Part shown: positions 1 to 64,000 of the stretch, one piece after another
Layout: each line of letters begins with the position of its first letter
How positions within the stretch are numbered: position 1 is the first letter of the stretch
DNA from: Escherichia coli
GTDB lineage: Bacteria > Pseudomonadota > Gammaproteobacteria > Enterobacterales > Enterobacteriaceae
Length of the DNA: 64,000 nucleotides
Reading direction: 5' to 3' (one strand)
NCBI RefSeq assembly: GCF_003018235.1
Contig: NZ_CP027437.1
Notes under the pieces: generated by a model
What the model was told of the DNA's origin: nothing
Database searches by the model: none
What the model saw: only the letters and a program-made list of their open reading frames with translations
Made by a program: the position numbers and the translations under genes

Positions 1-5730
<5,730 letters not shown>

Positions 5731-7380
5731 GTGAACTGGCGCAGAATCGTCTGGCTATTGGCGTTGGTTACTCTGCCAACGCTTGCGGAGGAGACGCCGT
5801 TACAACTGGTGCTGCGCGGTGCGCAGCACGATCAACTGTATCAGCTGTCGTCATCAGGCGTGACTAAAGCCTCGACATTACCTGACTCGCTCACCACGCC
5901 GTTAGGGAGTTTGTGGAAACTGTATGTTTACGCCTGGCTGGAGGATACCCATCAACCGGAGCAGGCCTACCAGTGTCGTGGAAACTCCCCGGAAGAGGTT
6001 TATTGTTGTCAGGCTGGGGAGAGCATAACGCGCGATACCGCGCTGGTACGTTCCTGTGGGCTCTATTTTGCGCCGCAGCGGTTGCATATTAGCGCAGATG
6101 TGTGGGGGCAATACTGGCAACAGCGTCAGGCACCTGCGTGGTTAGCGTCTCTTACTACGCTGAAGCCAGAAACCTCGGTAACGGTTAAATCACTGCTTGA
6201 TTCATTAGCGACGTTACCCGCGCAAAACAAAGCTCAGGAAGTCTTACTGGATGTGGTGCTGGACGAGGCGAAAATCGGTGTCGCATCCATGCTCGGTAGT
6301 CGGGTACGGGTGAAAACCTGGAGCTGGTTTGCCGATGATAAGCAGGAAATCCGTCAGGGTGGTTTTGCTGGCTGGTTAACCGATGGTACACCGCTGTGGG
6401 CTACTGGCAGTGGCACCAGCAAAACGGTACTAACCCGTTATGCGACGGTGCTTAATCGAGTTTTGCCAGTGCCGATGCAGGTTGCCAGTGGGCAATGTGT
6501 AGAGGTGGAACTGTTTGCCCGCTATCCGCTGAAGAAAATCGCAGCGGAAAAGAGTACGACGGCAGTAAAACCCGGCGTACTTAATGGGCGCTATCGTGTG
6601 ACGTTCGCCAATGGTAACCACATTACGTTTGTCAGCCACGGTGAGACGACCTTACTGACCGAAAAGGGCAAACTGAAATTGCAGTCGCATCTCGATCGTG
6701 AAGAGTACGTTGCCAGAGTTCTGGATCGCGAGGCGAAAAGTACGCCCCCTGAGGCAGCGAAAGCCATGACCGTGGCGATTCGCACTTTTTTACAGCAAAA
6801 CGCCAATCGGGAAGGCGATTGCCTGACCATCCCCGACAGCAGCGCCACGCAGCGTGTTTCTGCTTCGCCAGCGACCACGGGGGCGCGAACGATGACCGCC
6901 TGGACGCAGGATCTCATCTATGCGGGCGATCCGGTTCATTATCACGGCAGTCGAGCTACCGAAGGGACGCTTTCCTGGCGGCAAGCCATGGCCCAGGCGG
7001 GGCAGGGGGAGCGTTACGACCAGATACTCGCGTTTGCTTATCCCGACAACAGCCTTAGCCGCTGGGGAGCGCCACGCTCAACCTGCCAGTTATTACCCAA
7101 AGCGAAAGCCTGGCTGGCGAAAAAAATGCCGCAGTGGCGGCGTATGTTACAAGGCGAGACGGGGTACAACGAACCAGACGTGTTTGCGGTCTGTCGTTTA
7201 GTCTCAGGTTTCCCCTATACCGATCGGCAGCAGAAACGGCTGTTTATTCGTAACTTCTTTACGCTTCAGGATCGGCTGGATTTAACCCATGAGTATCTGC
7301 ACCTGGCCTTTGATGGTTATCCCACCGGGCTTGATGAGAACTATATCGAAACGCTGACTCGACAATTATTAATGGACTAA
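5731..7380 (+). CDS. yfaQ: YfaQ-like protein (DUF2300 family), 549 aa, GTG start
   Basis: ORF 5731..7380 begins right after the yfaS stop; N-terminal signal-like segment (LLALVTLPTLA); length and position match yfaQ from memory. Confidence 0.7.
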   Translation: MNWRRIVWLLALVTLPTLAEETPLQLVLRGAQHDQLYQLSSSGVTKASTLPDSLTTPLGSLWKLYVYAWLEDTHQPEQAYQCRGNSPEEVYCCQAGESITRDTALVRSCGLYFAPQRLHISADVWGQYWQQRQAPAWLASLTTLKPETSVTVKSLLDSLATLPAQNKAQEVLLDVVLDEAKIGVASMLGSRVRVKTWSWFADDKQEIRQGGFAGWLTDGTPLWATGSGTSKTVLTRYATVLNRVLPVPMQVASGQCVEVELFARYPLKKIAAEKSTTAVKPGVLNGRYRVTFANGNHITFVSHGETTLLTEKGKLKLQSHLDREEYVARVLDREAKSTPPEAAKAMTVAIRTFLQQNANREGDCLTIPDSSATQRVSASPATTGARTMTAWTQDLIYAGDPVHYHGSRATEGTLSWRQAMAQAGQGERYDQILAFAYPDNSLSRWGAPRSTCQLLPKAKAWLAKKMPQWRRMLQGETGYNEPDVFAVCRLVSGFPYTDRQQKRLFIRNFFTLQDRLDLTHEYLHLAFDGYPTGLDENYIETLTRQLLMD

Positions 7381-7384
7381 TGCT

Positions 7385-8161
7385 ATGCGAAAGATTTTTC
7401 TTCCGTTGTTACTGGTGGCGCTTTCGCCTGTTGCCCATGGCGAAGGTGTGCAGGAAGTCGAGATTGATGCACCACTCTCTGGCTGGCATCCGGCAGAGGG
7501 CGAAGATGCCAGTTTTTCACAATCGATCAATTACCCGGCGTCGTCCGTCAACATGGCAGATGATCAAAATATCTCAGCGCAGATCCGCGGCAAAATAAAG
7601 AATTATGCTGCGGCGGGTAAAGTTCAGCAGGGCCGGCTGGTGGTCAACGGTGCCAGTATGCCGCAGAGAATTGAATCCGATGGTTCATTTGCACGCCCTT
7701 ATATTTTCACTGATGGCAGCAACAGCGTGCAGGTCATCAGCCCAGATGGGCAAAGCCGACAAAAAATGCAGTTTTACTCAACGCCGGGCGCTGGAGTGAT
7801 CCGCGCGCGTTTACGGCTGGTTCTCTCCTGGGATACGGACAATACCGACCTCGACCTTCACGTTGTTACACCTGATGGCGAACACGCCTGGTACGGTAAC
7901 ACCGTGCTGAAAAACAGTGGTGCACTGGATATGGATGTCACGACGGGGTACGGCCCCGAGATTTTCGCCATGCCAGCGCCGATTCACGGACGTTATCAGG
8001 TGTATATCAACTACTATGGCGGACGCAGCGAAACGGAATTGACGACCGCCCAACTGACGCTGATCACCGATGAAGGATCGGTCAATGAGAAACAGGAAAC
8101 ATTTATTGTACCGATGCGTAACGCTGGCGAGCTGACGCTGGTGAAAAGTTTTGACTGGTGA
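7385..8161 (+). CDS. yfaP: YfaP-like secreted protein (DUF2135 family), 258 aa
   Basis: ORF with N-terminal signal peptide (MRKIFLPLLLVALSPVAHG); last gene of the yfaATSQP cluster by synteny. Confidence 0.7.
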   Translation: MRKIFLPLLLVALSPVAHGEGVQEVEIDAPLSGWHPAEGEDASFSQSINYPASSVNMADDQNISAQIRGKIKNYAAAGKVQQGRLVVNGASMPQRIESDGSFARPYIFTDGSNSVQVISPDGQSRQKMQFYSTPGAGVIRARLRLVLSWDTDNTDLDLHVVTPDGEHAWYGNTVLKNSGALDMDVTTGYGPEIFAMPAPIHGRYQVYINYYGGRSETELTTAQLTLITDEGSVNEKQETFIVPMRNAGELTLVKSFDW

Positions 8162-8234
8162 TTAATGGGGTTACCTTCGCCGTCGATGTTCAAGAAAACG
8201 CCCGATAACTTTCGCTATCGGGTGTTTTTATTGA

Positions 8235-9419
8235 TTAATTCAATCGTTCAATCACTATCGCAATTCCCTGACCGCCACCAATGCACAGCGTTGCCAGACC
8301 CAGCGTTTTATCGTGTGCCTGCATTGCATGTAGCAGTGTGACCAGAATACGTGCACCGCTGGCACCGATAGGATGCCCCAGCGCGATAGCCCCGCCGTTG
8401 ACATTCACTTTCTCAGGATCAAAGCCCAGCGTTTTCCCTACAGCAAGGAACTGCGCGGCAAATGCTTCATTGGCTTCGATGAGATCAATGTCTGCCAGTT
8501 GCAGCCCCGCCAGTTGTAACGCTTTTTGCGTGGCAGGTACTGGCCCCATACCCATCATTGAGGGAGCCACGCCGCCGCTGGCATAACTTTTAATGCGTGC
8601 CAGTGGGGTAAGGCCTGCTGCCAGTGCCGCAGATTCTTCCATAATCACCAGTGCGGCAGCACCGTCGTTAATGCCAGACGCGTTCCCGGCGGTGACTGTT
8701 CCTGCTTTATCGAAGGCCGGGCGCAATGCGCCTAACGCTTCAGTCGTAGAATCCGCTTTCGGGAATTCGTCTTGACTGAAGACGAAGGTTTTCTTCCGAG
8801 TGACAACATTTACCGGGACGATTTCGGCTGTAAAAGCACCGGACTCAATTGCGGCTGCCGCTTTACGCTGTGAATGTAGCGCCAGTTCATCCTGCATTTC
8901 TCGGGTAATTCCGTACTCTTTGGCCACGTTCTCGGCGGTAATCCCCATATGATAACCATGGGTGGCGCACATCAGACCATCGCGCAGGATTACGTCATAA
9001 ACCTGTCCGTCTCCAAGACGATAACCAGAGCGTGCTTTTGCATCGAGTAAGTAGGGCGCTAAACTCATATTTTCCATACCCCCCGCCACAATGCTTTGCG
9101 CCTGACCTGCCTGAATTGCCTGGGCGGCAAGCGCCACACTTTTAAGACCCGAACCACACACTTTATTGACCGTGAATCCGCACACCGTTTCTGCCAGTCC
9201 GCTTTTTAACAGTGCCTGACGTGCCGGATTTTGCCCCAACCCGGCTTGCAACACGTTACCCATAATCACTTCATCAATGTGTAGTGAATCGATTTTTGCA
9301 CGTTCAATGGCGGCTTTAATTACTGTCGCCCCCAGGTCGATGGCGCTGGTGGAAGCGAGTGAACCGTTAAAACTACCGATAGCAGTACGTACCGCACTGA
9401 CGATGACACAATTTTTCAT
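8235..9419 (-). CDS. atoB: acetyl-CoA acetyltransferase (thiolase II)
   Basis: 394-aa ORF with thiolase motifs (NKVCGSGLK active-site Cys region, C-terminal [12 protein letters not shown]); located downstream of atoDAE. Confidence 0.9.
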
Positions 9420-9449
9420 TTTTTATTCCTTCTGTCTGTAGGGTTGCCG

Positions 9450-10772
9450 TCAGAACAGCGTTAAACCAATGACGAAAATGACGCCGGAGAAGAGCAGGGC
9501 AGTGATGCAATAGCCCATGATGTCGCGGACACCGAGTCCGGCGATTGCCAGTGCTGGCAGCGCCCAGAATGGTTGTGCCATGTTCATCCATTGCTCGCCG
9601 TAGGCGATCGCCATTACCGATTTACCGAGATCAGCGCCCAGCGCCTGGGCTGCGGGTATCACGAAAGGTCCCTGAATAACCCAGTGACCGCCGCCAGACG
9701 GAACGGCGAAGTTAATCAGTGCAGAACTAAAAAAGGTCATTACCGGGAAGGTGTCTTTGTTCGCAACATTGATGAAGAATTCGGTAATGAGTCCGCCCAG
9801 ACCGGAATGCTCCATCATCAGTTGGATCCCAGCGTAGAAGGGGAATTGCACCAGAATACCGGCAGTACTGCGTGCTGCCGCGCTGATAGCACGCATATAA
9901 GCCATTGGCGTTTTATGTAGCAGCAGACCCGCAATCATAAACATCAGGTTGACGGTATTGATGGTGATGTTGAAGCCATGTTCGCTGAAGTACATCGCAA
10001 GGTAAGCGATACCGAGTGCGCCGATGATCAACGTCAGAATGCGGCTTTCTTCCAGTCGCTCGGATGGTGGGGCATCTTTCGGTAGCTGCTTTTGAAAATC
10101 AGCCTCTTCCATGAGTAGTTTCGGATCGATACTCACCACGTCAGACGGTTTTGGCATCATCATGCGGGTGATAAATGGCATCACCACAATCAACGCCACA
10201 GTGATGAAAATGTTAAAACCACTGAACAGAGTATCGCCCACCGGGATCAGCCCGGCGATATGCTCAACCGGGTTGCCCGGTGTTGCAGCCAACAGAGGCA
10301 TTGAGCCAGAGAAACCGCCACCCCAGGTGAGAAAACCAATGTAGGCGCAGGCAATGAGCAACGGATAATCAGAACCGGGTACTCGGCGGGCGACTTCACG
10401 GGCAAACATTGCGCCGACAACCAAACCAAATCCCCAGTTGATGACACAAGCGACTGAACCGAAGAAAGTGACCAGCATGACGCCCTGTACGGGCGTCTTT
10501 GCGGCGGAGGCGGCAGTACGCAACAAACTTTTTACCGGAGCGGAGCTGGCAAGGGCATGACCGGTAACGATGATAAGCGCCATCTGCATACCAAACGCCA
10601 GTAAGTTCCAGAAACCGTCACCCCACATTTTCACCATGCTGATCGGCGTTTGTGGTGTTAACCAAAGCGCGATCACGAAAGTTAGCAATGTCAGCAACAT
10701 GGCAAAGATCAGTGGATCGGGAAGCCACCGGCTGACAAAACGCGTCATAAAACGCGATATGCGACCAATCAT
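9450..10772 (-). CDS. atoE: short-chain fatty acid transporter
   Basis: 440-aa polytopic membrane protein ORF between atoA and atoB. Confidence 0.85.
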   Translation of the reverse strand: MIGRISRFMTRFVSRWLPDPLIFAMLLTLLTFVIALWLTPQTPISMVKMWGDGFWNLLAFGMQMALIIVTGHALASSAPVKSLLRTAASAAKTPVQGVMLVTFFGSVACVINWGFGLVVGAMFAREVARRVPGSDYPLLIACAYIGFLTWGGGFSGSMPLLAATPGNPVEHIAGLIPVGDTLFSGFNIFITVALIVVMPFITRMMMPKPSDVVSIDPKLLMEEADFQKQLPKDAPPSERLEESRILTLIIGALGIAYLAMYFSEHGFNITINTVNLMFMIAGLLLHKTPMAYMRAISAAARSTAGILVQFPFYAGIQLMMEHSGLGGLITEFFINVANKDTFPVMTFFSSALINFAVPSGGGHWVIQGPFVIPAAQALGADLGKSVMAIAYGEQWMNMAQPFWALPALAIAGLGVRDIMGYCITALLFSGVIFVIGLTLF

Positions 10773-11419
10773 AAATCACCCCGTTGCGTATTCAGATCGG
10801 CGGCGACTTCAAACCGAGCTTCTGTTTTGGCACGCACGGTGGCTAAATCACACCCGTCGGCAATTTCGGTGAGCCACATTTTGCCGTCAATAAAACGAAA
10901 GACAGCCAGTTCAGTAACCAGCATATGCACCGCATGTTGCGCAGTGAGTGGCATGGTGCAGCGGCGCAAAATTTTTGCTGAACCATCTTTGGCGCAATGT
11001 TCCATGGCGATGATCACTTTGCGCGACCCGGTCACCAGATCCATCGCGCCACCCATACCGGGCACCATTTTCCCAGGCACTACCCAGTTCGCGAGGTTTG
11101 CTTCTTCGTCTACTTGCAAACCGCCGAGCACGCAGGCATCAATATGACCGCCGCGGATTAGCGCAAATGACATGGCGCTATCAAACATGGCTGCACCGGG
11201 TAAAACACCGCACGGTTGTCCGCCAGCGTTCACCAGATCTGGATGCGCTGTCGTGACCGGGCCTAAACCGAGGAAGCCGTTTTCCGATTGCAGAGTGATA
11301 TGAATACCCTCCGGTAAATAATTGGCGACCATTGTGGGTAAACCGATCCCTAAGTTAACGATGTCACCATCACGAAGCTCTTGCGCCACACGGCGCGCAA
11401 TACGTTGTTTCGCATCCAT
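10769..11419 (-). CDS. atoA: acetate CoA-transferase beta subunit
   Basis: 216-aa ORF overlapping the atoE start by 4 bp; CoA-transferase subunit B-like sequence. Confidence 0.85.
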   Translation of the reverse strand: MDAKQRIARRVAQELRDGDIVNLGIGLPTMVANYLPEGIHITLQSENGFLGLGPVTTAHPDLVNAGGQPCGVLPGAAMFDSAMSFALIRGGHIDACVLGGLQVDEEANLANWVVPGKMVPGMGGAMDLVTGSRKVIIAMEHCAKDGSAKILRRCTMPLTAQHAVHMLVTELAVFRFIDGKMWLTEIADGCDLATVRAKTEARFEVAADLNTQRGDL

Positions 11420-12081
11420 TATTTGCTCTCCTGTGAAACGATGATGTGGTCGATAACGGCACCAGGGGTGACAATATGGTCAGGTTGCAGCTCGCCGGTT
11501 TCGACCAGTTCATCCGGCTCTACCAGCGTGATATCAGCCGCAAGGGCTATCAGGGGGTTAAAGTTGCGGGCGCTAAGGTGATAGGTCAGGTTGCCAAGTG
11601 TGTCGCAACGATGAGCGCGAATTAGCGCCAGGTCGGCGCGCAGCGGGCGTTCAAGCAGCCAGGTTTTACCGTCGAGTGTCAGTGTCTGTTTGCCTTCCTC
11701 TACGACGGTGCCGACACCCGTTGGGGTGAGAAAACCACCAAGTCCAGCTCCACCACAGCGAATTTGCTCGATTAGCGTACCTTGCGGCACCAGAACGACG
11801 TCCATCTCACCAGATATCATGCGCCGACCTGTTTCCGGGTTGGTGCCGATATGTGAAGCAATCACTTTGCGGACTCGACCATTGACGATGAGCGGACCGA
11901 TGCCAGTATCAACAAACGCGGTATCATTGGCTATCAATGTCAGGTCGCGAACACCAGATTCCAGTAATGCTTCAACCAGGCGGGATGGAGTGCCAATCCC
12001 CATAAATCCGCCCACCATGATGGTCATGCCGTCACGAAAGAAGCCGGTGGCATCTTGTAATGTCATCAATTTTGTTTTCAT
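11419..12081 (-). CDS. atoD: acetate CoA-transferase alpha subunit
   Basis: 220-aa ORF, first gene of the atoDAEB operon, preceded by a sigma54-type promoter. Confidence 0.85.
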
Positions 12082-12127
12082 TTTTTATCCCTCTTGCATA
12101 CACCGTTGTGGGTACAGTCAGGGAATA

Positions 12128-12144
12128 GCAAGGGGAGTGCCAGA
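12128..12144 (-). promoter_or_regulatory. sigma54 (-24/-12) promoter of atoDAEB
   Basis: Minus-strand sequence TGGCAC-tcccc-TTGCT matches the sigma54 consensus (TGGCAC N5 TTGCA), about 50 bp upstream of the atoD ATG. Confidence 0.7.
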
Positions 12145-12224
12145 ATGAGATTATTGGATTTTGTTATTTAACTAATTGAATATGAAGGGATAAATTGGAT
12201 GGGGATTTATAAGGAGAATGAGCG

Positions 12225-12265
12225 GCTATGCAGAAAATTGCGCACTGTGCAAATTTCTGCATAGC
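12225..12265. promoter_or_regulatory. AtoC enhancer-binding site (inverted repeat)
   Basis: Near-perfect 41-bp palindrome GCTATGCAGAAAATTGCGCACTGTGCAAATTTCTGCATAGC between atoC and atoD; matches the AtoC site known from the literature (memory). Confidence 0.65.
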
Positions 12266-12276
12266 AAGTTTTGGCG

Positions 12277-13662
12277 TTATACATCCGCCGGATCGATACC
12301 GTATTCCTGGAGTTTATACATCAATGCACGGCGACTGATGCCCAGCATTAAAGCAGTGCGGGTTCGGTTTCCTTCTTGTTGTTCCAGCACTTCCATAATG
12401 ATGCGTTTTTCGACGCGTTTAATTTCCTCTTTTAAATTACGCTCTCCGACAGGGGATGTTTTTACCTCGCCAGCATTACAGACTGGCTGACGAATCTGCG
12501 GCGGAAGATCCTCAGAAAAAATGATCGGGCCTGAGTTCATCACGACGGCGCGTTCAATAACGTTGGAAAGCTCTCGAATATTTCCCGGCCATGACCAGGC
12601 GGTAAGCAGTGACATTGCCATCGGATCGATGTCGATAATATCGCGCTGATTCTCACTACTGAATTTTTGCAAAAAGTGATTAGCTAACAGGGAAATATCT
12701 TCCCGGCGATCGCGCAGAGGCGGCAGTATTAAATGAATAACGTTAAGGCGATAAAAGAGATCTTCACGGAAGGTGCCTTCTTTTACCATTGCCTGCAAGT
12801 CACGGTTGGTGGCAGCAATGATGCGGATATCAACTTTTATGGTCTGATGGCCGCCAATCCGTTCAAATTCCCGTTCCTGCAGAATGCGTAGTAATTTGGC
12901 TTGCAGTACGAGCGGCATTTCGCCAATTTCGTCGAGGAGAAGAGTACCTTCGTTGGCACGTTCAAATAATCCCTGACGCAAGGTTTGTGCACCAGTAAAT
13001 GCACCTTTTTCATGACCAAACAGTTCACTTTCGAGCAACGATTCCGGCAGCGCCGCGCAGTTGACTTTAATGAACGGCCCCTTTGCCCGCCGCGAATTGT
13101 AGTGAATCGCTCTGGCAATCAACTCTTTCCCGGTGCCGCTTTCACCGCTAATCAAGACGCTGGCCTGAGAAAGGGCAATTTTGGCGGTGTCTTTGCAGAT
13201 ATCCATCATCGCCGGGCTGTTGGTGAGAATGTGCCCCCATTGCCAGCTGGTGCTCAGTGCCTGGTGCAGATGACGGATCTCTTTTTTCATTGACTGGAGT
13301 TGTAAAGCGCGCTGAACGATTAAATTCAACTCATCGAGATCAAACGGTTTAATAACATAGTCGAAGGCCCCGCAGCGTAGCGCTTCGACGGCGGTTTCCA
13401 CTTCAGCATAGGCCGTCATCAGAATAACGGGGGTCCGTGTCTCATGGCTGCGCATCTCCTTGAGTGCCTTGATGCCGTCCATCTCTGGCATGCGGATATC
13501 CATCAACACCACGTCAGGGTGAATATCGACAAACAGGTGTAATGCTGTGCGTCCGTTGTTCGCACAATGTGTTTCGAATCCTTGTAGTGCAAAAGCGGTG
13601 CTCAGCATACGGCGAACATTATCTTCATCATCCACAATAAGGATGCGATTAATAGCAGTCAT
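12277..13662 (-). CDS. atoC: sigma54-dependent response regulator AtoC
   Basis: 461-aa ORF with receiver domain (ILIVDDEDNVRRML), AAA+ sigma54-activator motifs (GESGTGKE, GAFTGA) and C-terminal HTH. Confidence 0.9.
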   Translation of the reverse strand: MTAINRILIVDDEDNVRRMLSTAFALQGFETHCANNGRTALHLFVDIHPDVVLMDIRMPEMDGIKALKEMRSHETRTPVILMTAYAEVETAVEALRCGAFDYVIKPFDLDELNLIVQRALQLQSMKKEIRHLHQALSTSWQWGHILTNSPAMMDICKDTAKIALSQASVLISGESGTGKELIARAIHYNSRRAKGPFIKVNCAALPESLLESELFGHEKGAFTGAQTLRQGLFERANEGTLLLDEIGEMPLVLQAKLLRILQEREFERIGGHQTIKVDIRIIAATNRDLQAMVKEGTFREDLFYRLNVIHLILPPLRDRREDISLLANHFLQKFSSENQRDIIDIDPMAMSLLTAWSWPGNIRELSNVIERAVVMNSGPIIFSEDLPPQIRQPVCNAGEVKTSPVGERNLKEEIKRVEKRIIMEVLEQQEGNRTRTALMLGISRRALMYKLQEYGIDPADV

Positions 13663-15485
13663 ACAGTCTGATTTCCCTGCGGGTTGATCGGTAAAATAAG
13701 CGTGAAGGTTGCGCCGTAGCCCGGCAAACTGGCGACGCGAATATCACCCTGATGGGCATTAATGATGCGTTGACTTAACGCCAGACCAAGCCCGGTTCCA
13801 GAGGCTTTGGTGGTGAAAAAGGGATCGAAGATCTTTTTTTGCAGCGAGAGATCAATGCCACAGCCGTTGTCCTCTATCGAAATGGCCTGTTGTGAGTCGC
13901 TGTATTGCCAGGTTTGAATGCGAATTTTCCCTCGTGCGCTGATAGCCTGGACGGCATTGATCAGGATATTCAGTAGTACCTGTTTGAGCAGTTCACGATC
14001 GGCGTTAATCGGGCTTAATTCATTATCCAGTTCGCTTATGAAGTCGATCCGCGCTTGTACGCCAGCGGTTTGTACCAGTACCAGAGTTTCTTCAACCAAT
14101 GCATTGAGGCTGACTTGTTGCCATTGACTGTGGCGTGGACGTGAAAATTCGAGCAATTGCTGAATAACTTTGTTAATTGAATCGATTTCTTTGAGTACTA
14201 CGGACAGATATTCCTGATGTATTGGGTCGCTGGTTTGTTGGCGCAAGATCTGTACATAACCACGAATAGCCGTTAGCGGATTACGCACTTCATGCGCGAC
14301 GCCAGCCATCAGCTCACCCAGTGTGGCGAGGCGTTCTGCTTGCGCCATGCGGCGCTGGGTTTCTTTGCGGGCAGTTAAATCAGAGAAAATCACCAAAGCA
14401 CCTATCATTTCACCATGCGTGTTATGAATACGACTGGTAGTGACACTGAGTTCAATGGTGCGGTCACGGCCTGGAAAACTGATCTCCAGCGCTACATGTT
14501 CGGTGCCATGTTCCAGCGTATCCAGTACTGGACTGTAGAACTGAGTATTGTCGAACAACATGGAGTAAGGCTGCCCTACCAGTTCATGACGTTGATAGCC
14601 AGTGATGACTTCTGCTGCCGGGTTCATGGTGGTTACATCACCCTGGCGGTCAATGGCAATGACGCCATCGGCAGCGTTTTCAATAATCAGATCGTTAAGT
14701 GTCCGCGTTTCACGCAGTGCCTGGGCGAGGTTGTTAACACTCTGACTGATTTGCCCCATTTCACCGGGCAATTGTGGTAATCGAGTGGGAATATTTTGCG
14801 CCAGAGTCGAGAGGCCATCGGTGATGATATCAATATTGGCGCTCAGGCGACGGGAGAAAAGGACAATCAACAGCAGGCTTATCAGCAAACCGGCGGTGAG
14901 CACAATGATAATCCTCACATCCATTTTCCAGGCCTGGCGGCGAATATCTTCGGTTAATTCATTGGCCCAGATATAGCCGAGGATTTCACCATTACGCTCA
15001 ATGGGGATCATTGAATTCAAAATATCGCCGCGCACCTGCCTGCCTGAATAAACCAAAGGGGTATTTGTACGCATGACTTCGCGACCAGGGTGATCTGCGG
15101 CAATGGTAACGCCGACATTATTCTGATATAGCGCTGAAGGCGCGTAGGTGATTATCGCATCCAGCGTTTTGTTGTAATAACCAGCGCCGATGCCAGGGAA
15201 GGCGTGAGTGATATTTTCGGTAATGGGGGCAAGTTCTGCATTTAATGCGCGGATACGCTCCTCACGTGGTAAGTCGATGTAGAGATCATAGCGATCGCCT
15301 AGTGCCTGATTAAGCAGGTTGACCACGGCAGAAAGTTTTTTCTCTTTTTCAGATAAGACTGCTGAACGTCCTTCTGTTTCTACGATATAACCAATAGTAA
15401 GCGTTGGGACAATGACCATCAGGATTGCCATCAGAATCATTTGATTGCGTAAGCGGCGTGGATAAATCCACTTCATATAATGCAT
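13659..15485 (-). CDS. atoS: sensor histidine kinase AtoS
   Basis: ORF 13659..15497 with transmembrane segments, PAS region, H-box (HEVRNPL) and ATP-binding domain; start placed at the internal Met (MHYMKW) by inference. Confidence 0.85.
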   Translation of the reverse strand: MHYMKWIYPRRLRNQMILMAILMVIVPTLTIGYIVETEGRSAVLSEKEKKLSAVVNLLNQALGDRYDLYIDLPREERIRALNAELAPITENITHAFPGIGAGYYNKTLDAIITYAPSALYQNNVGVTIAADHPGREVMRTNTPLVYSGRQVRGDILNSMIPIERNGEILGYIWANELTEDIRRQAWKMDVRIIIVLTAGLLISLLLIVLFSRRLSANIDIITDGLSTLAQNIPTRLPQLPGEMGQISQSVNNLAQALRETRTLNDLIIENAADGVIAIDRQGDVTTMNPAAEVITGYQRHELVGQPYSMLFDNTQFYSPVLDTLEHGTEHVALEISFPGRDRTIELSVTTSRIHNTHGEMIGALVIFSDLTARKETQRRMAQAERLATLGELMAGVAHEVRNPLTAIRGYVQILRQQTSDPIHQEYLSVVLKEIDSINKVIQQLLEFSRPRHSQWQQVSLNALVEETLVLVQTAGVQARIDFISELDNELSPINADRELLKQVLLNILINAVQAISARGKIRIQTWQYSDSQQAISIEDNGCGIDLSLQKKIFDPFFTTKASGTGLGLALSQRIINAHQGDIRVASLPGYGATFTLILPINPQGNQTV

Positions 15486-15651
15486 GCTGAAATCCACTAG
15501 TCTTGTCCGGTATATGACGATTATCAGAGGTTAAGGTGATGATTTCTCGGCGGTGTATCATATTCCAGAGAAGAGAGAACATTGCGGTAACACGCTTTTA
15601 CCGCTACCTTAACCACACTCCATCGGTCACCTGAGGCGGAGCTTCGCCCCT

Positions 15652-18499
15652 TTGAAATACCTTGCTTCTTTTCGTACAACCCTGAAAGCCTCGCGCTACA
15701 TGTTCAGAGCATTGGCGTTAGTGCTCTGGCTGTTGATTGCTTTTTCATCCGTTTTTTACATCGTTAATGCGTTACATCAGCGAGAATCGGAAATTCGTCA
15801 GGAATTTAATCTGAGTTCCGATCAGGCTCAGCGCTTTATTCAACGCACCTCTGATGTGATGAAAGAGCTGAAGTACATAGCTGAAAATCGCTTATCGGCA
15901 GAAAACGGTGTGCTTTCCCCGCGTGGACGAGAAACGCAGACGGATGTGCCTGCGTTTGAACCGCTGTTTGCTGACTCTGATTGTTCCGCAATGAGTAACA
16001 CCTGGCGAGGCTCTCTGGAGTCATTGGCGTGGTTTATGCGCTACTGGCGCGATAATTTTTCTGCGGCTTACGATCTCAACCGGGTATTTTTAATCGGCAG
16101 CGATAACCTCTGCATGGCCAATTTCGGTCTGCGTGATATGCCAGTGGAACGCGATACCGCGTTGAAAGCGTTGCATGAACGCATCAATAAATATCGAAAT
16201 GCACCACAAGATGATAGCGGCAGTAACCTCTACTGGATCAGCGAAGGTCCGCGCCCTGGCGTCGGGTATTTTTACGCGTTGACGCCAGTTTATCTGGCGA
16301 ACCGGTTGCAGGCGCTTTTGGGTGTCGAGCAGACTATCCGGATGGAGAACTTTTTCTTACCTGGTACGTTGCCGATGGGGGTTACCATTCTTGATGAAAA
16401 TGGTCATACCCTGATTTCGCTTACCGGACCAGAAAGCAAAATTAAGGGCGATCCTCGCTGGATGCAGGAACGCTTCTGGTTTGGCTATACGGAAGGGTTC
16501 CGGGAGCTGGTGCTGAAGAAAAATCTGCCACCCTCATCGCTAAGCATCGTGTATTCGGTGCCGGTTGATAAGGTGCTGGAACGCATTCGCATGTTGATCC
16601 TTAACGCAATTTTGCTGAATGTGCTTGCCGGAGCTGCATTGTTTACTCTCGCGCGGATGTACGAGCGACGTATTTTCATTCCGGCGGAAAGCGACGCCCT
16701 GCGACTGGAAGAACATGAGCAGTTTAATCGCAAGATTGTCGCCTCCGCGCCAGTGGGTATCTGCATTTTGCGTACCGCTGATGGCGTCAATATTTTAAGT
16801 AACGAACTGGCGCATACCTATCTCAATATGCTTACGCATGAGGATCGCCAACGGCTGACACAAATTATCTGTGGGCAGCAGGTCAATTTTGTTGATGTCC
16901 TGACCAGCAACAATACCAATCTGCAAATCAGCTTCGTCCATTCGCGCTATCGTAATGAAAACGTGGCCATTTGTGTGCTGGTGGATGTTTCTTCGCGCGT
17001 GAAGATGGAAGAGTCGTTGCAGGAGATGGCACAAGCAGCGGAACAGGCGAGCCAGTCAAAATCGATGTTCCTTGCCACCGTCAGTCATGAGCTGCGAACG
17101 CCGCTGTATGGCATTATCGGTAACCTGGATCTGTTGCAAACCAAAGAGTTACCGAAAGGCGTCGATCGGCTGGTGACGGCAATGAACAACTCTTCCAGCC
17201 TGTTGTTGAAAATTATCAGCGATATTCTCGATTTCTCGAAAATTGAATCAGAACAGTTGAAGATCGAACCGCGTGAGTTTTCACCGCGTGAAGTGATGAA
17301 CCACATCACCGCCAACTATTTGCCGCTGGTGGTACGCAAGCAGCTAGGCTTGTACTGCTTTATTGAACCGGATGTGCCAGTGGCCTTAAATGGCGACCCA
17401 ATGCGTTTACAGCAGGTCATCTCCAACCTGTTGAGTAACGCCATAAAATTCACCGATACCGGCTGTATAGTTTTGCATGTTCGCGCTGATGGCGATTATC
17501 TCTCTATCCGTGTTCGCGATACCGGCGTGGGGATTCCGGCGAAAGAAGTCGTGCGCTTGTTTGATCCCTTCTTCCAGGTCGGAACGGGCGTACAGCGTAA
17601 CTTCCAGGGGACCGGTCTGGGTCTGGCGATTTGTGAAAAACTGATCAGCATGATGGACGGCGATATCTCGGTAGATTCAGAACCGGGAATGGGCAGCCAG
17701 TTTACCGTGCGTATTCCGTTGTACGGCGCTCAGTACCCGCAGAAAAAAGGCGTGGAAGGGTTGAGTGGTAAACGCTGCTGGCTGGCGGTCCGCAATGCGT
17801 CGCTCTGTCAGTTCCTGGAAACCAGTTTGCAGCGCAGCGGCATCGTCGTTACAACATACGAAGGGCAGGAACCGACTCCCGAAGATGTGTTAATTACTGA
17901 CGAGGTAGTGAGTAAAAAATGGCAGGGTAGAGCGGTAGTGACCTTCTGTCGTCGCCATATTGGTATTCCGCTGGAGAAAGCGCCAGGGGAGTGGGTACAC
18001 AGTGTGGCTGCCCCGCATGAGCTACCGGCATTGTTGGCGCGTATTTATTTGATCGAGATGGAGAGCGACGATCCTGCTAACGCTCTGCCGTTAACGGACA
18101 AAGCGGTCAGCGATAACGACGATATGATGATTCTGGTCGTGGATGATCATCCGATTAACCGGCGTCTTCTGGCAGATCAGTTGGGATCGTTGGGCTATCA
18201 ATGTAAAACCGCGAATGATGGCGTCGATGCGCTTAATGTACTTAGCAAGAATCATATTGATATCGTGCTTAGCGACGTCAACATGCCAAATATGGATGGT
18301 TACCGCTTGACGCAACGCATTCGTCAGTTGGGACTGACGTTGCCGGTAATCGGAGTAACTGCTAATGCGTTGGCTGAAGAGAAGCAGCGGTGTCTGGAGT
18401 CCGGTATGGACAGCTGCCTGTCGAAGCCGGTAACGCTGGATGTGATAAAACAGACGCTAACGGTATATGCCGAGAGGGTCAGGAAATCGCGGGATTCGT

Positions 18500-18501
<2 letters not shown>
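15652..18501 (+). CDS. rcsC: hybrid sensor kinase RcsC
   Basis: 949-aa ORF with HisKA H-box (SHELRTPL), HATPase domain and C-terminal receiver domain (ILVVDDHPINRRLL). Confidence 0.9.
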
Positions 18502-18700
<199 letters not shown>

Positions 18701-19351
18701 TTAGTCTTTATCTGCCGGACTTAACGTCACTGAAGAGAGATAATTCAGCAGGGCGATATCGTTCTCGACACCCAACTTCATCATCGCAGATTTCTTCTGG
18801 CTACTGATGGTTTTAATACTGCGGTTCAGCTTTTTAGCGATCTCGGTCACCAGGAAGCCTTCCGCAAACAGGCGCAGAACTTCACTCTCTTTTGGCGAGA
18901 GACGCTTGTCACCGTAACCACCAGCACTGATTTTTTCCAACAGGCGAGAAACGCTTTCCGGGGTAAATTTCTTCCCTTTCTGCAGCGCGGCGAGAGCTTT
19001 CGGCAGATCGGTCGGTGCACCTTGTTTCAGCACGATCCCTTCGATATCCAGATCCAATACCGCACTAAGAATCGCCGGGTTGTTGTTCATGGTCAGAACG
19101 ATGATCGACAGGCTTGGGAAATGGCGCTTGATGTACTTGATTAAGGTAATGCCATCGCCGTACTTATCGCCAGGCATGGAGAGATCGGTAATCAACACAT
19201 GCGCATCCAGTTTCGGCAGGTTGTTGATCAGTGCTGTAGAGTCTTCAAATTCGCCGACAACATTCACCCACTCAATTTGCTCAAGTGATTTGCGAATACC
19301 GAACAAGACTATCGGATGGTCATCGGCAATAATTACGTTCATATTGTTCAT
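18701..19351 (-). CDS. rcsB: response regulator RcsB
   Basis: ORF 18701..19396; start placed at MNNMNVIIADDHP, giving 216 aa with receiver plus LuxR-type HTH. Confidence 0.9.
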   Translation of the reverse strand: MNNMNVIIADDHPIVLFGIRKSLEQIEWVNVVGEFEDSTALINNLPKLDAHVLITDLSMPGDKYGDGITLIKYIKRHFPSLSIIVLTMNNNPAILSAVLDLDIEGIVLKQGAPTDLPKALAALQKGKKFTPESVSRLLEKISAGGYGDKRLSPKESEVLRLFAEGFLVTEIAKKLNRSIKTISSQKKSAMMKLGVENDIALLNYLSSVTLSPADKD

Positions 19352-19367
19352 GTAATAGGCTACCTTG

Positions 19368-22040
19368 CTACAGCAAGCTCTTGACATAACTGTCAATGTC
19401 GCTGATGTATTTTTCTATTCCTGGAACATCCTTTTCACGAATCAGATGTTCCAGCGTTTCACATAACTGCTTGCCGGGTACCAGATTTAGCATGGCAAAT
19501 ACGCCTTTAAGACGATGAGCCGTTTGGGCTAACGCAGCAAAGTCACTGGTTGCTGCTTCAGTATACAGCCTCTTAACATCATCCGGTACTGTGTCTACAA
19601 AGAGCGCATAATAGCCGCTGGCATGGAGTTGCGCATTTTCATCTCCGCCCAGAGGCGATTCTGTCACCTCTTCCTGCGCCAGTTGCACTTCAATTAATTG
19701 TAAGACCGCTTCCTGCATAGCGTTGCTCATATTGAAGTTGACGCACAATTGACCAGGCCCAATTTCCCGTACGCCAGACTCATCATCGCTTAAAAGCAAG
19801 CCAGAGGCAGTAAGATTAGACGGATTATCCGTTAAAAAGATATCATAATCTTGACTAATTAATCTTTCATCGGGTGTGATACAGGTTGCACCCCAATTTT
19901 CTAACTGGCGAGTGACAATATTCCGAATTTCTGCCGAAGTAACATCCACCATTACGCAGACATCATCCAGTAAACGCTCTTCTTCCTCTTCAACTTCTGG
20001 GTCAGCTGCGAGCATTTTGATATGCACAGAGTAACGTGTACCAAGCCCATCCCGCGTTTTGATGTTTAAATGACCGCCCAGTTTACGTGCCAGTTGATCG
20101 CTCAGCCAGAATGCCAGCGGGTCCGCCTTGCCATAGCGATCGTTTTGGGTCTGGTTGATAAACGGGAAGTGCAAATTATCCATTTCATGAATGCTTACGC
20201 CTTCTCCGGTGTCAAGAATGCGGAACGTCAGGCGGTCTTCGGAGGACTCATCCTGATCAACCTCAAGGGTGATTTTTCCCAATTGCGTTGAGGTCACGGC
20301 ATATTGCATCAGTAGCAGCAAAATACGTCGTAAGGCATCGCGATCGCCGCGGCGCATATCGTGTGCTTTCAGATGATTGTTAATCAGCAGTTGCAGACCT
20401 TTACGCTTGATGGCAGGCAACACTGAAGGCACAACTTCATCAATCAAATCCTGCACGGAGAACAGCACCGTCTCACTTTTCCAGCTATCGTCCGCAAGCA
20501 TGTTCGCTAACTGTATTTCATCGACCAGCCGCACCAGCACATCTGCCTGATTCGCCAGTTGTTTGCTTTCCGGGGCGTTGAGTTTAGCCGCGCTCTCTGC
20601 CAGGGACTGTGCGGGTTCTTTCAGCGCATCGCCAATGTTTTTCATAAAGGTCATCCGCCCCTGCTGGTTTTTCTCATACAGACGCTGCGCCTGCTTGAGT
20701 TTCTTGTTTACCAGCACTTCGCGATCCTGATCGCGAATAATGAAAATTTGTGTGCGCGGCGCAACCTGGCTGCGGAACATGCGGATCTCATACAGCTCGT
20801 TATTGATCGTCGCCTGAATAATCCCCTGATGCTGTTCCGCCATGGTGGTGATGTTTTGCAGATTCAAATGCGGCAGCAAATGATCGGCAATTTTGTTACT
20901 TATGACAGTGCGGTTCGATTCCTGATCGTGAACCAGCAGGCCAAGCGGCAGCAGTGAGACTATCTCTTCATTGATTGCCCGTAAAATGCGCAATTCGTTA
21001 TTGACCGCCGTGCTGGGGACGCTTTCTGTACTGCGGCTGGAGAAATGGCGGAATGTGGTATAGCCAAATAACGCCAGCGCCAGCAAACCAATGTTCAGCA
21101 GCAGTGGCAGCAGAATGTTTTGCAACGTATCCAGCAATAAGGTGCCATAAGGAACCTGCCAGACCAGGCGCATATCGGTAGAGTTGAGTGCCGAGGAGAT
21201 TTCAATCTTCGTACTGTTAAAGTGGATACTGACGCTATCCGTCCCTTCTTTCTCATTATCATTGTTTCCCGTTGCCGTCGCGTCTGGCTCAAGGCGGAAA
21301 CTGTCCAGCGGCATACCCGGTGGGATCAAATCATTAATCGGCAGATCAAAAGCCACGACCGTTGCCAGATGTCCCGGCTGGTTGAACGTGGTACGCAAGG
21401 TAAAGTAATGACCGTTCTGCCAGGCCAGGCGGCGCATGTTAGAAAAGCTTTCGCGTTCATCGAGGGCGTTGGCCTGTTGCAACATCTCTGCACGACGTGA
21501 ATCAACAATGTCGCTGACGGTCGATTCTTTAAATCCGGAGGTGAGATCTTTGAGGGGCAGGGTTGAGATCAGCACCAGACTGTTATCCTGACCATTCAGG
21601 TAATACATCGACCACGGTACATTTTCTGCGCCCCACAATGTATCCAGATAAGTGGACATCCGTTGAGTCATCTCAAGCGTTGAGTTGTCGTGAGAGCCAA
21701 AGATTAACGCTTCCGTTTTGCGGCGTGGTTTCTCCAGATAGTAGACATCCTGTTTCAGGCGCGTCTCTTGTAAACCTTCGCCGGAGGAGGGGGAGGTCGT
21801 CGCGGCAATGTTGTCGTAGATCTGCCAGGTCACGTAACGCCAGGTATCGACGCGCTTTTGGATAGCGTGGGTAATGTCGACAATCTGGTAACTTTTATCT
21901 TTCAGCCAGGCGTTAACGGCGCTTTGTACCATTACCCCCATCGTCACCAGTAACACAATGATCAACAGTAAAAAGAAGCGGGTAATGCTCCCCGGTAGGA
22001 GTGAAAAGCGGGTCGTGGCCGTTGTCTCTTTCTGACGCAT
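19368..22040 (-). CDS. rcsD: phosphotransfer intermediate protein RcsD
   Basis: 890-aa ORF with N-terminal membrane/periplasmic region and C-terminal HPt-like domain; sits upstream of rcsB. Confidence 0.85.
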   Translation of the reverse strand: MRQKETTATTRFSLLPGSITRFFLLLIIVLLVTMGVMVQSAVNAWLKDKSYQIVDITHAIQKRVDTWRYVTWQIYDNIAATTSPSSGEGLQETRLKQDVYYLEKPRRKTEALIFGSHDNSTLEMTQRMSTYLDTLWGAENVPWSMYYLNGQDNSLVLISTLPLKDLTSGFKESTVSDIVDSRRAEMLQQANALDERESFSNMRRLAWQNGHYFTLRTTFNQPGHLATVVAFDLPINDLIPPGMPLDSFRLEPDATATGNNDNEKEGTDSVSIHFNSTKIEISSALNSTDMRLVWQVPYGTLLLDTLQNILLPLLLNIGLLALALFGYTTFRHFSSRSTESVPSTAVNNELRILRAINEEIVSLLPLGLLVHDQESNRTVISNKIADHLLPHLNLQNITTMAEQHQGIIQATINNELYEIRMFRSQVAPRTQIFIIRDQDREVLVNKKLKQAQRLYEKNQQGRMTFMKNIGDALKEPAQSLAESAAKLNAPESKQLANQADVLVRLVDEIQLANMLADDSWKSETVLFSVQDLIDEVVPSVLPAIKRKGLQLLINNHLKAHDMRRGDRDALRRILLLLMQYAVTSTQLGKITLEVDQDESSEDRLTFRILDTGEGVSIHEMDNLHFPFINQTQNDRYGKADPLAFWLSDQLARKLGGHLNIKTRDGLGTRYSVHIKMLAADPEVEEEEERLLDDVCVMVDVTSAEIRNIVTRQLENWGATCITPDERLISQDYDIFLTDNPSNLTASGLLLSDDESGVREIGPGQLCVNFNMSNAMQEAVLQLIEVQLAQEEVTESPLGGDENAQLHASGYYALFVDTVPDDVKRLYTEAATSDFAALAQTAHRLKGVFAMLNLVPGKQLCETLEHLIREKDVPGIEKYISDIDSYVKSLL

Positions 22041-22351
22041 TCGTGTTTATGACCTGTTAAAACTTCGCGAAGTGATAGGGCAGTATAAAGGGTACAGTGT
22101 GAAATTCCAGACTCTTACCTGATTGATGATTTTCTATTCTCCCGTGATATTTATCATCCTGCATTGGGGGAAATAGATGTACAAGCGCCATTTTGCTGTA
22201 CAAATAACCTACAAAAAGCCCAACGAAATTAATTGCAAATAAACGAAGATTGCTGGAAATTATGCTGATGTTAATTATTTGTGAAATAGTTAACAAGCGT
22301 TATAGTTTTTCTGTGGTAGCACAGAATAATGAAAAGTGTGTAAAGAAGGGT

Positions 22352-22444
22352 AAAAAAAACCGGATGCGAGGCATCCGGTTGAAATAGGGGTAAACAGACA
22401 TTCAGAAATGAATGACGGTAATAAATAAAGTTAATGATGATAGC
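22352..22444 (-). ncRNA. micF: MicF antisense small RNA
   Basis: Minus strand reads GCTATCATCATTAACTTTATTTATTACCGTCATTCATTTCTGAATGTCTGTTTACCCCTATTTCAACCGGATGCCTCGCATCCGGTTTTTTTT, the MicF sequence with its terminator, divergent from ompC. Confidence 0.85.
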
Positions 22445-23906
<1,462 letters not shown>

Positions 23907-23925
23907 TCTCGATGGATATCGAACA

Positions 23926-23948
23926 AAGGGCCTGCTGGCCCTTTTTTC
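23926..23948 (+). terminator. rho-independent terminator of ompC
   Basis: GC hairpin GGGCC-tgctg-GCCC followed by a T-run directly after the ompC stop. Confidence 0.7.
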
Positions 23949-24017
23949 ATTGTTTTCAGCGTACAAACACAGTTTTTTGGTGTACTCTTGCGACCGTTCG
24001 CATGAGGATAATCACGT

Positions 24018-25073
24018 ATGGAAATAAGCTTTACCCGCGTGGCACTGCTGGCTGCCGCGCTCTTCTTTGTTGGTTGCGATCAAAAACCACAACCCGCCAA
24101 AACCCACGCTACTGAAGTTACCGTCCTTGAAGGCAAAACTATGGGTACCTTCTGGCATGCCAGCATTCCGGGCATTGACGCCAAACGCAGTGCCGAACTT
24201 AAAGAAAAGATTCAAACCCAGCTGGACGCCGACGATCAGCTGCTTTCGACCTATAAAAAAGATTCCGCGCTGATGCGATTTAACGACTCGCAAAGTTTAT
24301 CGCCGTGGCCGGTAAGTGAAGCGATGGCCGATATCGTCACTACCTCGCTACGCATTGGCGCGAAGACCGATGGCGCGATGGATATAACCGTCGGGCCGCT
24401 GGTGAATCTGTGGGGTTTCGGTCCGGAACAACAGCCGGTTCAAATTCCGAGCCAGGAACAGATCGATGCGATGAAAGCCAAAACCGGCTTACAGCACCTG
24501 ACGGTGATTAATCAGTCCCACCAGCAATATCTGCAAAAAGACCTGCCGGATTTATATGTCGATCTCTCTACCGTCGGTGAAGGTTATGCGGCGGATCACC
24601 TGGCACGCTTGATGGAGCAGGAAGGGATTTCCCGCTATCTGGTGTCGGTGGGCGGCGCGCTGAACAGCCGTGGTATGAACGGTGCAGGCCAGCCGTGGCG
24701 GGTAGCGATTCAAAAACCAACCGATCAGGAAAATGCGGTTCAGGCGGTGGTGGATATCAACGGTCATGGCATTAGCACCTCTGGCAGCTACCGTAACTAT
24801 TACGAACTGGACGGCAAACGTCTTTCCCATGTTATCGATCCGCAAACCGGGCGTCCCATCGAACACAATCTGGTATCCGTGACGGTGATTGCTCCGACGG
24901 CGCTGGAAGCCGATGCCTGGGATACTGGCTTGATGGTACTCGGGCCGGAGAAAGCCAAAGAGGTTGTTCGCCGGGAAGGGCTGGCGGTTTATATGATCAC
25001 CAAAGAAGACGATAGCTTTAAAACCTGGATGTCACCACAGTTTAAAAGCTTCCTTGTCAGCGAAAAAAATTAA
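24018..25073 (+). CDS. apbE: FAD:protein FMN transferase ApbE (lipoprotein)
   Basis: 351-aa ORF with lipoprotein signal (LFFVGC); position between ompC and ada. Confidence 0.85.
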   Translation: MEISFTRVALLAAALFFVGCDQKPQPAKTHATEVTVLEGKTMGTFWHASIPGIDAKRSAELKEKIQTQLDADDQLLSTYKKDSALMRFNDSQSLSPWPVSEAMADIVTTSLRIGAKTDGAMDITVGPLVNLWGFGPEQQPVQIPSQEQIDAMKAKTGLQHLTVINQSHQQYLQKDLPDLYVDLSTVGEGYAADHLARLMEQEGISRYLVSVGGALNSRGMNGAGQPWRVAIQKPTDQENAVQAVVDINGHGISTSGSYRNYYELDGKRLSHVIDPQTGRPIEHNLVSVTVIAPTALEADAWDTGLMVLGPEKAKEVVRREGLAVYMITKEDDSFKTWMSPQFKSFLVSEKN

Positions 25074-25080
25074 AGCGCAA
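25073..25080 (+). promoter_or_regulatory. Ada box (AAAGCGCA) of the ada promoter
   Basis: Exact AAAGCGCA motif about 70 bp upstream of the ada ATG; motif known from the literature. Confidence 0.5.
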
Positions 25081-25146
25081 GATTGTTGGTTTTTGCGTGA
25101 TGGTGACCGGGCAGACTAAAGGCTATCCTTAACCAAGGAGCTGATT

Positions 25147-26211
25147 ATGAAAAACGCCACATGCTTAACTGACGATCAACGCTGGCAATCTGTCTTAGCC
25201 CGCGACCCGAATGCCGACGGCGAATTCGTTTTCGCCGTGCGCACCACGGGTATCTTTTGCCGTCCGTCTTGCCGCGCCAGACATGCCTTGCGGGAAAATG
25301 TCTCCTTCTACGCAAATGCCAGCGAGGCACTCGCCGCCGGATTTCGCCCCTGCAAACGTTGTCAGCCAGACAAAGCCAATCCCCGGCAACATCGCCTTGA
25401 TAAAATTACCCACGCCTGCCGACTGCTGGAACAGGAAACGCCTGTAACGCTGGAGGCCTTAGCCGATCAGGTGGCGATGAGTCCGTTCCATCTGCATCGA
25501 TTGTTTAAAGCCACCACCGGGATGACACCGAAAGCCTGGCAACAGGCCTGGCGCGCTCGCCGTTTGCGCGAGTCGTTAGCGAAAGGGGAGAGCGTGACTA
25601 CATCTATTCTTAACGCCGGATTCCCCGACAGCAGCAGTTACTACCGCAAAGCCGACGAAACGCTGGGCATGACGGCTAAACAATTCCGTCACGGTGGCGA
25701 AAATCTGGCGGTGCGTTACGCGCTGGCTGATTGTGAGCTGGGCCGTTGCCTGGTGGCAGAAAGCGAGCGGGGGATTTGCGCGATATTGCTGGGCGATGAT
25801 GACGCGACACTAATCAGCGAGTTGCAGCAGATGTTTCCCGCTGCCGACAAAGCGCCTGCCGATCTGACGTTTCAGCAACATGTGCGTGAAGTGATCGCCA
25901 GCCTCAATCAACGCGATACGCCGCTGACGTTACCGCTGGATATTCGCGGCACTGCTTTTCAGCAACAAGTCTGGCAGGCACTGCGCACGATACCTTGTGG
26001 TGAAACCGTCAGTTATCAGCAACTGGCGAACGCCATCGGCAAACCGAAAGCGGTACGTGCCGTTGCCAGCGCCTGTGCCGCCAACAAGCTGGCTATCATA
26101 ATACCCTGTCATCGGGTGGTCCGTGGTGATGGCACACTTTCCGGTTACCGCTGGGGCGTGTCGCGCAAAGCGCAACTGCTGCGCCGCGAAGTTGAAAATG
26201 AGGAGAGGTAA
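25147..26211 (+). CDS. ada: bifunctional transcriptional activator / O6-methylguanine-DNA methyltransferase Ada
   Basis: 354-aa ORF with N-terminal Cys cluster (CRPSCRARHA ... CKRCQP) and C-terminal methyltransferase motif (IPCHRV). Confidence 0.9.
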   Translation: MKNATCLTDDQRWQSVLARDPNADGEFVFAVRTTGIFCRPSCRARHALRENVSFYANASEALAAGFRPCKRCQPDKANPRQHRLDKITHACRLLEQETPVTLEALADQVAMSPFHLHRLFKATTGMTPKAWQQAWRARRLRESLAKGESVTTSILNAGFPDSSSYYRKADETLGMTAKQFRHGGENLAVRYALADCELGRCLVAESERGICAILLGDDDATLISELQQMFPAADKAPADLTFQQHVREVIASLNQRDTPLTLPLDIRGTAFQQQVWQALRTIPCGETVSYQQLANAIGKPKAVRAVASACAANKLAIIIPCHRVVRGDGTLSGYRWGVSRKAQLLRREVENEER

Positions 26212-26861
26212 TGTTGGATCTGTTTGCCGATGCTGAACCGTGGCAAGAGCCACTGGCGGCTGGAGCGGTGATTTTACGGCGTTTTGCTTTTAACGCTGCG
26301 GAGCAACTGATCCGCGATATTAATGATGTTGCCAGCCAGTCGCCGTTTCGCCAGATGGTCACTCCAGGCGGATATACCATGTCGGTGGCGATGACCAACT
26401 GTGGGCATCTGGGCTGGACGACCCATCGGCAAGGTTATCTCTATTCGCCCATTGATCCGCAAACAAATAAACCGTGGCCCGCCATGCCACAAAGCTTTCA
26501 TGATTTATGTCAACGTGCGGCTACGGCGGCGGGCTATCCAGATTTCCAGCCAGATGCTTGTCTTATCAACCGCTACGCTCCTGGCGCGAAACTGTCGCTG
26601 CATCAGGATAAAGACGAACCGGATCTGCGCGCGCCGATTGTTTCTGTTTCTCTGGGCTTACCCGCGATTTTTCAATTTGGCGGCCTGAAACGAAATGATC
26701 CGCTAAAACGTTTGTTGTTGGAACATGGCGATGTGGTGGTATGGGGCGGTGAATCGCGGCTGTTTTATCATGGCATTCAACCGTTGAAAGCGGGGTTTCA
26801 TCCACTCGCCGGCGACTGCCGCTACAACCTGACATTCCGGCAGGCAGGTAAAAAAGAATAA
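26211..26861 (+). CDS. alkB: alpha-ketoglutarate-dependent dioxygenase AlkB
   Basis: 216-aa ORF starting at the ada stop (operon arrangement); HxD...H iron-binding residues (LHQDKDE). Confidence 0.9.
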   Translation: MLDLFADAEPWQEPLAAGAVILRRFAFNAAEQLIRDINDVASQSPFRQMVTPGGYTMSVAMTNCGHLGWTTHRQGYLYSPIDPQTNKPWPAMPQSFHDLCQRAATAAGYPDFQPDACLINRYAPGAKLSLHQDKDEPDLRAPIVSVSLGLPAIFQFGGLKRNDPLKRLLLEHGDVVVWGGESRLFYHGIQPLKAGFHPLAGDCRYNLTFRQAGKKE

Positions 26862-26936
26862 AAATAAGAATTATTATTGCTGTGTGCGCGAAGATGTTTA
26901 AACTGCGGGCTGTAATTCATTGTCCGGGTTTTCTGC

Positions 26937-28580
26937 ATGGAACTTCTTGTACTTGTCTGGCGGCAGTATCGCTGGCCATTTATCAGTGTGATGGCGCTAA
27001 GCCTCGCCAGTGCGGCTTTAGGCATTGGCTTAATTGCTTTTATCAATCAGCGCCTTATCGAAACGGCGGATACCAGTCTGCTGGTGTTGCCGGAGTTTCT
27101 GGGATTATTGCTGCTGTTGATGGCAGTCACTCTCGGATCGCAACTGGCGCTCACCACTTTGGGGCATCACTTCGTTTACCGACTGCGTAGTGAATTTATC
27201 AAGCGGATTCTTGATACTCACGTCGAGCGCATTGAACAACTCGGTAGCGCCTCGTTGCTGGCGGGATTAACCAGCGATGTGCGCAATATCACCATTGCTT
27301 TTGTGCGTCTGCCGGAACTGGTGCAGGGGATCATCCTCACTATCGGTTCCGCGGCGTACTTGTGGATGCTGTCGGGCAAAATGTTGCTGGTAACGGCTAT
27401 CTGGATGGCAGTCACCATCTGGGGCGGTTTTATACTGGTGGCGCGGGTGTACAAACATATGGCGACCCTGCGTGAAACCGAAGATAAGCTGTACACGGAT
27501 TTTCAAACCGTACTCGAAGGGCGCAAAGAGCTGACTCTGAACCGTGAACGCGCCGAGTATGTGTTTAACAACCTCTACATTCCTGATGCGCAAGAGTATC
27601 GCCATCATATTATCCGCGCAGACACCTTCCATCTTAGTGCCGTGAACTGGTCAAACATCATGATGCTGGGCGCAATCGGCCTGGTGTTCTGGATGGCGAA
27701 CAGTCTCGGTTGGGCTGATACCAACGTTGCCGCGACCTATTCGTTGACGCTGTTATTCCTGCGTACGCCGCTGCTTTCGGCGGTTGGCGCATTACCGACG
27801 CTGCTGACGGCGCAGGTGGCGTTTAACAAGCTGAACAAATTCGCGCTCGCACCTTTCAAAGCAGAGTTTCCACGCCCACAGGCGTTTCCCAACTGGCAAA
27901 CGCTGGAGCTGCGTAACGTGACGTTTGCTTATCAGGATAATGCGTTTTCCGTTGGGCCGATTAACCTCACCATTAAACGTGGCGAGCTGCTGTTTCTGAT
28001 TGGTGGCAACGGTAGTGGAAAATCGACGCTGGCGATGTTGCTGACGGGCTTGTATCAGCCACAAAGCGGCGAAATCTTGCTGGATGGCAACCCTGTCAGC
28101 GGCGAACAACCGGAAGATTATCGCAAACTGTTTTCGGCAGTGTTTACCGATGTCTGGCTGTTTGATCAACTGCTGGGGCCGGAGGGGCAACCCGCTAACC
28201 CGCAACTGGTTGAGAAGTGGCTGGCGCAGCTGAAAATGGCTCATAAGCTTGAGTTAAGTAACGGGCGTATTGTTAACCTGAAGTTATCGAAAGGGCAGAA
28301 AAAACGCGTGGCGCTGTTGCTGGCGCTGGCAGAAGAACGCGATATTATCCTGCTGGATGAATGGGCGGCGGATCAGGATCCACACTTCCGTCGTGAGTTT
28401 TATCAGGTGCTGCTGCCGCTGATGCAGGAGATGGGTAAAACGATTTTCGCCATCAGTCATGATGATCATTACTTTATCCACGCTGACCGCCTGCTGGAAA
28501 TGCGCAACGGGCTACTTAGCGAGCTGATAGGCGAAGAGCGCGATGCTGCTTCGCGTGATGCCGTTGCCCGGACGGCATAA
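26937..28580 (+). CDS. yojI: ABC transporter, fused permease/ATPase (microcin J25 efflux YojI)
   Basis: 547-aa ORF with N-terminal TM helices and C-terminal Walker A (GGNGSGKST), ABC signature and Walker B (ILLLDE). Confidence 0.85.
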
Positions 28581-28785
28581 TATTACGACGCTGACCTGGC
28601 GGACTGCTGCCGCCAGGTTAATATGCTAAAAATCCCTTCATTTCTAATAACCCTATAATTAATCAACGAAATTATAATGTTTCTAAAATTAGAATATAAT
28701 TTATAAACATTATTTAAATGTTGTTACTTAAGTGTTACCGTTGATGCCGCGCAAATCTCACCTGCAATAAAGCGACTAAAAGTAA

Positions 28786-30444
<1,659 letters not shown>

Positions 30445-30449
30445 TGATG

Positions 30450-30590
30450 TGCCACATCCGGCATGGTATGCCGGATGTGGCGTATGCTGATAAGACGCGC
30501 CAGCGTCGCATCAGGCAACCGGCTCGGGCGTTGGATCGGATGCGGCGTGACCGCCTTATTCGGCCTACGGGTTGCAGCACTTCACAGTAG
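30450..30590. repeat. REP/BIME palindromic unit cluster between mqo and eco
   Basis: GCCGGATGTGGCG ... CGCATCAGGCA ... GGATCGGATGCGGCGTGA ... CCTTATTCGGCCTAC: REP-type imperfect palindromes. Confidence 0.75.
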
Positions 30591-30591
30591 T

Positions 30592-31080
30592 TTAGCGAAC
30601 AACCGCGTTGTCAATTTTCTCTTCCGCCTTCCAGACGCGGTACTTCACATCCACATTGTCTGGCGTATACACCACGATCGGCAGCTTGCTGTTGTAACGC
30701 AGCATTCCGGCATCGCCCAGATACGCGGTGACAAATTTCTTCTCTTTCTTGCCATCCGGGCAGGCCATCATCGTGGAAACCGGCGAGCTAACTTTATCAA
30801 AGACATAATAATCATAACCCCAGCCTTCCAGCGTTTTGCTTTCCAGCTTCCCGCCGAGACGATGCAAATTGCAGTCGACTTCCAGCGTCTGGCCGATTAA
30901 CAGTTCTACTTTCAGGGTAGATTCATCTTCTTGCGGGGTTAACTGAATCACCTGGCGCTTCATGCCTTTTTCAGCTTGTGGATAAGGCGCGATTTTTTCC
31001 AGTGGCTGGACGCTTTCTGCCGCCCAGGCGGAAGTGGTGGCGAAAGCGGCAAACAATACTGCAGGTAGAATGGTCTTCAT
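30592..31080 (-). CDS. eco: ecotin, periplasmic serine protease inhibitor
   Basis: 162-aa ORF with signal peptide [20 protein letters not shown]; sequence recognised as ecotin. Confidence 0.9.
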
Positions 31081-31358
31081 TTTTTTGCTTTCCTTCTTTA
31101 TTTATAGGTTTTCACCGATGATGTCGCTGAAGGTTAACATATTCATCAGATTTATTAATTTGCTTTATGAATAACTTAAAGAACATTCAGACAATTTTAC
31201 CTGCTCTTTTAGTGTTAAATTCTGATGAGAGAGCAAACCAACAGAAATATTTCTGGTTAATTAATCGCTATATAAATATGTTTATAACCATTTGAAATGT
31301 GAGCAAAAGCCCGTTTTTGCCACGCTTCCCGCCACTCTTTTGATCCTGCTACAGGTTT

Positions 31359-31374
31359 TACCCCGATCGGGGTA
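31359..31374. promoter_or_regulatory. NarP/NarL 7-2-7 binding site of the napF promoter
   Basis: Perfect palindrome TACCCCG-AT-CGGGGTA (heptamer pair, consensus TACYYMT) about 115 bp upstream of the napF start. Confidence 0.55.
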
Positions 31375-31487
31375 TGCATCTTTGACACATCCTTTAATAT
31401 CTTAGCGGCTATAAAAATGGCTTATTAATTATGCGGTTTATTTGGTCGCTCTCAATTTTCAGAGCGCGTTAATGATGGAAGGTCAAT

Positions 31488-31982
31488 GTGAAGATTGATG
31501 CATCCCGTCGGGGCATACTCACTGGTCGCTGGCGCAAAGCCAGTAACGGTATCCGTCCGCCCTGGTCCGGTGATGAATCTCATTTTCTGACCCATTGCAC
31601 CCGCTGCGACGCCTGTATTAATGCTTGTGAAAACAACATTCTGCAACGCGGCGCGGGCGGCTATCCGAGCGTTAATTTCAAAAATAACGAGTGCAGCTTC
31701 TGTTACGCCTGCGCGCAGGCTTGCCCCGAATCGCTATTTTCTCCGCGCCACACCAGGGCCTGGGATTTGCTGTTCACCATCGGGGAGGCGTGCCTGGCGT
31801 ATCAAACAGTTGAATGCCGCCGCTGTCAGGATAGCTGTGAGCCAATGGCAATTATCTTTCGCCCGACGCTCTCCGGGATCTACCAGCCGCAACTTAATAG
31901 CCAACTTTGCAACGGATGTGGAGCATGTGCAGCCAGCTGTCCGGTATCAGCCATAACTGCGGAGTATCTCCATGCACACTAA
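31488..31982 (+). CDS. napF: ferredoxin-type protein NapF
   Basis: 164-aa ORF (GTG start) with multiple CxxCxxCxxxCP iron-sulfur motifs. Confidence 0.85.
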   Translation: MKIDASRRGILTGRWRKASNGIRPPWSGDESHFLTHCTRCDACINACENNILQRGAGGYPSVNFKNNECSFCYACAQACPESLFSPRHTRAWDLLFTIGEACLAYQTVECRRCQDSCEPMAIIFRPTLSGIYQPQLNSQLCNGCGACAASCPVSAITAEYLHAH

Positions 31983-32235
31983 CTGGCAAGTTTGCAGCCT
32001 GGTCGTGCAGGCCAAAAGCGAACGAATTTCAGACATCAGCACCCAACTGAACGCCTTTCCCGGCTGTGAAGTTGCTGTCAGCGACGCGCCGAGCGGTCAG
32101 TTGATTGTGGTGGTGGAAGCAGAAGACAGCGAAACGCTGATCCAAACCATTGAGTCAGTACGCAACGTAGAGGGCGTGCTGGCGGTGTCGCTGGTTTATC
32201 ACCAGCAGGAAGAGCAAGGTGAGGAAACACCATGA
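31972..32235 (+). CDS. napD: NapA chaperone NapD
   Basis: 87-aa ORF immediately upstream of napA, overlapping both neighbours. Confidence 0.85.
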
Positions 32236-34718
32236 AACTCAGTCGTCGTAGCTTTATGAAAGCTAACGCCGTTGCGGCCGCTGCGGCGGCTGCCGGTCTC
32301 AGCGTGCCGGGCGTTGCCCGCGCCGTTGTTGGTCAGCAGGAAGCCATCAAATGGGATAAAGCGCCGTGCCGTTTCTGCGGTACTGGTTGCGGCGTTCTGG
32401 TCGGAACGCAGCAGGGGCGTGTGGTGGCCTGTCAGGGCGACCCGGACGCACCGGTTAACCGTGGTCTGAACTGCATTAAGGGCTATTTCCTGCCCAAAAT
32501 CATGTACGGTAAAGACCGTTTGACGCAGCCGCTTCTGCGTATGAAAAACGGTAAATATGACAAAGAAGGCGAATTTACCCCAATCACCTGGGATCAAGCC
32601 TTCGATGTGATGGAAGAGAAATTCAAAACCGCCCTGAAAGAAAAAGGGCCGGAATCGATCGGTATGTTCGGTTCTGGTCAGTGGACTATCTGGGAAGGTT
32701 ATGCCGCGTCCAAGCTGTTTAAAGCGGGATTCCGTTCGAACAACATCGACCCGAACGCGCGTCACTGTATGGCGTCGGCGGTAGTTGGCTTTATGCGTAC
32801 CTTTGGTATGGATGAGCCGATGGGCTGCTATGACGACATCGAGCAGGCTGATGCGTTTGTGCTGTGGGGCGCGAACATGGCGGAAATGCACCCGATCCTC
32901 TGGTCGCGCATCACTAACCGTCGTCTCTCTAACCAGAACGTCACCGTGGCGGTGCTTTCTACCTACCAGCATCGTAGCTTCGAGCTGGCGGATAACGGCA
33001 TCATCTTTACGCCGCAATCAGACCTGGTGATCCTGAACTACATCGCCAACTATATCATTCAAAACAATGCGATAAATCAGGACTTCTTTAGCAAACACGT
33101 TAACCTGCGCAAAGGGGCGACGGACATCGGCTACGGTTTACGTCCGACCCATCCGCTGGAAAAAGCAGCGAAGAATCCAGGTTCTGACGCCTCCGAACCG
33201 ATGAGCTTTGAAGATTACAAAGCCTTCGTTGCTGAGTATACGCTGGAAAAAACCGCCGAAATGACCGGCGTGCCGAAAGACCAGTTAGAACAACTGGCGC
33301 AGCTGTATGCCGATCCGAACAAGAAAGTCATCTCCTACTGGACGATGGGCTTCAACCAGCATACCCGTGGTGTATGGGCCAACAACCTGGTCTACAACCT
33401 GCACCTGCTGACCGGCAAAATTTCCAAGCCGGGTTGCGGTCCGTTCTCCCTGACCGGGCAGCCTTCCGCGTGTGGTACTGCGCGTGAAGTGGGCACCTTT
33501 GCTCACCGTCTGCCTGCGGACATGGTGGTAACTAACGAGAAACATCGTGATATCTGCGAGAAGAAGTGGAATATCCCGAGCGGCACCATTCCGGCGAAAA
33601 TCGGTCTGCATGCGGTAGCACAAGACCGTGCGCTGAAAGACGGCAAGCTGAATGTTTACTGGACCATGTGTACCAACAACATGCAGGCCGGGCCGAACAT
33701 CAATGAAGAGCGTATGCCGGGCTGGCGCGATCCGCGCAACTTCATCATCGTCTCCGATCCGTATCCGACAGTCAGTGCGCTGGCAGCGGACTTGATTCTG
33801 CCGACCGCAATGTGGGTAGAGAAAGAGGGGGCTTACGGTAACGCCGAACGCCGTACTCAATTCTGGCGTCAGCAGGTAAAGGCACCGGGCGAAGCGAAAT
33901 CGGATCTCTGGCAGTTAGTCCAGTTCTCCCGCCGCTTCAAAACCGAAGAAGTATGGCCGGAAGATCTGCTGGCGAAGAAACCGGAACTGCGTGGCAAAAC
34001 GCTGTACGAAGTTCTGTATGCCACCCCGGAAGTGAGCAAATACCCTGTATCCGAACTGGCGGAAGATCAGCTGAACGATGAATCCCGCGAGCTGGGCTTC
34101 TATCTGCAAAAAGGGCTGTTCGAAGAGTACGCATGGTTTGGTCGCGGTCACGGTCACGATCTGGCACCGTTCGATGATTACCACAAAGCACGCGGTCTGC
34201 GCTGGCCGGTAGTGAACGGTAAAGAAACGCAGTGGCGTTACAGCGAAGGTAACGACCCATACGTGAAAGCGGGCGAAGGCTACAAGTTCTACGGTAAACC
34301 GGATGGCAAAGCGGTGATCTTCGCGCTGCCGTTCGAACCGGCGGCGGAGGCACCGGATGAAGAGTACGACCTGTGGCTCTCTACCGGACGCGTCCTGGAG
34401 CACTGGCATACCGGCAGTATGACTCGCCGTGTACCGGAACTGCACCGTGCCTTCCCGGAAGCGGTCCTGTTTATTCACCCGTTGGATGCGAAAGCGCGCG
34501 ATCTGCGCCGTGGCGACAAAGTGAAAGTGGTTTCTCGCCGTGGCGAAGTGATCTCGATTGTCGAAACGCGCGGTCGTAACCGTCCGCCGCAGGGCCTGGT
34601 GTACATGCCGTTCTTCGACGCCGCACAGCTGGTTAACAAACTGACGCTGGATGCGACCGATCCGCTCTCGAAAGAGACGGACTTCAAGAAGTGCGCGGTC
34701 AAACTGGAGAAGGTGTAA
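32232..34718 (+). CDS. napA: periplasmic nitrate reductase catalytic subunit NapA
   Basis: 828-aa ORF with twin-arginine signal ([19 protein letters not shown]) and 4Fe-4S Cys motif (CRFCGTGC). Confidence 0.95.
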
Positions 34719-34724
34719 GCCATT

Positions 34725-35420
34725 ATGTCCCGGTCAGCGAAACCTCAAAATGGTCGCCGCCGCTTTCTGCGCGATGTCGTTCGCACAGCTGGCGGGCTGG
34801 CTGCCGTGGGTGTGGCGCTGGGGTTACAACAGCAAACCGCACGCGCATCTGGCGTGCGGTTGCGCCCGCCCGGAGCCATAAACGAGAACGCCTTTGCCAG
34901 TGCCTGTGTGCGTTGCGGTCAGTGTGTTCAGGCTTGCCCTTATGACACCTTAAAACTGGCGACGCTGGCTTCTGGCCTGTCGGCGGGCACGCCATATTTT
35001 GTCGCACGGGATATTCCTTGCGAAATGTGTGAGGACATTCCGTGCGCCAAAGTGTGCCCGAGCGGTGCGCTGGATCGTGAGATCGAATCGATCGACGACG
35101 CGCGGATGGGGCTGGCGGTACTGGTGGACCAGGAAAACTGTCTCAACTTTCAGGGGCTGCGCTGCGATGTTTGTTATCGCGAATGCCCGAAAATTGATGA
35201 GGCAATCACCCTGGAGCTGGAGCGCAACACGCGTACCGGTAAGCACGCCCGCTTTCTGCCGACGGTTCACAGCGACGCCTGTACCGGCTGCGGTAAGTGC
35301 GAAAAAGTGTGCGTGCTGGAACAACCGGCAATCAAGGTGTTACCGCTGTCACTGGCGAAAGGGGAGTTAGGTCACCATTACCGCTTCGGCTGGCTGGAGG
35401 GGAACAATGGCAAATCGTAA
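34725..35420 (+). CDS. napG: ferredoxin-type protein NapG
   Basis: 231-aa ORF with Tat-like signal (RRRFLR) and four Cys clusters. Confidence 0.9.
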
Positions 35421-36270
35421 ACGTGACGCCGGGCGCGAGGCGCTGGAGAAAAAAGGCTGGTGGCGCAGCCACCGTTGGCTGGTGTTACGTCGCCTTTGTC
35501 AGTTCTTCGTGCTGGGGATGTTTTTGAGCGGTCCGTGGTTTGGTGTGTGGATCTTGCACGGCAACTACAGCAGTAGCCTGTTATTCGACACCGTTCCGCT
35601 GACCGATCCGCTGATGACGCTGCAAAGTCTTGCCAGCGGTCATCTGCCTGCCACGGTGGCGTTGACCGGTGCGGTAATTATCACCGTGCTCTACGCCCTG
35701 GCAGGAAAGCGATTATTTTGCAGCTGGGTCTGCCCGCTGAACCCGATTACCGACTTAGCGAACTGGTTACGCAGGCGCTTTGACCTCAATCAGTCTGCGA
35801 CGATCCCTCGCCACATTCGCTACGTGCTGTTGGTGGTCATTCTGCTGGGATCGGCCTTAACCGGCACACTCATCTGGGAATGGATCAACCCCGTTTCCCT
35901 GATGGGGCGCAGTCTGGTAATGGGATTCGGCAGCGGCGCGCTGCTTATTCTCGCGCTGTTTTTATTTGATCTACTGGTCGTTGAACACGGCTGGTGCGGG
36001 CACATTTGTCCGGTTGGCGCGCTGTATGGCGTGCTGGGTAGCAAAGGTGTCATTACCGTTGCGGCCACCGATCGGCAGAAATGTAACCGCTGTATGGATT
36101 GTTTTCATGTTTGCCCGGAACCGCATGTGCTACGTGCCCCGGTGCTGGATGAACAAAGCCCGGTGCAGGTCACCAGCCGCGATTGCATGACGTGCGGTCG
36201 CTGCGTGGATGTCTGTTCTGAGGATGTATTTACAATAACTACACGATGGAGTTCGGGAGCGAAATCATGA
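35407..36270 (+). CDS. napH: membrane ferredoxin-type protein NapH
   Basis: 287-aa ORF with TM helices and C-terminal Cys clusters. Confidence 0.9.
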
Positions 36271-36716
36271 AAAGCCATGACCTGAAGAAAGCGCTGTGTC
36301 AATGGACGGCGATGCTGGCCCTGGTGGTGAGCGGCGCGGTTTGGGCGGCTAATGGCGTCGATTTTAGCCAGTCGCCGGAAGTATCCGGGACGCAGGAAGG
36401 GGCCATTCGGATGCCAAAAGAGCAGGATCGGATGCCGCTGAACTATGTGAATCAGCCGCCAATGATCCCGCATAGCGTTGAAGGTTATCAGGTAACGACC
36501 AATACCAACCGCTGCTTGCAGTGCCACGGTGTCGAAAGCTATCGCACCACTGGCGCGCCGCGCATCAGTCCTACTCACTTTATGGACAGCGACGGCAAAG
36601 TGGGCGCGGAAGTGGCTCCACGTCGTTACTTCTGTCTGCAATGTCACGTGCCGCAGGCTGATACCGCGCCAATCGTGGGGAATACCTTTACCCCGTCAAA
36701 AGGTTACGGGAAATAA
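36267..36716 (+). CDS. napB: diheme cytochrome c NapB
   Basis: ORF 36246..36716; start placed at MKSHDLKK (149 aa); two CxxCH heme motifs (CLQCH). Confidence 0.85.
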   Translation: MKSHDLKKALCQWTAMLALVVSGAVWAANGVDFSQSPEVSGTQEGAIRMPKEQDRMPLNYVNQPPMIPHSVEGYQVTTNTNRCLQCHGVESYRTTGAPRISPTHFMDSDGKVGAEVAPRRYFCLQCHVPQADTAPIVGNTFTPSKGYGK

Positions 36717-36725
36717 GAGGTTATT

Positions 36726-37328
36726 ATGGGAAATTCTGACCGTAAGCCTGGTCTGATTAAGCGCCTGTGGAAATGGTGGCGTACCCCCAGCCATCTGGCG
36801 CTGGGGACGCTGCTGTTGATCGGCTTTGTTGGCGGCATCGTCTTCTGGGGCGGCTTTAACACCGGGATGGAAAAAGCCAATACCGAAGAGTTCTGCATTA
36901 GCTGCCACGAAATGCGTAACACGGTGTATCAGGAATACATGGATTCCGTGCACTACAACAACCGTAGCGGCGTCCGTGCGACCTGTCCGGATTGTCACGT
37001 TCCGCACGAGTTTGTGCCGAAGATGATACGCAAGCTCAAAGCAAGTAAAGAGCTGTATGGTAAAATTTTTGGCGTTATTGACACGCCGCAGAAATTTGAA
37101 GCTCATCGCCTGACGATGGCACAGAATGAGTGGCGGCGCATGAAGGACAATAACTCGCAGGAGTGCCGTAACTGTCACAACTTCGAGTATATGGATACAA
37201 CCGCCCAGAAATCGGTTGCCGCGAAGATGCATGACCAGGCGGTGAAAGATGGGCAAACCTGTATTGATTGCCATAAAGGGATAGCGCACAAGCTGCCCGA
37301 TATGCGCGAAGTCGAGCCAGGTTTTTAA
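36726..37328 (+). CDS. napC: tetraheme cytochrome c NapC
   Basis: 200-aa ORF with N-terminal membrane anchor and four CxxCH motifs (CISCH, CPDCH, CRNCH, CIDCH). Confidence 0.9.
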   Translation: MGNSDRKPGLIKRLWKWWRTPSHLALGTLLLIGFVGGIVFWGGFNTGMEKANTEEFCISCHEMRNTVYQEYMDSVHYNNRSGVRATCPDCHVPHEFVPKMIRKLKASKELYGKIFGVIDTPQKFEAHRLTMAQNEWRRMKDNNSQECRNCHNFEYMDTTAQKSVAAKMHDQAVKDGQTCIDCHKGIAHKLPDMREVEPGF

Positions 37329-37340
37329 CAGGGTTATTGC

Positions 37341-37964
37341 GTGGGTATGCTTGAAGCCAGAGAGTTACTTTGCGAGCGGGATGAACGAACCTTATTTAGT
37401 GGCTTGTCATTTACGCTGAACGCAGGAGAGTGGGTACAAATCACCGGTAGCAACGGCGCGGGGAAGACAACGCTTCTCCGTTTGCTGACGGGGTTGTCTC
37501 GCCCTGATGCGGGAGACGTTCTCTGGCAAGGGCAGCCCTTGCATCAGGTACGCGACAGCTACCATCAAAACCTGTTATGGATAGGCCATCAGCCGGGGAT
37601 CAAAACCCGGCTGACGGCGTTAGAAAATCTGCACTTTTATCATCGCGATGGCGATACCGCACAATGTCTGGAAGCCCTGGCGCAGGCCGGGCTTGCCGGA
37701 TTCGAAGATATTCCGGTAAATCAACTTTCTGCCGGGCAACAACGCCGCGTCGCTTTAGCGCGTCTGTGGTTGACCCGTGCCACGTTATGGATCCTCGACG
37801 AGCCTTTTACCGCGATTGACGTTAACGGCGTCGATCGTCTGACCCAGCGTATGGCGCAGCATACGGAGCAGAGGGGGATTGTGATTCTGACTACCCACCA
37901 GCCGCTCAACGTTGCTGAAAGTAAAATTCGCCGCATTTCACTGACGCAAACGAGGGCCGCATGA
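37341..37964 (+). CDS. ccmA: heme exporter ATP-binding protein CcmA
   Basis: 207-aa ORF with Walker A (GSNGAGKTT) and Walker B (ILDEP). Confidence 0.9.
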
Positions 37965-38623
37965 TGTTCTGGCGCATTTTCCGTCTTGAGCTGCGCGTAG
38001 CGTTTCGCCATAGCGCCGAAATCGCCAACCCGCTGTGGTTCTTCCTGATTGTCATTACCCTTTTTCCGCTCAGTATCGGTCCGGAGCCGCAACTGCTGGC
38101 GCGTATTGCACCGGGCATTATCTGGGTTGCTGCGCTGCTTTCATCCTTGCTGGCGCTGGAACGACTGTTCCGTGACGATTTGCAGGACGGCAGTCTTGAA
38201 CAATTGATGTTGTTGCCGTTACCCTTGCCCGCCGTTGTGCTGGCGAAGGTGATGGCGCACTGGATGGTAACCGGTCTGCCGTTACTCATCCTTTCGCCAC
38301 TGGTAGCAATGCTACTGGGAATGGATGTTTATGGCTGGCAAGTGATGGCGCTGACGCTGCTGCTGGGAACGCCTACGCTTGGCTTTCTCGGTGCACCGGG
38401 CGTGGCGCTGACAGTGGGACTTAAGCGCGGTGGTGTGCTGCTCAGCATACTGGTGTTACCGCTGACTATCCCATTACTCATCTTTGCCACCGCCGCGATG
38501 GACGCGGCTTCCATGCATTTGCCCGTTGACGGGTATCTGGCAATTTTAGGCGCGTTGCTGGCAGGCACCGCGACATTAAGTCCTTTTGCGACGGCGGCAG
38601 CGTTACGAATCAGCATTCAATAA
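37961..38623 (+). CDS. ccmB: heme exporter permease CcmB
   Basis: 220-aa polytopic membrane ORF overlapping the ccmA stop. Confidence 0.9.
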
Positions 38624-38664
38624 CGCTGGATTACTGATTTTTGTTCGAGTCTGGTATCGAAACT

Positions 38665-39402
38665 ATGTGGAAAACACTGCATCAACTGGCGATCCCACCA
38701 CGGCTGTATCAAATCTGTGGCTGGTTTATACCGTGGCTGGCAATTGCCAGTGTGGTCGTGCTTACCGTCGGCTGGATCTGGGGATTCGGCTTTGCTCCGG
38801 CTGATTATCAACAGGGAAATAGCTATCGCATTATCTACCTGCATGTGCCTGCGGCGATCTGGTCGATGGGCATTTATGCATCAATGGCGGTGGCGGCGTT
38901 TATTGGCCTTGTCTGGCAGATGAAAATGGCCAACCTGGCGGTGGCGGCGATGGCCCCCATTGGTGCCGTGTTTACCTTTATTGCCCTGGTTACCGGCTCT
39001 GCATGGGGAAAACCGATGTGGGGCACCTGGTGGGTATGGGATGCACGTCTGACTTCTGAACTGGTGCTGCTGTTTTTGTATGTGGGTGTGATTGCCCTGT
39101 GGCACGCCTTCGACGACCGCCGTCTGGCGGGCCGTGCGGCAGGTATCCTGGTGCTGATTGGCGTGGTGAATCTGCCGATTATTCATTACTCCGTGGAGTG
39201 GTGGAACACCCTGCATCAGGGATCAACGCGGATGCAGCAAAGTATCGATCCGGCGATGCGTTCGCCGCTGCGCTGGTCGATTTTTGGCTTCCTGCTGCTG
39301 TCTGCCACGCTGACGCTGATGCGGATGCGTAATTTGATTTTGCTGATGGAAAAACGCCGTCCGTGGGTGAGTGAACTGATACTGAAAAGAGGCCGTAAAT
39401 GA
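38665..39402 (+). CDS. ccmC: heme exporter protein CcmC
   Basis: ORF 38641..39402; start placed at MWKTLHQLA (245 aa); conserved WGxxWxWD tryptophan-rich motif present. Confidence 0.85.
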   Translation: MWKTLHQLAIPPRLYQICGWFIPWLAIASVVVLTVGWIWGFGFAPADYQQGNSYRIIYLHVPAAIWSMGIYASMAVAAFIGLVWQMKMANLAVAAMAPIGAVFTFIALVTGSAWGKPMWGTWWVWDARLTSELVLLFLYVGVIALWHAFDDRRLAGRAAGILVLIGVVNLPIIHYSVEWWNTLHQGSTRMQQSIDPAMRSPLRWSIFGFLLLSATLTLMRMRNLILLMEKRRPWVSELILKRGRK

Positions 39403-39608
39403 CCCCTGCATTTGCTTCCTGGAATGAATTTTTCGCAATGGGCGGTTACGCCTTTTTTGTCTGGCTGGCGGTAGCGATGACCGTTATTCCGCTGGTGATT
39501 TTAGTCGTGCACTCGGTGATGCAGCATCGCGCAATTCTGCGTGGCGTGGCGCAACAGCGGGCGCGTGAGGCGCGTTTACGTGCTGCGCAACAGCAGGAGG
39601 CTGCATGA
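39399..39608 (+). CDS. ccmD: heme exporter protein CcmD
   Basis: 69-aa single-TM ORF between ccmC and ccmE. Confidence 0.85.
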
Positions 39609-40084
39609 ATATTCGCCGTAAAAACCGCTTGTGGATTGCCTGTGCCGTTTTGGCGGGGCTGGCGCTTACTATCGGTCTGGTGCTGTATGCGCTGCGCTCG
39701 AATATCGATCTCTTTTATACGCCGGGGGAAATTCTCTACGGCAAGCGTGAAACTCAGCAGATGCCGGAAGTCGGTCAGCGTCTGCGCGTTGGCGGGATGG
39801 TGATGCCGGGTAGCGTGCAGCGCGATCCCAATTCGCTGAAAGTGACCTTCACCATTTACGATGCTGAAGGCTCAGTGGATGTTTCTTACGAAGGCATTTT
39901 GCCGGATCTGTTCCGTGAAGGGCAGGGCGTTGTGGTGCAGGGCGAGCTGGAAAAAGGCAATCATATCCTCGCGAAAGAAGTGCTGGCGAAACATGATGAA
40001 AACTACACGCCGCCAGAAGTTGAGAAAGCGATGGAAGCTAACCACCGTCGCCCGGCGAGTGTTTATAAGGACCCAGCATCATGA
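39605..40084 (+). CDS. ccmE: cytochrome c-type biogenesis heme chaperone CcmE
   Basis: 159-aa ORF with N-terminal anchor and conserved LAKHDENY region. Confidence 0.9.
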
Positions 40085-42024
40085 TGCCAGAAATTGGTAA
40101 CGGGCTGCTGTGCCTGGCGTTAGGGATTGCGCTGCTGCTGTCCGTGTATCCGCTATGGGGCGTGGCGCGCGGAGATGCGCGCATGATGGCGTCTTCCCGC
40201 TTGTTTGCCTGGCTGCTGTTTATGTCTGTAGCTGGCGCATTTCTGGTGCTGGTCAATGCTTTCGTGGTCAACGACTTTACCGTCACCTATGTTGCCAGCA
40301 ACTCCAATACCCAGCTTCCGGTGTGGTATCGCGTGGCGGCTACCTGGGGCGCGCATGAAGGTTCGCTTCTGCTGTGGGTGCTGCTGATGAGCGGCTGGAC
40401 CTTTGCGGTGGCGATTTTTAGTCAGCGTATTCCGCTGGATATTGTGGCCCGCGTACTGGCGATAATGGGGATGGTCAGTGTCGGCTTTTTGCTGTTCATT
40501 CTATTTACCTCTAACCCATTCTCACGCACGCTTCCGAATTTCCCGATTGAAGGGCGCGATCTTAACCCGCTGTTGCAGGATCCGGGGCTGATCTTCCATC
40601 CGCCTCTGCTCTATATGGGGTACGTCGGTTTCTCGGTGGCGTTTGCTTTCGCCATTGCTTCTTTGTTGAGTGGGCGTCTGGACAGCACTTATGCGCGTTT
40701 TACTCGTCCGTGGACGCTGGCAGCGTGGATTTTCCTGACGCTCGGCATTGTGCTTGGTTCCGCATGGGCCTATTACGAACTCGGCTGGGGTGGCTGGTGG
40801 TTCTGGGATCCGGTAGAAAACGCCTCGTTTATGCCGTGGCTGGTGGGGACTGCGCTGATGCACTCACTGGCGGTCACTGAACAACGCGCCAGCTTCAAAG
40901 CGTGGACATTACTGCTGGCAATCAGTGCCTTCTCGTTGTGTCTGCTGGGGACTTTCCTGGTGCGTTCCGGCGTGCTGGTATCGGTACACGCGTTTGCCTC
41001 TGATCCGGCACGCGGTATGTTTATCCTCGCCTTTATGGTGCTGGTGATTGGCGGTTCGCTGCTGCTGTTTGCCGCGCGTGGACACAAAGTTCGTTCACGC
41101 GTAAACAATGCGCTGTGGTCGCGGGAATCTCTGCTGTTAGCGAACAACGTTTTGCTGGTCGCCGCGATGCTGGTGGTGTTGCTGGGGACGCTGCTGCCGC
41201 TGGTGCACAAGCAACTGGGACTGGGCAGTATTTCGATTGGCGAACCGTTCTTCAACACCATGTTTACCTGGCTGATGGTGCCGTTTGCGCTACTGCTGGG
41301 TGTCGGTCCTCTGGTGCGCTGGGGGCGCGATCGCCCACGTAAAATCCGCAATTTATTGATTATCGCCTTCATCTCAACGCTGGTGCTGTCGCTGCTGTTG
41401 CCGTGGCTGTTCGAAAGCAAAGTTGTGGCGATGACGGTGCTCGGCCTGGCAATGGCCTGCTGGATTGCGGTACTGGCAATTGCGGAAGCTGCGCTGCGTA
41501 TTTCACGCGGCACGAAAACCACCTTCAGTTATTGGGGGATGGTGGCGGCTCACCTGGGGCTGGCAGTGACAATTGTTGGTATTGCCTTTAGCCAGAACTA
41601 TAGCGTTGAGCGTGATGTGCGCATGAAGTCCGGCGATAGTGTCGATATTCATGAATATCGCTTCACCTTCCGTGATGTCAAAGAGGTGACTGGCCCGAAC
41701 TGGCGTGGCGGTGTGGCGACTATCGGCGTAACGCGCGATGGCAAGCCGGAAACGGTGCTGTATGCGGAAAAACGTTATTACAACACTGCCGGGTCGATGA
41801 TGACCGAAGCGGCGATTGACGGCGGCATCACGCGTGACCTGTACGCCGCGCTCGGTGAAGAGCTGGAAAACGGCGCGTGGGCTGTGCGTCTTTACTACAA
41901 ACCATTTGTTCGCTGGATTTGGGCGGGCGGGCTGATGATGGCGTTGGGCGGACTGCTGTGTCTGTTTGATCCTCGCTATCGTAAGCGCGTGACCCCGCAG
42001 AAAACTGCGCCGGAGGCTGTATGA
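40081..42024 (+). CDS. ccmF: cytochrome c-type biogenesis heme lyase subunit CcmF
   Basis: 647-aa polytopic ORF with tryptophan-rich WGGWWFWD motif. Confidence 0.9.
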
Positions 42025-42578
42025 AGCGCAAAGTATTGTTAATTCCGTTGATTATCTTCCTGGCGATTGCCGCGGCGCTACTGTGGCAGCTGGCGCGTAA
42101 TGCCGAAGGGGATGATCCGACCAATCTGGAATCGGCGCTCATTGGCAAGCCAGTGCCGAAGTTTCGCCTCGAATCACTGGACAATCCGGGGCAGTTTTAT
42201 CAGGCGGATGTGCTGACTCAGGGCAAACCAGTGCTGCTTAACGTCTGGGCGACCTGGTGTCCGACCTGCCGTGCGGAACATCAATATCTGAATCAGCTTT
42301 CTGCGCAGGGCATCCGCGTGGTCGGCATGAACTATAAAGACGATCGCCAGAAGGCAATCAGCTGGCTGAAAGAGCTGGGCAATCCTTACGCACTAAGCCT
42401 GTTTGATGGCGACGGCATGTTAGGGCTGGATCTCGGTGTCTATGGCGCGCCAGAAACGTTCCTTATTGACGGCAACGGCATCATTCGCTATCGCCATGCG
42501 GGCGATCTCAATCCTCGCGTCTGGGAAGAAGAGATCAAGCCGCTGTGGGAGAAATACAGTAAGGAGGCCGCACAATGA
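42021..42578 (+). CDS. ccmG: thiol:disulfide interchange protein CcmG (DsbE)
   Basis: 185-aa ORF with thioredoxin active site WCPTC. Confidence 0.9.
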   Translation: MKRKVLLIPLIIFLAIAAALLWQLARNAEGDDPTNLESALIGKPVPKFRLESLDNPGQFYQADVLTQGKPVLLNVWATWCPTCRAEHQYLNQLSAQGIRVVGMNYKDDRQKAISWLKELGNPYALSLFDGDGMLGLDLGVYGAPETFLIDGNGIIRYRHAGDLNPRVWEEEIKPLWEKYSKEAAQ

Positions 42579-43627
42579 GGTTTTTATTGGGCGTGCTGAT
42601 GCTGATGATCTCCGGCTCAGCGCTGGCGACCATCGACGTGTTGCAGTTTAAGGATGAAGCGCAGGAGCAGCAGTTCCGGCAACTCACTGAAGAACTACGC
42701 TGCCCGAAATGCCAGAACAACAGCATTGCCGATTCCAACTCGATGATTGCCACCGACCTGCGCCAGAAAGTGTATGAACTGATGCAGGAAGGTAAAAGTA
42801 AAAAAGAGATTGTCGATTATATGGTGGCGCGTTACGGCAACTTCGTCACTTACGATCCGCCGTTAACGCCGCTGACCATGCTGCTGTGGGTGCTTCCGGT
42901 AGTGGCTATTGGCATTGGCGGTTGGGTCATATACGCCCGCTCGCGGCGTCGGGTACGCGTGGTGCCGGAAGCGTTTCCTGAACAAAGCGTGCCGGAAGGT
43001 AAGCGTGCCGGATATGTTGTTTATCTGCCGGGTATTGTGGTGGCGTTAATTGTGGCTGGCGTCAGCTACTACCAGACGGGCAATTATCAGCAGGTGAAAA
43101 TCTGGCAGCAGGCCACGGCACAGGCTCCGGCGTTACTGGACAGGGCGCTGGATCCGAAAGCCGATCCGCTCAACGAAGAAGAGATGTCGCGCCTTGCGCT
43201 GGGGATGCGTACTCAACTGCAAAAAAATCCGGGAGATATAGAAGGCTGGATTATGTTGGGCCGCGTTGGCATGGCGCTGGGTAACGCCAGTATCGCCACC
43301 GATGCATACGCTACTGCGTATCGCCTCGATCCGAAGAACAGCGATGCTGCACTGGGATACGCTGAAGCGTTGACACGTTCATCTGATCCCAACGACAACC
43401 GCCTCGGCGGTGAACTGCTACGTCAGCTGGTGAGAACGGATCATAGTAATATTCGTGTGTTAAGCATGTACGCGTTTAATGCCTTTGAGCAGCAGCGATT
43501 TGGCGAAGCCGTTGCCGCGTGGGAGATGATGTTGAAACTCTTACCTGCCAACGATACTCGCCGTGCGGTGATTGAACGTAGTATCGCGCAGGCGATGCAA
43601 CATTTGTCGCCGCAGGAGAGTAAATAA
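42575..43627 (+). CDS. ccmH: cytochrome c-type biogenesis protein CcmH (fused CcmH/CcmI)
   Basis: 350-aa ORF with N-terminal LRCPKCQN motif and C-terminal TPR-like region. Confidence 0.9.
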   Translation: MRFLLGVLMLMISGSALATIDVLQFKDEAQEQQFRQLTEELRCPKCQNNSIADSNSMIATDLRQKVYELMQEGKSKKEIVDYMVARYGNFVTYDPPLTPLTMLLWVLPVVAIGIGGWVIYARSRRRVRVVPEAFPEQSVPEGKRAGYVVYLPGIVVALIVAGVSYYQTGNYQQVKIWQQATAQAPALLDRALDPKADPLNEEEMSRLALGMRTQLQKNPGDIEGWIMLGRVGMALGNASIATDAYATAYRLDPKNSDAALGYAEALTRSSDPNDNRLGGELLRQLVRTDHSNIRVLSMYAFNAFEQQRFGEAVAAWEMMLKLLPANDTRRAVIERSIAQAMQHLSPQESK

Positions 43628-43631
43628 TAAG

Positions 43632-43662
43632 AGGCCCGATGGTGATGCCATCGGGCTATTTT
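43632..43662. terminator. bidirectional rho-independent terminator between ccmH and narP
   Basis: Hairpin GCCCGATGG-tgatg-CCATCGGGC flanked by A-run and T-run, between two convergent genes. Confidence 0.7.
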
Positions 43663-44309
43663 TATTGTGCCCCGCGTTGTTGCAGGAACAGAATGGTGGC
43701 CGCCACGCGTGAGCGGACATTGAGTTTACGCAGCAGATTGCGAATGTGTACTTTTACTGTCTGCTCGGAAATATTCAACACCGAGGCAATCTGTTTATTT
43801 GACAGCCCCTGTGCCAGCTCGTGCAGAACATCCAGCTCGCGCTCCGTCAGCACGCTGAAGGGATCTTCTTCTGCGCCAAACATTTCACGTTCACGTAAGT
43901 ACTGATTGACGCGTTCGCTAAAGACTTTGCTGCCTTTCGCTCCGGCACGAATCGCTTCCAGCAACACTTCCGGGTCGCTGTCTTTCAACAGATAACCGTC
44001 TGCGCCTGCGTCTATCAGCGCAAAGACATCGCTGGAGGCATCTGATACAGTCAGGATAATAATTTGCGCGGTAACGCCATCCCTGCGCAAGGCATTGAGG
44101 GTATCCAGGCCACTCATACCTTTCATATTGAGATCCAGCAAGATCACGTCGATATCCAGTCTATTCGCCAGATCGATCGCGCTCGCGCCGTCGCCCGCTT
44201 CGGCGACCACTTCAAAGCCAGGATCAAGCTCCAGTAACTGACGAACACCGCGTCGCATAAGTGGATGATCATCCACAATCATCACCTGAAAAGGCGTTGC
44301 TTCAGGCAT
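43662..44309 (-). CDS. narP: nitrate/nitrite response regulator NarP
   Basis: ORF 43662..44339; start placed at MPEATPFQVMIVDDHP (215 aa); receiver plus LuxR-type HTH. Confidence 0.9.
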   Translation of the reverse strand: MPEATPFQVMIVDDHPLMRRGVRQLLELDPGFEVVAEAGDGASAIDLANRLDIDVILLDLNMKGMSGLDTLNALRRDGVTAQIIILTVSDASSDVFALIDAGADGYLLKDSDPEVLLEAIRAGAKGSKVFSERVNQYLREREMFGAEEDPFSVLTERELDVLHELAQGLSNKQIASVLNISEQTVKVHIRNLLRKLNVRSRVAATILFLQQRGAQ

Positions 44310-44628
44310 AGTAGTCTCCTGAGGTTTTATTAGAATCATTATGTTTGAGCGTAGCGTTGGTAACGCTACCAGGCGCGTGAATGTTACCCCATTTTATGTA
44401 TGGACATGTAGCGAAAACTACAACCTTGTCGTTCGCTTTGGCATCATTTTCATTATAAAGACGGAATTTTGCATCAGCTTCTCATCAAGAAAAACAACTA
44501 AAAAATCAATCACAATACTTGTGCATTTCTTTAAACAGTTTTTAAAAACTGACTCCGGGTATGGAGCTATGGGTATTTTCTCTACCCAATGCTTTTAACA
44601 GCAATTAATTTCATAGGATGAAAGCTCA

Positions 44629-47220
44629 ATGCATCAATCTGGTTCTGTTTCTCTTTGTCGTTCCGCAATATCTGTTCTGGTGGCTACAGCGTTATATTCA
44701 CCCATAGCATTGGCATCAACAGTTGAGTATGGTGAGACAGTTGATGGTGTTGTCCTGGAAAAAGATATCCAGCTGGTTTATGGGACCGCCAATAATACGA
44801 AAATCAATCCTGGCGGAGAACAGCATATTAAAGAATTTGGTATAAGTAGTAATACTGAAATTAACGGCGGGTATCAGTACATTGAAATGAATGGCACCGC
44901 AGAATACTCAGTATTAAATGATGGTTATCAAATTGTTCAAATGGGTGGTGCGGCAAACCAGACTACCCTCAATAATGGTGTGCTACAGGTTTATGGCGCA
45001 GCGAATGATACTACCATTAAAGGCGGGCGCTTAATTATTGAAAAAGATGGGATTACCGTCTTTGCCGCTATCGAAAAGGGAGGATTACTGGAGGTTAAAG
45101 AGGGGGGGTTAGCATTTGCGGTAGATCAGAAAGCCGGCGGTGCTATTAAAACAACCACGCGGGCCATGGAGGTATTCGGAACAAACCGTCTCGGTCAGTT
45201 CGATATCAAGGATGGTATTGCTAATAATATGTTGTTGGAAAACGGCGGAAGTTTGCGAGTTGAAGAAAATGACTTCGCTTATAATACCACTGTGGATAAT
45301 GGCGGCTTACTGGAGGTTATGGATGGCGGGACTGCAACTGGCGTTGATAAAAAAGCAGGCGGAAAATTAATTGTCTCAACGAATGCGCTGGAAGTGAGTG
45401 GTACAAACAGTAAAGGCCAATTTAGTATAAAAGATGGTGTGTCCAAAAATTATGAACTGGATGATGGTTCCGGGCTCATTGTTATGGAGGACACGCAGGC
45501 CATTGACACTATCCTTGATGAGCATGCCACTATGCAATCGCTGGGAAAGGATACTGGTACGAGAGTGCAGGCAAATGCGGTATATGATCTCGGTCGATCA
45601 GATCAGAATGGAAGTATCACGTATTCCTCTAAAGCCATCTCTGAAAATATGGTTATCAACAATGGCCGCGCTAATGTCTGGGCTGGCACAATGGTTAACG
45701 TTTCAGTCAGAGGGAATGATGGCATTCTTGAGGTCATGAAGCCGCAAATAAATTATGCACCCGCTATGTTGGTGGGTAAGGTAGTGGTTTCTGAGGGCGC
45801 TTCTTTTAGAACGCATGGTGCCGTGGATACCAGCAAAGCGGATGTTTCGCTCGAAAATAGCGCATGGACCATCATTGCCGATATCACTACGACGAACCAA
45901 AACACTCGCCTCAACTTAGCCAACCTTGCGATGTCTGGCGCAAATGTGATTATGATGGCTGAGCCAGTGACTCGTTCATCTGTGACGGCAAGTGCGGAAA
46001 ATTTCACTACGTTGACCACCAATACCCTATCGGGAAACGGCAATTTTTATATGCGTACCGATATGGCTAATCATCAGAGCGATCAGCTCAACGTCACCGG
46101 TCAGGCAACAGGTGATTTCAAAATATTCGTTACGGACACCGGTGCCAGCCCGGCAGCAGGTGATAGCCTTACACTGGTAACAACGGGCGGCGGTGATGCT
46201 GCATTTACGTTGGGCAATGCCGGAGGCGTTGTTGATATCGGTACGTATGAATATACCTTGCTGGATAATGGCAACCATAGCTGGAGCCTCGCAGAGAATC
46301 GCGCGCAAATTACCCCTTCAACCACTGATGTGCTGAATATGGCGGCAGCACAACCGCTGGTATTTGATGCAGAACTGGACACCGTGCGTGAGCGTATTGG
46401 TAGCGTAAAAGGCGTTAATTACGATACGGCGATGTGGAGTTCGGCAATTAACACCCGCAACAACGTGACCACTGATGCGGGAGCTGGCTTTGAGCAAACA
46501 TTGACCGGGCTGACGCTCGGTATCGATAGCCGTTTCTCCCGTGAAGAAAGCAGCACAATTCGCGGCTTGTTCTTTGGTTACTCTCATTCTGATATTGGTT
46601 TTGATCGCGGCGGCAAAGGTAATATCGATAGCTATACCCTGGGGGCTTATGCTGGTTGGGAGCATCAGAACGGTGCCTATGTTGATGGGGTGGTGAAAGT
46701 TGACCGTTTTGCCAACACTATCCATGGCAAGATGAGTAATGGGGCAACAGCGTTTGGCGATTACAGTAGTAACGGCGCGGGTGCTCATGTCGAGAGCGGG
46801 TTCCGTTGGGTTGACGGATTGTGGAGTGTTAGACCCTATCTGGCCTTTACCGGCTTTACCACAGATGGTCAGGACTACACGTTATCAAACGGCATGCGCG
46901 CGGATGTGGGAAATACCCGCATATTACGCGCTGAAGCGGGAACAGCGGTAAGCTATCACATGGACCTGCAAAACGGTACGACGCTGGAACCCTGGCTGAA
47001 AGCCGCCGTACGTCAGGAATACGCCGATTCTAACCAGGTGAAAGTTAATGACGATGGCAAATTTAATAATGATGTGGCTGGAACCCGTGGCGTTTATCAG
47101 GCTGGGATAAGGTCATCGTTTACCCCGACGTTAAGCGGTCATTTGTCTGTCAGCTATGGCAATGGCGCAGGGGTAGAATCACCGTGGAATACTCAGGCGG
47201 GTGTGGTCTGGTCGTTCTGA
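44629..47220 (+). CDS. yejO: autotransporter adhesin-like protein YejO, apparently intact
   Basis: 863-aa ORF with signal peptide, repetitive passenger domain (G/N/T-rich repeats) and C-terminal beta-barrel ending in aromatic residue (VVWSF). Confidence 0.8.
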   Translation: MHQSGSVSLCRSAISVLVATALYSPIALASTVEYGETVDGVVLEKDIQLVYGTANNTKINPGGEQHIKEFGISSNTEINGGYQYIEMNGTAEYSVLNDGYQIVQMGGAANQTTLNNGVLQVYGAANDTTIKGGRLIIEKDGITVFAAIEKGGLLEVKEGGLAFAVDQKAGGAIKTTTRAMEVFGTNRLGQFDIKDGIANNMLLENGGSLRVEENDFAYNTTVDNGGLLEVMDGGTATGVDKKAGGKLIVSTNALEVSGTNSKGQFSIKDGVSKNYELDDGSGLIVMEDTQAIDTILDEHATMQSLGKDTGTRVQANAVYDLGRSDQNGSITYSSKAISENMVINNGRANVWAGTMVNVSVRGNDGILEVMKPQINYAPAMLVGKVVVSEGASFRTHGAVDTSKADVSLENSAWTIIADITTTNQNTRLNLANLAMSGANVIMMAEPVTRSSVTASAENFTTLTTNTLSGNGNFYMRTDMANHQSDQLNVTGQATGDFKIFVTDTGASPAAGDSLTLVTTGGGDAAFTLGNAGGVVDIGTYEYTLLDNGNHSWSLAENRAQITPSTTDVLNMAAAQPLVFDAELDTVRERIGSVKGVNYDTAMWSSAINTRNNVTTDAGAGFEQTLTGLTLGIDSRFSREESSTIRGLFFGYSHSDIGFDRGGKGNIDSYTLGAYAGWEHQNGAYVDGVVKVDRFANTIHGKMSNGATAFGDYSSNGAGAHVESGFRWVDGLWSVRPYLAFTGFTTDGQDYTLSNGMRADVGNTRILRAEAGTAVSYHMDLQNGTTLEPWLKAAVRQEYADSNQVKVNDDGKFNNDVAGTRGVYQAGIRSSFTPTLSGHLSVSYGNGAGVESPWNTQAGVVWSF

Positions 47221-47281
47221 TAACAGAAAATAAACAGGCCGTGATGTGTCGCGGTCTGTTTATCGAATTAAATGCAGATAT

Positions 47282-47313
47282 AAAAAAACCAACCGCAAAG
47301 GTTGGTTTTTTTT
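47282..47313. terminator. rho-independent terminator after yejO
   Basis: A-run, hairpin CCAACC-gcaaa-GGTTGG, then T8, directly after the yejO stop. Confidence 0.75.
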
Positions 47314-47392
47314 GGGATTTTTGCACGAGAGTAGTTTAATTGAGTATGTAACTACATGATTTAAAATAATTTGTCTAATTCAACTTTTAAAC

Positions 47393-47417
47393 CGTATAAC
47401 CAAACGTATAACTAAAA
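47393..47417. repeat. CGTATAAC(TAAA) repeat pair at the yejO-proximal end of the island
   Basis: cCGTATAACcaaaCGTATAACTAAAA; the same motif recurs four times at 57463-57519 near the integrase. Confidence 0.6.
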
Positions 47418-47620
47418 TGATTTGCTGAAAAAGTGTACAATTTAAAGACAGATTTTCCCGGGGGTTATAAAACTGCGAAAATTTCGTAGTTATCCCGATA
47501 CGGGGATCACCATATCGGGATTGGATACCTGGCTTTTTTTCCGGTTAACTCTTAATCATCTGCGTGATCATAATGATGATTCAGCCAGCGCAATTTTGCG
47601 TTATCGGGAATATCAGCAAG

Positions 47621-47902
47621 TTACCGCCGTAACCGCTCCGGCTTCTTCCAGTGGTAGGTAATTTTTTCTTTCTCCCGATACATCTCCACGCGGCGCTTGT
47701 AGGCCAGCATTTCAAGAACGCGGATCCGTATGTCGCGCATATCCACATCATTAAGCTGGATACCATCACGGCGCATCACCTCAGCAACCACACACGCATA
47801 ATTTTCGGCGGTCACGCAGTCCGGCTGCGTAGCCTGTTCGTCAGCCTGCTGGCTGATTCCGGCAACTCGGCGGATTAATCGCAGTAGTTCGGCTTCTGTC
47901 AT
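47621..47902 (-). CDS. hypothetical protein, 93 aa, island-borne
   Basis: ORF from the supplied track, downstream (minus sense) of conserved repeat copy 1; no family recognised. Confidence 0.4.
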   Translation of the reverse strand: MTEAELLRLIRRVAGISQQADEQATQPDCVTAENYACVVAEVMRRDGIQLNDVDMRDIRIRVLEMLAYKRRVEMYREKEKITYHWKKPERLRR

Positions 47903-48063
47903 TGTGCCCCCTCGCGCTGGTTAAGAAAACAAGCTCAGATTTTTTGTAAAGAATCTGTCACGCTAAAAGATGTCGAACAAAAAACAATCACCTTCATCAT
48001 CTTTTTTACATAAAAACAATTAAAAACAATAATTTACATACATGATGATGATGGCGATAAAAT

Positions 48064-48140
48064 CATAAAAATGCGCTTTTTTCCGCGCCGACCCGCCCCG
48101 TGGACAGGCCCACCCCACCAGGAGGACCCGCAAAAAAGGC
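48064..48140. repeat. conserved GC-rich element of about 65 bp, copy 1 (abuts the capsid-gene terminator)
   Basis: TGCGCTTTTTTCCGCGCCGACCCGCCCCGTGGAcaggCCCACCccACCAGGAGGACCCgCAAAAAAG, about 85% identical to 50604-50690 by eye. Confidence 0.6.
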
Positions 48141-48169
48141 GGCATATTTGCCGCCCTGTAAACTGTGTA

Positions 48170-50065
48170 TCAGCCGGAAGCCGTACCGCTCGATTTGACC
48201 ATGCCGCGATAGTCCAGCGCGGCCACACCGGCATCAATACGAACCTTCCAGGCGACACCGTCAACGATGAAGCCTTCCTGCTGTTCAAGGTAAGGCTCGT
48301 CATTACCATCAAGATAAGCCACCTCGATTGTGTCCGTTCCCTGTGCTGAAAGCATGTACCATTGATTCACACTAACATCATCCAGACGAGGATCGACAAT
48401 AATATCCAGTAGCTTGTGATACGGGTTAAATATGCCGCTGTTTTTATCGGCCCCGAAAGGTGCGGTTGAATTAATCATTTGCAACGCGCGATCTTCCAGT
48501 GCTGCCGGAACTAACAGGAATTTAGGTGCAATGTTCAGCACCTCGCCGTTTTTATCTTTCTGTATGCGCATAGCGTGACGTGCTGCACTAAGCCCCGGCG
48601 TCGTCATGCCAAGATCGATAAGGTTGTTGTGTTTTTTATCAAACAAGGCCACACCATCAGACAGCTTGCCGTTTCCTGTAAGTACCAGATTAACCAGATT
48701 GCCAACCGTTCTGGCTGCTGCACGCCCCATAGCCATTGGCACGGTAGACAACTGATCAAGGTCATCATTGATTATCGCCTGGCGGGTAATACTGAAAATA
48801 TTCCCGTATGTAGCCAGCGCGATTGGCTCACCGCGATCGCTGGTGGTGATGTATTTATATTCTGCCCCTTCCGGCACTTTGTTTAATGTTGAAAAACCAT
48901 TCAGGCCAACGCGGCGGGCTTCACGGAAGTTTGACAGAGAACCTTTTTTAGTCCACTGGCGGAATGTTTCGCCGCTGTGCTCCCAGCCTGCCAGCACTGA
49001 TTTTTCAGCGCCACCAGCCAGGATGTAAGTAAAATCGCTGCTGCTGTGAGTGAATGCCGCATTAACAATCTGCGAACGCGTGCTGTAGCTGCCTGTGCTT
49101 ATGCCACGATGGGTTAATGATGCCTGTGCCATATCGAAAAGGCTCATCATGGCGTAAGGATTGCCGCGTTCGGCCTGTTCGTGACCAAGACGTGCGTTAA
49201 GCCCCTGACGCATGGCATCGCCGGTTATGTTGCCGTTATCCGTATACGCGTAGTAAAGATTTGCGGGGGTGTTTTTGTTGGTGGGTGTCGATTCCTTGCC
49301 CATAGCCAATAAAAGGCGTTCGCGCGCATCCTCAACGCTACAACCTGCGTCTGCCAGGCAGTTAATAGCCAGGTCGTTATATTTCCCGTTGAACGTGCCA
49401 AACAATTCGCGAATGCCGTTTAGTCGTTCCTGTTCGCCGCTGGCTTTGTTCTGGTTGATCATGTTTTTGATACTTTCCGGCATATTTGAAAAATCTCCGA
49501 TTCGTTTTGATTCAATTCTGGCCATTGCTGTAATCGCGGGTATAACCTCATCTGCGAAGCCGTTAGCCTTACACTCATTGCCATCCATCCAGGTTTCCGC
49601 CTCCATCATGGCGGTGATTTCCTGTTTGCTTTTTCCCGTTCTTCCGGCGTAGGTTTCCGCCATCGTGTCGCCCAGCTTGTCCATCAGGTCAGCAAAGCGG
49701 CGAACGTCGCCCGACACGCCAGAAGTAACACCACGGGGGGCATGTATCATCATCATTGCGTTAGCGGGCATCACGATGTGATCGCCACACATGGCAATAA
49801 ACGAGGCCATAGAAGCCGCTATGCCTTCAATGTGTACGATTTTTTTCGCCGGATGATTTTTCAGGGCGTTATAGATAGCCAGCCCCTGAAAGATGTCGCC
49901 GCCTGGTGAATGGATACGCAAATGGATTTCAGACACGTCACCACACGCGCTTATCTGGTCGGTTAATGTTGACGCCTGTACACCGTAACCGCCTATTTCG
50001 TCATAAATGCGAACGTGAAGGGCGTCGGCTTTTGCCTGTATGCTGTACCAGGATTTCATAGCCAT
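48170..50065 (-). CDS. phage prohead protease (ClpP/S49-like) fused to HK97-fold major capsid protein, 631 aa
   Basis: N-terminal part resembles ClpP-type head maturation proteases (HSPGGDIFQGLAIYNAL ... ASMASFIAMCGD); C-terminal part resembles HK97-family major capsid proteins. Assignment by sequence resemblance from memory. Confidence 0.65.
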   Translation of the reverse strand: MAMKSWYSIQAKADALHVRIYDEIGGYGVQASTLTDQISACGDVSEIHLRIHSPGGDIFQGLAIYNALKNHPAKKIVHIEGIAASMASFIAMCGDHIVMPANAMMMIHAPRGVTSGVSGDVRRFADLMDKLGDTMAETYAGRTGKSKQEITAMMEAETWMDGNECKANGFADEVIPAITAMARIESKRIGDFSNMPESIKNMINQNKASGEQERLNGIRELFGTFNGKYNDLAINCLADAGCSVEDARERLLLAMGKESTPTNKNTPANLYYAYTDNGNITGDAMRQGLNARLGHEQAERGNPYAMMSLFDMAQASLTHRGISTGSYSTRSQIVNAAFTHSSSDFTYILAGGAEKSVLAGWEHSGETFRQWTKKGSLSNFREARRVGLNGFSTLNKVPEGAEYKYITTSDRGEPIALATYGNIFSITRQAIINDDLDQLSTVPMAMGRAAARTVGNLVNLVLTGNGKLSDGVALFDKKHNNLIDLGMTTPGLSAARHAMRIQKDKNGEVLNIAPKFLLVPAALEDRALQMINSTAPFGADKNSGIFNPYHKLLDIIVDPRLDDVSVNQWYMLSAQGTDTIEVAYLDGNDEPYLEQQEGFIVDGVAWKVRIDAGVAALDYRGMVKSSGTASG

Positions 50066-50250
50066 GCCCCTAACGTGTGCCCATACCAGTACTCTACCGC
50101 GCTGCGTGCAATTTGCCCTTTGGTCGGTACTGGCATTCCTGGGTGATTTTCCCTTATGAACTGCTGATAGCGTTCAATCTTCTCCATCGTTCCGGCGTCT
50201 ATGTGCACTGTTGCGCTTTTATCCGGTTTTCTGGTGTTGTTCTCTGGCAT
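50056..50250 (-). CDS. hypothetical small protein (64 aa from the internal ATG with GGAGG RBS), upstream of and overlapping the capsid gene
   Basis: ORF 50056..50283; ACGGAGG sits 8 nt upstream of the ATG at 50250. Confidence 0.4.
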   Translation of the reverse strand: MPENNTRKPDKSATVHIDAGTMEKIERYQQFIRENHPGMPVPTKGQIARSAVEYWYGHTLGAWL

Positions 50251-50444
50251 AAATCCGCCTCCGTTTTGATTAACGGGCATCATTATTGATCGATAAAAGT
50301 AATAGATAAATCATTTTCTACCTAAAAATCAGATTATGATTTTTCTGATTATTTCGAGAAAAGCAAATCATTTGACGCATTATTGCTATTTTGGCAATAT
50401 TAAGTCTCATTCATTCCGGTAGTAGAAGTTCGTTTGTCGTACTA

Positions 50445-50481
50445 AAGCGCCTCCGGTAGCACCATCGGGGGCGCTTTTTTT
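50445..50481 (+). terminator. orphan plus-strand rho-independent terminator inside the island
   Basis: GCGCCTCCGG-tagcaccat-CGGGGGCGC followed by T7; there is no plus-strand ORF upstream of it. Confidence 0.45.
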
Positions 50482-50603
50482 GTGCCTGTTTTTTTTGTAA
50501 ATATTTTCGGGAATGTTCCAGTGGTGAACAAAAAACAACCATAATCGACACTGAAATTTTTATCAGCCAAATATATCAATAAGTTATGTTAGTGGTGATG
50601 GTG

Positions 50604-50690
50604 CCATAAAAATCAAAAAATGCGCCTTTTTCCGCGCCGACCCGCCCCGTGGATGCCCCCACCAACCAGGAGGACCCACAAAAAAGCCGG
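50604..50690. repeat. conserved GC-rich element of about 65 bp, copy 2 (abuts the terminator of the int2/PerC-like unit)
   Basis: TGCGCCTTTTTCCGCGCCGACCCGCCCCGTGGAtgccCCCACCaaCCAGGAGGACCCaCAAAAAAG; the adjacent hairpin differs between the two copies but the block is conserved. Confidence 0.6.
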
Positions 50691-50708
50691 ATTGCTCCGG
50701 CTGTGTGC

Positions 50709-50984
50709 TCACTTCTGCGGGTAGTTGCGCCATACTGCTTTACCAATACCAGCTATCCCCATTTGTTTTTCAGTGCGATTAACTGACCTTTTCAGAGCGC
50801 CTAAATCATCCGGCGGCTCCGGTGGCCTCTGTGCCTTCCTGGAACATTCCTGCCGTCGCATTGCCACCTGTGCGCGTTCCTTGTCTGTCTCCACCAGCAT
50901 CATCACTTCACCCCATCGCGCCGCCGCCCTCCTGTAAAATCCTTTCGCCTCGAGTTCCTCCGCTATACGGTCATGTACCATCAT
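50709..50984 (-). CDS. small regulatory protein, possibly PerC family, 91 aa
   Basis: N-terminal IAEELEAKGFYRRAAARW resembles the PerC/Pch motif as I recall it; overlaps the int2 stop by 4 bp. Family call is tentative. Confidence 0.4.
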   Translation of the reverse strand: MMVHDRIAEELEAKGFYRRAAARWGEVMMLVETDKERAQVAMRRQECSRKAQRPPEPPDDLGALKRSVNRTEKQMGIAGIGKAVWRNYPQK

Positions 50985-51994
50985 TCACCACCTCCCGCAG
51001 ATGGCGATAAGCTGGCTTTGCCTCCAAGTGGATTAAACCTTATCGCCTCTGTCAGAAAATCCGGCGCAAAATGCGCGTAAACCATTGTCTGTTGTATGCT
51101 CGCGTGCCCCAGTATCCTTTGCAGTGTGATTATATTCCCCCCGTTCATCATGAAATGTGTCGCGAATGTGTGCCGTAATACGTGGGTGGCCTGGCCTTTT
51201 GGTAAGTCCGGTTTTACTGACTTGATGACCTCCCTGAACTCCAGATAATCCACATCAAACAACTGTCCCTTTTTACCTCTCGTTACAAGTTCCAGAACGT
51301 CATCAGACACCGGAACAGCTCGCGCCCGTCCGTTCTTCGTCTCCGTAAACATTACCTTGTTACTGACTATATTTTCCCGTCGTAGCGTCGATGACTCCCC
51401 ATAACGCGCCCCCGTCGAAAGACACAAAACAGCCAGCGCGAGACAGTCGCCTTTGGCAATATTCAGTAAATGATTAACCTCATCATCACCAAGAAAACTC
51501 ATAGCCTTGTTTGGTGCTTTCAGCTTGCGTAATCCACTCAAAGGGTTTTCACCGTGATACATACCGCATTCGATTAGCCCCCTGAACATTCCTGATATAA
51601 CCGACAAATCACGGTTAACAGTCAACGGACTAAGGCCGCATCCCAGCTTGTCGGCTCTGTATTCCATGAGCATTGCGCGGGTTATGTTGCAGATTCGTGG
51701 ATCCCCCATTTCACGGATAACCTTCATCATGCGCATAAACGATTGTTCGCCGTATTCCTCCGATCTTCCGATAAACTCCATCCATAAGTTAGCCAGATCA
51801 GATAACAGGCGAATATCTGCGGCGCGTGACTCCCAGGGCTTATTATGACAATGAAGCAGTATGTATTTTTCGTAATCACGGGCTTTTGTCTGCGAGGGAA
51901 AAATCTTTCTTATCCGTCGCCCGTAAGCGCCATTTGGCCTTACGTCAACCAGCCAGCGACCATCCTCACACTTCCTTATCGCCATGCTCCACAC
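50981..51994 (-). CDS. tyrosine site-specific integrase/recombinase, 337 aa (second integrase in the island)
   Basis: C-terminal catalytic region with HVLRHTFATHFMMNGGNIITLQRILGHASIQQTMVYAHF (R..HxxR..Y signature); size is typical of P2-type integrases. Confidence 0.8.
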   Translation of the reverse strand: MWSMAIRKCEDGRWLVDVRPNGAYGRRIRKIFPSQTKARDYEKYILLHCHNKPWESRAADIRLLSDLANLWMEFIGRSEEYGEQSFMRMMKVIREMGDPRICNITRAMLMEYRADKLGCGLSPLTVNRDLSVISGMFRGLIECGMYHGENPLSGLRKLKAPNKAMSFLGDDEVNHLLNIAKGDCLALAVLCLSTGARYGESSTLRRENIVSNKVMFTETKNGRARAVPVSDDVLELVTRGKKGQLFDVDYLEFREVIKSVKPDLPKGQATHVLRHTFATHFMMNGGNIITLQRILGHASIQQTMVYAHFAPDFLTEAIRFNPLGGKASLSPSAGGGE

Positions 51995-52226
51995 CCTTAA
52001 CGTTGATGGTTGTTACCTGTTCCGCTTCGGCTATCTCCCGTTCGGTCAGCGTGGCAAAGTTTGCCGCCGCTGTGGTCATGAATGCGCTTATCAGTTCGGG
52101 ATGTGCTTTCGCGTATCCTTCTCCCGTGTTGCGGTCTATCGTTCTGATTGCCACCTTTAAGGCGTGCTCTGTCATGTCTAATGCGCGATATTTTGGCGCT
52201 GCCTTATCTCTGGTTTTTCTGGTCAT
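51966..52226 (-). CDS. hypothetical small protein, 86 aa
   Basis: ORF between the replication ATPase and int2, overlapping the int2 start; no family recognised. Confidence 0.35.
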   Translation of the reverse strand: MTRKTRDKAAPKYRALDMTEHALKVAIRTIDRNTGEGYAKAHPELISAFMTTAAANFATLTEREIAEAEQVTTINVKGVEHGDKEV

Positions 52227-59989: not shown

Positions 59990-60997
59990 ATGAGTCTGGA
60001 TGTCAACCAGATTGCTCTGCACCAGCTTATCAAGCGTGATGAGCAGAACCTTGAGCTGGTGTTGCGCGATTCATTGCTGGAACCGACGGAAACCGTCGTT
60101 GAGATGGTGGCAGAACTGCATCGGGTCTATAGCGCCAAAAATAAAGCTTACGGCTTGTTTAGCGAAGAGAGTGAACTGGCGCAGACGCTGCGCTTACAGC
60201 GTCAGGGCGAAGAGGACTTTCTGGCATTTAGCCGCGCGGCAACCGGTCGCCTGCGTGACGAATTAGCGAAATATCCTTTTGCTGACGGTGGATTCGTGCT
60301 GTTTTGCCACTATCGCTATCTGGCGGTGGAGTATCTGCTGGTGGCAGTTCTGAGTAACCTGAGCAGTATGCGTGTTAACGAAAATCTCGACATCAACCCA
60401 ACTCATTATCTTGATATCAATCATGCGGATATTGTTGCGCGTATCGATTTAACCGAGTGGGAAACCAATCCAGAGTCGACCCGCTATCTCACTTTCCTGA
60501 AAGGGCGAGTAGGGCGCAAAGTGGCGGATTTCTTTATGGATTTCCTCGGTGCCAGCGAAGGGTTAAACGCGAAAGCGCAAAACCGTGGGCTGTTGCAAGC
60601 GGTCGATGATTTCACTGCCGAAGCACAACTGGATAAAGCAGAGCGACAGAACGTGCGCCAGCAGGTTTATAGCTACTGTAATGAGCAGCTACAGGCAGGT
60701 GAAGAGATTGAACTGGAATCGCTGTCGAAAGAGCTGGCAGGCGTCAGCGAAGTGAGCTTCACGGAGTTTGCGGCTGAAAAAGGCTACGAACTGGAAGAGA
60801 GCTTCCCGGCAGACCGTAGCACACTGCGTCAGTTGACGAAGTTTGCCGGTAGCGGCGGTGGCTTGACTATTAACTTTGATGCGATGCTGTTAGGTGAACG
60901 CATCTTCTGGGATCCAGCCACCGATACCCTGACCATTAAAGGCACGCCGCCGAATTTGCGCGATCAATTGCAGCGCCGGACGTCTGGCGGCAATTAA
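59990..60997 (+). CDS. yejK: nucleoid-associated protein YejK (NdpA), 335 aa
   Basis: ORF with N-terminus [19 protein letters not shown]; synteny. Confidence 0.85.
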
Positions 60998-61009
60998 TCG
61001 GTTTTGTGT

Positions 61010-61060
61010 TCTGAATGCCAGATGCGGCGTGAACGCCTTATCTGGCCTGCAAAAAATAGC
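61010..61060. repeat. REP palindromic unit downstream of yejK
   Basis: GCCAGATGCGGCGTGAACGCCTTATCTGGCC matches the REP consensus. Confidence 0.7.
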
Positions 61061-61092
61061 AATACCGTAATCAGGCATATTCTGCAGATACA

Positions 61093-61120
61093 AAAAACCC
61101 CGCCGGAGCGGGGTTTTTTA
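61093..61120. terminator. bidirectional rho-independent terminator between yejK and rplY
   Basis: AAAAAACCCCGCCGGAGCGGGGTTTTTT: perfect hairpin flanked by A- and T-runs. Confidence 0.8.
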
Positions 61121-61135
61121 CAACTTATTCAGCAA

Positions 61136-61528
<393 letters not shown>

Positions 61529-61544
61529 TCAATCAAAACTACCA

Positions 61545-63305
61545 TTAACCGCGTAATTCGTGCGCCCGACGAAAACGACCTTCGTAATCGAACACTTTTT
61601 CACGCACTTGCCAGTACTGACCTTTCATGCGGGCGACGACAAAATCCGGGTGTCGCAGTAATGCTTGCTGGGCGAGGATATCGGCGGCGGTGATCCAGCG
61701 CAGAGGGATGCCCGGTGTGCGCGTATGCGGACGGATAAAAAGTTGTTCGAAGGCGGTACGCTGGGCGGGCGTTTGTAGACGGAAACGCTCACTCACATCC
61801 GCGCCGTCTTCATCGTAATAGGTGATTTTCAACCATTCGCCTTTCTCGTCGTGCCCATGCTGCAAAGACATGCCGCTACAGCGTAATACCAGCGCGTCTT
61901 TCAGTCGTAGCGCCGCTTTTAACATATCATCCGGATCAACCAGTACGGTGTCACATTCGCGGCAGCGGCGGGCGGCAATATCATTTTCTGCGTTACATTG
62001 CGGGCAATTTTTAAAACGGAAACGGAAGTCACACTGTTCTCGATGACCGTCGTCATCTTCAAACCATCCCTGACAGCGACGACCAAAGTGTTCAATCAAT
62101 GTCCCGTCAGCGGTCGTTTTCCCCCAAAAGGTGTTGGCAAAACCGCAGGCAGGGCAGAAAACCTGTACCGGGACGTTGTCACTTTTGCCTTTCGGTGTAC
62201 CAACTTCCGGCGCGTAGAGATCGTGAGGATTACCCGCATAATCAAGAATTAAGCAATCAGTCTTGCCAGGAGCGAGACGCAGACCGCGCCCGACAATTTG
62301 TTGGTAAAGACTCACCGATTCGGTAGGGCGCAGAATGGCGATAAGATCGACGTGCGGGGCGTCAAATCCGGTGGTCAGTACCGCGACGTTGACCAGATAG
62401 CGAAAACGCTGGGCTTTAAAATCTTCAATTAACACATCGCGCTCAGCGCCGGGTGTGTCTCCAGTAATCAGTGCAGCATCTTCGGCAGGCAGCAGTCCCA
62501 CTATCTCCTTGGCGTGTTCAACGGTGGCGGCGAAAATCATCACTCCTTTACGCTTTTCGGCGAACTCCATAATCTGGCTGATGATGTGGGGGGTAATACG
62601 TTGCTGTTTTTTCAGCTCACGGTTGAGATCGGCTTCACTGAACAAACCGTTACTCTGTGCCTGCAAGCGGCTGAAATCGTATTGCACTACTGGCATATCC
62701 AGTCGTTCTGGCGGCGTCAGATAGCCGTGTTTAATCATATAACGCAGCGGCAGCTCATAAATGCAGTCACGGAAAAGGGCTTTCTCATCCCCGCGTACCA
62801 TGCCGTGATAATGGAACTGGTAGATCCAGCCTTTGCCCAGTCGAAAAGGCGTGGCAGTCAGCCCCAGCAGGCGTAAGTGGGGATTCACTTTGGTCAGGTG
62901 AGTGAGGATTTGCTGATACTGGCTCTCTTCATCGTCACCAATACGGTGACATTCATCGACAATCAACAGCGAAAATTCACCCTGAAAGGCATCAAGATTA
63001 CGGGCGACCGACTGCACGCTGCCAAATACCACTTTACCGTGGCTCTCTTTGCGCTTTAGCCCGGCGGCAAAAATATCGGCTTCCAGTCCCAGTGCCTGAT
63101 ATTTTGCATGGTTTTGCGCCACCAGTTCTTTAACATGTGCCAGCACCAGCACGCGACCACGAGCCAGCCGCGCCAGTTCCGCTATCACCAGGCTTTTACC
63201 TGCACCGGTGGGCAGCACGATAACGGCAGGGGTTTTATGACGACGAAAATGGTTGAGCGTGGCATCCACGGCTTCTTGCTGATATGGGCGGAGTGTAAAA
63301 ATCAT
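61545..63305 (-). CDS. radD: ATP-dependent DNA repair helicase RadD (YejH), 586 aa
   Basis: Superfamily-2 helicase motifs (PTGAGKS Walker A, DECH box) and C-terminal Cys-rich zinc-finger region. Confidence 0.85.
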
Positions 63306-63454
63306 GGTCTCGCGTAGGTAGATTATTCTGCTAATAGTATGCCACGGATCTTTTTCCCTTGAGGGAAGTTATTAGACCGCTATACTGGGCAGACAACAGT
63401 TCAGATTTTCGGGTCATTACCCGACCTCCGTTTTTTACAGGCAAAATCACACAC

Positions 63455-64000
63455 ATGCGACTTGATAAATTTATCGCACAGCAACTCGGCGTTAGCCGTG
63501 CTATTGCCGGGCGTGAAATCCGCGGCAATCGTGTCACCGTCGATGGCGAAATCGTCCGTAATGCAGCGTTCAAACTGCTCCCTGAACATGATGTCGCTTA
63601 CGATGGCAACCCGCTGGCGCAGCAACACGGTCCACGTTACTTCATGCTCAATAAGCCTCAGGGCTATGTTTGCTCCACGGACGACCCTGATCACCCAACG
63701 GTGCTCTATTTTCTGGATGAACCGGTAGCGTGGAAACTGCACGCCGCAGGGCGTCTGGATATCGATACCACCGGTCTGGTGCTGATGACAGATGATGGTC
63801 AGTGGTCGCACCGCATTACTTCTCCGCGCCATCATTGTGAGAAGACCTATCTGGTGACGCTGGAATCACCCGTAGCTGACGATACGGCAGAGCAATTTGC
63901 TAAAGGCGTGCAGCTGCATAACGAAAAAGATCTCACTAAGCCGGCGGTGCTGGAAGTGATTACCCCAACGCAGGTTCGTTTGACCATCAGCGAAGGGCGT
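63455..64000 (+). CDS. rsuA: 16S rRNA pseudouridine516 synthase RsuA, N-terminal part; 3' end beyond the window
   Basis: Hand translation from ATG 63455: [32 protein letters not shown] (S4 domain) ... [15 protein letters not shown] (pseudouridine synthase catalytic motif); frame still open at 64000. Confidence 0.8.

Follow-up and report, generated by a model that had tools for sequence, protein, structure and literature searches.

Regulatory elements of the known sigma-54-dependent atoDAEB promoter in the atoC-atoD spacer of Escherichia coli, with a cross-genus footprint in Escherichia and Citrobacter

The atoDAEB operon of Escherichia coli lies next to atoC, the gene of its activator, and the two are separated by a spacer of 195 bp. 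The question raised by this spacer is whether it carries a complete promoter that AtoC can act on, and whether that promoter differs from the one already described for E. coli. The DNA analysed was a stretch of 64,000 nucleotides, hereafter the window, and all positions are counted from its first letter. An earlier reading made without database searches (the sequence-only reading) had assigned a textbook sigma-54 promoter and an AtoC palindrome to this spacer. The assignment was followed up by motif scans with shuffled controls, comparison with published binding data, and alignment with other E. coli genomes and with orthologous loci. The segment 12116-12265 (minus strand) almost certainly comprises the promoter of atoDAEB, which depends on sigma-54 and is induced by acetoacetate, and the enhancer upstream of it. 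The locus is the already known E. coli atoDAEB promoter, in which all recognised elements are present base for base.

The ato genes and the regulatory features of the spacer are listed in Table 1. The gene directly upstream of the AtoC site is atoC itself, which encodes a cognate activator of the receiver/AAA+/HTH type. Three Pfam domains were detected in AtoC: Response_reg (residues 7-115), Sigma54_activat (145-311), and HTH_8, a Fis-type HTH (415-454). Its translation shows D55 and, in the AAA+ domain, the Walker A sequence GESGTGKE and a GAFTGA loop. Compared with the K-12 gene, atoS of the window has no internal indels and is intact; hence, the signalling input to the atoD promoter should work in the source strain. 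The atoS gene of strain ST2747, whose promoter region is 100% identical to that of the window, is annotated as 'frameshifted' by RefSeq.

Table 1. Positions of the ato genes and of the regulatory features in the window.
Feature	Position	Strand	Evidence and remarks
atoS	13659..15485	-	NCBIfam equivalog NF008468, 998.1 bits; sensor kinase phosphorylating AtoC
atoC	12277..13662	-	NCBIfam equivalog NF008469, 1001.7 bits; cognate enhancer-binding response regulator
atoD	11419-12081	-	NCBIfam equivalog model, 444.6 bits; ATG at 12081
atoA	10769-11419	-	NCBIfam equivalog model
atoE	9450-10772	-	NCBIfam equivalog model
atoB	8235-9419	-	NCBIfam equivalog model
Regulated operon atoDAEB	8235..12081	-	NCBIfam matches, ORF coordinates, RefSeq annotation of matching genomes
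Promoter-distal AtoC half-site GCTATGCAGAAATTTGCACA	12246..12265	-	Inverted-repeat arm; published ChIP-positive site; conserved
Promoter-proximal AtoC half-site GCTATGCAGAAAATTGCGCA	12225..12244	+	Inverted-repeat arm; published site; conserved
IHF-like site ATTCAATTAGTTA (candidate)	12169..12181	-	12/13 match to WATCAANNNNTTR; centred at about -59; between enhancer and promoter
Sigma-54 promoter element CTGGCAC-TCCCC-TTGCT (17-mer)	12127..12143	-	Unique motif match; identical to OS21
Transcription start (predicted)	12116	-	19 nt downstream of motif centre 12135, by the rule of PMC4591121
atoD 5' leader	12082..12115	-	Shine-Dalgarno-like AGAGGGA at 12094..12088; unusually conserved

The sigma-54 element was located by its consensus. 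The sequence TGGCACTCCCCTTGCT matches TGGCAC-N5-TTGCW exactly at 12142..12127 (minus strand). Its GG is at 12141-12140 (-25/-24) and its GC at 12129-12128 (-13/-12), one helical turn apart. The element is on the same strand as atoD, and the C of its -12 GC is 47 nt upstream of the atoD ATG. This was the only match on both strands of the 64 kb, even when one mismatch was allowed. The number of exact core matches expected by chance in the window was 0.09, and one or more appeared in 9 of 100 shuffles. The clean -24/-12 element described by the sequence-only reading is present as an exact and unique match. Expression of atoDAEB is reportedly rpoN-dependent.

Published data place sigma-54 on the same bases. 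Site OS21 of the sigma-54 ChIP-seq survey has the motif CTGGCACTCCCCTTGCT on the plus strand and belongs to the gene atoD; its predicted start is 35 bp from atoD, and EcoCyc lists the site as 'experimentally confirmed' (Bonocora et al., 2015, PMC4591121, Table 1). The window 17-mer at 12143..12127, with its centre at 12135, is identical to this motif. In addition, a genomic-SELEX (gSELEX) peak of the RpoN holoenzyme was found in the spacer between atoC and atoD (Shimada et al., 2021, PMC8743547). The PSSM score of OS21 is 9.39 and its FAT is 5, values that are modest to moderate among E. coli sigma-54 sites (PMC4591121). Given these scores, the label 'textbook' holds for the core motif only. 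From the position of the motif, transcription would start at or near 12116, 35 nt from the atoD ATG, in agreement with the geometry of OS21.

The second element is the palindrome, which starts 11 nt past the atoC stop codon. It consists of 41 bp, with 20-nt arms and a 1-nt centre, and reads GCTATGCAGAAATTTGCACA-G-TGCGCAATTTTCTGCATAGC on the minus strand (12265..12225). Eighteen of 20 positions are complementary; the two mismatched positions are T.T and A.C. No palindrome with 20-nt arms in the window is stronger, and its score is above the best score of all 200 first-order shuffles (mean 14.8, max 17). Even a search tolerating 3 mismatches found the half-site pattern nowhere else in the window. 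The centre of this dyad-symmetric site is 104 bp upstream of the GG of the -24/-12 element and about 129 bp upstream of the predicted start. Within each arm of 20 bp, two TGCA(G/C) pentamers are set at a distance of 10 bp (TGCAG...TGCAC and GCGCA...CTGCA). As judged from the sequence, the four pentamers would lie on one helix face, which is consistent with two bound AtoC dimers. A footprint reportedly extends from -146 to -107; +1 would then lie upstream of 12116 by about 2-3 nt.

The identity of the palindrome was assessed by comparison with the literature. Two ChIP-positive AtoC sites were listed for atoD, namely GCTATGCAGAAATTTGCACA on the plus strand at -184..-165 and GCTATGCAGAAAATTGCGCA on the minus strand at -163..-144 (Pilalis et al., 2011, PMC3118216, Table 5). 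Counted from the atoD ATG at 12081, these offsets correspond to 12265..12246 and 12244..12225, and the sequences are identical. The published AtoC sites thus lie exactly on the two arms and not elsewhere, and the palindrome is the AtoC site upstream of atoDAEB, as had been proposed. The proposed span of 12128-12265 is also correct: at one end stands the C of the -12 GC, at the other the outer edge of the palindrome. According to the summary in PMC3118216, AtoC binds this 40-bp inverted repeat in vitro and, in an acetoacetate-inducible manner, in vivo (ChIP and EMSA), and it activates sigma-54-dependent expression. The same paper calls the two 20-bp sites 'identical'. Its own table contains two differences between them; hence, 'near-perfect', the term of the sequence-only reading, is more accurate. 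Reporter data agree with this regulation. A plasmid with the atoD promoter gave acetoacetate-inducible GFP in atoSC+ strains and was silent in atoSC-, atoS-, and atoC- strains (PMC7618054). In a second reporter study, AtoSC raised the activity of the atoDAEB promoter (PMC10963238).

The spacer was then compared within E. coli. Relative to K-12 MG1655, it has three single-base differences, at 12275, 12162, and 12123, none of which is in a recognised element. All four blocks (palindrome, IHF-like block, -24/-12 element, leader) match K-12 atoDp base for base, and their offsets from the atoD ATG are equal too. The segment 11900-12500 is 100% identical to ST2747 and 97-99% identical to most genomes that carry the region; over its whole length, the window is about 98-99% identical to ST2747. 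The window is from a non-K-12 strain; ST2747 was rejected as its source on account of this overall identity and of a 10.3-kb insertion in the window. All listed matches that span the spacer carry the annotation atoC|atoD. Of the 3710 E. coli genomes with a match to the 41-bp palindrome, 3542 have it without a single changed letter. The atoC-atoD region is present in 3925 of 5426 complete E. coli genomes. A few genomes keep only the atoC end, such as strain 600055 with a partial match of 95 nt, and one copy is on a plasmid. This carriage, together with the partial and plasmid copies, marks the ato locus as accessory and variably deleted.

Orthologous loci were searched with AtoC as the query in one genome per species. 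Six true orthologue loci were obtained, one from a divergent Escherichia (L002; 90% AtoC identity) and five from Citrobacter (83-86%). The other 73 loci, which were either distant paralogues of the NtrC family or matched in the receiver domain only, were left out. The window, K-12, and the six orthologues were aligned. These 8 sequences, of which 7 are non-redundant, represent two genera and form a small set. In all six orthologues, the atoC stop codon is followed by a palindrome, then by an ATTCAA...TTA block, and then, ahead of atoD, by TGGCA(C/T)-N5-TTGC(A/T). The four conserved blocks have the same order as in E. coli and nearly equal spacing. Invariant columns made up 76% of the palindrome, 41% of the IHF-like block, 65% of the sigma-54 element, and 68% of the leader, and 7% and 9% of spacers A and B, respectively.

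The geometry of the promoter is conserved as well. The distance from the palindrome centre to the -24 GG is 104-107 bp across the 8 sequences (about ten helical turns), and that from the IHF-like centre to the GG is 33-35 bp. The -12 C is exactly 47 nt from the atoD ATG in 8/8 sequences. The TGGCA and CTTGC of the sigma-54 element do not vary in either genus; in L002 and in three of the Citrobacter loci (L005-L007), hence in four of the six orthologues, the -24 element is TGGCAT. The A/T tract of the half-sites varies: Citrobacter has AATTTT, L002 has AAAAATTT, and E. coli has AAATTT/AAAATT. The palindromes of Citrobacter and L002 are more symmetric than that of E. coli, with up to 19/20 positions paired. 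This cross-genus footprint is new here, and it gives modest support for the IHF site and for a fixed promoter geometry. It also supports a drift of the A/T tract that is symmetric between the half-sites. A further new observation is that the leader is as constrained as the promoter.

The DNA between enhancer and promoter contains the candidate IHF site. IHF is reportedly required. Around this site, the A+T content of the spacer is 70%, versus 48% for the whole window. Scanning the window with the IHF consensus gave 65 matches where 52 were expected, so a lone match is not significant. In the alignment, the core positions A1, T3, A5, A6, T12, and A13 are invariant across the 8 sequences and the flanks are scrambled; the positions of the 13-mer that define the consensus are those that stay invariant. 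It is conservation that gives this candidate its weight, and IHF may occupy it.

The leader, about 35 nt long, is unusually conserved: together with the -11 to +1 region (12082-12126), it equals the sigma-54 element in its degree of conservation across the two genera. Regulation of atoD by Spot 42 has been reported (Beisel, 2012, as cited in PMC7618054). Nucleotides 4-11 of Spot 42, GGGUACAG, are a perfect complement of CUGUACCC at 12117..12110, where the mRNA is predicted to begin. This is a single contiguous complement of 8 nt, and such a run occurs in about 10% of shuffles (P ~0.10). Within it, only the GUACCC core is conserved. Pairing of full-length Spot 42 with the leader was also modelled (RNAduplex) and was discarded as a candidate; the pairings were long and loop-ridden and no better than those of shuffles. 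The conservation of the leader may relate to the regulation of atoD by Spot 42, for which the 8-nt run is suggestive only.

An additional reading was considered in which the region carries two extra layers. The palindrome would double as a stable 3' hairpin on atoSC read-through transcripts, with the invariant A.C position giving a fixed polarity to the AtoC oligomer, and pairing with Spot 42 at the extreme mRNA 5' end would explain why the leader is conserved. We regard this combination as unlikely. Its first part is related to a rival explanation of the palindrome, namely that, instead of or beside its enhancer role, it forms an RNA hairpin (terminator or stabiliser) at the 3' terminus of atoSC mRNA. 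The closeness of the palindrome to the atoC stop codon speaks for a hairpin, as does the folding of the 86-nt RNA at -30 kcal/mol (z = -4.6), a stability reached by no shuffle. Moreover, at two positions the species differ in both arms at once, with complementarity kept. The covariation score was reached by 1 of 500 shuffles, but relatedness of the sequences can be enough to pass this control even where no structure exists, and a binding site for a protein dimer would predict parallel changes of the arms just as well. In 8/8 sequences, one A.C position stays unpaired, an asymmetry that selection for a hairpin should remove. No U-tract or T-run follows the stem, and the terminator scan of the minus strand was empty; the palindrome was accordingly rejected as a Rho-independent terminator, whose definition it does not fit despite the stable stem. 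Published ChIP shows AtoC binding to these very sequences. Overall, a hairpin role is quite improbable, and the palindrome is best read as the AtoC enhancer.

It could also be proposed that atoDAEB is driven mainly by sigma-70 and that the palindrome is the operator of a conventional activator or repressor. No support for this proposal was found in the analysis. A scan of 11900-12500 detected no sigma-70-like -35/-10 pair on the minus strand, AtoC is an NtrC-type AAA+ protein with GAFTGA, and sigma-54 has been found on the site both in cells and in vitro (PMC4591121, PMC8743547). A sigma-70 promoter with such an operator is therefore extremely unlikely. That both motifs are chance matches with no regulatory role deserves practically no credence: the consensus scans are weak when taken alone, as the shuffles for the sigma-54 core indicate, but the two motifs occur together and in the correct orientation between an activator gene and its target operon, keep a fixed spacing and their sequence across two genera while the neighbouring DNA is scrambled, and coincide with published ChIP and SELEX sites, so that conservation and binding data refute this reading.

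With the AtoC-dependent sigma-54 promoter as the preferred reading, the following course of events is proposed. Sigma-54 RNA polymerase would form a closed complex on CTGGCAC-N5-TTGCT (12143..12127). AtoS would sense acetoacetate and phosphorylate AtoC on D55. Phospho-AtoC would then occupy the 41-bp palindrome at about -129 and assemble into an active AAA+ oligomer, whose stoichiometry on the four pentamers we infer. A bend at the A/T-rich IHF-like site (about -59) would bring the GAFTGA loops of AtoC to sigma-54. ATP hydrolysis would open the promoter, and transcription would proceed from about 12116 through atoD, atoA, atoE, and atoB.

This arrangement resembles other sigma-54 systems. The NtrC-dependent promoters glnAp2 and glnHp2, the archetypes of enhancer-controlled sigma-54 promoters, likewise have GG/GC -24/-12 elements and dyad sites more than 100 bp upstream for an activator of the receiver-AAA+-HTH type. 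In glnHp2, an IHF bend lies between enhancer and promoter, as proposed for ato. The recognition sequences differ: the AtoC arms contain TGCAG-N5-TGCAC, whereas NtrC sites are TGCACC-N5-GGTGCA. In ato, two adjoining 20-bp sites form one 41-bp palindrome, whereas NtrC promoters have two separated dyads. The signal is different too, since ato responds to acetoacetate through AtoS, unlike NtrC promoters. The promoter element also resembles that of prpB. Its sigma-54 motif, GTGGCACACCCCTTGCT, is equal to CTGGCACTCCCCTTGCT of ato at 15/17 positions, including the C-rich spacer, and the distance from motif to gene is 36 nt for prpB and 35 nt for atoD (PMC4591121, table). Like atoDAEB, prpBCDE is a short-chain-acid catabolic operon adjoining its own activator gene. 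It differs from ato in its activator, PrpR, and in its upstream site.

Several observations were made elsewhere in the window. Compared with ST2747, the window has a 10.3-kb insertion at 47324-57647, between yejO and tRNA-Pro, which abuts the 3' end of the tRNA-Pro gene (57653-57726, minus strand). At least 80% of this insertion was found in 1 of 5426 complete E. coli genomes. In that genome, the region is annotated with integrases, a RepA-family helicase, a fusion protein of ClpP-like prohead protease and major capsid protein, and a DUF4222 protein. It looks like a small integrase-bearing, capsid-encoding island resembling a phage satellite. Direct repeats of at least 12 nt flanking the insertion were not found in the ranges searched. 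Rfam searches at the gathering score returned two naRNA4 elements (REP/BIME-type) at 18501-18577 and 18615-18691 (plus strand), just downstream of rcsC; MicF at 22352-22445 (minus strand), next to ompC; and the L25 ribosomal-protein leader at 61442-61467 (minus strand), upstream of rplY. All of these are expected in that part of the E. coli chromosome. Other long palindromes, with 16-17 of 20 positions paired, are located at 52333-52372 and 55750-55789, both inside the tRNA-Pro island, at 57775-57815 just beyond tRNA-Pro, and at 30446-30486, which looks REP-like.

The main use of this region is as a control of strand and coordinates, and our understanding of the ato system is unchanged. It served this use as the sequence-only reading had suggested: the ato genes are all on the minus strand, and the published offsets were reproduced. 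The region is used in acetoacetate biosensors (PMC7618054), and knowledge of its conserved bases has some practical value. If the proposed Spot 42 pairing is true, it would link catabolite repression to the extreme 5' end of a sigma-54-dependent mRNA.

Follow-up and report, generated by a model that had tools for sequence, protein, structure and literature searches.

The window (the whole 64,000-nucleotide stretch of Escherichia coli DNA analyzed here) carries the yejO coding sequence on the plus strand at 44629..47220, listed as a single open reading frame of 863 codons running from an ATG start to a TGA stop. The start codon agrees with the position assigned by PGAP annotation in other genomes. 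The 5′ neighbor is narP (43662-44339, minus strand), with ccmF, dsbE, and ccmH lying further upstream on the plus strand. On the other side, a tRNA-Pro(GGG) gene, proL, is found at 57650-57726 on the minus strand; it is the sole tRNA gene within the window. An integrative, phage-satellite-like element of ~10.3 kb is inserted between yejO and proL, so that the local gene order reads ccmH-narP-yejO-(island)-tRNA-Pro-yejM. The order narP-yejO-proL itself is common to the window, K-12, and nine other genomes.

The gene therefore sits where a YejO orthologue should sit, between narP and proL, and its product aligns over its full length with YejO proteins, at high identity and without gaps. Given this agreement in position, length, identity, and database name, we place the window gene in the YejO orthologue group. 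On the strength of its sequence, we consider it very probable that this ORF is an intact yejO and that it encodes a type Va autotransporter.

Relatively little can be recognized in the way of expression signals. The presumed promoter and 5′ untranslated region fall in the 289-nt intergenic region between narP and yejO (44340..44628, plus strand). The GC content is 37% here and about 39% over the start of yejO (its first 370 nt, covered by the 500-nt interval 44500-44999), compared to 51.5% for the window as a whole. A weak Shine-Dalgarno sequence, AGGA, lies ~10 nt 5′ of the ATG. A scan of the upstream region for σ70 consensus elements gave no promoter at the scan threshold, and Rfam reported only the tRNA, with no known RNA element in the 5′ region of yejO or nearby. 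The adjacent narP gene suggests control by NarP or NarL, but the best 7-2-7 site upstream of yejO has three mismatches, accompanied by one isolated heptamer, and we find no support for such control in these upstream sequences. Phase variation of the kind seen for Ag43 was ruled out, given zero GATC sites in the 289-nt upstream region and the first 300 nt of the ORF. At the other end of the gene, a strong intrinsic terminator was found by a terminator scan at 47282..47312 (plus strand), with a 13-bp stem followed by a T-run. Its predicted RNA fold has an energy of −16 kcal/mol (z = −4.2; 0 of 200 shuffled sequences fold as well), and the terminator is conserved in K-12.

The protein begins with a predicted Sec-type signal peptide, as expected for type Va autotransporters. 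Judged by manual rule, hydropathy, and an AlphaFold2 (AF2) model, it covers amino acids (aa) 1-29 (44629..44715, plus strand), with an n-region MHQSGSVSLCR containing a basic R11, a hydrophobic core, SAISVLVATALY, and a c-region SPIALA. The hydropathy scan of YejO places the core at aa 12-23, with a maximum of 2.15 at aa 12-22. By the manual rule, cleavage is predicted before S30, with A-L-A at positions −3 to −1. In the model, aa 1-28 are disordered (pLDDT <50), and the first strand begins at aa 30.

The passenger, as delimited by AF2 secondary structure, Foldseek, and PDB sequence matches, extends from aa 30 to ~560 (44716..46308, plus strand). In the model, it is all β, made of short strands, and it is predicted to form a right-handed β-helix. 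Repeats of an AIDA type, with rungs of ~19 residues, can be followed by eye in register across aa 49-142 (44773..45054, plus strand). Consistent with this, Pfam found AIDA repeats (PF16168) in two stretches (E = 7e-51), and NCBIfam found the strand-loop-strand repeat TIGR04415 in three stretches (66.7 bits against a cutoff of 30). A self-BLAST of YejO for internal repeats gave only the diagonal; a targeted local alignment then revealed that a unit of 74 residues, about four rungs, is duplicated in tandem at 45073..45510 (plus strand). Within this stretch, aa 149-220 and 223-294 are identical at 37 of 72 residues (51% for the protein, 55% for the DNA), and the alignment score of 179 compares with 29.8 ± 6.4 for shuffled controls. 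The passenger ends in a pertactin-like junction, the putative autochaperone region, at aa 431-555 (45919..46293, plus strand; PF03212, E = 7.5e-45), where pLDDT is mostly >90. A β-helical passenger with such a C-terminal junction is a type Va feature and is seen here both in the Pfam results and in the fold matches to Ag43 and pertactin.

Beyond the junction, aa 563-592 (46315..46404, plus strand) form the linker, the sole α-helix in the AF2 model. It directly precedes the barrel, and its predicted location is the barrel pore, as in type Va proteins, where an α-helical linker occupies the barrel lumen. The remainder of the protein, aa 600-863 (46426..47217, plus strand), is predicted to be a 12-stranded outer membrane β-barrel. 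The autotransporter β-domain PF03797 matches aa 602-841 (E = 6e-45, Pfam), and TIGR01414 matches aa 456-863 with 370 bits against a cutoff of 16 (E = 1.4e-110, NCBIfam). In the model, 12 long strands span aa 600-862, at pLDDT values of 92-98. The protein ends in an aromatic β-signal (...VVWSF), so that the C-terminal barrel and terminal aromatic residue of type Va autotransporters are both found.

The AF2 input alignment held 68 sequences, obtained by searching 1.84 billion representative proteins, and the model has an overall mean pLDDT of 86.6 and a pTM of 0.70. When it was compared with the PDB by Foldseek, the passenger matched Ag43 (7koh/7ko9, E ~1e-18), pertactin (1dab), and TibA (4q1q). 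The C-terminal unit matched the BrkA β-domain (3qq2), with a target TM score of 0.90-0.91 and a root mean square deviation of 2.4-3.2 Å; EspP, Hbp, NalP, and the AIDA-I transport unit were further matches. The unit of barrel and helix together aligns to the EspP, BrkA, and NalP translocators. A PDB search by sequence gave Ag43, TibA, and Vag8 as relatives. As far as sequence and model allow this to be judged, YejO has the architecture of a classical type Va autotransporter whose β-helix is of the adhesin type, all the sequence-testable features of the class being present.

An IS5 close to the start of yejO has made it a pseudogene in K-12 (PMC11005336), and a second paper describes it in the same way (PMC11677980). 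We located this insertion in the K-12 derivative MC4100 as a 1,195-bp IS5 following about codon 22. BLAST junctions show that the insert begins GGAAGGTGCG... and is flanked by duplicated TTAT; in the window, the corresponding target site (44692..44695, plus strand) is unoccupied. The PGAP annotation of MC4100 accordingly splits the locus into a 23-codon N-terminal fragment, the IS5 transposase, and a yejO pseudogene truncated at its N terminus. Once IS5 and one TTAT are taken out, an ORF of 863 aa is recovered, and the resulting protein is identical to the window protein at 837 of 863 positions (97.0%), with 26 differences and no gaps. Since the restored K-12 protein aligns gaplessly at 863 aa, the window gene is neither truncated nor internally deleted.

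These results bear out every factual element of an initial annotation of this DNA. It had named the gene yejO, which agrees with the narP-yejO-proL position, the 97.0% gapless match to K-12, and the name under which the protein is deposited; it had also stated that the K-12 locus is disrupted by an insertion sequence, as the IS5 in MC4100 and both papers confirm. The uninterrupted 863-aa product that it reported is encoded by the one ORF at 44629-47220, and its repetitive passenger and C-terminal barrel correspond to the 19-residue rungs with the 74-residue duplication and to the PF03797, TIGR01414, and 12-strand predictions. It had proposed looking for a signal peptide, which the manual rule places at aa 1-29, and for internal deletions or premature truncation, of which there are none in end-to-end, gapless alignments with K-12 YejO lacking IS5 and with seven alleles from other E. 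coli that are intact at 863 aa.

How common is an intact yejO? NCBI and UniRef already list the exact window protein under the name "autotransporter YejO," with 148 contigs carrying it, and the 90%-identity cluster to which it belongs has 16,859 members. The locus is matched in 5,424 of 5,426 complete E. coli genomes, with at least 80% of it covered in 4,281; coverage falls below 80% in ~21%. An 80-nt probe spanning the K-12 yejO/IS5 junction (at least 80% covered) finds this junction in only 357 of the 5,426, and most of the best 12 of these 357 bear the names of K-12 laboratory strains or are isolates derived in the laboratory. We then took an evenly spaced sample and inspected nine full-length alleles in it that were free of insertion sequences. 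Seven of the nine are intact at 863 aa and align with the window protein without gaps, at 96.9-99.0% identity; alleles from O157:H7 and E. coli B are among them. From these figures, intact yejO can be put, as a rough estimate from a small sample, at about half of the complete E. coli genomes or somewhat more.

Damaged alleles take several forms. The other two sampled alleles (L005 and L008) share a change of the start codon from ATG to ATT and a stop at codon 789. In a further allele (L013), the product is 789 aa long, and nucleotides 502-723, exactly one 74-codon repeat period, are missing. Genomes with low coverage of the locus carry deletion remnants annotated as pseudogenes; those in R13 and APEC 102026 are ~0.8-0.9 kb, and deletions of ~1.7 kb occur in UPEC/B2-type genomes. 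Among the genomes compared, yejO has thus been inactivated independently in several lineages. Our rough estimate agrees with the literature. According to Wells et al. (2010), as they are cited in PMC3426408, YejO is found in every commensal and diarrheagenic genome and truncated in all UPEC, and YejO is reported to be missing in ST131 (PMC5654935).

The window gene is therefore an ordinary intact allele of a chromosomal E. coli gene encoding a classical monomeric (type Va) autotransporter. The intact 863-aa form is ordinary, and IS5-disrupted K-12 is the exception. The initial annotation had implied that an intact copy was worthy of remark, an impression that does not hold and that we would correct. 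Intact is the majority state, the exact protein has been deposited and named, and the pattern of intact and truncated alleles across pathotypes has already been published (Wells et al. 2010, at least as cited in PMC3426408). The feature is both known and common.

Where yejO is intact, its sequence evolves under constraint. Between the window and K-12 alleles, dN/dS by the Nei-Gojobori method is 0.19, with the passenger at 0.24 and the C-terminal part at 0.12. Across 33 pairs of intact alleles, mean dN over mean dS is also 0.19, with a range of 0.08-0.41. This indicates that intact yejO evolves under purifying selection.

That bears directly on whether the window copy is an evolutionary relic, without function and on its way to being lost, which is intact here only for want of a disabling mutation so far. 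The catalog of damage lends itself to such a reading: the IS5 junction in 357 genomes, the lost start and codon 789 stop shared by L005 and L008, the ~0.8-0.9-kb remnants in R13 and APEC 102026, coverage of the locus below 80% in ~21% of genomes, the truncation in all UPEC attributed to Wells et al. (2010) in PMC3426408, and the reported absence from ST131 (PMC5654935). Nevertheless, all intact pairs have dN/dS values far below 1 (0.08-0.41), and the barrel shows a lower value than the passenger, unlike what neutral decay would give; in addition, the length of exactly 863 codons is kept in eight independent alleles. Because purifying selection is seen where the gene is intact, we argue against a not-yet-broken relic and consider one decidedly improbable. 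One can also envision that repeated inactivation by differing mechanisms (IS5, the lost start with the codon 789 stop, ~1.7-kb deletions, and loss of one repeat) is itself adaptive. Extraintestinal lineages would then be discarding YejO as an "anti-virulence" surface antigen, while selection keeps it in intestinal and commensal lineages. If so, the window allele would be a functional gut colonization adhesin; we think this explanation unlikely, if slightly less so than a relic.

A more pressing question is whether the intact gene is used. Expression of yejO is probably low or conditional, and the idea that the gene is cryptic or expressed only under certain conditions must be taken seriously. 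We imagine that the ORF could be silent in most or all conditions, for example, because H-NS silences its AT-rich 5′ end or because its promoter is weak, in which case an intact yejO would give no surface adhesin in practice. Several autotransporter and fimbrial adhesin genes of K-12 are cryptic and repressed by H-NS, and for yejO the low GC content (37% upstream and ~39% at the start of the gene, against 51.5% in the window) and the upstream region in which no consensus σ70 promoter reached the scan threshold point in the same direction. In K-12, yejO belongs to the genes detected least often, with a signal in 106 of 3,376 RNA-Seq sets and a rank of 4501st in detection (PMC10392735), but these figures stem from the IS5-disrupted copy and are thus indirect. 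The dN/dS of ~0.19 in intact alleles also weighs against silence, implying that YejO is produced, and of some importance, often enough for selection to act. On balance, a cryptic yejO seems to us quite plausible, if somewhat short of an even chance. If the protein is made, its passenger might still do something other than adhere, for instance by being a protease, lipase, or toxin of the kind that SPATE and EstA-type autotransporters carry. In general, the functions of type Va passengers vary widely, and there are weak PDB matches to IgA1 protease and Hap, confined to the junction region. However, the entire passenger consists of predicted β-helix repeats closest to the Ag43, TibA, and AIDA adhesins, and peptidase S6/S8, lipase, and other catalytic domains are absent from the Pfam and NCBIfam results; we rejected an enzymatic passenger, for which the chances appear very slim.

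We return, then, to YejO as a surface-displayed autotransporter. The steps by which it would reach the surface follow what is established for type Va secretion. A signal peptide of 29 residues would direct YejO through Sec, and BAM would insert the 12-stranded barrel (aa 600-863) into the outer membrane, its pore occupied by the linker helix (aa 563-592). Threading of the passenger (aa 30 to ~560) to the outside would start from its C-terminal end, and on the surface the passenger would fold as a right-handed β-helix, with nucleation by the pertactin-like junction (aa 431-555). Once exposed, this Ag43/AIDA-like β-helix would most likely function in adhesion or aggregation. Sequence and model supply the parts; expression, secretion, display at the surface, and adhesion are inferred. 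The suggestion that YejO may be functional fits the intact predicted signal peptide, the confidently modeled β-helix and barrel, and the dN/dS of ~0.19; that yejO is both expressed and working as an adhesin in this strain we would rate, from sequence, as only just under an even chance.

In the searchable literature, we found no experiment on YejO function; yejO is mentioned as a neutral Keio control, in IS5 studies, in statements of prevalence, and in lists. Because several lineages have inactivated it independently, yejO must be dispensable in many settings. What emerges is an uncharacterized, selectively maintained, Ag43/AIDA-like surface protein, lost independently by several lineages. A strain with an intact gene, such as the present one, would be a suitable starting point for a first functional study.

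The closest point of reference is K-12 YejO (b2190), which has the narP-yejO-proL locus and, with IS5 removed, the 863-aa length in common with the window gene. Unlike in K-12, there is no IS5 at codon ~22 in the window copy, and the ~10.3-kb integrative element separates it from proL. Among solved structures, the junction and barrel are closest to Bordetella type Va proteins, BrkA, Vag8, and pertactin. The pertactin domain is common to YejO and this group, and Vag8 aligns over aa 384-862 of YejO in the PDB sequence search (E = 6e-36). Barrel identity to these proteins is about 22%, and their N-terminal passengers, host, and biology are unrelated.

With Ag43 (Flu/Cah), AIDA-I, and TibA, YejO shares the type Va architecture and a passenger of ~19-residue AIDA-type rungs. 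Ag43 (7koh) is the best passenger match (E = 1.5e-37 by sequence and ~1e-18 by Foldseek), at a passenger identity of about 20%. Membership in these families was tried and rejected, with scores of 135.4 bits for the Ag43/Cah model (NF033177) and 70.5 bits for the AIDA-I model (NF033176), each against a cutoff of 1,200. Ag43 has Dam/OxyR GATC sites upstream, and AIDA-I and TibA have an adjacent heptosyltransferase gene. Unlike Ag43, YejO lacks GATC/OxyR-type phase variation sites upstream, and unlike AIDA-I and TibA, it has no adjoining glycosyltransferase gene, its neighbors being narP and the phage-satellite-like element. By its sequence and modeled structure, then, YejO is not a member of the Ag43, AIDA-I, or TibA groups but a relative of all three in passenger fold and repeat type.

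Between the intrinsic terminator of yejO (47282-47312) and the tRNA-Pro gene proL lies an integrative element of about 10.3 kb (47323-57649), with all of its genes on the minus strand. It encodes a ClpP-like prohead protease/major capsid fusion (48170-50065), a RepA-type helicase/primase (52428-53828), two integrases (50981-51994 and 56190-57449), and activator-like and repressor-like proteins, and has the appearance of a P4-like phage satellite, perhaps a composite one. Among 5,426 complete E. coli genomes, just one, SCU-111, covered at least 80% of the element; partial matches were found in 1,964.

An exact 9-bp core, GCACGAGAG, is present at both ends of the element, at 47323 and at 57656, the latter copy within the 3′ end of the tRNA. 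The left att copy is degenerate, matching at 14 of 17 positions (47314-47339 versus 57641-57672), and it lacks 5 nt of the tRNA 3′ end, GGTCG, which in K-12 stands between GGGATTTTT and GCACGAGAG. Such a site would not arise from simple integration into the 3′ end of the tRNA, and it is therefore possible that earlier integration and excision events at the proL hotspot gave rise to the odd left site.

The yejO gene itself (44629-47220) also differs among genomes. In E. coli DSM 103263, a natural allele of 789 aa (locus positions 490-2859) lacks gene nucleotides 502 to 723, equivalent to window positions 45130-45351, with the frame kept. The missing stretch equals one 74-codon repeat period exactly, indicating that the passenger repeat varies in copy number, although DNA identity between the two units is just 55% and the longest identical run in register is 13 nt. 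Strain 2015C-3121 and the giraffe isolate A11 have the same two lesions in yejO (490-3081 in each locus): ATT replaces the ATG start codon, and codon 789 is a stop. The two isolates appear unrelated, and the lesions they have in common define a circulating pseudogene allele. The database proteins of 771 aa, P0016 and, going by its length, P0012, are probably products called from this allele.

The mechanical ORF list also contained an 85-aa ORF filling the narP-yejO intergenic region (44341-44598, plus strand) and about 10 ORFs of 65 to 156 aa that overlap yejO on both strands. We assumed all of these to be spurious.

In the K-12 derivative MC4100, a duplicated 4-bp sequence, TTAT, lies on either side of the IS5 element that disrupts yejO (junction positions 3353-3356 and 4552-4555 of that locus). 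The target usually quoted for IS5 is of the CTAA/CTAG type (PMC11677980), to which the duplication in yejO does not conform.

Follow-up and report, generated by a model that had tools for sequence, protein, structure and literature searches.

A shortened proL 3′ fragment, read as a damaged attL core, at the yejO-side end of a PICI-type phage satellite in Escherichia coli

Damage to the displaced fragment of a tRNA or tmRNA gene was reportedly described by Williams in 2002/2003. Hudson et al. 2015 (PMC4383910) also treat this damage, and the boundary found at our locus lies exactly at their position. A 2023 study of helper-embedded PICIs (PMC10111431) reported deletions of variable length from a particular point within the acceptor stem of tRNA-Pro and other tRNAs, saw them only in PICIs, and suggested that through them the tRNA becomes disabled when the island excises, “like an addiction module.” In its supplementary alignment, CTCT-CGTG is followed by unequal gaps in EcCIED1a, EcCI11368, EcCI11128, and SbCISb277, and the entry for SbCISb277, CTCTCGTG-----ca---aaaatccc, contains a 5-nt-deleted fragment identical to the one analyzed here. 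Nothing essential differs between this published damage and that in our sequence, which shares with it the variable deletion, its start 3 bp upstream of the discriminator, and the involvement of tRNA-Pro. Both the anchored deletion series and its “tRNA hostage” consequence are therefore already published and are not put forward as new.

At the level of the whole element, the closest described relatives are the PICIs located at yejM-luxR, that is, EcCIED1a.1, EcCI11368.1, EcCI11128, and EcCIATCC25922 (PMC6092414) as well as SbCISb277 (PMC10111431), which share with our island the same site, the same arms, the CGTATAACYAAA repeats, and the order integrase, AlpA, replication, packaging. In contrast to these PICIs, our island carries a rare mosaic as its cargo (ClpP/capsid fusion, second integrase, PerC), and the att core listed in the table of PMC6092414 is the arm repeat instead of the tRNA block. 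Heterobivalent att sites of the lambda/P4 type likewise combine an arm-binding integrase and an AlpA-type accessory protein with repeated arm motifs to the left and right of a short core, which overlaps a tRNA 3′ end so that the gene is regenerated; they differ from our locus in that no clear inverted core-type sites are seen here and in that binding to the 12-mers is putative.

The window analyzed is a stretch of 64,000 nt from an E. coli genome (contig NZ_CP027437.1). Its genes run in the order narP, yejO (44629-47220, intact), insert, proL, and yejM, and in its flanks it matches E. coli genomes at 98-99.4% identity. We are highly confident that positions 47323-47331 are the attL core of a PICI-type satellite that integrated into the 3′ end of proL, with strand exchange within the 8-bp block CACGAGAG and with the loss of 5 nt. 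The locus bears the signature used by Islander: a co-oriented 3′ fragment of proL at one end and the intact tRNA gene at the other, an interval that is missing from the uninterrupted site of related genomes and has its junctions at the fragment, and a tyrosine integrase gene (ORF 56190-57449) within the island beside the regenerated tDNA. As a separate observation, the window has yejO as an intact ORF of 863 aa, in contrast to K-12, Nissle, SCU-111, and several further strains that we looked at, where the gene is truncated or a pseudogene.

Both ends of the island can be fixed to the base by comparison with the empty site of K-12. This site, ...GGTTGGTTTTTTCTTGGGATTTTT/GGTCGGCACGAGAGGATTTGAACC..., consists of a terminator hairpin, the flank GGGATTTTT, and the tRNA 3′ end; across the border between flank and tRNA it reads CTTGGGATTTTT/GGTCGGCACGAGAG, so that the flank is followed by GGTCGG. 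In the window, identity to K-12 ends on the left side at 47322 (TTTTT) and restarts on the right side at 57648, which places the 9-mer GCACGAGAG, found on either strand of the whole window only at 47323-47331 and 57656-57664, exactly at both junctions. On the left, the chromosomal flank GGGATTTTT (47314-47322, plus strand; the B arm of attL, which abuts the tRNA 3′ end in K-12) leads into the 9-mer (plus strand), the displaced and damaged proL 3′ fragment identified from the empty site and from relatives, and then into TAGTTTAATTGAG (47332-47344, plus strand), the first island-specific, core-proximal bases of P′, which are conserved in all relatives and absent from K-12. Within the 9-mer, CACGAGAG (47324-47331) is the identity block kept by every relative, and the G at 47323 is the sole remainder of TGGTCGG after the 5-nt deletion. 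On the right, the island sequence finishes with ...GGTGGGCGATT, and K-12 identity starts with TTTGGTCGGCACGAGAGG (57648 onward). Here the intact attR core TTTGGTCGGCACGAGAG (57648-57664, plus strand), 17 bp identical to the empty site, contains the second 9-mer, which falls inside the 3′ end (57650-57664) of the regenerated, intact tRNA-Pro(GGG) gene proL (57650-57726, minus strand; called by ARAGORN). The island-only DNA, absent from the empty site, thus covers 10,316 bp (47332-57647). Most of the 5,426 E. coli genomes have the flanks joined over about 1.07 kb, with position 47322 directly on the tRNA end.

The native terminator hairpin (47282-47312, a terminator-like hit, also present in the K-12 empty site) is chromosomal flank and not island, and in the empty site it lies directly 3′ of proL. 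Integration has parted proL from this hairpin, which now stands at the yejO end, 3′ of yejO. An island-borne terminator-like hairpin (57572-57607, minus strand) occupies the replacement position about 45 nt downstream of the tRNA.

A sequence-only reading of this DNA had proposed that GATTTTTGCACGAGAGTAGTTTAAT (47316-47340) may be a degenerate att repeat resembling GATTTGGTCGGCACGAGAGGATTTGAA (57646-57672) at the tRNA-Pro 3′ end, and both sequences were recovered at these positions when we read the two sites. It had also called for a pairwise alignment. Local alignment of 47300-47360 with 57620-57690 gave a 17-nt match (GCACGAGAGTAGTTTAA / GCACGAGAGGATTTGAA) with a score of 19, a value reached, or a shared word of at least 9 nt found, in 0.75% of 2000 shuffles. 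To the right of the 9-mer the alignment is weak, with agreement at 5 of 8 positions, because beyond the core one side is island-specific and the other is tRNA. By itself this alignment is modest, suggestive evidence; what is decisive for the 9-mer is its position at both junctions and not the score. The second proposed comparison, with the empty site, bears the reading out: K-12 and most E. coli lack the 47316-47340 sequence and instead read GGGATTTTTGGTCGGCACGAGAGGATTTGAA, the tRNA itself. The K-12 empty site also puts the left junction where a scar of tRNA-targeted integration at the distal (yejO) end of the island had been suspected. The three motifs that had been listed as shared differ in kind: the GATTT at 47316-47320 is native chromosomal flank, the GATTT at 57646-57650 combines P-arm sequence of the island with the T that begins the tRNA end, and TTTAA versus TTGAA reflects a resemblance between the island-side (P′) and tRNA-side (B′) flanks of the core and no duplication of DNA.

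Given that the ends of the island also carry longer repeats, one could argue that the 9-mer is a chance match and that the true ends are the 26-nt direct repeats at 47392-47417 and 57494-57519 (repeat family D15). These are the longest direct repeat shared end to end, essentially the same sequence is listed as “att site core” at yejM-luxR in Table S1 of PMC6092414 (Fillol-Salom et al. 2018), and a 9-mer common to two windows of some 65 nt turns up in about 0.75% of shuffles. However, the DNA at 47332-47391 and 57520-57647 lies outside the repeats and is nevertheless missing from the empty site, which refutes the 26-nt repeat as the att site. The repeats are, moreover, part of a set of six exact copies of the 12-mer CGTATAACYAAA, all of them at the island ends and in both orientations, compared with 0.41 copies expected by chance in the pattern scan. 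Two stand in tandem in the P′ arm (CGTATAACCAAA, CGTATAACTAAA; 47393-47416, plus strand; pattern scan and repeat family D15), and four further copies of CGTATAACTAAA lie in the P arm (57463-57518), on the minus strand at 57463-57474 and 57477-57488 and on the plus strand at 57495-57506 and 57507-57518. Such an arrangement is the pattern of arm-type sites, and the 12-mers are probably arm-type binding sites of the integrase. Finally, at least 15 reference PICIs have been remapped to tRNA genes in PMC10111431, whose alignments place the block at CTCTCGTG. We therefore regard the 26-nt repeats as hardly credible island ends, and the boundary mapping corrects their older use as an “att core.”

If the 9-mer at 47323-47331 is the remnant of a longer core, a complete version should exist in relatives. 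A scan for the island-side sequence GAGAGTAGTTTAATTGAG in viral, metagenome, and genome collections yielded 18 real left junctions and one attP-type junction. The latter (L031; metagenome contig ERZ1034969 NODE-11656, 1-900) aligns over 2-744 to the integrase-side arm, at about 80% identity, and over 783-899 to the yejO-side arm, and it reads ...GTAGATT TGGTCGGCACGAGAG TAGTTTAATTGAG, that is, P arm, full tRNA end, and P′ arm, an attP carrying a tDNA fragment in a relative of our island. Either a circle formed by excision or a tandem array could be the source of this junction. Since it holds the full 15-nt tRNA end, a fresh attL should carry that end too. All 18 left junctions are shortened, always directly left of CACGAGAG, leaving GGTCG^, GGTC^, GG^, G^ (the window), nothing, or a deletion that reaches deeper into the T-run. 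From these junctions alone, all 18 being damaged, one might have supposed that no intact attL exists, an idea ruled out by junction-specific searches of 5,426 complete E. coli genomes, 359 of which carry this P′ arm. Among these 359, the intact attL (TGGTCGGCACGAGAG) was found in 11 genomes (about 3%) and deletions of 1, 2, 4, and 5 nt in 33, 95, 148, and 44 genomes, respectively, the last being the type of the window; clonality weighs heavily on these numbers, which are no tally of independent events. The 6-nt deletion is represented by 0 of the 5,426 complete genomes, and deletions of 6 and 10 nt come from viral and metagenome contigs only.

These data bear on the proposal that the 9-mer represents the whole att core in undamaged form, with nothing lost and with an attP that carries only GCACGAGAG. 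While attL and attR do share exactly 9 bp in the window, the chromosome side of a 9-bp core should then show TTTTTGGTCG, which is absent from attL. The full 15-nt tRNA end at the attP-type junction and in 11 attLs, together with six different lengths at this very point in relatives, likewise speaks against the proposal, and we consider it very unlikely. The same full cores, along with scarred empty sites (see below), rule out an attP with a shortened core and a crossover in TTTGGTC. Thus, the 9-mer is a partial copy of the tRNA 3′ end, as had been supposed from the window alone, and its “degenerate” character comes down to the absence of 5 nt (GGTCG/GTCGG) from the full tRNA end.

The deletions of 1, 2, 4, 5, 6, or 10 nt all fit one right-hand boundary, which abuts CACGAGAG and lies 3 bp upstream of the discriminator base (tRNA strand, GTG/CCG-A-CCA). 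As in the damaged fragments described for PICIs, the window lacks 5 nt ending at CGG/CAC, and the lengths vary among relatives. Could this series merely reflect ordinary neutral decay of a fragment without function, or slippage during its replication, the shared boundary being due to chance or ascertainment? Microhomology of G or GG can be drawn for the deletions of 1, 4, and 5 nt, which makes their placement ambiguous, and our search pattern needed an intact GAGAGTAG..., so that deletions extending more than 3 nt rightward were invisible to it. However, the deletions of 2, 6, and 10 nt lack microhomology and lie unambiguously against CAC, the 6-nt stretch is free of substitutions across 30 sequenced junctions, where deletions are the rule, and six deletion sizes would share one boundary with a probability of about 1e-4 under random placement. 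In addition, the same boundary has been published for other tRNAs and for ssrA. Together, these points make neutral decay or slippage improbable.

Further information on the place of exchange came from five of the 5,426 genomes that are free of the island and yet have a proL with attL-type deletions, of 4 nt in four of them and of 2 nt in one. The 4-nt form is exemplified by O111:H11 strain 8D (L043, 1500-1520), which reads CTTGGGATTTTTGG^CACGAGAGGATTTGAACC, and is also found in STEC384, NADC1036, and S6aCHROMc; the 2-nt form is that of P15-385. No island-free site with the 5-nt, window-type deletion was found in the 5,426 genomes. In these scarred genes the nucleotides are missing from the 3′ strand of the acceptor, and PGAP still calls a tRNA-Pro; presumably, they are truncated tRNA genes left behind by satellite excision. 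As the same deletions occur in occupied and in empty sites, damaged alleles can pass between both states. Retention of the deletions in island-free sites places strand exchange within or to the right of CACGAGAG, and with the G/T divergence after GAGAG as the right limit, exchange is confined to the 8-bp block itself. This block forms the junction of acceptor and T stem, which is the “J” sublocation of Islander. We infer the exact cleavage positions of the integrase from identity blocks only, and a search by eye for inverted core-type integrase sites around CACGAGAG revealed nothing convincing.

When, then, does the damage arise? One answer, in line with the “damage upon integration” of the literature, is that the 5-nt loss was inflicted during the integration reaction. 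This would agree with the report in PMC10111431 of damage only in PICIs and not in tRNA-using prophages, with the anchoring of the deletions at the edge of the crossover block, and with the predominance of damaged attLs, put at about 92% of those with an identified junction form (320 of 331 hits of the junction queries, in a set of 359 genomes with the P′ arm). Five of the 11 intact attLs, however, accompany a complete island with an intact integrase gene. Also against damage during integration stands the conservative nature of tyrosine recombination. The island of Nissle, finally, is 100% identical to that of GN02050, but the attL of Nissle has the 2-nt deletion and that of GN02050 is intact. 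The two genomes differ at 34 positions over 15,168 bp, all in the chromosomal flanks and with 0 substitutions in the island, and the single indel is the 2-nt deletion in attL. Taken together, we regard damage inflicted during integration as possible but rather doubtful.

Because identical islands, and likewise one haplotype of flank and P′ arm that occurs with the intact, 4-nt, and 5-nt forms, carry both intact and damaged attLs, these observations argue that damage is not obligatory at integration and that it comes later or is inherited from a scarred attB. Accordingly, the second answer is that the integrase cleaves at the left edge of CACGAGAG after integration and that repair is faulty, or else that a scarred proL allele was inherited; in the latter variant, an earlier island would have excised and left a scarred proL, into which the present island integrated, with the tRNA repaired at attR. 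Besides the Nissle/GN02050 pair, in which the core indel is the sole one in the aligned sequence, and the shared haplotype, this answer can draw on the other six intact attLs, which sit on a 1.4-kb remnant with a truncated integrase, and on the scarred island-free sites, whose existence means that alleles can move between the occupied and empty states. Its weak points are that the integrase-dead remnant is probably one lineage (n = 1) and that empty sites with a scar are seldom seen, in 5 of 5,426 genomes. We give this second answer, in its two variants together, not quite an even chance. A stricter rule, by which every intact attL would be paired with a dead integrase, is ruled out, as only 6 of 11 fit it. 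The more specific proposal that damage accrues after integration, with the integrase cutting at the left edge of CACGAGAG and repair going wrong, is one that we advance tentatively, as a plausible minority view. If true, an intact attL would mark fresh integrations or integrase-dead remnants, the damaged allele would make proL a hostage in that excision leads to a truncated tRNA (compare the five genomes above), and the timing and enzyme dependence of the published PICI damage would be directly testable.

Turning to the island itself, the tyrosine integrase gene (56190-57449, minus strand) lies about 200 bp from the tRNA, and its product combines an N-terminal arm-binding domain with the remainder of the enzyme (Pfam Arm-DNA-bind_3, Phage_int_M, and Phage_integrase). 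According to Pfam, it is followed by an AlpA-family small DNA-binding protein of the regulator/excisionase type (55478-55684, minus strand; Phage_AlpA, E = 4.5e-8), DUF4222 (53825-54121), a RepA-type AAA_25 helicase (52428-53828), PerC (50709-50984), and a fusion of ClpP protease and major capsid protein (48170-50065). Directly downstream of the helicase gene are three iteron-like copies of a 24-nt repeat (CCTCACTTTTACTCCTCACTTTTT; 52238-52429, spacing 83-85 nt; repeat family D3), which look like the iteron replication origin of the satellite. The gene set of a PICI is hence present within 10.3 kb, a length that suits the about 10-15 kb of PICIs, with int, alpA, helicase and putative iteron origin, and a packaging/capsid module, and the annotation of the near-identical island copy in SCU-111 includes no tail or lysis gene. 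On this gene content, the island is classified as a PICI-type phage satellite and as a member of the E. coli PICI group already published for yejM-narP. Only SCU-111, among the 5,426 complete E. coli genomes, has the insert over most of its length (98.8% identity). The same architecture is annotated at the same site in SCU-111, 01_3327, and Nissle, and relatives with other packaging modules occupy this site in 01_3327, Nissle 1917, and O157:H7 NE1092-2.

Several features of the interior deserve mention in their own right. A second tyrosine integrase of 337 aa (50981-51994; Pfam Int_N and Phage_integrase) and PerC together occupy 50709-51994 in mid-island, between the putative origin and the capsid gene; PICIs nested in the Clp-protease gene of another PICI are mentioned in PMC10111431, and the pair may be left over from such a nesting. 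A direct repeat of about 90 nt (48054-48142 and 50603-50690, 84-85% identical) brackets the ClpP/capsid gene and a small ORF, and it could delimit a swapped module or consist of repeated regulatory or terminator elements. The 353-aa ORF at 54412-55473 (GTG start) has no Pfam match, and the equivalent region of SCU-111 contains several small genes (Icd-like, with YlcI/YnfO on the other strand); this ORF may not be a real gene.

These elements can be combined into the following scenario. The attP of the circular island would carry a copy of the tRNA 3′ end (TTTGGTCGGCACGAGAG) identical to attB, and recombination of attP with attB by the tyrosine integrase would restore proL in intact form next to the integrase gene (attR, 57648-57664), displacing the original 3′ end, with its native flank and terminator, by 10.3 kb to the yejO side (attL). 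Strand exchange would take place within the 8-bp CACGAGAG, spanning the junction of acceptor and T stem, with the putative arm-type 12-mers CGTATAACYAAA to either side of the core. In the window, the displaced fragment has lost the 5 nt directly left of CACGAGAG, as one member of the family-wide series of variable length; when and how such a deletion arises is something that we infer. Excision by exchange within CACGAGAG would carry the deletion into proL, yielding an attP of the form ...GATTTGGTCGGCACGAGAGTAGTTT and an attB, GGGATTTTTGCACGAGAGGATTTGAA, that is the truncated proL expected from such an event.

In summary, the scar is real, was correctly interpreted in the sequence-only reading, and is already known in kind, being an ordinary instance within a catalogued PICI group. 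What the present comparison adds are the frequencies of the different forms in 5,426 genomes, five natural island-free genomes with a scarred proL, and an identical island found with an intact and with a damaged attL. These additions bear on when the damage arises and leave the classification unchanged; otherwise, the finding is routine mobile-element annotation. For the strain itself, the only intact proL 3′ end is the one supplied by the satellite, and site-specific loss of the island would probably leave a truncated tRNA-Pro(GGG) gene. This dependence of proL on the satellite bears on the stability of the island and on the view, already in print, of PICIs as elements that resemble addiction modules.

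Follow-up and report, generated by a model that had tools for sequence, protein, structure and literature searches.

The island at proL and its genes

The window analysed here (64,000 nucleotides of the Escherichia coli contig NZ_CP027437.1, to which all positions refer) contains a 10.3 kb island, located at about 47324-57656 between yejO and the tRNA-Pro gene proL (Table 1). The alignment of the junctions shows that the same site is empty in K-12. A degenerate copy of the tRNA-Pro 3' end, CACGAGAG, lies within attL (47324-47331 by its motif positions), and the 3' end of proL forms the right junction, attR (about 57646-57664 in the junction alignment). A 26-nt direct repeat has one copy just inside each island end; the two copies are possibly the arm-type sites of the integrase. 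The flanks consist of core genes, with yejO and proL/yejM as the neighbours. In SCU-111, the region syntenic with the remainder of the window holds core genes only (yfa, ato, rcs, ompC, nap, ccm), and the window itself has no helper phage.

Table 1 Features of the proL island and of its borders (a dot marks features with no strand assigned)
Feature	Positions	Strand	Evidence or remarks
attL, left island junction	47312..47331	.	K-12 sequence ends here; empty-site alignment
26-nt direct repeat	47392..47417 and 57494-57519	.	96% identical; repeat search
orf93, terminal backbone gene	47621..47902	-	PHROG 1561
Downstream cos site	47950..48155	-	alignment to lambda cosQ/cosN and to the stretch from cos to terS in Stx2_95 and an O157 prophage
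ClpP-like prohead protease/scaffold-like region/HK97-fold major capsid protein fusion	48170..50065	-	profile matches, alignment, AlphaFold
orf75, overlaps the start of the fusion gene	50056..50283	-	PHROG 4934
Upstream cos site	50500..50702	-	repeat search; lambda/Stx-phage alignment
PerC-family small transcriptional activator homologue	50709..50984	-	PHROG 994/10396; RefSeq annotation in SCU-111
Second tyrosine recombinase (337 aa), accessory cargo	50981..51994	-	PHROG 1; NCBIfam Xer-like, below cut-off
Iteron array	52238..52429	.	direct repeats D2, inverted repeats I1/I7
RepA-family helicase, replication initiator	52428..53828	-	PHROG 2850/906; RefSeq annotation
DUF4222 protein, backbone gene	53825..54121	-	upstream of rep in all related PICIs
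AlpA-like helix-turn-helix regulator/excisionase	55478..55684	-	PHROG 66/2790
Island integrase, PRK09692-type tyrosine recombinase	56190..57449	-	NCBIfam NF007246, 554 bits (cut-off 434)
tRNA-Pro(GGG) proL	57650..57726	-	ARAGORN; Rfam

The backbone ORFs are all on the minus strand and run in one direction, in the order int, alpA-like regulator, small genes, RepA helicase with iterons, PerC-like activator and late zone, the last comprising a cos site, orf75, the protease-scaffold-capsid fusion, a second cos site and orf93. The AlpA-like protein is identical to a protein annotated as AlpA family in a related island (locus L015), and the PerC-family protein shares 96.7% amino acid identity with its SCU-111 counterpart. 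The iteron array is the probable replication origin; its position downstream of repA agrees with that described for the PICI ori (PMC6092414). The second recombinase has an RSCU correlation with the core genes of only 0.21 and, among 11 related islands compared, was found in SCU-111 only; occasional extra integrases in the late zone have been described within the four-zone layout of PICIs (PMC10111431). An Rfam scan of the island yielded only the tRNA and no C4/isrK at E<=0.1, besides a sub-threshold "mir-7578" match on the iterons (30.4 bits, the gathering score being 60) that we regard as chance. No promoter stands out for the capsid module, the scan giving 6 sigma-70-like sites where shuffled sequence would lead one to expect 5.3. 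None of 10 island proteins had a PADLOC match, and a defence system was rejected.

The fusion gene has an ATG start and encodes 631 aa in one intact frame (the RefSeq start for an identical gene lies two codons later, at window position 50059, giving 629 aa). Its N-terminal half is Pfam CLP_protease (residues 43-175, E=1.8e-32) and its C-terminal half is Phage_capsid_4 (residues 333-625, E=3e-54), with a weaker Pfam match to Mu-like gpT. With NCBIfam NF045540 ([quoted passage not shown]), for which the curated cut-off is 475, the entire protein reaches 881.4 bits; it also matches PHROG 133 with E=5.5e-279. The NCBIfam model bears the name scaf_prot_MCP1. A confident AlphaFold model, for which a 121-sequence alignment from a representative search served as input (with 11 close sequences only, the pLDDT of the capsid half was 52), matches ClpP and HK97-fold shells. 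It predicts a ClpP fold with Ser/His catalytic motifs, a helical scaffold-like region at residues ~180-330 and an HK97-fold C-terminal domain. In the structure comparison the capsid fold matched encapsulins as well as phage capsids, and a PDB search by sequence alone returned ClpP as the sole match. The gene holds a seemingly complete set of procapsid parts: an HK97-fold shell, a scaffold-like region and a ClpP-like protease whose Ser/His motif is intact.

A sequence-only reading of this DNA had described the ORF as a maturation protease joined to an HK97-fold capsid protein with no other structural genes nearby. Pfam, NCBIfam, PHROG and the predicted structure of both halves confirm the first part of this description, and the second part holds as well, the ORF list, PHROG, NCBIfam and tblastn revealing no portal, terminase large subunit, tail or lysis gene in the island. 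The same reading took the codon usage to be normal, which is only roughly right: the RSCU correlation with the core genes of the window is 0.72 for the fusion gene, close to that of the island repA (0.73), versus 0.85-0.95 for the core genes themselves.

Both neighbours of the fusion gene are small genes without a Pfam match or a match in phage records (50,697 records in the case of orf93). orf93 is present in 11 of 11 sampled PICIs, EcCICFT073 included, and absent from the prophages; its position downstream of cos is that of terS in phage. orf75 occurs in PICIs solely upstream of ClpP-MCP fusion genes, is absent from prophages and from EcCICFT073, and appears to be a satellite-specific partner of the fusion module. 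orf75 shows no similarity to the phage gpW-like gene, nor orf93 to the gene following the phage capsid gene, and both homologies were rejected.

Class of the island and its cos sites

The size of about 10.3 kb, the integrase adjoining tRNA-Pro, the empty K-12 site, the alpA-type regulator, the RepA initiator of its own with an iteron origin and the helper-type cos sites strongly support that the island is an EcCICFT073-type Gram-negative PICI that has inserted at the 3' end of proL; it is a satellite and no prophage remnant. This architecture is common to EcCICFT073 and ten other islands. Portal and terminase genes just outside the window, which the sequence-only reading had named as a sign of a full prophage, are answered by the borders, since both island ends lie inside the window, abut yejO and proL/yejM and were mapped against the empty K-12 site; a full prophage was therefore rejected. 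A decaying prophage remnant was likewise rejected, given a full-length gene colinear with its phage homologue, a dN/dS of 0.08-0.09 and the absence of phage gene fragments from the island. The island is not a P4-like satellite, having no PHROG or NCBIfam match for Sid/Psu/Delta or the alpha primase-helicase and a lambda-like cos. cf-PICIs (e.g. EcCI2, PDB 9gyi) are reported to encode all their capsid and DNA packaging proteins and to steal only tails (bioRxiv 10.1101/2022.09.08.507074), whereas the proL island has no portal, head-tail connectors or packaging proteins, the fused shell gene being its only part of the head set.

The two cos sites bracket the capsid module. Downstream of the fusion gene, a terminator-like hairpin (48138-48155) is followed on the minus strand by cosQ (GGGTCCT, 48123-48129), by cosN (GGGCGGGTCGGC, 48087-48098) and by a helper-type cosB-like stretch towards orf93. 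In Stx phages, non-coding DNA some 140 nt ahead of terS matches this site at 92-94% identity; in Stx2_95 the matching DNA lies just upstream of terS-terL-portal-fusion. The upstream site has, likewise on the minus strand, a terminator-like hairpin (50685-50702), a cosQ (50671-50677) and a cosN (50636-50647) identical to the downstream one; its cosB region is divergent. The bracket is kept in eight related loci (L004, L005, L010, L011 and L013-L016). The alignments show both island cos sites to be copies of that of Stx-type lambdoid phages, which build their heads from the same kind of fusion protein. Packaging redirection mediated by Rpp or TerS was rejected, as tblastn with RppA, PICI DUF1441 proteins and phage TerS gave no match in the island.

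A satellite lineage of the fusion gene

The fusion gene is full length and colinear with its phage homologue. The Stx-type head gene (Stx2_95, LC567838; O157:H7 prophage) has the same three-part architecture and the same catalytic motifs, but lies in the order terS-terL-portal-fusion-connectors-tail, while the island fusion stands alone with orf75. Satellite copies share about 53-55% identity with lambdoid phage and prophage copies and form two clades, A and B, with 62-65% identity to each other (14 sequences in the phylogeny). All 1744 matching GenBank phage records fall below 60% identity, the best reaching 51.8%. Both satellite clades lack the Pro/Ala/Thr-rich linker of 30-35 residues found in phage copies, and the N-terminal extension of the phage fusion is missing as well. 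These comparisons point to a separate satellite lineage of the fusion-type capsid gene. Fusion copies, whether in a PICI or a prophage, match at 3,186 places in 2,145 of 5,426 complete E. coli genomes, and the 90%-identity cluster counts 1046 member sequences. Clade-A copies with 92% identity to that of the window occur in five sampled proL islands.

The motifs AASMAS and MMIH are invariant in 14 of 14 aligned copies, and all ten sampled satellite-borne copies are full-length ORFs without internal stops. One exception to the full-length copies is a fusion gene that served as a target and was split by another PICI. Between the window copy and clade A, dN/dS is 0.081-0.092 at a dS of ~0.5 (protease 0.14, scaffold-like region 0.11, capsid 0.055), and within clade B it is 0.05-0.24, which shows strong purifying selection on all three regions. 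The earlier suspicion of decay is not supported by these values, and the suggestion that the intact frame reflects maintenance, to be judged by orthologous islands, agrees with them.

EcCICFT073 is the model Gram-negative PICI (PMC6092414, PMC6739421) and a close reference for the island (in CFT073 it is at locus L010, 27931-38700). In both, int, an alpA-type regulator, Icd-like and YlcI genes, DUF4222, a replication gene and PerC are followed by a small ORF, a capsid gene and, last, a 93-aa gene, whose EcCICFT073 version is 87% identical to orf93; both have a capsid module with a cos site on either side, and portal, terminase large subunit, tail and lysis genes are lacking. The content of the capsid slot differs: EcCICFT073 has a lambda-E-type capsid protein of 351 aa (c1499), with no detectable similarity to the island fusion, plus a decoration protein, and no protease/scaffold region. 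It also has RppA, which the island lacks, a primase in place of the RepA helicase, and a different integrase and attachment site, and it has no second recombinase. Across the PICIs compared, modules in the capsid slot are interchangeable (fusion clade A; fusion clade B plus a TerS homologue; lambda-type MCP plus a decoration protein), and capsid type and cos type appear to co-vary with the head type of the helper. In the 12E115 prophage, which has a fusion-type head, a satellite inserted in terL carries a clade-A fusion 92% identical to the window copy; the lambda-type equivalent of such a helper-embedded PICI is 11capE (PMC10111431).

PICIs with a capsid gene in this arrangement are already known. 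Capsid genes are the commonest PICI late gene, being present in 21 of 29 reference PICIs, and a CLP_protease gene invaded by another PICI was described in tRNA-Ile2 PICIs (PMC10111431); loci L006 and L004 reproduce two configurations of that study, the invaded CLP_protease PICI and the helper-embedded PICI. Its main text does not mention tRNA-Pro/proL, and the study contains no analysis of the fusion protein, of its selection or of the cos bracket. What is added here is the separate lineage of the fusion-type gene, the purifying selection on its three regions and the co-variation of capsid and cos with the helper head type. Taken together, these argue that the gene does something for the satellite, and indicate as the right helper a lambdoid phage whose head is of the fusion type, rather than lambda or phi80.

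Role of the capsid module

Most likely, the fusion protein builds or modifies shells on the helper portal. In the full form of this proposal, in which we place an evenly balanced confidence, the fusion is a PICI capsid module whose shell assembles on the helper portal and is filled by the helper terminase through the island cos. Induction of, or infection by, the helper would lead to excision and replication of the island and to expression of orf75 and the fusion, possibly via PerC. The fusion protein would then assemble on the helper portal, alone or mixed with the helper capsid protein, and trim itself by its own protease domain. The helper terminase would cut the island cos sites and fill the shells with island DNA; the downstream cos keeps a helper-like cosB, and neither an Rpp nor a TerS gene, both absent, would be needed. 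Portal, terminase, connectors and tail would all be supplied by the helper. The sequence-only reading had offered a capsid-providing or capsid-remodelling satellite among its options: the satellite context, an EcCICFT073-type PICI with cos sites, stands, and the specific capsid function is what we infer here.

The nearest precedent is Ccm of SaPIbov5, a homologue of the helper HK97-fold capsid protein encoded by a cos-packaged satellite that has no other head genes (PMC6893505, PMC8569155). The island fusion is similarly a satellite homologue of the capsid protein of its candidate helpers, at 52-55% identity. Ccm, in contrast, belongs to a Gram-positive system, is 23% identical to the helper protein and lacks a protease/scaffold region, and its redirection of capsid size and shape is demonstrated (PMC6893505, PMC8569155). 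PmCI172, which forms small capsids and carries a capsid homologue, is a further precedent (PMC6893505, PMC6092414). A capsid gene of a Gram-negative PICI has been put to the test by experiment only once, by deleting c1499 or c1500 in EcCICFT073, with a negative outcome (PMC6092414, PMC6893505): transfer and lambda interference were unchanged (PMC6092414), and EcCICFT073 is packaged in full-size heads (PMC6092414, PMC6893505). That knockout without phenotype concerned a different, lambda-type gene.

The same protein might act in interference only, entering helper capsids as a poison subunit or as a protease active at the wrong time, spoiling helper heads and lowering helper yield while satellite particles gain nothing. 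Co-assembly is conceivable at 53-55% identity to helper-type capsid proteins, and satellites commonly disturb helper morphogenesis (PMC6893505, PMC6739421); moreover, Rpp, the known interference factor of EcCICFT073, is absent from the island, so another interference function is to be expected. We nevertheless consider this unlikely: purifying selection acts on each of the three regions, catalytic motif and scaffold-like part included, for which a pure poison would have no need, and the satellite's own transfer requires working heads. The deletion of c1499, albeit of a different capsid family, also left the interference of EcCICFT073 in place (PMC6092414).

The fact that relatives of the island sit in helper late genes raises a second alternative, in which the satellite copy replaces or buffers broken helper head genes and the proL form was carried along by satellite recombination. 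A back-up role has been proposed and late-gene capture is documented (PMC10111431), many E. coli prophages have damaged late genes (e.g. loci L008 and L007), and the PICI within a prophage terL carries a copy 92% identical at the protein level. The gene interrupted in 12E115 is terL, however, and not the capsid gene; at 53-55% identity the satellite fusion is no near-copy of any sampled helper gene; and the five sampled proL islands with the 92%-identical clade-A copy occupy a site outside any prophage. All this makes a back-up function quite improbable.

Still less probable is a mere passenger, a captured helper late gene that is at present roleless for the satellite and not yet lost. Late zones of PICIs are dynamic and take up genes from helpers (PMC10111431), and the capsid gene of EcCICFT073 had no phenotype (PMC6092414); yet a roleless gene is at odds with a dN/dS of 0.08-0.09 at a dS of ~0.5 (0.05-0.24 within clade B), with ten full-length ORFs among ten sampled copies, the PICI-split target gene apart, with a 90%-identity cluster of 1046 members and with the absence of any phage copy reaching 60% identity. 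Although the fold matches encapsulins as well as phage capsids and the fusion is the sole structural gene, a domesticated host compartment, another option of the sequence-only reading, or a decayed prophage remnant is hardly credible for a cos-flanked gene on a mobile, site-specifically integrating island absent from K-12, which has kept the protease and scaffold-like region and has no recognised cargo gene among the island ORFs.

PICIs move virulence and defence genes among enterobacteria. The candidate helpers of the proL island include Shiga-toxin phages, and the biology of the island consequently bears on Stx phage yield and gene transfer.

The proposed capsid module may be taken one step further. 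With protease, scaffold and shell joined in a single gene, and the satellite-specific orf75 coupled to it, the island may be a "one-gene capsid former" that builds a procapsid itself, perhaps with a lower T number, on a portal stolen from the helper, a possibility that we regard as doubtful. Such an island would stand midway between classical PICIs, whose heads are taken entire from the helper, and cf-PICIs, which take tails alone. On this view the satellites would have lost the 30-35-residue linker in adapting to less space inside the shell, and the pair of cos sites would label the capsid module as a cassette that can be exchanged to suit the type of helper. Packaged-length arithmetic does not tell capsid sizes apart: the island unit of 10.3 kb and the cos spacings of 2.55 and 7.78 kb are as compatible with a full-size capacity as with T=4-like and T=3-like ones.

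A phage satellite between yejO and proL

The island that carries the fusion gene is securely identified as a phage-inducible chromosomal island (PICI). Its backbone genes all lie on the minus strand, in the order integrase, 77-aa ORF, AlpA-like HTH regulator, Icd-like and other small genes with a YlcI/YnfO gene on the opposite strand, DUF4222 protein, RepA-family helicase followed by an iteron array, 86-aa ORF (orf86), second tyrosine recombinase (337 aa), PerC-family activator and late zone, which is the architecture of Gram-negative PICIs. EcCICFT073 (27931-38700 of the CFT073 locus) has the same gene order, and its terminal 93-aa gene is 87% identical to the last gene of the island, orf93. 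The island of SCU-111 is 98.8% identical across 96% of its length and its capsid gene is 100% identical; mosaic relatives with the same integrase are found at proL in other strains. The fusion-bearing island is an ordinary, well-preserved member of a described phage-satellite class, novel only in the details of its lineage.

At the right-hand end, a PRK09692-type integrase adjoins the tRNA-Pro(GGG) gene. In K-12, where the site is without an island, proL and yejO are ~100 bp apart, and the junctions of the K-12 alignment delimit an island of ~10.3 kb between yejO and proL/yejM; judged by the syntenic region of SCU-111, the remainder of the window belongs to the core chromosome. No portal, terminase, tail or lysis genes were found within or beside the island (ORF list, PHROG/NCBIfam scans, tblastn), in agreement with the sequence-only reading that the fusion gene is the lone structural gene. 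That reading had allowed for intact portal and terminase genes just outside the window; both ends of the island map inside it, flanked by yejO and proL/yejM.

Coordinates of the island, its borders and its features
Feature	Position	Strand	Remark
yejO	44629-47220	+	intact autotransporter ORF, 863 aa
Left junction	~47324		degenerate repeat of the tRNA 3' end, CACGAGAG
26-nt direct repeat, one mismatch	47392-47417; 57494-57519		just inside either island end
cosN core, 12 nt	48087-48098; 50636-50647		GGGCGGGTCGGC, identical in both copies
Fusion gene	48170..50065	-	ATG start, 631 aa
Hairpin	50444-50477		14-bp stem, between upstream cos and orf75
Second tyrosine recombinase	50981-51994	-	337 aa
Direct repeats, 24 nt (three)	52238-52429		spacing 83-85 nt, with inverted copies
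353-aa ORF	54412-55473	-	probably spurious
YlcI/YnfO gene	54776-55000	+	
tRNA-Pro(GGG)	57650-57726	-	right-hand end of island
Right junction	~57657		

The 26-nt repeats, separate from the short core at the tRNA 3' end, may be arm-type binding sites of the integrase. The 24-nt repeats lie directly downstream of repA and are probably the replication origin of the island; an Rfam 'mir-7578' match on them (30.4 bits versus a gathering score of 60) is probably due to chance. The second recombinase sits between the PerC-like gene and orf86, was present in SCU-111 only among the 11 related islands compared, and has the least host-like codon usage in the island (RSCU correlation 0.21); extra integrases are occasional in PICI late zones (PMC10111431). 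The doubt about the 353-aa ORF arises because homologous islands annotate short Icd-like genes (-) and the YlcI/YnfO gene (+) there. K-12 (IS5), SCU-111, strain 4, O22:H8 and 08-00022 have yejO only as an interrupted gene or pseudogene.

Conservation of the fusion gene and its satellite lineage

The position, strand and length of the fusion ORF were confirmed, the identical RefSeq gene starting two codons later (629 aa), and the claimed joining of protease and capsid protein is borne out by CLP_protease (residues 43-175, E=1.8e-32) and Phage_capsid_4 (residues 333-625, E=3e-54) matches in Pfam. The full-length protein scores 881.4 bits (cut-off 475) against NF045540, 'ClpP-like prohead protease/major capsid protein fusion protein', and matches PHROG 133 (E=5.5e-279). 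The structure prediction called for earlier gave a model with a mean pLDDT of 91.3, from a 121-sequence alignment that drew in distant relatives. The family is large, with 5,737 representatives (50% identity level, E<=1e-30), the best 150 of which are nearly all fusions of 617-795 aa.

The protein is colinear end to end with the head protein of the Stx-type lambdoid phage Stx2_95 (343/662 identical), the chief difference being a 35-residue gap after the protease domain. All ten sampled satellite-borne copies are full-length ORFs without internal stops; the only interrupted gene in these loci is in TW10828, where a second PICI has split its target. Comparison of the window gene with five non-identical clade-A copies gave a dN/dS of 0.081-0.092 at dS ~0.5 (Nei-Gojobori), with 0.14 for the protease, 0.11 for the scaffold-like region and 0.055 for the capsid region, and the AASMAS and MMIH protease motifs are invariant in 14/14 aligned copies. 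Identical copies of the protein are encoded on 36 contigs, and the cluster at 90% identity contains 1,046 member sequences, all listed members being E. coli. A search of 5,426 complete E. coli genomes gave DNA matches to the gene in 2,145, with at least 80% of its length covered in 336 genomes; 141 of the matching records show 80-90% identity. Judged by these comparisons, the gene is maintained, as the sequence-only reading had suggested from its intact frame and normal-looking codon usage. Decay, which that reading had also entertained, is rejected for a full-length, colinear gene under purifying selection. A domesticated capsid is rejected as well.

Clade A of the satellite copies is 53-55% and clade B 56-61% identical to the prophage and phage copies, and the two clades are 62-65% identical to each other. 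No phage record reached 60% identity to the window protein (best, 51.8%). A Pro/Ala/Thr-rich linker of 30-35 residues between protease and scaffold-like region is found in the phage copies and missing from both satellite clades. Monophyly of the satellite copies is suggested rather than proven, because the sample is small (14 sequences).

The capsid slot and its cos sites

The capsid slot is modular, three kinds of module occupying the same position across related islands. Fusions of clade A (629 aa) are found in the window, SCU-111, KY177, strain 4, O22:H8, 08-00022 and the 12E115 PICI, which is embedded in a prophage terL; those of clade B (637-638 aa) are followed by a DUF1441 protein 47-50% identical to helper phage TerS. 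In EcCICFT073 and SCU-171 the module consists of a lambda-type capsid protein and a decoration protein, accompanied by either Rpp or a terS-like gene; tblastn detected no similarity between this capsid protein and the fusion. The small orf75, which overlaps the start of the fusion gene, accompanies fusion modules only and orf93 is in every PICI sampled; neither belongs to a Pfam family, and neither turned up in the sampled prophages or in 50,697 phage records of GenBank.

A ~90-nt repeat flanks the capsid module on both sides (D1/D5), 84-85% identical within blocks and 80% over aligned 250-nt windows. Compared with the joined ends of lambda, both copies have cosQ (GGGTCCT) and, equally spaced from it, a cosN-like core (ACG|GGGCGGGTCGGC), and a hairpin and then a T-run lie upstream of each. 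Non-coding DNA of Stx-converting phages matches the downstream copy at 92-94% identity; in Stx2_95 the matching DNA lies ~140 nt upstream of terS, terL, a small gene, the portal gene and the fusion head gene. The alignment runs on through a cosB-like region up to the start codon of the following gene, namely terS in Stx2_95 and orf93 here. In the upstream copy, nothing but cosQ and cosN matches the phage. Eight other islands, including EcCICFT073, keep the two-cos bracket, and one has lost the downstream copy. The cosN cores of the Stx phage, an O157 prophage and both 12E115-island copies depart from that of the island by 1-3 nt. The hairpin between upstream cos and orf75 looks like a terminator of antisense transcription on the plus strand.

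In O145:H28 strain 12E115 (9455-19341 of the locus) the PICI lies inside terL of a lambdoid prophage whose own head gene is a fusion of the same kind, and the PICI capsid protein is 92% identical to that of the window. In TW10828 (6353-18584) a PICI at a tRNA-Ile gene has a second PICI inserted in its ClpP-MCP fusion gene, which is thereby split into protease and capsid fragments; the composite fits the 'C:CLP_protease:110' composites of PMC10111431. Both loci reproduce configurations described there, where helper-embedded PICIs invade tRNA-Ile2 PICIs that carry a CLP_protease gene. The proL island of strain 4 keeps the capsid gene and upstream cos, and only 21 nt are left of the downstream cos (~2290-2376 of that locus).

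Proposed role of the fusion protein

Four facts lead us to propose that the fusion protein contributes to head morphogenesis together with a lambdoid helper of the fusion type: selection acts on all three protein regions, the satellite copies stand clearly apart from every phage copy sampled, the types of capsid and cos correspond to the helper head type (12E115 here; 11capE in PMC10111431), and the island, in which tblastn found no Rpp or TerS gene, has a helper-like cosB. Most likely, the protein would build, or co-build, shells on the portal of the helper, whose terminase would fill them from the island's cos sites. Of the capsid-providing or remodelling satellite function suggested earlier, the satellite context stands, and the capsid role is what we infer. 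Among the rivals, a protein serving interference only is the most plausible, followed by a back-up copy serving the helper-embedded lifestyle; the selection data speak against a neutral passenger.

Among the late genes of Gram-negative PICIs, those for capsids are the commonest (21/29 reference islands), and the late zone captures helper late genes (PMC10111431). EcCICFT073 has two functional cos sites, and deletion of its c1499 (capsid) or c1500 (decoration) left transfer and lambda interference unchanged, the authors reporting no phenotype for c1499 (PMC6092414); Rpp turns helper TerS to the island's own cosB (PMC6739421). That negative knockout, the one published so far, however, concerns a different capsid family and lambda-type helpers, and the right helper type for testing satellite-borne capsid genes is now apparent. 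Packaged-length arithmetic, tried as a test of capsid size, does not discriminate between sizes. Among described satellites, Ccm of SaPIbov5, a capsid homologue, redirects the size and shape of capsids, PmCI172, which carries a capsid homologue too, forms small capsids, and EcCICFT073 apparently uses full-size heads (PMC6893505).

Follow-up and report, generated by a model that had tools for sequence, protein, structure and literature searches.

Among described phage satellites, EcCICFT073 offers the nearest comparison for the island reported here. It has two cos sites, both resembling the cosQ and cosN of lambda and phi80, and a plasmid can be transduced with either cloned cos; deletion of both sites abolishes transfer, and deletion of cos2 alone increases it (Fillol-Salom et al. 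2018, PMC6092414). The cosB of EcCICFT073 differs from that of the phage, and RppA together with the phage TerS forms a heterocomplex that recognises the cosB of cos1, the only site that responds to RppA (2019, PMC6739421). The same work reports that phage-inducible chromosomal islands (PICIs) typically interfere with helper packaging (PMC6739421). Two putative cos sites have also been noted in SaPIbov4 (PMC6092414), and SaPIbov5 is described as carrying a helper cos and the capsid homologue Ccm (PMC5052747, PMC8569155).

The sites of lambda-like phages supply the frame for reading such elements. Packaging initiation in these phages is specific to cosB and TerS and termination is not; termination requires cosQ, cosN and I2 and no particular cosB (PMC4669245). 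The 7-bp cosQ is highly conserved among them, and Feiss and colleagues found cosN positions 7-12 to be variable (PMC4669245). The R3 element of cosB occupies bp 50-65 in lambda and bp 48-60 in N15 (PMC9026076). Satellites that carry cos sites are known, as is an E. coli PICI with two of them, and the island described here is a further member of this group; what is distinct is that it has no Rpp, that its sites are direct repeats around the capsid gene, and that they belong to two phage-type cosB classes.

The island at tRNA-Pro and its relation to EcCICFT073

We analysed a 64,000-nt stretch of DNA (hereafter the window), which is E. coli chromosome marked by MicF, naRNA4, an L25 leader and tRNA-Pro. 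Over 3.6 kb spanning the finding, the window matches strain SCU-111 at 99.8% identity. At that locus RefSeq annotates a small island, located between a yejO remnant and tRNA-Pro and coded entirely on the window's minus strand. The genes run in the order integrase, HTH regulator, Icd-like, DUF4222, RepA-family helicase, a second 'phage integrase' and PerC-family regulator, followed by copy 2 of the repeat, a small ORF, a ClpP-like protease/major capsid protein (MCP) fusion, copy 1 and a 93-aa ORF. The features of the island are as follows.

47332..57664, minus strand: EcCICFT073-like PICI at tRNA-Pro, ~10.3 kb
57653-57726: tRNA-Pro
47323-47331 and 57656-57664 (tRNA 3' end): 9-bp att repeat GCACGAGAG, which bounds the ~10.3-kb element
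56190-57449, minus strand: int (NF007246)
55478-55684, minus strand: AlpA, HTH regulator (PF05930, E=5.5e-8)
52428-53828, minus strand: RepA helicase (RefSeq annotation of SCU-111; PHROGs primase/helicase)
52238-52429: iteron-like repeats beside the RepA helicase gene
50981-51994, minus strand: second integrase (RefSeq annotation of SCU-111)
50709-50984, minus strand: PerC (RefSeq annotation of SCU-111)
50056..50283, minus strand: 75-aa ORF (PHROG 4934), before the capsid gene and 365 nt after the predicted nick of copy 2
48170..50065, minus strand: ClpP-like prohead protease/major capsid protein fusion (NF045540, 881 bits; PHROG 133)
47621..47902, minus strand: 93-aa ORF, 197 nt after the predicted nick of copy 1, the position that terS has in phages

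PHROGs assigned to the island cover the head-maturation protease/capsid, integrase and primase/helicase families, and its gene content holds no terminase, portal or tail genes. PHROG, NCBIfam and family searches returned no informative family for the 75-aa ORF. The architecture is that of a Gram-negative PICI: an element of ~10.3 kb at an att site, with an integrase at its end, AlpA, a replication gene, unidirectional genes, and cos sites that resemble the cosQ and cosN of helpers. It departs from the EcCICFT073 type of Gram-negative cos PICI in having no Rpp, and its cosB is phage-like rather than PICI-specific. A tblastn search with RppA detected no Rpp homologue in the window (best E=1.6), whereas the RppA of CFT073 is readily recognised by a match to RppC in PDB 6hlk (E=5e-31). 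We also considered the 93-aa protein as a candidate Rpp and rejected it, as neither the PDB nor Pfam nor NCBIfam has a match for it and its orthologue in CFT073 is a separate gene.

Comparison with the EcCICFT073 sequence, taken from CFT073, shows a shared backbone, in parallel gene order, of int, AlpA, Icd-like, DUF4222, replication gene and PerC; each island also has a capsid gene, and the last genes, here the 93-aa ORF, are 87% identical. Both late regions contain two cos sites whose cosQ and cosN resemble those of helpers, and neither island has terminase genes. The late modules themselves differ. In EcCICFT073 the module consists of a lambda E-like capsid gene and a decoration gene, with cos1 directly before rppA and cos2 in inverted orientation after it; the sites have lambda's own cosN (GGGCGGCGACCT), and their PICI-specific cosB needs the Rpp-TerS heterocomplex; in the window island the sites are direct repeats around the capsid gene, with phage-type cosB of two classes. 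We had expected the same element after PerC in EcCICFT073, and found the terminator alone, the same hairpin 3' of PerC, with the cos sites elsewhere and inverted. At the junctions the two islands have 29 identical nt in common in this PerC terminator, and 22 where the 93-aa gene starts.

The capsid genes show a parallel. Phages with the cos classes described below encode, 4.5 kb downstream of cos, a protease/capsid fusion ~51% identical to that of the island, just as the lambda-E-like capsid gene of EcCICFT073 matches lambda-like helpers. Because the whole stretch between the PerC terminator and the 93-aa gene differs in EcCICFT073 and the capsid protein is ~51% identical to that of these phages, the capsid module looks phage-derived and exchangeable. 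The island also resembles SaPIbov5 in being a terminase-less satellite that combines the helper's cos with a homologue of the helper's major capsid protein (PMC5052747, PMC8569155); the sequences, host and helper type (HNH-dependent cos phages) of SaPIbov5 and SaPIbov4 are unrelated to those seen here.

Two direct repeats enclose the capsid gene

A sequence-only reading of the window had placed the second of two copies of a conserved GC-rich element, about 65 bp long, at 50604-50690, and the repeat search, blastn and a count of the core all bear out a repeat at this position. The repeat search aligned 48054-48114 with 50603-50663 (61 nt, 84%) and 48109-48142 with 50657-50690 (34 nt, 85%), the shorter block being shifted by one base in register relative to the 61-nt block. 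Local blastn joined both blocks into a single 116-nt alignment (81% identity, E=7e-25), and overall 50603-50690 is ~85% identical to 48054-48142. The 19-nt core ACGGGGCGGGTCGGCGCGG is present at 48083-48101 and 50632-50650, both times on the minus strand, and nowhere else in the 64 kb; shuffles permitting up to 3 mismatches gave a chance expectation of 0.03 matches. The GC-rich core is 78-81% G+C, compared with 49% for the island. The copies are direct repeats, 2,549 bp apart, and enclose only the 75-aa ORF and the protease/capsid fusion gene.

Beyond the core, the repeat search picked up weaker similarity that continues for ~130 nt toward lower coordinates, into the segment that we describe below as cosB, and that includes GAACAAAAAACAAYCA in both copies (at 47975 and 50526). 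Since the similarity runs on for this distance on the low-coordinate side, the repeated unit is ~200-230 bp with a well-conserved ~90-bp core; the proposed length of ~65 bp was too short, and the end of the interval had taken in 6 nt of a terminator stem. Read on the minus strand, the element does come right after a terminator, formed by a hairpin at 50685-50702 and its T-run. That the two copies flank a capsid unit also holds, in the order copy 2, 75-aa ORF, protease/MCP fusion and copy 1, and this bracket is kept in 22 related islands from two diverged families. As a separate observation, the element matches three places in the SCU-111 genome.

Each copy resembles a complete lambda-type cos site

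Alignment with lambda and other phage cos sites, the terminator scan, the repeat search and inspection by eye assigned the following features to the two copies, with slashes in the sequences standing for end junctions or nick positions.

50505..50703, minus strand: cos site copy 2, comprising PerC terminator, cosQ, cosN and cosB of the 1720a-02-like class (lambda/phage cos alignment)
50685..50702, minus strand, with T-run at 50679-50684: PerC intrinsic terminator hairpin, directly upstream of cosQ (terminator scan)
50671..50677, minus strand: cosQ-like GGGTCCT of copy 2, identical to lambda
50632..50650, minus strand: cosN-like nicking site of copy 2, ACG/GGGCGGGTCGG(C)/GCGG, predicted top-strand nick 50648/50647
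50588..50603, minus strand: putative R3 (TerS-binding element) of the copy 2 cosB, bp 45-60 from the predicted left end
50574..50586, plus strand: exact IHF consensus WATCAANNNNTTR, I1-like, between putative R3 and R2 of copy 2
50515..50553, minus strand: putative R2 (inverted, 50538-50553) and R1 (direct, 50515-50529) of the copy 2 cosB, assigned by eye
47925..48155, minus strand: cos site copy 1, comprising capsid-gene terminator, cosQ, cosN and cosB of the VT1-Sakai-like class (alignment)
48138-48155, minus strand: hairpin 3' of the capsid gene, with a T-run, directly preceding copy 1 and equivalent to the PerC terminator hairpin
48123..48129, minus strand: cosQ-like GGGTCCT of copy 1
48083..48101, minus strand: cosN-like site of copy 1, identical to that of copy 2, predicted nick 48099/48098
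47965..48058, minus strand: copy 1 cosB, with R3 at 48044-48058, R2 (inverted) at 47987-48001 and R1 at 47965-47977

The minus strand of both copies aligns with the junction of the right and left ends of lambda, with GGGTCCT and ACG/GGGCGG identical and equally spaced; the lambda junction reads TTTACGGGTCCTTTCCGGTGATCCGACAGGTTACG/GGGCGGCGACCTCGCGG and copy 1 aligns to it as TTTGCGGGTCCTCCTGGTGGGGTGGGCCTGTCCACG/GGGCGGGTCGGCGCGG. The heptamer GGGTCCT corresponds to cosQ, the packaging termination signal in lambda, and this identical 7-bp cosQ, together with CGCGG on the right, is common to the cos sites of lambda, 21, phi80, N15 and Gifsy-1. It lies 30 nt before the right end in lambda and 23-24 nt before the predicted nick in both copies. 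The parts of the copies that are identical to lambda are those conserved among lambda-like phages, outside the variable cosN positions (PMC4669245). The distance from ACG to CGCGG, counted to the right-hand CG, is 11 nt here and 10-11 nt at most sites of classes A and B (see below), compared with 12 nt in lambda and in classes C, D and E, so that the overhang may be 11 or 12 nt long.

The segment to the left-end side, ~120 bp long, follows the plan of a lambda-like cosB, in which R3, at ~bp 41-60, is followed by an IHF site and then by R2 in inverted and R1 in direct orientation. In copy 1 the repeat search detected an inverted pair of 15 nt (48044-48058 and 47987-48001, 87% complementary, 42-nt spacer), which places R3 at bp 41-55 from the predicted end, and a third related element at 47965-47977. 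In copy 2 the motifs related to R3, R2 and R1 lie at bp 45-60, 95-110 and 119-133 from the predicted end; the repeat search with seed 6 detected none of these, and the assignment was made by eye and from the IHF match. That match, one of 6 exact matches to the consensus in the 64-kb window, occupies the same position as I1 of the lambda cosB, and the putative R2 and R1 motifs are conserved in 1720a-02 and mEp460. Differences from lambda lie in the right half of cosN, which diverges in both copies, in the R sequences, which are unrelated to lambda's, and in the cognate TerS, which is of a Gifsy-2-like type and ~20% identical to Nu1; here, moreover, the site is on a satellite, not a phage, and in two copies.

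A BLAST search of copy 2 against phage genomes matched 1720a-02, CP-1639, VT1-Sakai, several Stx2 phages, mEp460 and others, and in every annotated phage case the match sits between Rz and the small and large terminase genes. In mEp460, 1720a-02, VT1-Sakai and vB_EcoS-606R10 the site lies between the lysis genes and terS. The homologues are 130-215 nt upstream of terS, like lambda, in which nu1 starts at bp 191 from the cohesive end, so that in phages the site typically follows the lysis genes and precedes terS by ~200 bp. The record of mEp460 is linearised at the terS start codon, with the match 126-190 nt before terS, and that of mEp460_4F5 (LR595868) is linearised inside the element, ending in ...GGTGGCCTG and starting with CCACGGGGCGGG..., 4 nt from the predicted nick. 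This is the closest case, as none of the phage records compared had ends exactly at the predicted nick; with mEp460 and Ayreon linearised at terS and mEp460_4F5 4 nt off, the phage records prove no nick position. From the alignments and the phage contexts we conclude that each copy has the predicted sub-sites of a complete lambda-type cos site.

The two copies belong to different cosB classes

Although the cores of copy 1 and copy 2 are 89% identical, their cosB parts are only 66% identical. Pairwise comparison gives the cosB of copy 1 an identity of 85% with that of VT1-Sakai, and its BLAST matches, at 82% over 152 nt, are to VT1-Sakai and Stx2 phages. With the cosB of 1720a-02, that of copy 2 shares 86.6% identity over 118 nt, and it matched CP-1639 at 86%. 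Between 1720a-02 and VT1-Sakai, TerS identity is 91% in the 98 C-terminal residues and drops to 55% in the N-terminal ~60, the DNA-binding part. This arrangement recalls lambda and phage 21, which share cosQ and cosN but have different cosB, and whose TerS proteins diverge chiefly in their N-terminal, DNA-binding domain. Unlike that pair, both predicted specificities are here placed on one small replicon, and the specificity is read from sequence classes.

To survey related sites, IMG/VR was scanned with the pattern GGGTCCTCCYGGT-N(8-22)-ACGGGGCGG, which returned 120 loci; conservation of the pattern blocks in this sample is by construction, and the contexts and cosB classes are not. The majority of loci (94 of 120) were single-copy, most of these sites being followed ~200 nt on by a TerS gene, the phage context, while 24 of the 120 had at least two copies, mostly on ~10 kb contigs in which direct repeats, separated by ~2,536 bp, frame a protease/capsid gene. 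Counted by site, 81 of 144 lie directly before a TerS gene, with no capsid gene upstream. The cosB segments of 148 sites, from IMG/VR and reference phages, cluster into five main classes, with copy 1 in cluster A and copy 2 in cluster B. Among the 81 extracted TerS proteins, cosB class and TerS N-terminal cluster correspond one-to-one; the C-terminal identity of TerS also follows cosB class (0.79 vs 0.51), and part of the association is therefore lineage co-inheritance. Every cosB class found in islands is also found in phage contexts.

The islands in this sample fall into two families with a similar design. In family 1, the capsid protein is 92% identical to that of the window and is followed by the 93-aa gene, and all 12 islands have class B upstream and class A downstream. 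In family 2, the capsid is 63% identical to the window's, the island has its own TerS homologue after the second cos, and class D lies upstream and class C downstream in 10 of 10. The recurrence of the same design in a second island family with its own TerS suggests that two cosB classes around the capsid gene are a selected architecture and not an accident. The upstream site is not uniform within family 1, as AGGTACT replaces the cosQ sequence GGGTCCT in 9 of the 12 islands. This change suggests relaxed or different constraint, and the altered copy in those relatives may initiate packaging but not terminate it, or may be under weaker selection.

Helper-mediated packaging and alternative explanations

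Taken together, the sub-site homology and the phage contexts make it probable that the two copies are cos sites used for helper-mediated packaging. Having neither Rpp nor a terminase, the island must rely on a cosB recognised by the helper's own TerS. Because the cosN is identical and the cosB segments belong to two phage classes, we infer that the pair might open the island to packaging by helpers of two different specificities, a reading to which we give slightly less than even weight. The recurrence of such mixed pairs in the 22 related islands points in the same direction. Somewhat more tentatively, the specific form that we propose is that two initiation-competent cos sites could hedge across helpers with TerS of the VT1-Sakai/Stx type and of the 1720a-02 type, with no need of Rpp or of a terminase of the island's own.

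In outline, a lambdoid helper prophage would be induced and the island would then excise and replicate. The helper TerS would bind R3, R2 and R1 of cosB, with bending by IHF, and TerL would nick cosN, after which the DNA would be translocated from cosN toward cosB, that is toward lower window coordinates, into proheads. Packaging would end at a later cos, which would need cosQ and cosN. With cosN identical in both sites, either site could end packaging begun at the other. Each might thus offer an additional place to terminate that does not depend on cosB, and ends made at the two sites would be compatible. By arithmetic, the permitted concatemer lengths would be n x 10,333 bp, or this plus 2,549 or 7,784 bp, for example 41.3, 43.9, 38.8 and 49.1 kb, vs helper genomes of 44.5-47.3 kb. 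A second cos is not automatically beneficial; as the cos2 deletion in EcCICFT073 raised transfer, such a site can be dispensable or costly.

That last result also speaks for a different reading, in which one copy alone is the working cos. The other would be a by-product of duplication or of recombination with a helper phage, of no effect or slightly detrimental, and would persist only through its linkage to the capsid module. We consider this unlikely, though far from negligible. It would agree with the increased transfer after cos2 deletion (PMC6092414), with the action of RppA on cos1 only in EcCICFT073 (PMC6739421), and with the two-base change of cosQ in the upstream copy of 9 of 12 related islands. 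Both copies in the window, however, have an intact cosQ, an identical cosN and a complete R3-I1-R2-R1-like cosB, and the bracket of two sites and two classes is kept in two island families whose capsids are only 63% identical; both cosB classes occur in bona fide phages as well, and a decaying relic would be unlikely to keep a full live-phage cosB. A role in interference, in which one copy titrates or mis-directs the helper terminase and lowers helper yield rather than serving packaging, appears improbable. PICIs do typically interfere with helper packaging (PMC6739421), an island that has no Rpp might plausibly use another route, and after replication the island would offer helper-type cosB in many copies, but a decoy needs neither cosQ nor a cosN identical to that of its partner, and the same sequences suffice for productive packaging.

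The sequence-only reading had suggested a cassette-like acquisition of the capsid module or a shared regulation of late-type units. As the main function of the repeats, bordering an exchangeable capsid cassette and providing homology for recombination with helpers or other islands is quite improbable. The idea gains indirect support in that the module differs between islands: EcCICFT073 shares PerC and the 93-aa gene (87%) with an entirely different capsid/cos module between them, and the island capsid gene is homologous to the helper-type gene, with its ~51% identical phage counterpart. At the borders it fits less well: what the two islands have in common there, rather than the repeats, is the PerC terminator together with the beginning of the 93-aa gene, and EcCICFT073 has no cos after PerC; recombination also leaves the conservation of the cosQ, cosN and cosB sub-sites unexplained, and a cassette role could coexist with packaging. 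Regulation fares worse, and we regard a transcribed regulatory RNA, or a site of transcription control (antitermination or late promoter) for two late-type units, as highly improbable. The element does lie right after terminators and upstream of two transcription units, and RNA from the minus strand of copy 2 has a somewhat more stable fold than shuffled sequences (z = -2.3). The copies nonetheless fold into different structures, with z = -1.5 for the minus strand of copy 1 and about -0.5 for the plus strand, and the invariant blocks correspond to the protein-recognised DNA sub-sites of the lambda cos. Rfam gave no match on either copy, neither over the whole window at gathering thresholds nor over 47900-50800 at E<=10; local RNAalifold, applied to 93 distinct homologous cores, yielded a consensus of two short hairpins and nothing more; and a scan located no promoter-like site within the element. 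We therefore dropped the structured-RNA reading, on account of inconsistent folds, weak z-scores, trivial consensus hairpins and the lack of an Rfam match. An RNA or transcription-control role is not supported, nor is the proposed shared regulation, and the element is instead homologous to lambdoid cos sites.

Under the preferred explanation of helper-mediated packaging, the repeat now has a precise annotation as probable phage-satellite packaging signals, which extends the published mechanism of the EcCICFT073 cos sites and introduces no new one. If the two sites do address two helper specificities, they would show how satellites that have no Rpp widen their helper range, and would help to predict which prophages and islands form mobilisation pairs. 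The helpers that match the two classes include Shiga-toxin phages, and the satellite adjoins ompC/micF in both commensal and pathogenic E. coli.

Cos brackets and terS-like genes in a second island family

IMG/VR holds a second family of islands of about 10 kb (loci L033, L039, L054, L057, L088, L118, L135 and others), in which cos, a small ORF, the protease/capsid region and a further cos follow one another as they do in the window island. The capsid proteins of the two are only 63% identical, and the cosB segments of this second family, class D upstream and class C downstream, both differ from the window's classes. These islands also encode their own TerS homologue, which is ~55% identical to the 1720a-02 TerS and starts about 200 nt past the second cos. 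The window island has an ORF in a similar position relative to copy 1, one of its two cos sites:

47621-47902, minus strand: 93-aa ORF, starting 197 nt past the predicted copy 1 nick

This distance equals that between the cos nick and the terS start in phages and second-family islands. The ORF product, which shares 87% identity with the final gene of EcCICFT073, has no match in Pfam, NCBIfam or PDB.

Variation within the cos sites

The cosQ heptamer GGGTCCT, which copy 2 of the window carries in its canonical form, is invariant except in the upstream cos copy of L013 and L015 (strains JNEC-KY177 and 88-3493) and of 9 of the 12 family-1 IMG/VR islands, the family that the window island resembles, where it is replaced by AGGTACT. 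Most cos sites of classes A and B, a comparison that takes in the window sites at 48083-48101 and 50632-50650, have the conserved ACG and CGCGG 10-11 nt apart. Lambda and classes C, D and E have a spacing of exactly 12 nt, so the phage groups carrying these cos classes may differ in the length of their cohesive ends.

A candidate antisense RNA opposite the capsid operon leader

The region 50372-50485, lying between a 75-aa ORF and the copy 2 cosB, carries two elements on the plus strand, of which the terminator is antisense to the island genes:

50372-50401, plus strand: promoter-like site TTGACG-18-AATATT, upstream of the terminator
50444-50477, plus strand: strong intrinsic terminator, 14-bp stem and T-run (z = -2.8)

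Together they could yield an antisense or small RNA of ~75 nt opposite the capsid operon leader. Rfam gave no match above threshold; the hairpin stem is kept in the related islands L013 and L015, while its loop differs.

Other island and chromosomal features

50981-51994, minus strand: second tyrosine integrase, 337 aa (PHROG 1)
52238-52429: iteron-like repeats CCTCACTTTTACTCCTCACTTTTT, three copies at 83-85 nt spacing, plus inverted copies

The second integrase lies within the island immediately upstream of PerC, where related islands carry either a gene for SSB or a small ORF; among the 1,462 E. coli records that match, only 3 have the window version at ≥99%. The iteron-like repeats, just downstream of the RepA-helicase gene, are probably the island replication origin, by comparison with PICI descriptions.

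A close relative of the window island, L014 (E. coli 2014C-3097, NZ_CP027449 4531801-4538191), adjoins a 'terminase gpA endonuclease subunit' gene that is truncated. This island seems to sit within a late gene of a prophage, the arrangement of helper-embedded PICIs (PMC10111431).

Elsewhere in the window are ordinary features of the E. coli chromosome:

18501-18691 and 22352-22445: two naRNA4 (REP-derived) elements and the MicF sRNA, the latter adjoining ompC

What the first reader, a model, noticed from the sequence alone, without database searches (positions are those of the whole stretch)
50709..51994. Second tyrosine integrase (337 aa) with overlapping PerC-like small gene inside the island
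Two integrases of different types in one 10-kb island suggest tandem or nested insertion of two elements, or capture of a recombinase as cargo. The overlapping small gene downstream (MMVHDRIAEELEAKGFYRRAAARW...) resembles PerC-family activators. These are known to cross-regulate host virulence genes in pathogenic E. coli, so the unit could be a regulatory module rather than an active recombination system.
Basis: partly seen in the sequence, partly recalled or inferred. Interest (0 to 1): 0.5.

Follow-up and report, generated by a model that had tools for sequence, protein, structure and literature searches.

The report
Orphan P2-type integrase inside a phage satellite
The 10-kb island is an ordinary E. 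coli phage satellite (a PICI) whose PerC gene is standard equipment. Its "second integrase" is an intact P2-phage-type recombinase gene, swapped without any attachment site into a slot that normally holds an SSB gene, and other satellites carry a gene of the same kind in the same place.

Summary
Window 50981-51985(-) encodes an intact tyrosine recombinase, most likely 334 aa rather than 337. Window 50709-50984(-) encodes a full-length PerC-family protein (Pfam E 7e-39), and the two genes overlap by 4 nt.

The setting is an EcCICFT073-type phage-inducible chromosomal island (PICI) of about 10.3 kb at tRNA-Pro. PerC is a backbone gene of this PICI family. It is present with or without the recombinase, and this is already published.

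The recombinase (Int2) belongs to the P2/HP1 family. It is an ORF-exact replacement in the slot between an 86-aa gene and perC, which usually holds SSB or nothing. No att-like repeats, attP arm or noncoding DNA came with it, so nested or tandem insertion is rejected and cargo capture is supported.

Int2 is not decaying. All catalytic residues are kept, and dN/dS is 0.075 against an 88%-identical copy in the same slot. Diverged alleles sit just downstream of the replication module in other E. coli and Salmonella PICIs and in P4-like satellites. Integration sites follow the primary integrase.

My best reading is a domesticated recombinase that is expressed with the helper-induced operon and acts in trans. 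Its target is unknown.

The parts
47323..47331 (.). Left copy of the primary att core (GCACGAGAG). It sits within a degenerate copy of the tRNA-Pro 3' end.
   Evidence: Read directly. The same 9-mer lies at 57656-57664 inside the tRNA. This is an inferred boundary and was not checked against an empty site.
47392..47417 (.). Arm-type repeat (CGTATAAC x2) for the primary integrase. A partner copy lies at 57494-57519.
   Evidence: Direct-repeat family D7, 96% identical and 10,102 bp apart. The role is inferred.
47621..47902 (-). 93-aa conserved PICI gene (phrog_1561), the last gene of the island.
   Evidence: It is present in all sister islands.
48054..48142 (.). cos-like repeat B, directly downstream of the capsid gene.
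   Evidence: 84-85% identical to the copy at 50603-50690. It is conserved in sister PICIs.
48170..50065 (-). ClpP-like prohead protease / major capsid protein fusion (the PICI 'capsid morphogenesis' gene).
   Evidence: NF045540 at 881 bits. The best phage relatives, at 52%, are lambdoid cos phages.
50056..50283 (-). Small conserved gene (phrog_4934), translationally coupled to the capsid gene. It is annotated as 64 aa in relatives.
50603..50690 (.). cos-like repeat A, directly downstream of perC.
   Evidence: 88% identical over 114 nt to phage 1720a-02 at 23069-23182, just upstream of the ORF that precedes its large terminase gene. It also matches the genome ends of mEp460. EcCICFT073 has two functional cos sites (PMC6092414).
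50685..50702 (-). Intrinsic terminator hairpin plus T-run that ends the replication/Int2/PerC transcription unit.
   Evidence: The hairpin is conserved in sister islands.
50709..50984 (-). PerC-family small regulator, a backbone gene of this PICI family.
   Evidence: Pfam PF06069 at E 7e-39 over its full length. It is annotated as PerC in relatives whether or not Int2 is present.
50981..51985 (-). Int2: a P2/HP1-family tyrosine recombinase of 334 aa (the mechanical ORF runs to 51994). It is an accessory gene in the variable slot.
51966..52226 (-). 86-aa conserved PICI gene (phrog_1231). Its 3' end overlaps the Int2 start by 20 nt.
   Evidence: A 51%-identical homologue precedes Int2 in L109.
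52230..52430 (.). Replication-origin iterons (CCTCACTTTT units, direct and inverted).
   Evidence: The layout matches the published GN-PICI ori located 3' of the replication gene (PMC6092414).
52428..53828 (-). RepA-family helicase (the PICI replication protein).
   Evidence: phrog_2850 at E 8e-253. Pfam AAA_25. Annotated as 'helicase RepA family'.
53825..54121 (-). DUF4222 protein.
55478..55684 (-). AlpA-family regulator (the PICI master activator in EcCICFT073).
   Evidence: Pfam Phage_AlpA and phrog_66. Function is taken from PMC6092414.
56190..57449 (-). Int1: the primary P4-type integrase next to the tRNA.
   Evidence: NF007246 at 554 bits. Pfam Arm-DNA-bind_3, Phage_int_M and Phage_integrase.
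57650..57726 (-). tRNA-Pro(GGG), the integration target of the island.

Best explanation
Window ~47.32-57.66 kb is an EcCICFT073-type Gram-negative PICI, a phage satellite, integrated by its P4-type integrase (Int1) at tRNA-Pro.

Gene order on the minus strand is Int1, AlpA, small genes, RepA helicase, iteron origin, 86-aa gene, Int2, PerC and a terminator. After that come cos, the protease/capsid fusion, a second cos and a 93-aa gene.

PerC is a normal backbone gene of this PICI family and is not a partner of Int2.

Int2 is a complete P2/HP1-family integrase, with arm-binding, core-binding and catalytic domains. It was taken up as a bare ORF into the slot that normally holds an SSB gene, cut off from its attP exactly where P2-type arm repeats would begin. 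It is functional and maintained by selection.

Int2 does not set where the island integrates.

Inferred step 1: Int2 is co-transcribed with the replication genes only when a helper phage switches on AlpA.

Inferred step 2: because it has no cognate site in cis, it acts in trans on DNA outside the island. The most plausible targets are att sites of P2/186-type (Cox-C-Int) prophages. Int2 could assist or sabotage their excision or integration during the satellite's induced cycle.
For: PICI identity:
- The gene set and order match published PICIs.
- The iteron origin is present.
- The two cos-like repeats match lambdoid cos phages at the position expected for cos.
- The same phages give the best capsid matches.
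- Literature: PMC6092414, PMC10085698.

PerC as backbone:
- Pfam match.
- It is present next to SSB in many of the 1381 E. coli genomes that match this stretch, and directly after the 86-aa gene in L003.

Int2 as an ORF-only swap:
- The three-way alignment shows the boundaries.
- No repeats flank it.
- Homology to prophage int genes stops inside the coding region, whereas prophages share ~105 bp beyond the stop codon.
- Prophage ints carry TGTCCAT..TGTCCAT arm repeats in their own 3' end. Int2 homology ends at FNPL just before these repeats (consensus from PMC3448106).
- The island has no such repeat pairs, with 4 hexamers against 4.7 expected.

Int2 as a functional gene:
- All catalytic residues are present in all satellite copies.
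- dN 0.064, dS 0.85 and omega 0.075 against L012, the 88%-identical copy in the same slot.

Recurrence in other satellites:
- Same slot in L012, L026 (56%) and L109 (54%).
- Directly after the primase and origin in Salmonella PICIs.
- Directly after the primase in P4-like satellites.

Integration site follows Int1:
- The identical Int2 allele P0005 rides on Salmonella PICIs with two different primary integrases at different sites.
- All P0001 contigs shown are at proL in canonical order.

Precedent for the trans idea:
- The Int2 of P4-like satellites has a core-binding domain 82% identical to a P88-like prophage Int.
- A PICI excisionase homologue supports excision of its helper prophage (PMC11773190).
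- AlpA-dependent, helper-dependent expression of PICI genes is published (PMC6092414).
Against: - The trans-acting step is not shown.
- The core-binding domain of this Int2 is only 38-57% identical to any relative.
- The central 760 nt has no blastn relative in 5426 complete E. coli genomes other than the one sister island, so no candidate target prophage with a matching integrase is known.
- A representative of the likely helper family (phage 1720a-02) has an unrelated integrase, at 21% identity.
- Expression within the AlpA operon is inferred from gene order, overlapping start and stop codons, and the position of the terminator. It has not been measured.
- Bootstrap support for a single PICI-borne Int2 clade is modest, at 51-77%.
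Confidence: 0.55

Rival explanations
1. Secondary integration module: Int2 lets the PICI integrate at a second chromosomal site when proL is occupied or absent.
For: Int2 is a complete integrase with intact catalytic residues. It is under purifying selection.
Against: - No attP came with the gene.
- There are no P2-type arm repeats anywhere in the island.
- Every copy seen is at the Int1 site in canonical gene order.
- The same Int2 allele sits on Salmonella PICIs whose sites track different primary integrases.
- The gene lies in the helper-induced operon, which is off in a naive recipient (PMC6092414; inference).
Confidence: 0.15
2. Replication-linked role on the satellite's own DNA. For example, Int2 resolves multimers or processes replication intermediates, taking the place of the SSB accessory function.
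For: In every satellite type, Int2 sits immediately downstream of the replicase and origin. In E. coli it replaces SSB.
Against: - No conserved site is shared only by Int2-bearing islands.
- Sister PICIs manage with SSB or with an empty slot.
- Int2 alleles differ greatly in their DNA-binding domains while the flanking island DNA is ~90% identical.
- The position may simply be a permissive end-of-operon site.
Confidence: 0.15
3. Nested or tandem insertion of a second mobile element, of which Int2-PerC is the remnant.
For: There are two integrases of different families within 10 kb.
Against: - The boundaries of the swap are ORF-exact, with translational overlaps on both sides.
- There are no flanking direct or inverted repeats beyond chance.
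- PerC and the 86-aa gene belong to the backbone of islands that lack Int2.
- The canonical neighbours of P2-type integrases (C repressor, Cox) are absent.
Confidence: 0.03
4. Neutral hitch-hiker: a recently acquired integrase ORF with no selected function.
For: It is very rare, found in 1 of 5426 complete E. coli genomes. PADLOC finds no defence family.
Against: - omega is 0.075 at dS 0.85 between two copies in the same slot.
- Alleles 54-56% identical, all intact, occupy the same slot in other PICIs.
- The catalytic residues are invariant.
Confidence: 0.07

Closest known systems
EcCICFT073-type Gram-negative PICIs (Fillol-Salom et al. 2018, PMC6092414)
   Same: - int next to a dedicated att site.
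- alpA, a replication gene and an iteron origin.
- A PerC allele.
- A capsid-related gene.
- Two cos sites that resemble those of lambdoid helpers.
- About 10-15 kb, with no tail or lysis genes.
   Different: This island carries a second integrase, of the P2 type, where most relatives carry SSB. I found no description of this in the papers I searched.
Integrases of P2-like phages (P2, P88-like, 186, HP1)
   Same: - Same three-domain architecture and catalytic residues.
- 57.6% identity to P88-like phage integrases.
- Strong match to solved P2-family/HP1 integrase structures.
- As in this family, the core-binding domain is the variable part (PMC3448106).
   Different: - No adjacent C repressor or Cox.
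- No attP, and the C-terminal tail that encodes the arm repeats has been replaced.
- It is not at an element boundary and does not determine the integration site.
EcCIMP1 AlpA_1 / helper Kapi1 excision cross-talk (PMC11773190)
   Same: In both cases a PICI carries an extra recombination-module gene, related to phage genes, that is dispensable for the PICI's own excision. In EcCIMP1 the extra gene supports helper prophage excision in trans.
   Different: In EcCIMP1 the extra gene is an excisionase homologue, and the PICI integrase did not complement the helper's. Here the extra gene is a full integrase with no known matching helper.
PerC of EPEC pEAF and the Pch proteins of EHEC
   Same: Same Pfam family over the full length. 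Plasmid-borne PerC genes, presumably including the pEAF type, are about 44% identical.
   Different: The gene here is chromosomal and PICI-borne. PICI PerC homologues studied so far had no effect on LEE1 or repressed it (PMC11773190). Its role within the PICI cycle is unknown.
P4-like satellites
   Same: Icd-like and DUF4222 genes occur here, and Ash and derepression-type genes occur in related PICIs. A separate clade of P2-type second integrases sits after the primase in P4-like satellites that carry Ogr/Delta.
   Different: This island lacks Psu, Sid and Delta, and it uses lambdoid-type cos and capsid genes.

Membership tests
Tyrosine recombinase, P2/HP1 integrase family | Catalytic residues R, K, HxxR, H and Y | tested here: met
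   All are present and aligned with prophage integrases.
Tyrosine recombinase, P2/HP1 integrase family | Domain architecture: N-terminal arm-binding domain, core-binding domain (Int_N) and catalytic domain | tested here: met
   Pfam Int_N at E 1e-24 and Phage_integrase at E 3e-17. Full-length alignment to P2-like phage integrases. 5c6k at E 1e-85 and 1aih at E 4e-44.
Tyrosine recombinase, P2/HP1 integrase family | Canonical int-C-cox regulatory region, with attP arm repeats (tgTGGaCa) adjacent to or overlapping the int 3' end | tested here: not met
   No C or Cox in the window. Most of the 80 species-representative loci, and nearly all of the closer relatives, have C directly upstream. The arm-repeat tail is replaced and the island has no repeat pairs.
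Tyrosine recombinase, P2/HP1 integrase family | Catalyses site-specific recombination between defined att sites | not testable with these tools
   This needs in vivo or in vitro recombination assays.
PerC family (PF06069) | Full-length match to the family profile above threshold | tested here: met
   132.4 bits, E 7e-39, residues 2-90 against model positions 1-89 of 90.
PerC family (PF06069) | Activates LEE1/ler transcription | not testable with these tools
   Published PICI homologues vary from no effect to repression (PMC11773190).
Gram-negative PICI (EcCICFT073 type) | Integrase at one end next to a dedicated att site, followed by alpA in the same orientation | tested here: met
   Int1 at 56190-57449 next to tRNA-Pro, and AlpA at 55478-55684.
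Gram-negative PICI (EcCICFT073 type) | Own replication protein followed by an iteron origin | tested here: met
   RepA helicase. Iterons at 52230-52430.
Gram-negative PICI (EcCICFT073 type) | About 10-15 kb, no tail or lysis genes, and packaging signals that copy a helper's | tested here: met
   About 10.3 kb. The only structural gene is the protease/capsid fusion. The cos-like repeats match lambdoid cos regions.
Gram-negative PICI (EcCICFT073 type) | Helper-phage-dependent induction and transfer | not testable with these tools
   This needs induction and transduction experiments.
Nested or tandem second mobile element | Own att repeats or noncoding attP flanking the second integrase | tested here: not met
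   The swap is ORF-exact. Only chance-level repeats are present. An 11-nt inverted repeat at the ORF ends is not conserved in relatives.
Known anti-phage defence systems (PADLOC) | Match to any defence-system protein model | tested here: not met
   There were no hits for Int2, PerC or eight neighbouring proteins.

The most novel reading that the evidence does not exclude
Enterobacterial phage satellites of at least two families have repeatedly domesticated P2-type integrases stripped of their attP. The families are RepA/D5-type PICIs and P4-like elements with a Toprim/DUF927 primase. In this reading the integrases are expressed with the replication module and work in trans on prophage att sites. 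They might force excision of poorly excising P2-type helpers, or jam a competitor's integration. That would be a new class of satellite weapon or tool based on site-specific recombination.
Probability: 0.3. Interest if true: 0.7.

Novelty: new variant of a known kind. Interest (0 to 1): 0.45.

Why it matters
The island and its PerC gene are textbook PICI features, so that part of the finding is ordinary.

The unusual part is an integrase that has no attachment site and does not decide where its element integrates, yet is kept intact by selection. Other satellites, some of them only distantly related, also carry one just downstream of their replication genes.

If it acts on helper or competitor prophages, it would add site-specific recombination to the known ways satellites manipulate phages. 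The others are capsid resizing, packaging redirection, derepression and late-gene transactivation. It would also extend the single published case of PICI-helper excision cross-talk.

The idea is directly testable with one deletion and a few lysogens.

Tried and rejected
- **Second att set around 50.6-52.3 kb.** Only the origin iterons, the two cos-like repeats (which flank the capsid module, not Int2) and chance-level short repeats were found.
- **11-nt inverted repeat at the two ends of the int2 ORF** (51001-51011 and 51975-51985). It looked like a possible inversion or cassette site. It is not conserved in L012, L026 or any other copy, and about 0.6 such pairs are expected by chance in this region.
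- **attP carried along with int2.** There is no homology to prophage DNA beyond the coding sequence. There are no P2-type or 186-type arm repeats.
- **Int2-specific cis site elsewhere in the island.** Everything shared between Int2-bearing islands is also present in SSB-bearing islands.
- **Int2 as a copy of the helper's integrase.** The integrase of lambdoid phage 1720a-02 is unrelated. The central part of int2 has no nucleotide relative in E. coli genomes.
- **Defence-system membership.** PADLOC found none.
- **Close relatives across species.** A scan of species-representative genomes found none closer than 58%, and most of those are canonical prophage integrases.
- **Co-resident prophages.** I could not survey them in the genomes that carry this Int2.
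Full report
**1. What is there**

The minus strand of window 47.3-57.7 kb carries a compact, one-directional gene set next to tRNA-Pro(GGG) at 57650-57726. In order it contains:

- a 419-aa ORF encoding a P4-type integrase (annotated as 413 aa in relatives), matching NF007246 at 554 bits
- a 77-aa gene
- AlpA
- a variable region with an Icd-like gene
- a 93-aa gene and a DUF4222 gene
- a RepA-family helicase
- an iteron region
- an 86-aa gene (phrog_1231)
- the integrase under study
- the PerC-like gene
- a terminator
- a ~90-nt repeat
- a small gene plus a ClpP-protease/major-capsid fusion (NF045540, 881 bits)
- a second copy of the ~90-nt repeat
- a 93-aa gene (phrog_1561)

These assignments rest.

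The flanks are yejO and yejM. A 9-nt core (GCACGAGAG) from the tRNA 3' end recurs at 47323, inside a degenerate copy of that end. CGTATAAC arm-like repeats lie just inside both ends. This is the published layout of Gram-negative phage-inducible chromosomal islands of the EcCICFT073 type (PMC6092414, PMC10085698).

**2.

The 337-aa ORF matches Pfam Int_N and Phage_integrase. The 91-aa ORF matches Pfam PerC end to end at E 7e-39. The two genes overlap by ATGA.

The database protein, identical over 334 aa, and all homologues start at the internal ATG (MAIRK). The gene is therefore 50981-51985, and it overlaps the end of the 86-aa gene by 20 nt.

All catalytic residues are in place. The closest solved structures are an integrase chain, 5c6k (E 1e-85), and HP1 integrase. 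To my knowledge 5c6k is the P2 integrase, but the table says only 'Integrase'. The closest phage proteins are integrases of P88-like and other P2-like myoviruses, at 57.6% or less.

The island therefore holds two integrases of different families: the P4-type Int1 and the P2-type Int2.

**3. PerC is backbone and Int2 is a cassette**

The stretch 50600-52300 finds relatives in 1381 of 5426 complete E. coli genomes. In the listed hits that span both flanks, the slot between the 86-aa gene and perC holds an SSB gene. In some islands, such as L003, it holds nothing. Only one genome (SCU-111) has the integrase.

A three-way alignment compared the window, an SSB-bearing island and an island with an empty slot. 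Homology runs to within ~30 nt of the end of the 86-aa gene and resumes at the perC ribosome-binding site. The integrase ORF, and nothing else, fills the gap.

No direct or inverted repeats beyond chance flank it. An 11-nt inverted repeat at the ORF ends is absent from relatives.

PerC in E. coli PICIs is already reported. Some alleles have no effect on LEE1 and one represses it (PMC6092414, PMC11773190). The 'nested or tandem element' idea and the 'Int2-PerC module' idea are therefore not supported. 'Recombinase captured as cargo' is supported.

**4. The two ~90-nt repeats are probable cos sites, not att sites**

The repeats at 48054-48142 and 50603-50690 are 84-85% alike.

The perC-proximal copy matches lambdoid phages such as 1720a-02, CP-1639, several Stx phages, VT1-Sakai and mEp460. 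The match is 88% over 114 nt for 1720a-02. In that phage it lies immediately upstream of the ORF that precedes the large terminase gene. In mEp460 records it lies at the genome ends.

The same phages give the best matches, at 52%, to the island's protease/capsid fusion. EcCICFT073 likewise has two functional cos sites (PMC6092414). This identifies the likely helper family. One member's integrase is unrelated to Int2, at 21% identity.

**5. Int2 came without an attachment site**

Prophage relatives (L018, L020, L022) share ~105 bp of homology beyond the int stop codon. Satellite copies share homology with them only inside the coding sequence.

In the prophages, two direct repeats, TGTCCAT(N)TGTCCAT, lie inside the last codons of int, in the tail ESVHKLSI. 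They fit the published P2-type arm consensus tgTGGaCa (PMC3448106). Int2 diverges from the prophage genes right after FNPL, just before these repeats, and carries a different tail.

The island contains four TGTCCA/TGGACA hexamers against 4.7 expected, and no pairs. Nothing that is shared between Int2-bearing islands is missing from SSB-bearing ones.

**6. Int2 is maintained and it recurs**

The exact protein is indexed in 84 blocks of the assembly collection. In all eight places shown it sits in the same slot of the same proL island, even in variants with other segments changed.

An 88%-identical copy occupies the same slot in L012. Between the two copies dN = 0.064, dS = 0.85 and omega = 0.075.

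More distant alleles occupy equivalent positions in other satellites:

| Locus | Identity to window Int2 | Element and arrangement |
|---|---|---|
| L026 | 56% | E. coli PICI at the mug/rpoD site with lambda E-, D- and Nu1-like genes; 86aa-Int2-PerC |
| L109 | 54% | RepA-87aa-Int2 |
| L013-L015 | 65% | Salmonella PICIs; D5-type primase, iteron origin, Int2, no PerC |
| L016, L017, L024, L110, L111 | 57-60% | P4-like satellites; Toprim/DUF927 primase followed by Int2, some with a P2-capsid homologue and Ogr/Delta |

In a neighbour-joining tree, the PICI-borne copies group together with 51-77% bootstrap support. The copies in P4-like satellites nest beside P88-like prophage integrases. This suggests at least two captures.

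By contrast, most of the 80 homologous loci from species-representative genomes, and nearly all of the closer relatives, have the canonical prophage context with the C repressor directly upstream.

**7. Int2 does not choose the integration site**

The same Salmonella allele (P0005) rides on PICIs with two different primary integrases at different chromosomal sites. All copies of the window's allele that were shown are at proL, in canonical order.

**8. Domain pattern**

Between PICI alleles, identity by domain is as follows:

- arm-binding domain: 33-67%
- core-binding domain: 35-57%
- last catalytic segment: 82-94%

The window and L026 islands are ~90% identical in DNA up to the first ~30 nt of int2 and again from its last ~235 nt onward. 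The middle of the gene is unalignable by blastn. The alleles therefore differ mainly in the parts that read DNA. This is also how P2-like phage integrases vary (PMC3448106).

The Int2 of P4-like satellites (P0053) keeps 82% identity in the core-binding domain to a P88-like prophage integrase. The central 760 nt of the window's int2 has no nucleotide relative in any other complete E. coli genome.

**9. How it most likely works**

Shown:

- Int2 is an intact, selected P2-family recombinase gene.
- It lacks any cis site.
- It is embedded, with overlapping start and stop codons, between backbone genes, upstream of a terminator.

Inferred:

- It is transcribed with the replication genes only after a helper phage turns on AlpA, by analogy with EcCICFT073 (PMC6092414).
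- It therefore acts during the induced cycle and in trans.

The most plausible substrates are att sites of P2/186-type prophage modules. Int2 would either help a helper prophage excise or disturb a competitor. Excision cross-talk between a PICI and its helper has a precedent in PMC11773190. From my own recollection of the P2 literature, unchecked here, P2 prophages excise poorly because Int is limiting.

I put about 0.35 on this trans-acting mechanism, within an overall 0.55 for the whole account. The rivals are as follows:

- secondary integration, 0.15, weakened by sections 5 and 7
- a replication-linked role on the satellite's own DNA, 0.15, suggested by the constant position after the origin but with no site found
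- a neutral passenger, 0.07, contradicted by section 6
- a nested element, 0.03, contradicted by section 3

**10. Verdict**

The island and PerC are ordinary and already known. The attachment-site-less P2-type integrase is a rare accessory gene in this island but a recurrent one across satellites. I did not find it described. It is a new variant within a known kind of element, of moderate interest, and cheap to test.

Noticed in passing
window 48054-48142 and 50603-50690: Two ~90-nt direct repeats (84-85% identical) bracket the capsid module. They match the cos region of lambdoid phages (1720a-02, mEp460, Stx phages). They probably correspond to the cos1 and cos2 sites described for EcCICFT073.
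   Followed up: partly
window 52230-52430: An iteron array (CCTCACTTTT units in direct and inverted orientation, spaced 83-85 bp) lies between the RepA helicase gene and the 86-aa gene. It is the likely PICI replication origin. Salmonella PICIs have a different iteron (TTATCTACC) at the equivalent place (L013 7600-8000).
   Followed up: partly
window 54412-55473: The 353-aa mechanical ORF is probably not a gene. Relatives annotate only a short Icd-like gene on the minus strand here, plus small opposite-strand genes, including a YlcI/YnfO family protein (window 54776-55000, plus strand). This segment is the most variable part of the island among relatives.
   Followed up: no
L016, L017, L024, L110, L111 (Salmonella/E. 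coli satellites): This is a satellite type with a P4-type integrase, AlpA, a Toprim/DUF927 primase of ~890 aa and a P2-type second integrase, usually followed by toxin-antitoxin pairs. Some members also carry a homologue of the P2 major capsid protein and some carry Ogr/Delta. It looks like a P4-related family with its own capsid-protein homologue.
   Followed up: partly
window 53472-53828 vs L013 5808-6200: The N-terminal ~130 aa of the RepA-type helicase are 41% identical to the N-terminus of the D5/DUF5906-type primase of Salmonella PICIs. This suggests a shared N-terminal module on otherwise different replication proteins.
   Followed up: no
window 44629-47220 (yejO): The autotransporter gene yejO next to the island is intact here (863 aa). 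It is truncated or a pseudogene next to the same island in SCU-111 and other strains.
   Followed up: no
window 50444-50477: A strong 14-bp GC-rich hairpin with a T-run on the plus strand, antisense to the island's genes, lies between the cos-like repeat and the capsid operon. It could terminate antisense transcription or form part of the packaging or regulatory region.
   Followed up: no
L020, L022 (Salmonella/E. coli prophages): These prophages have a P2-type Int-C-Cox module joined to lambdoid-style early genes (RecE-like exonuclease, Ead/Ea22, DUF1627). They also carry DUF4222, Ash and derepression-type genes, which occur in the PICIs too. That indicates gene flow between these prophages and satellites.
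   Followed up: no
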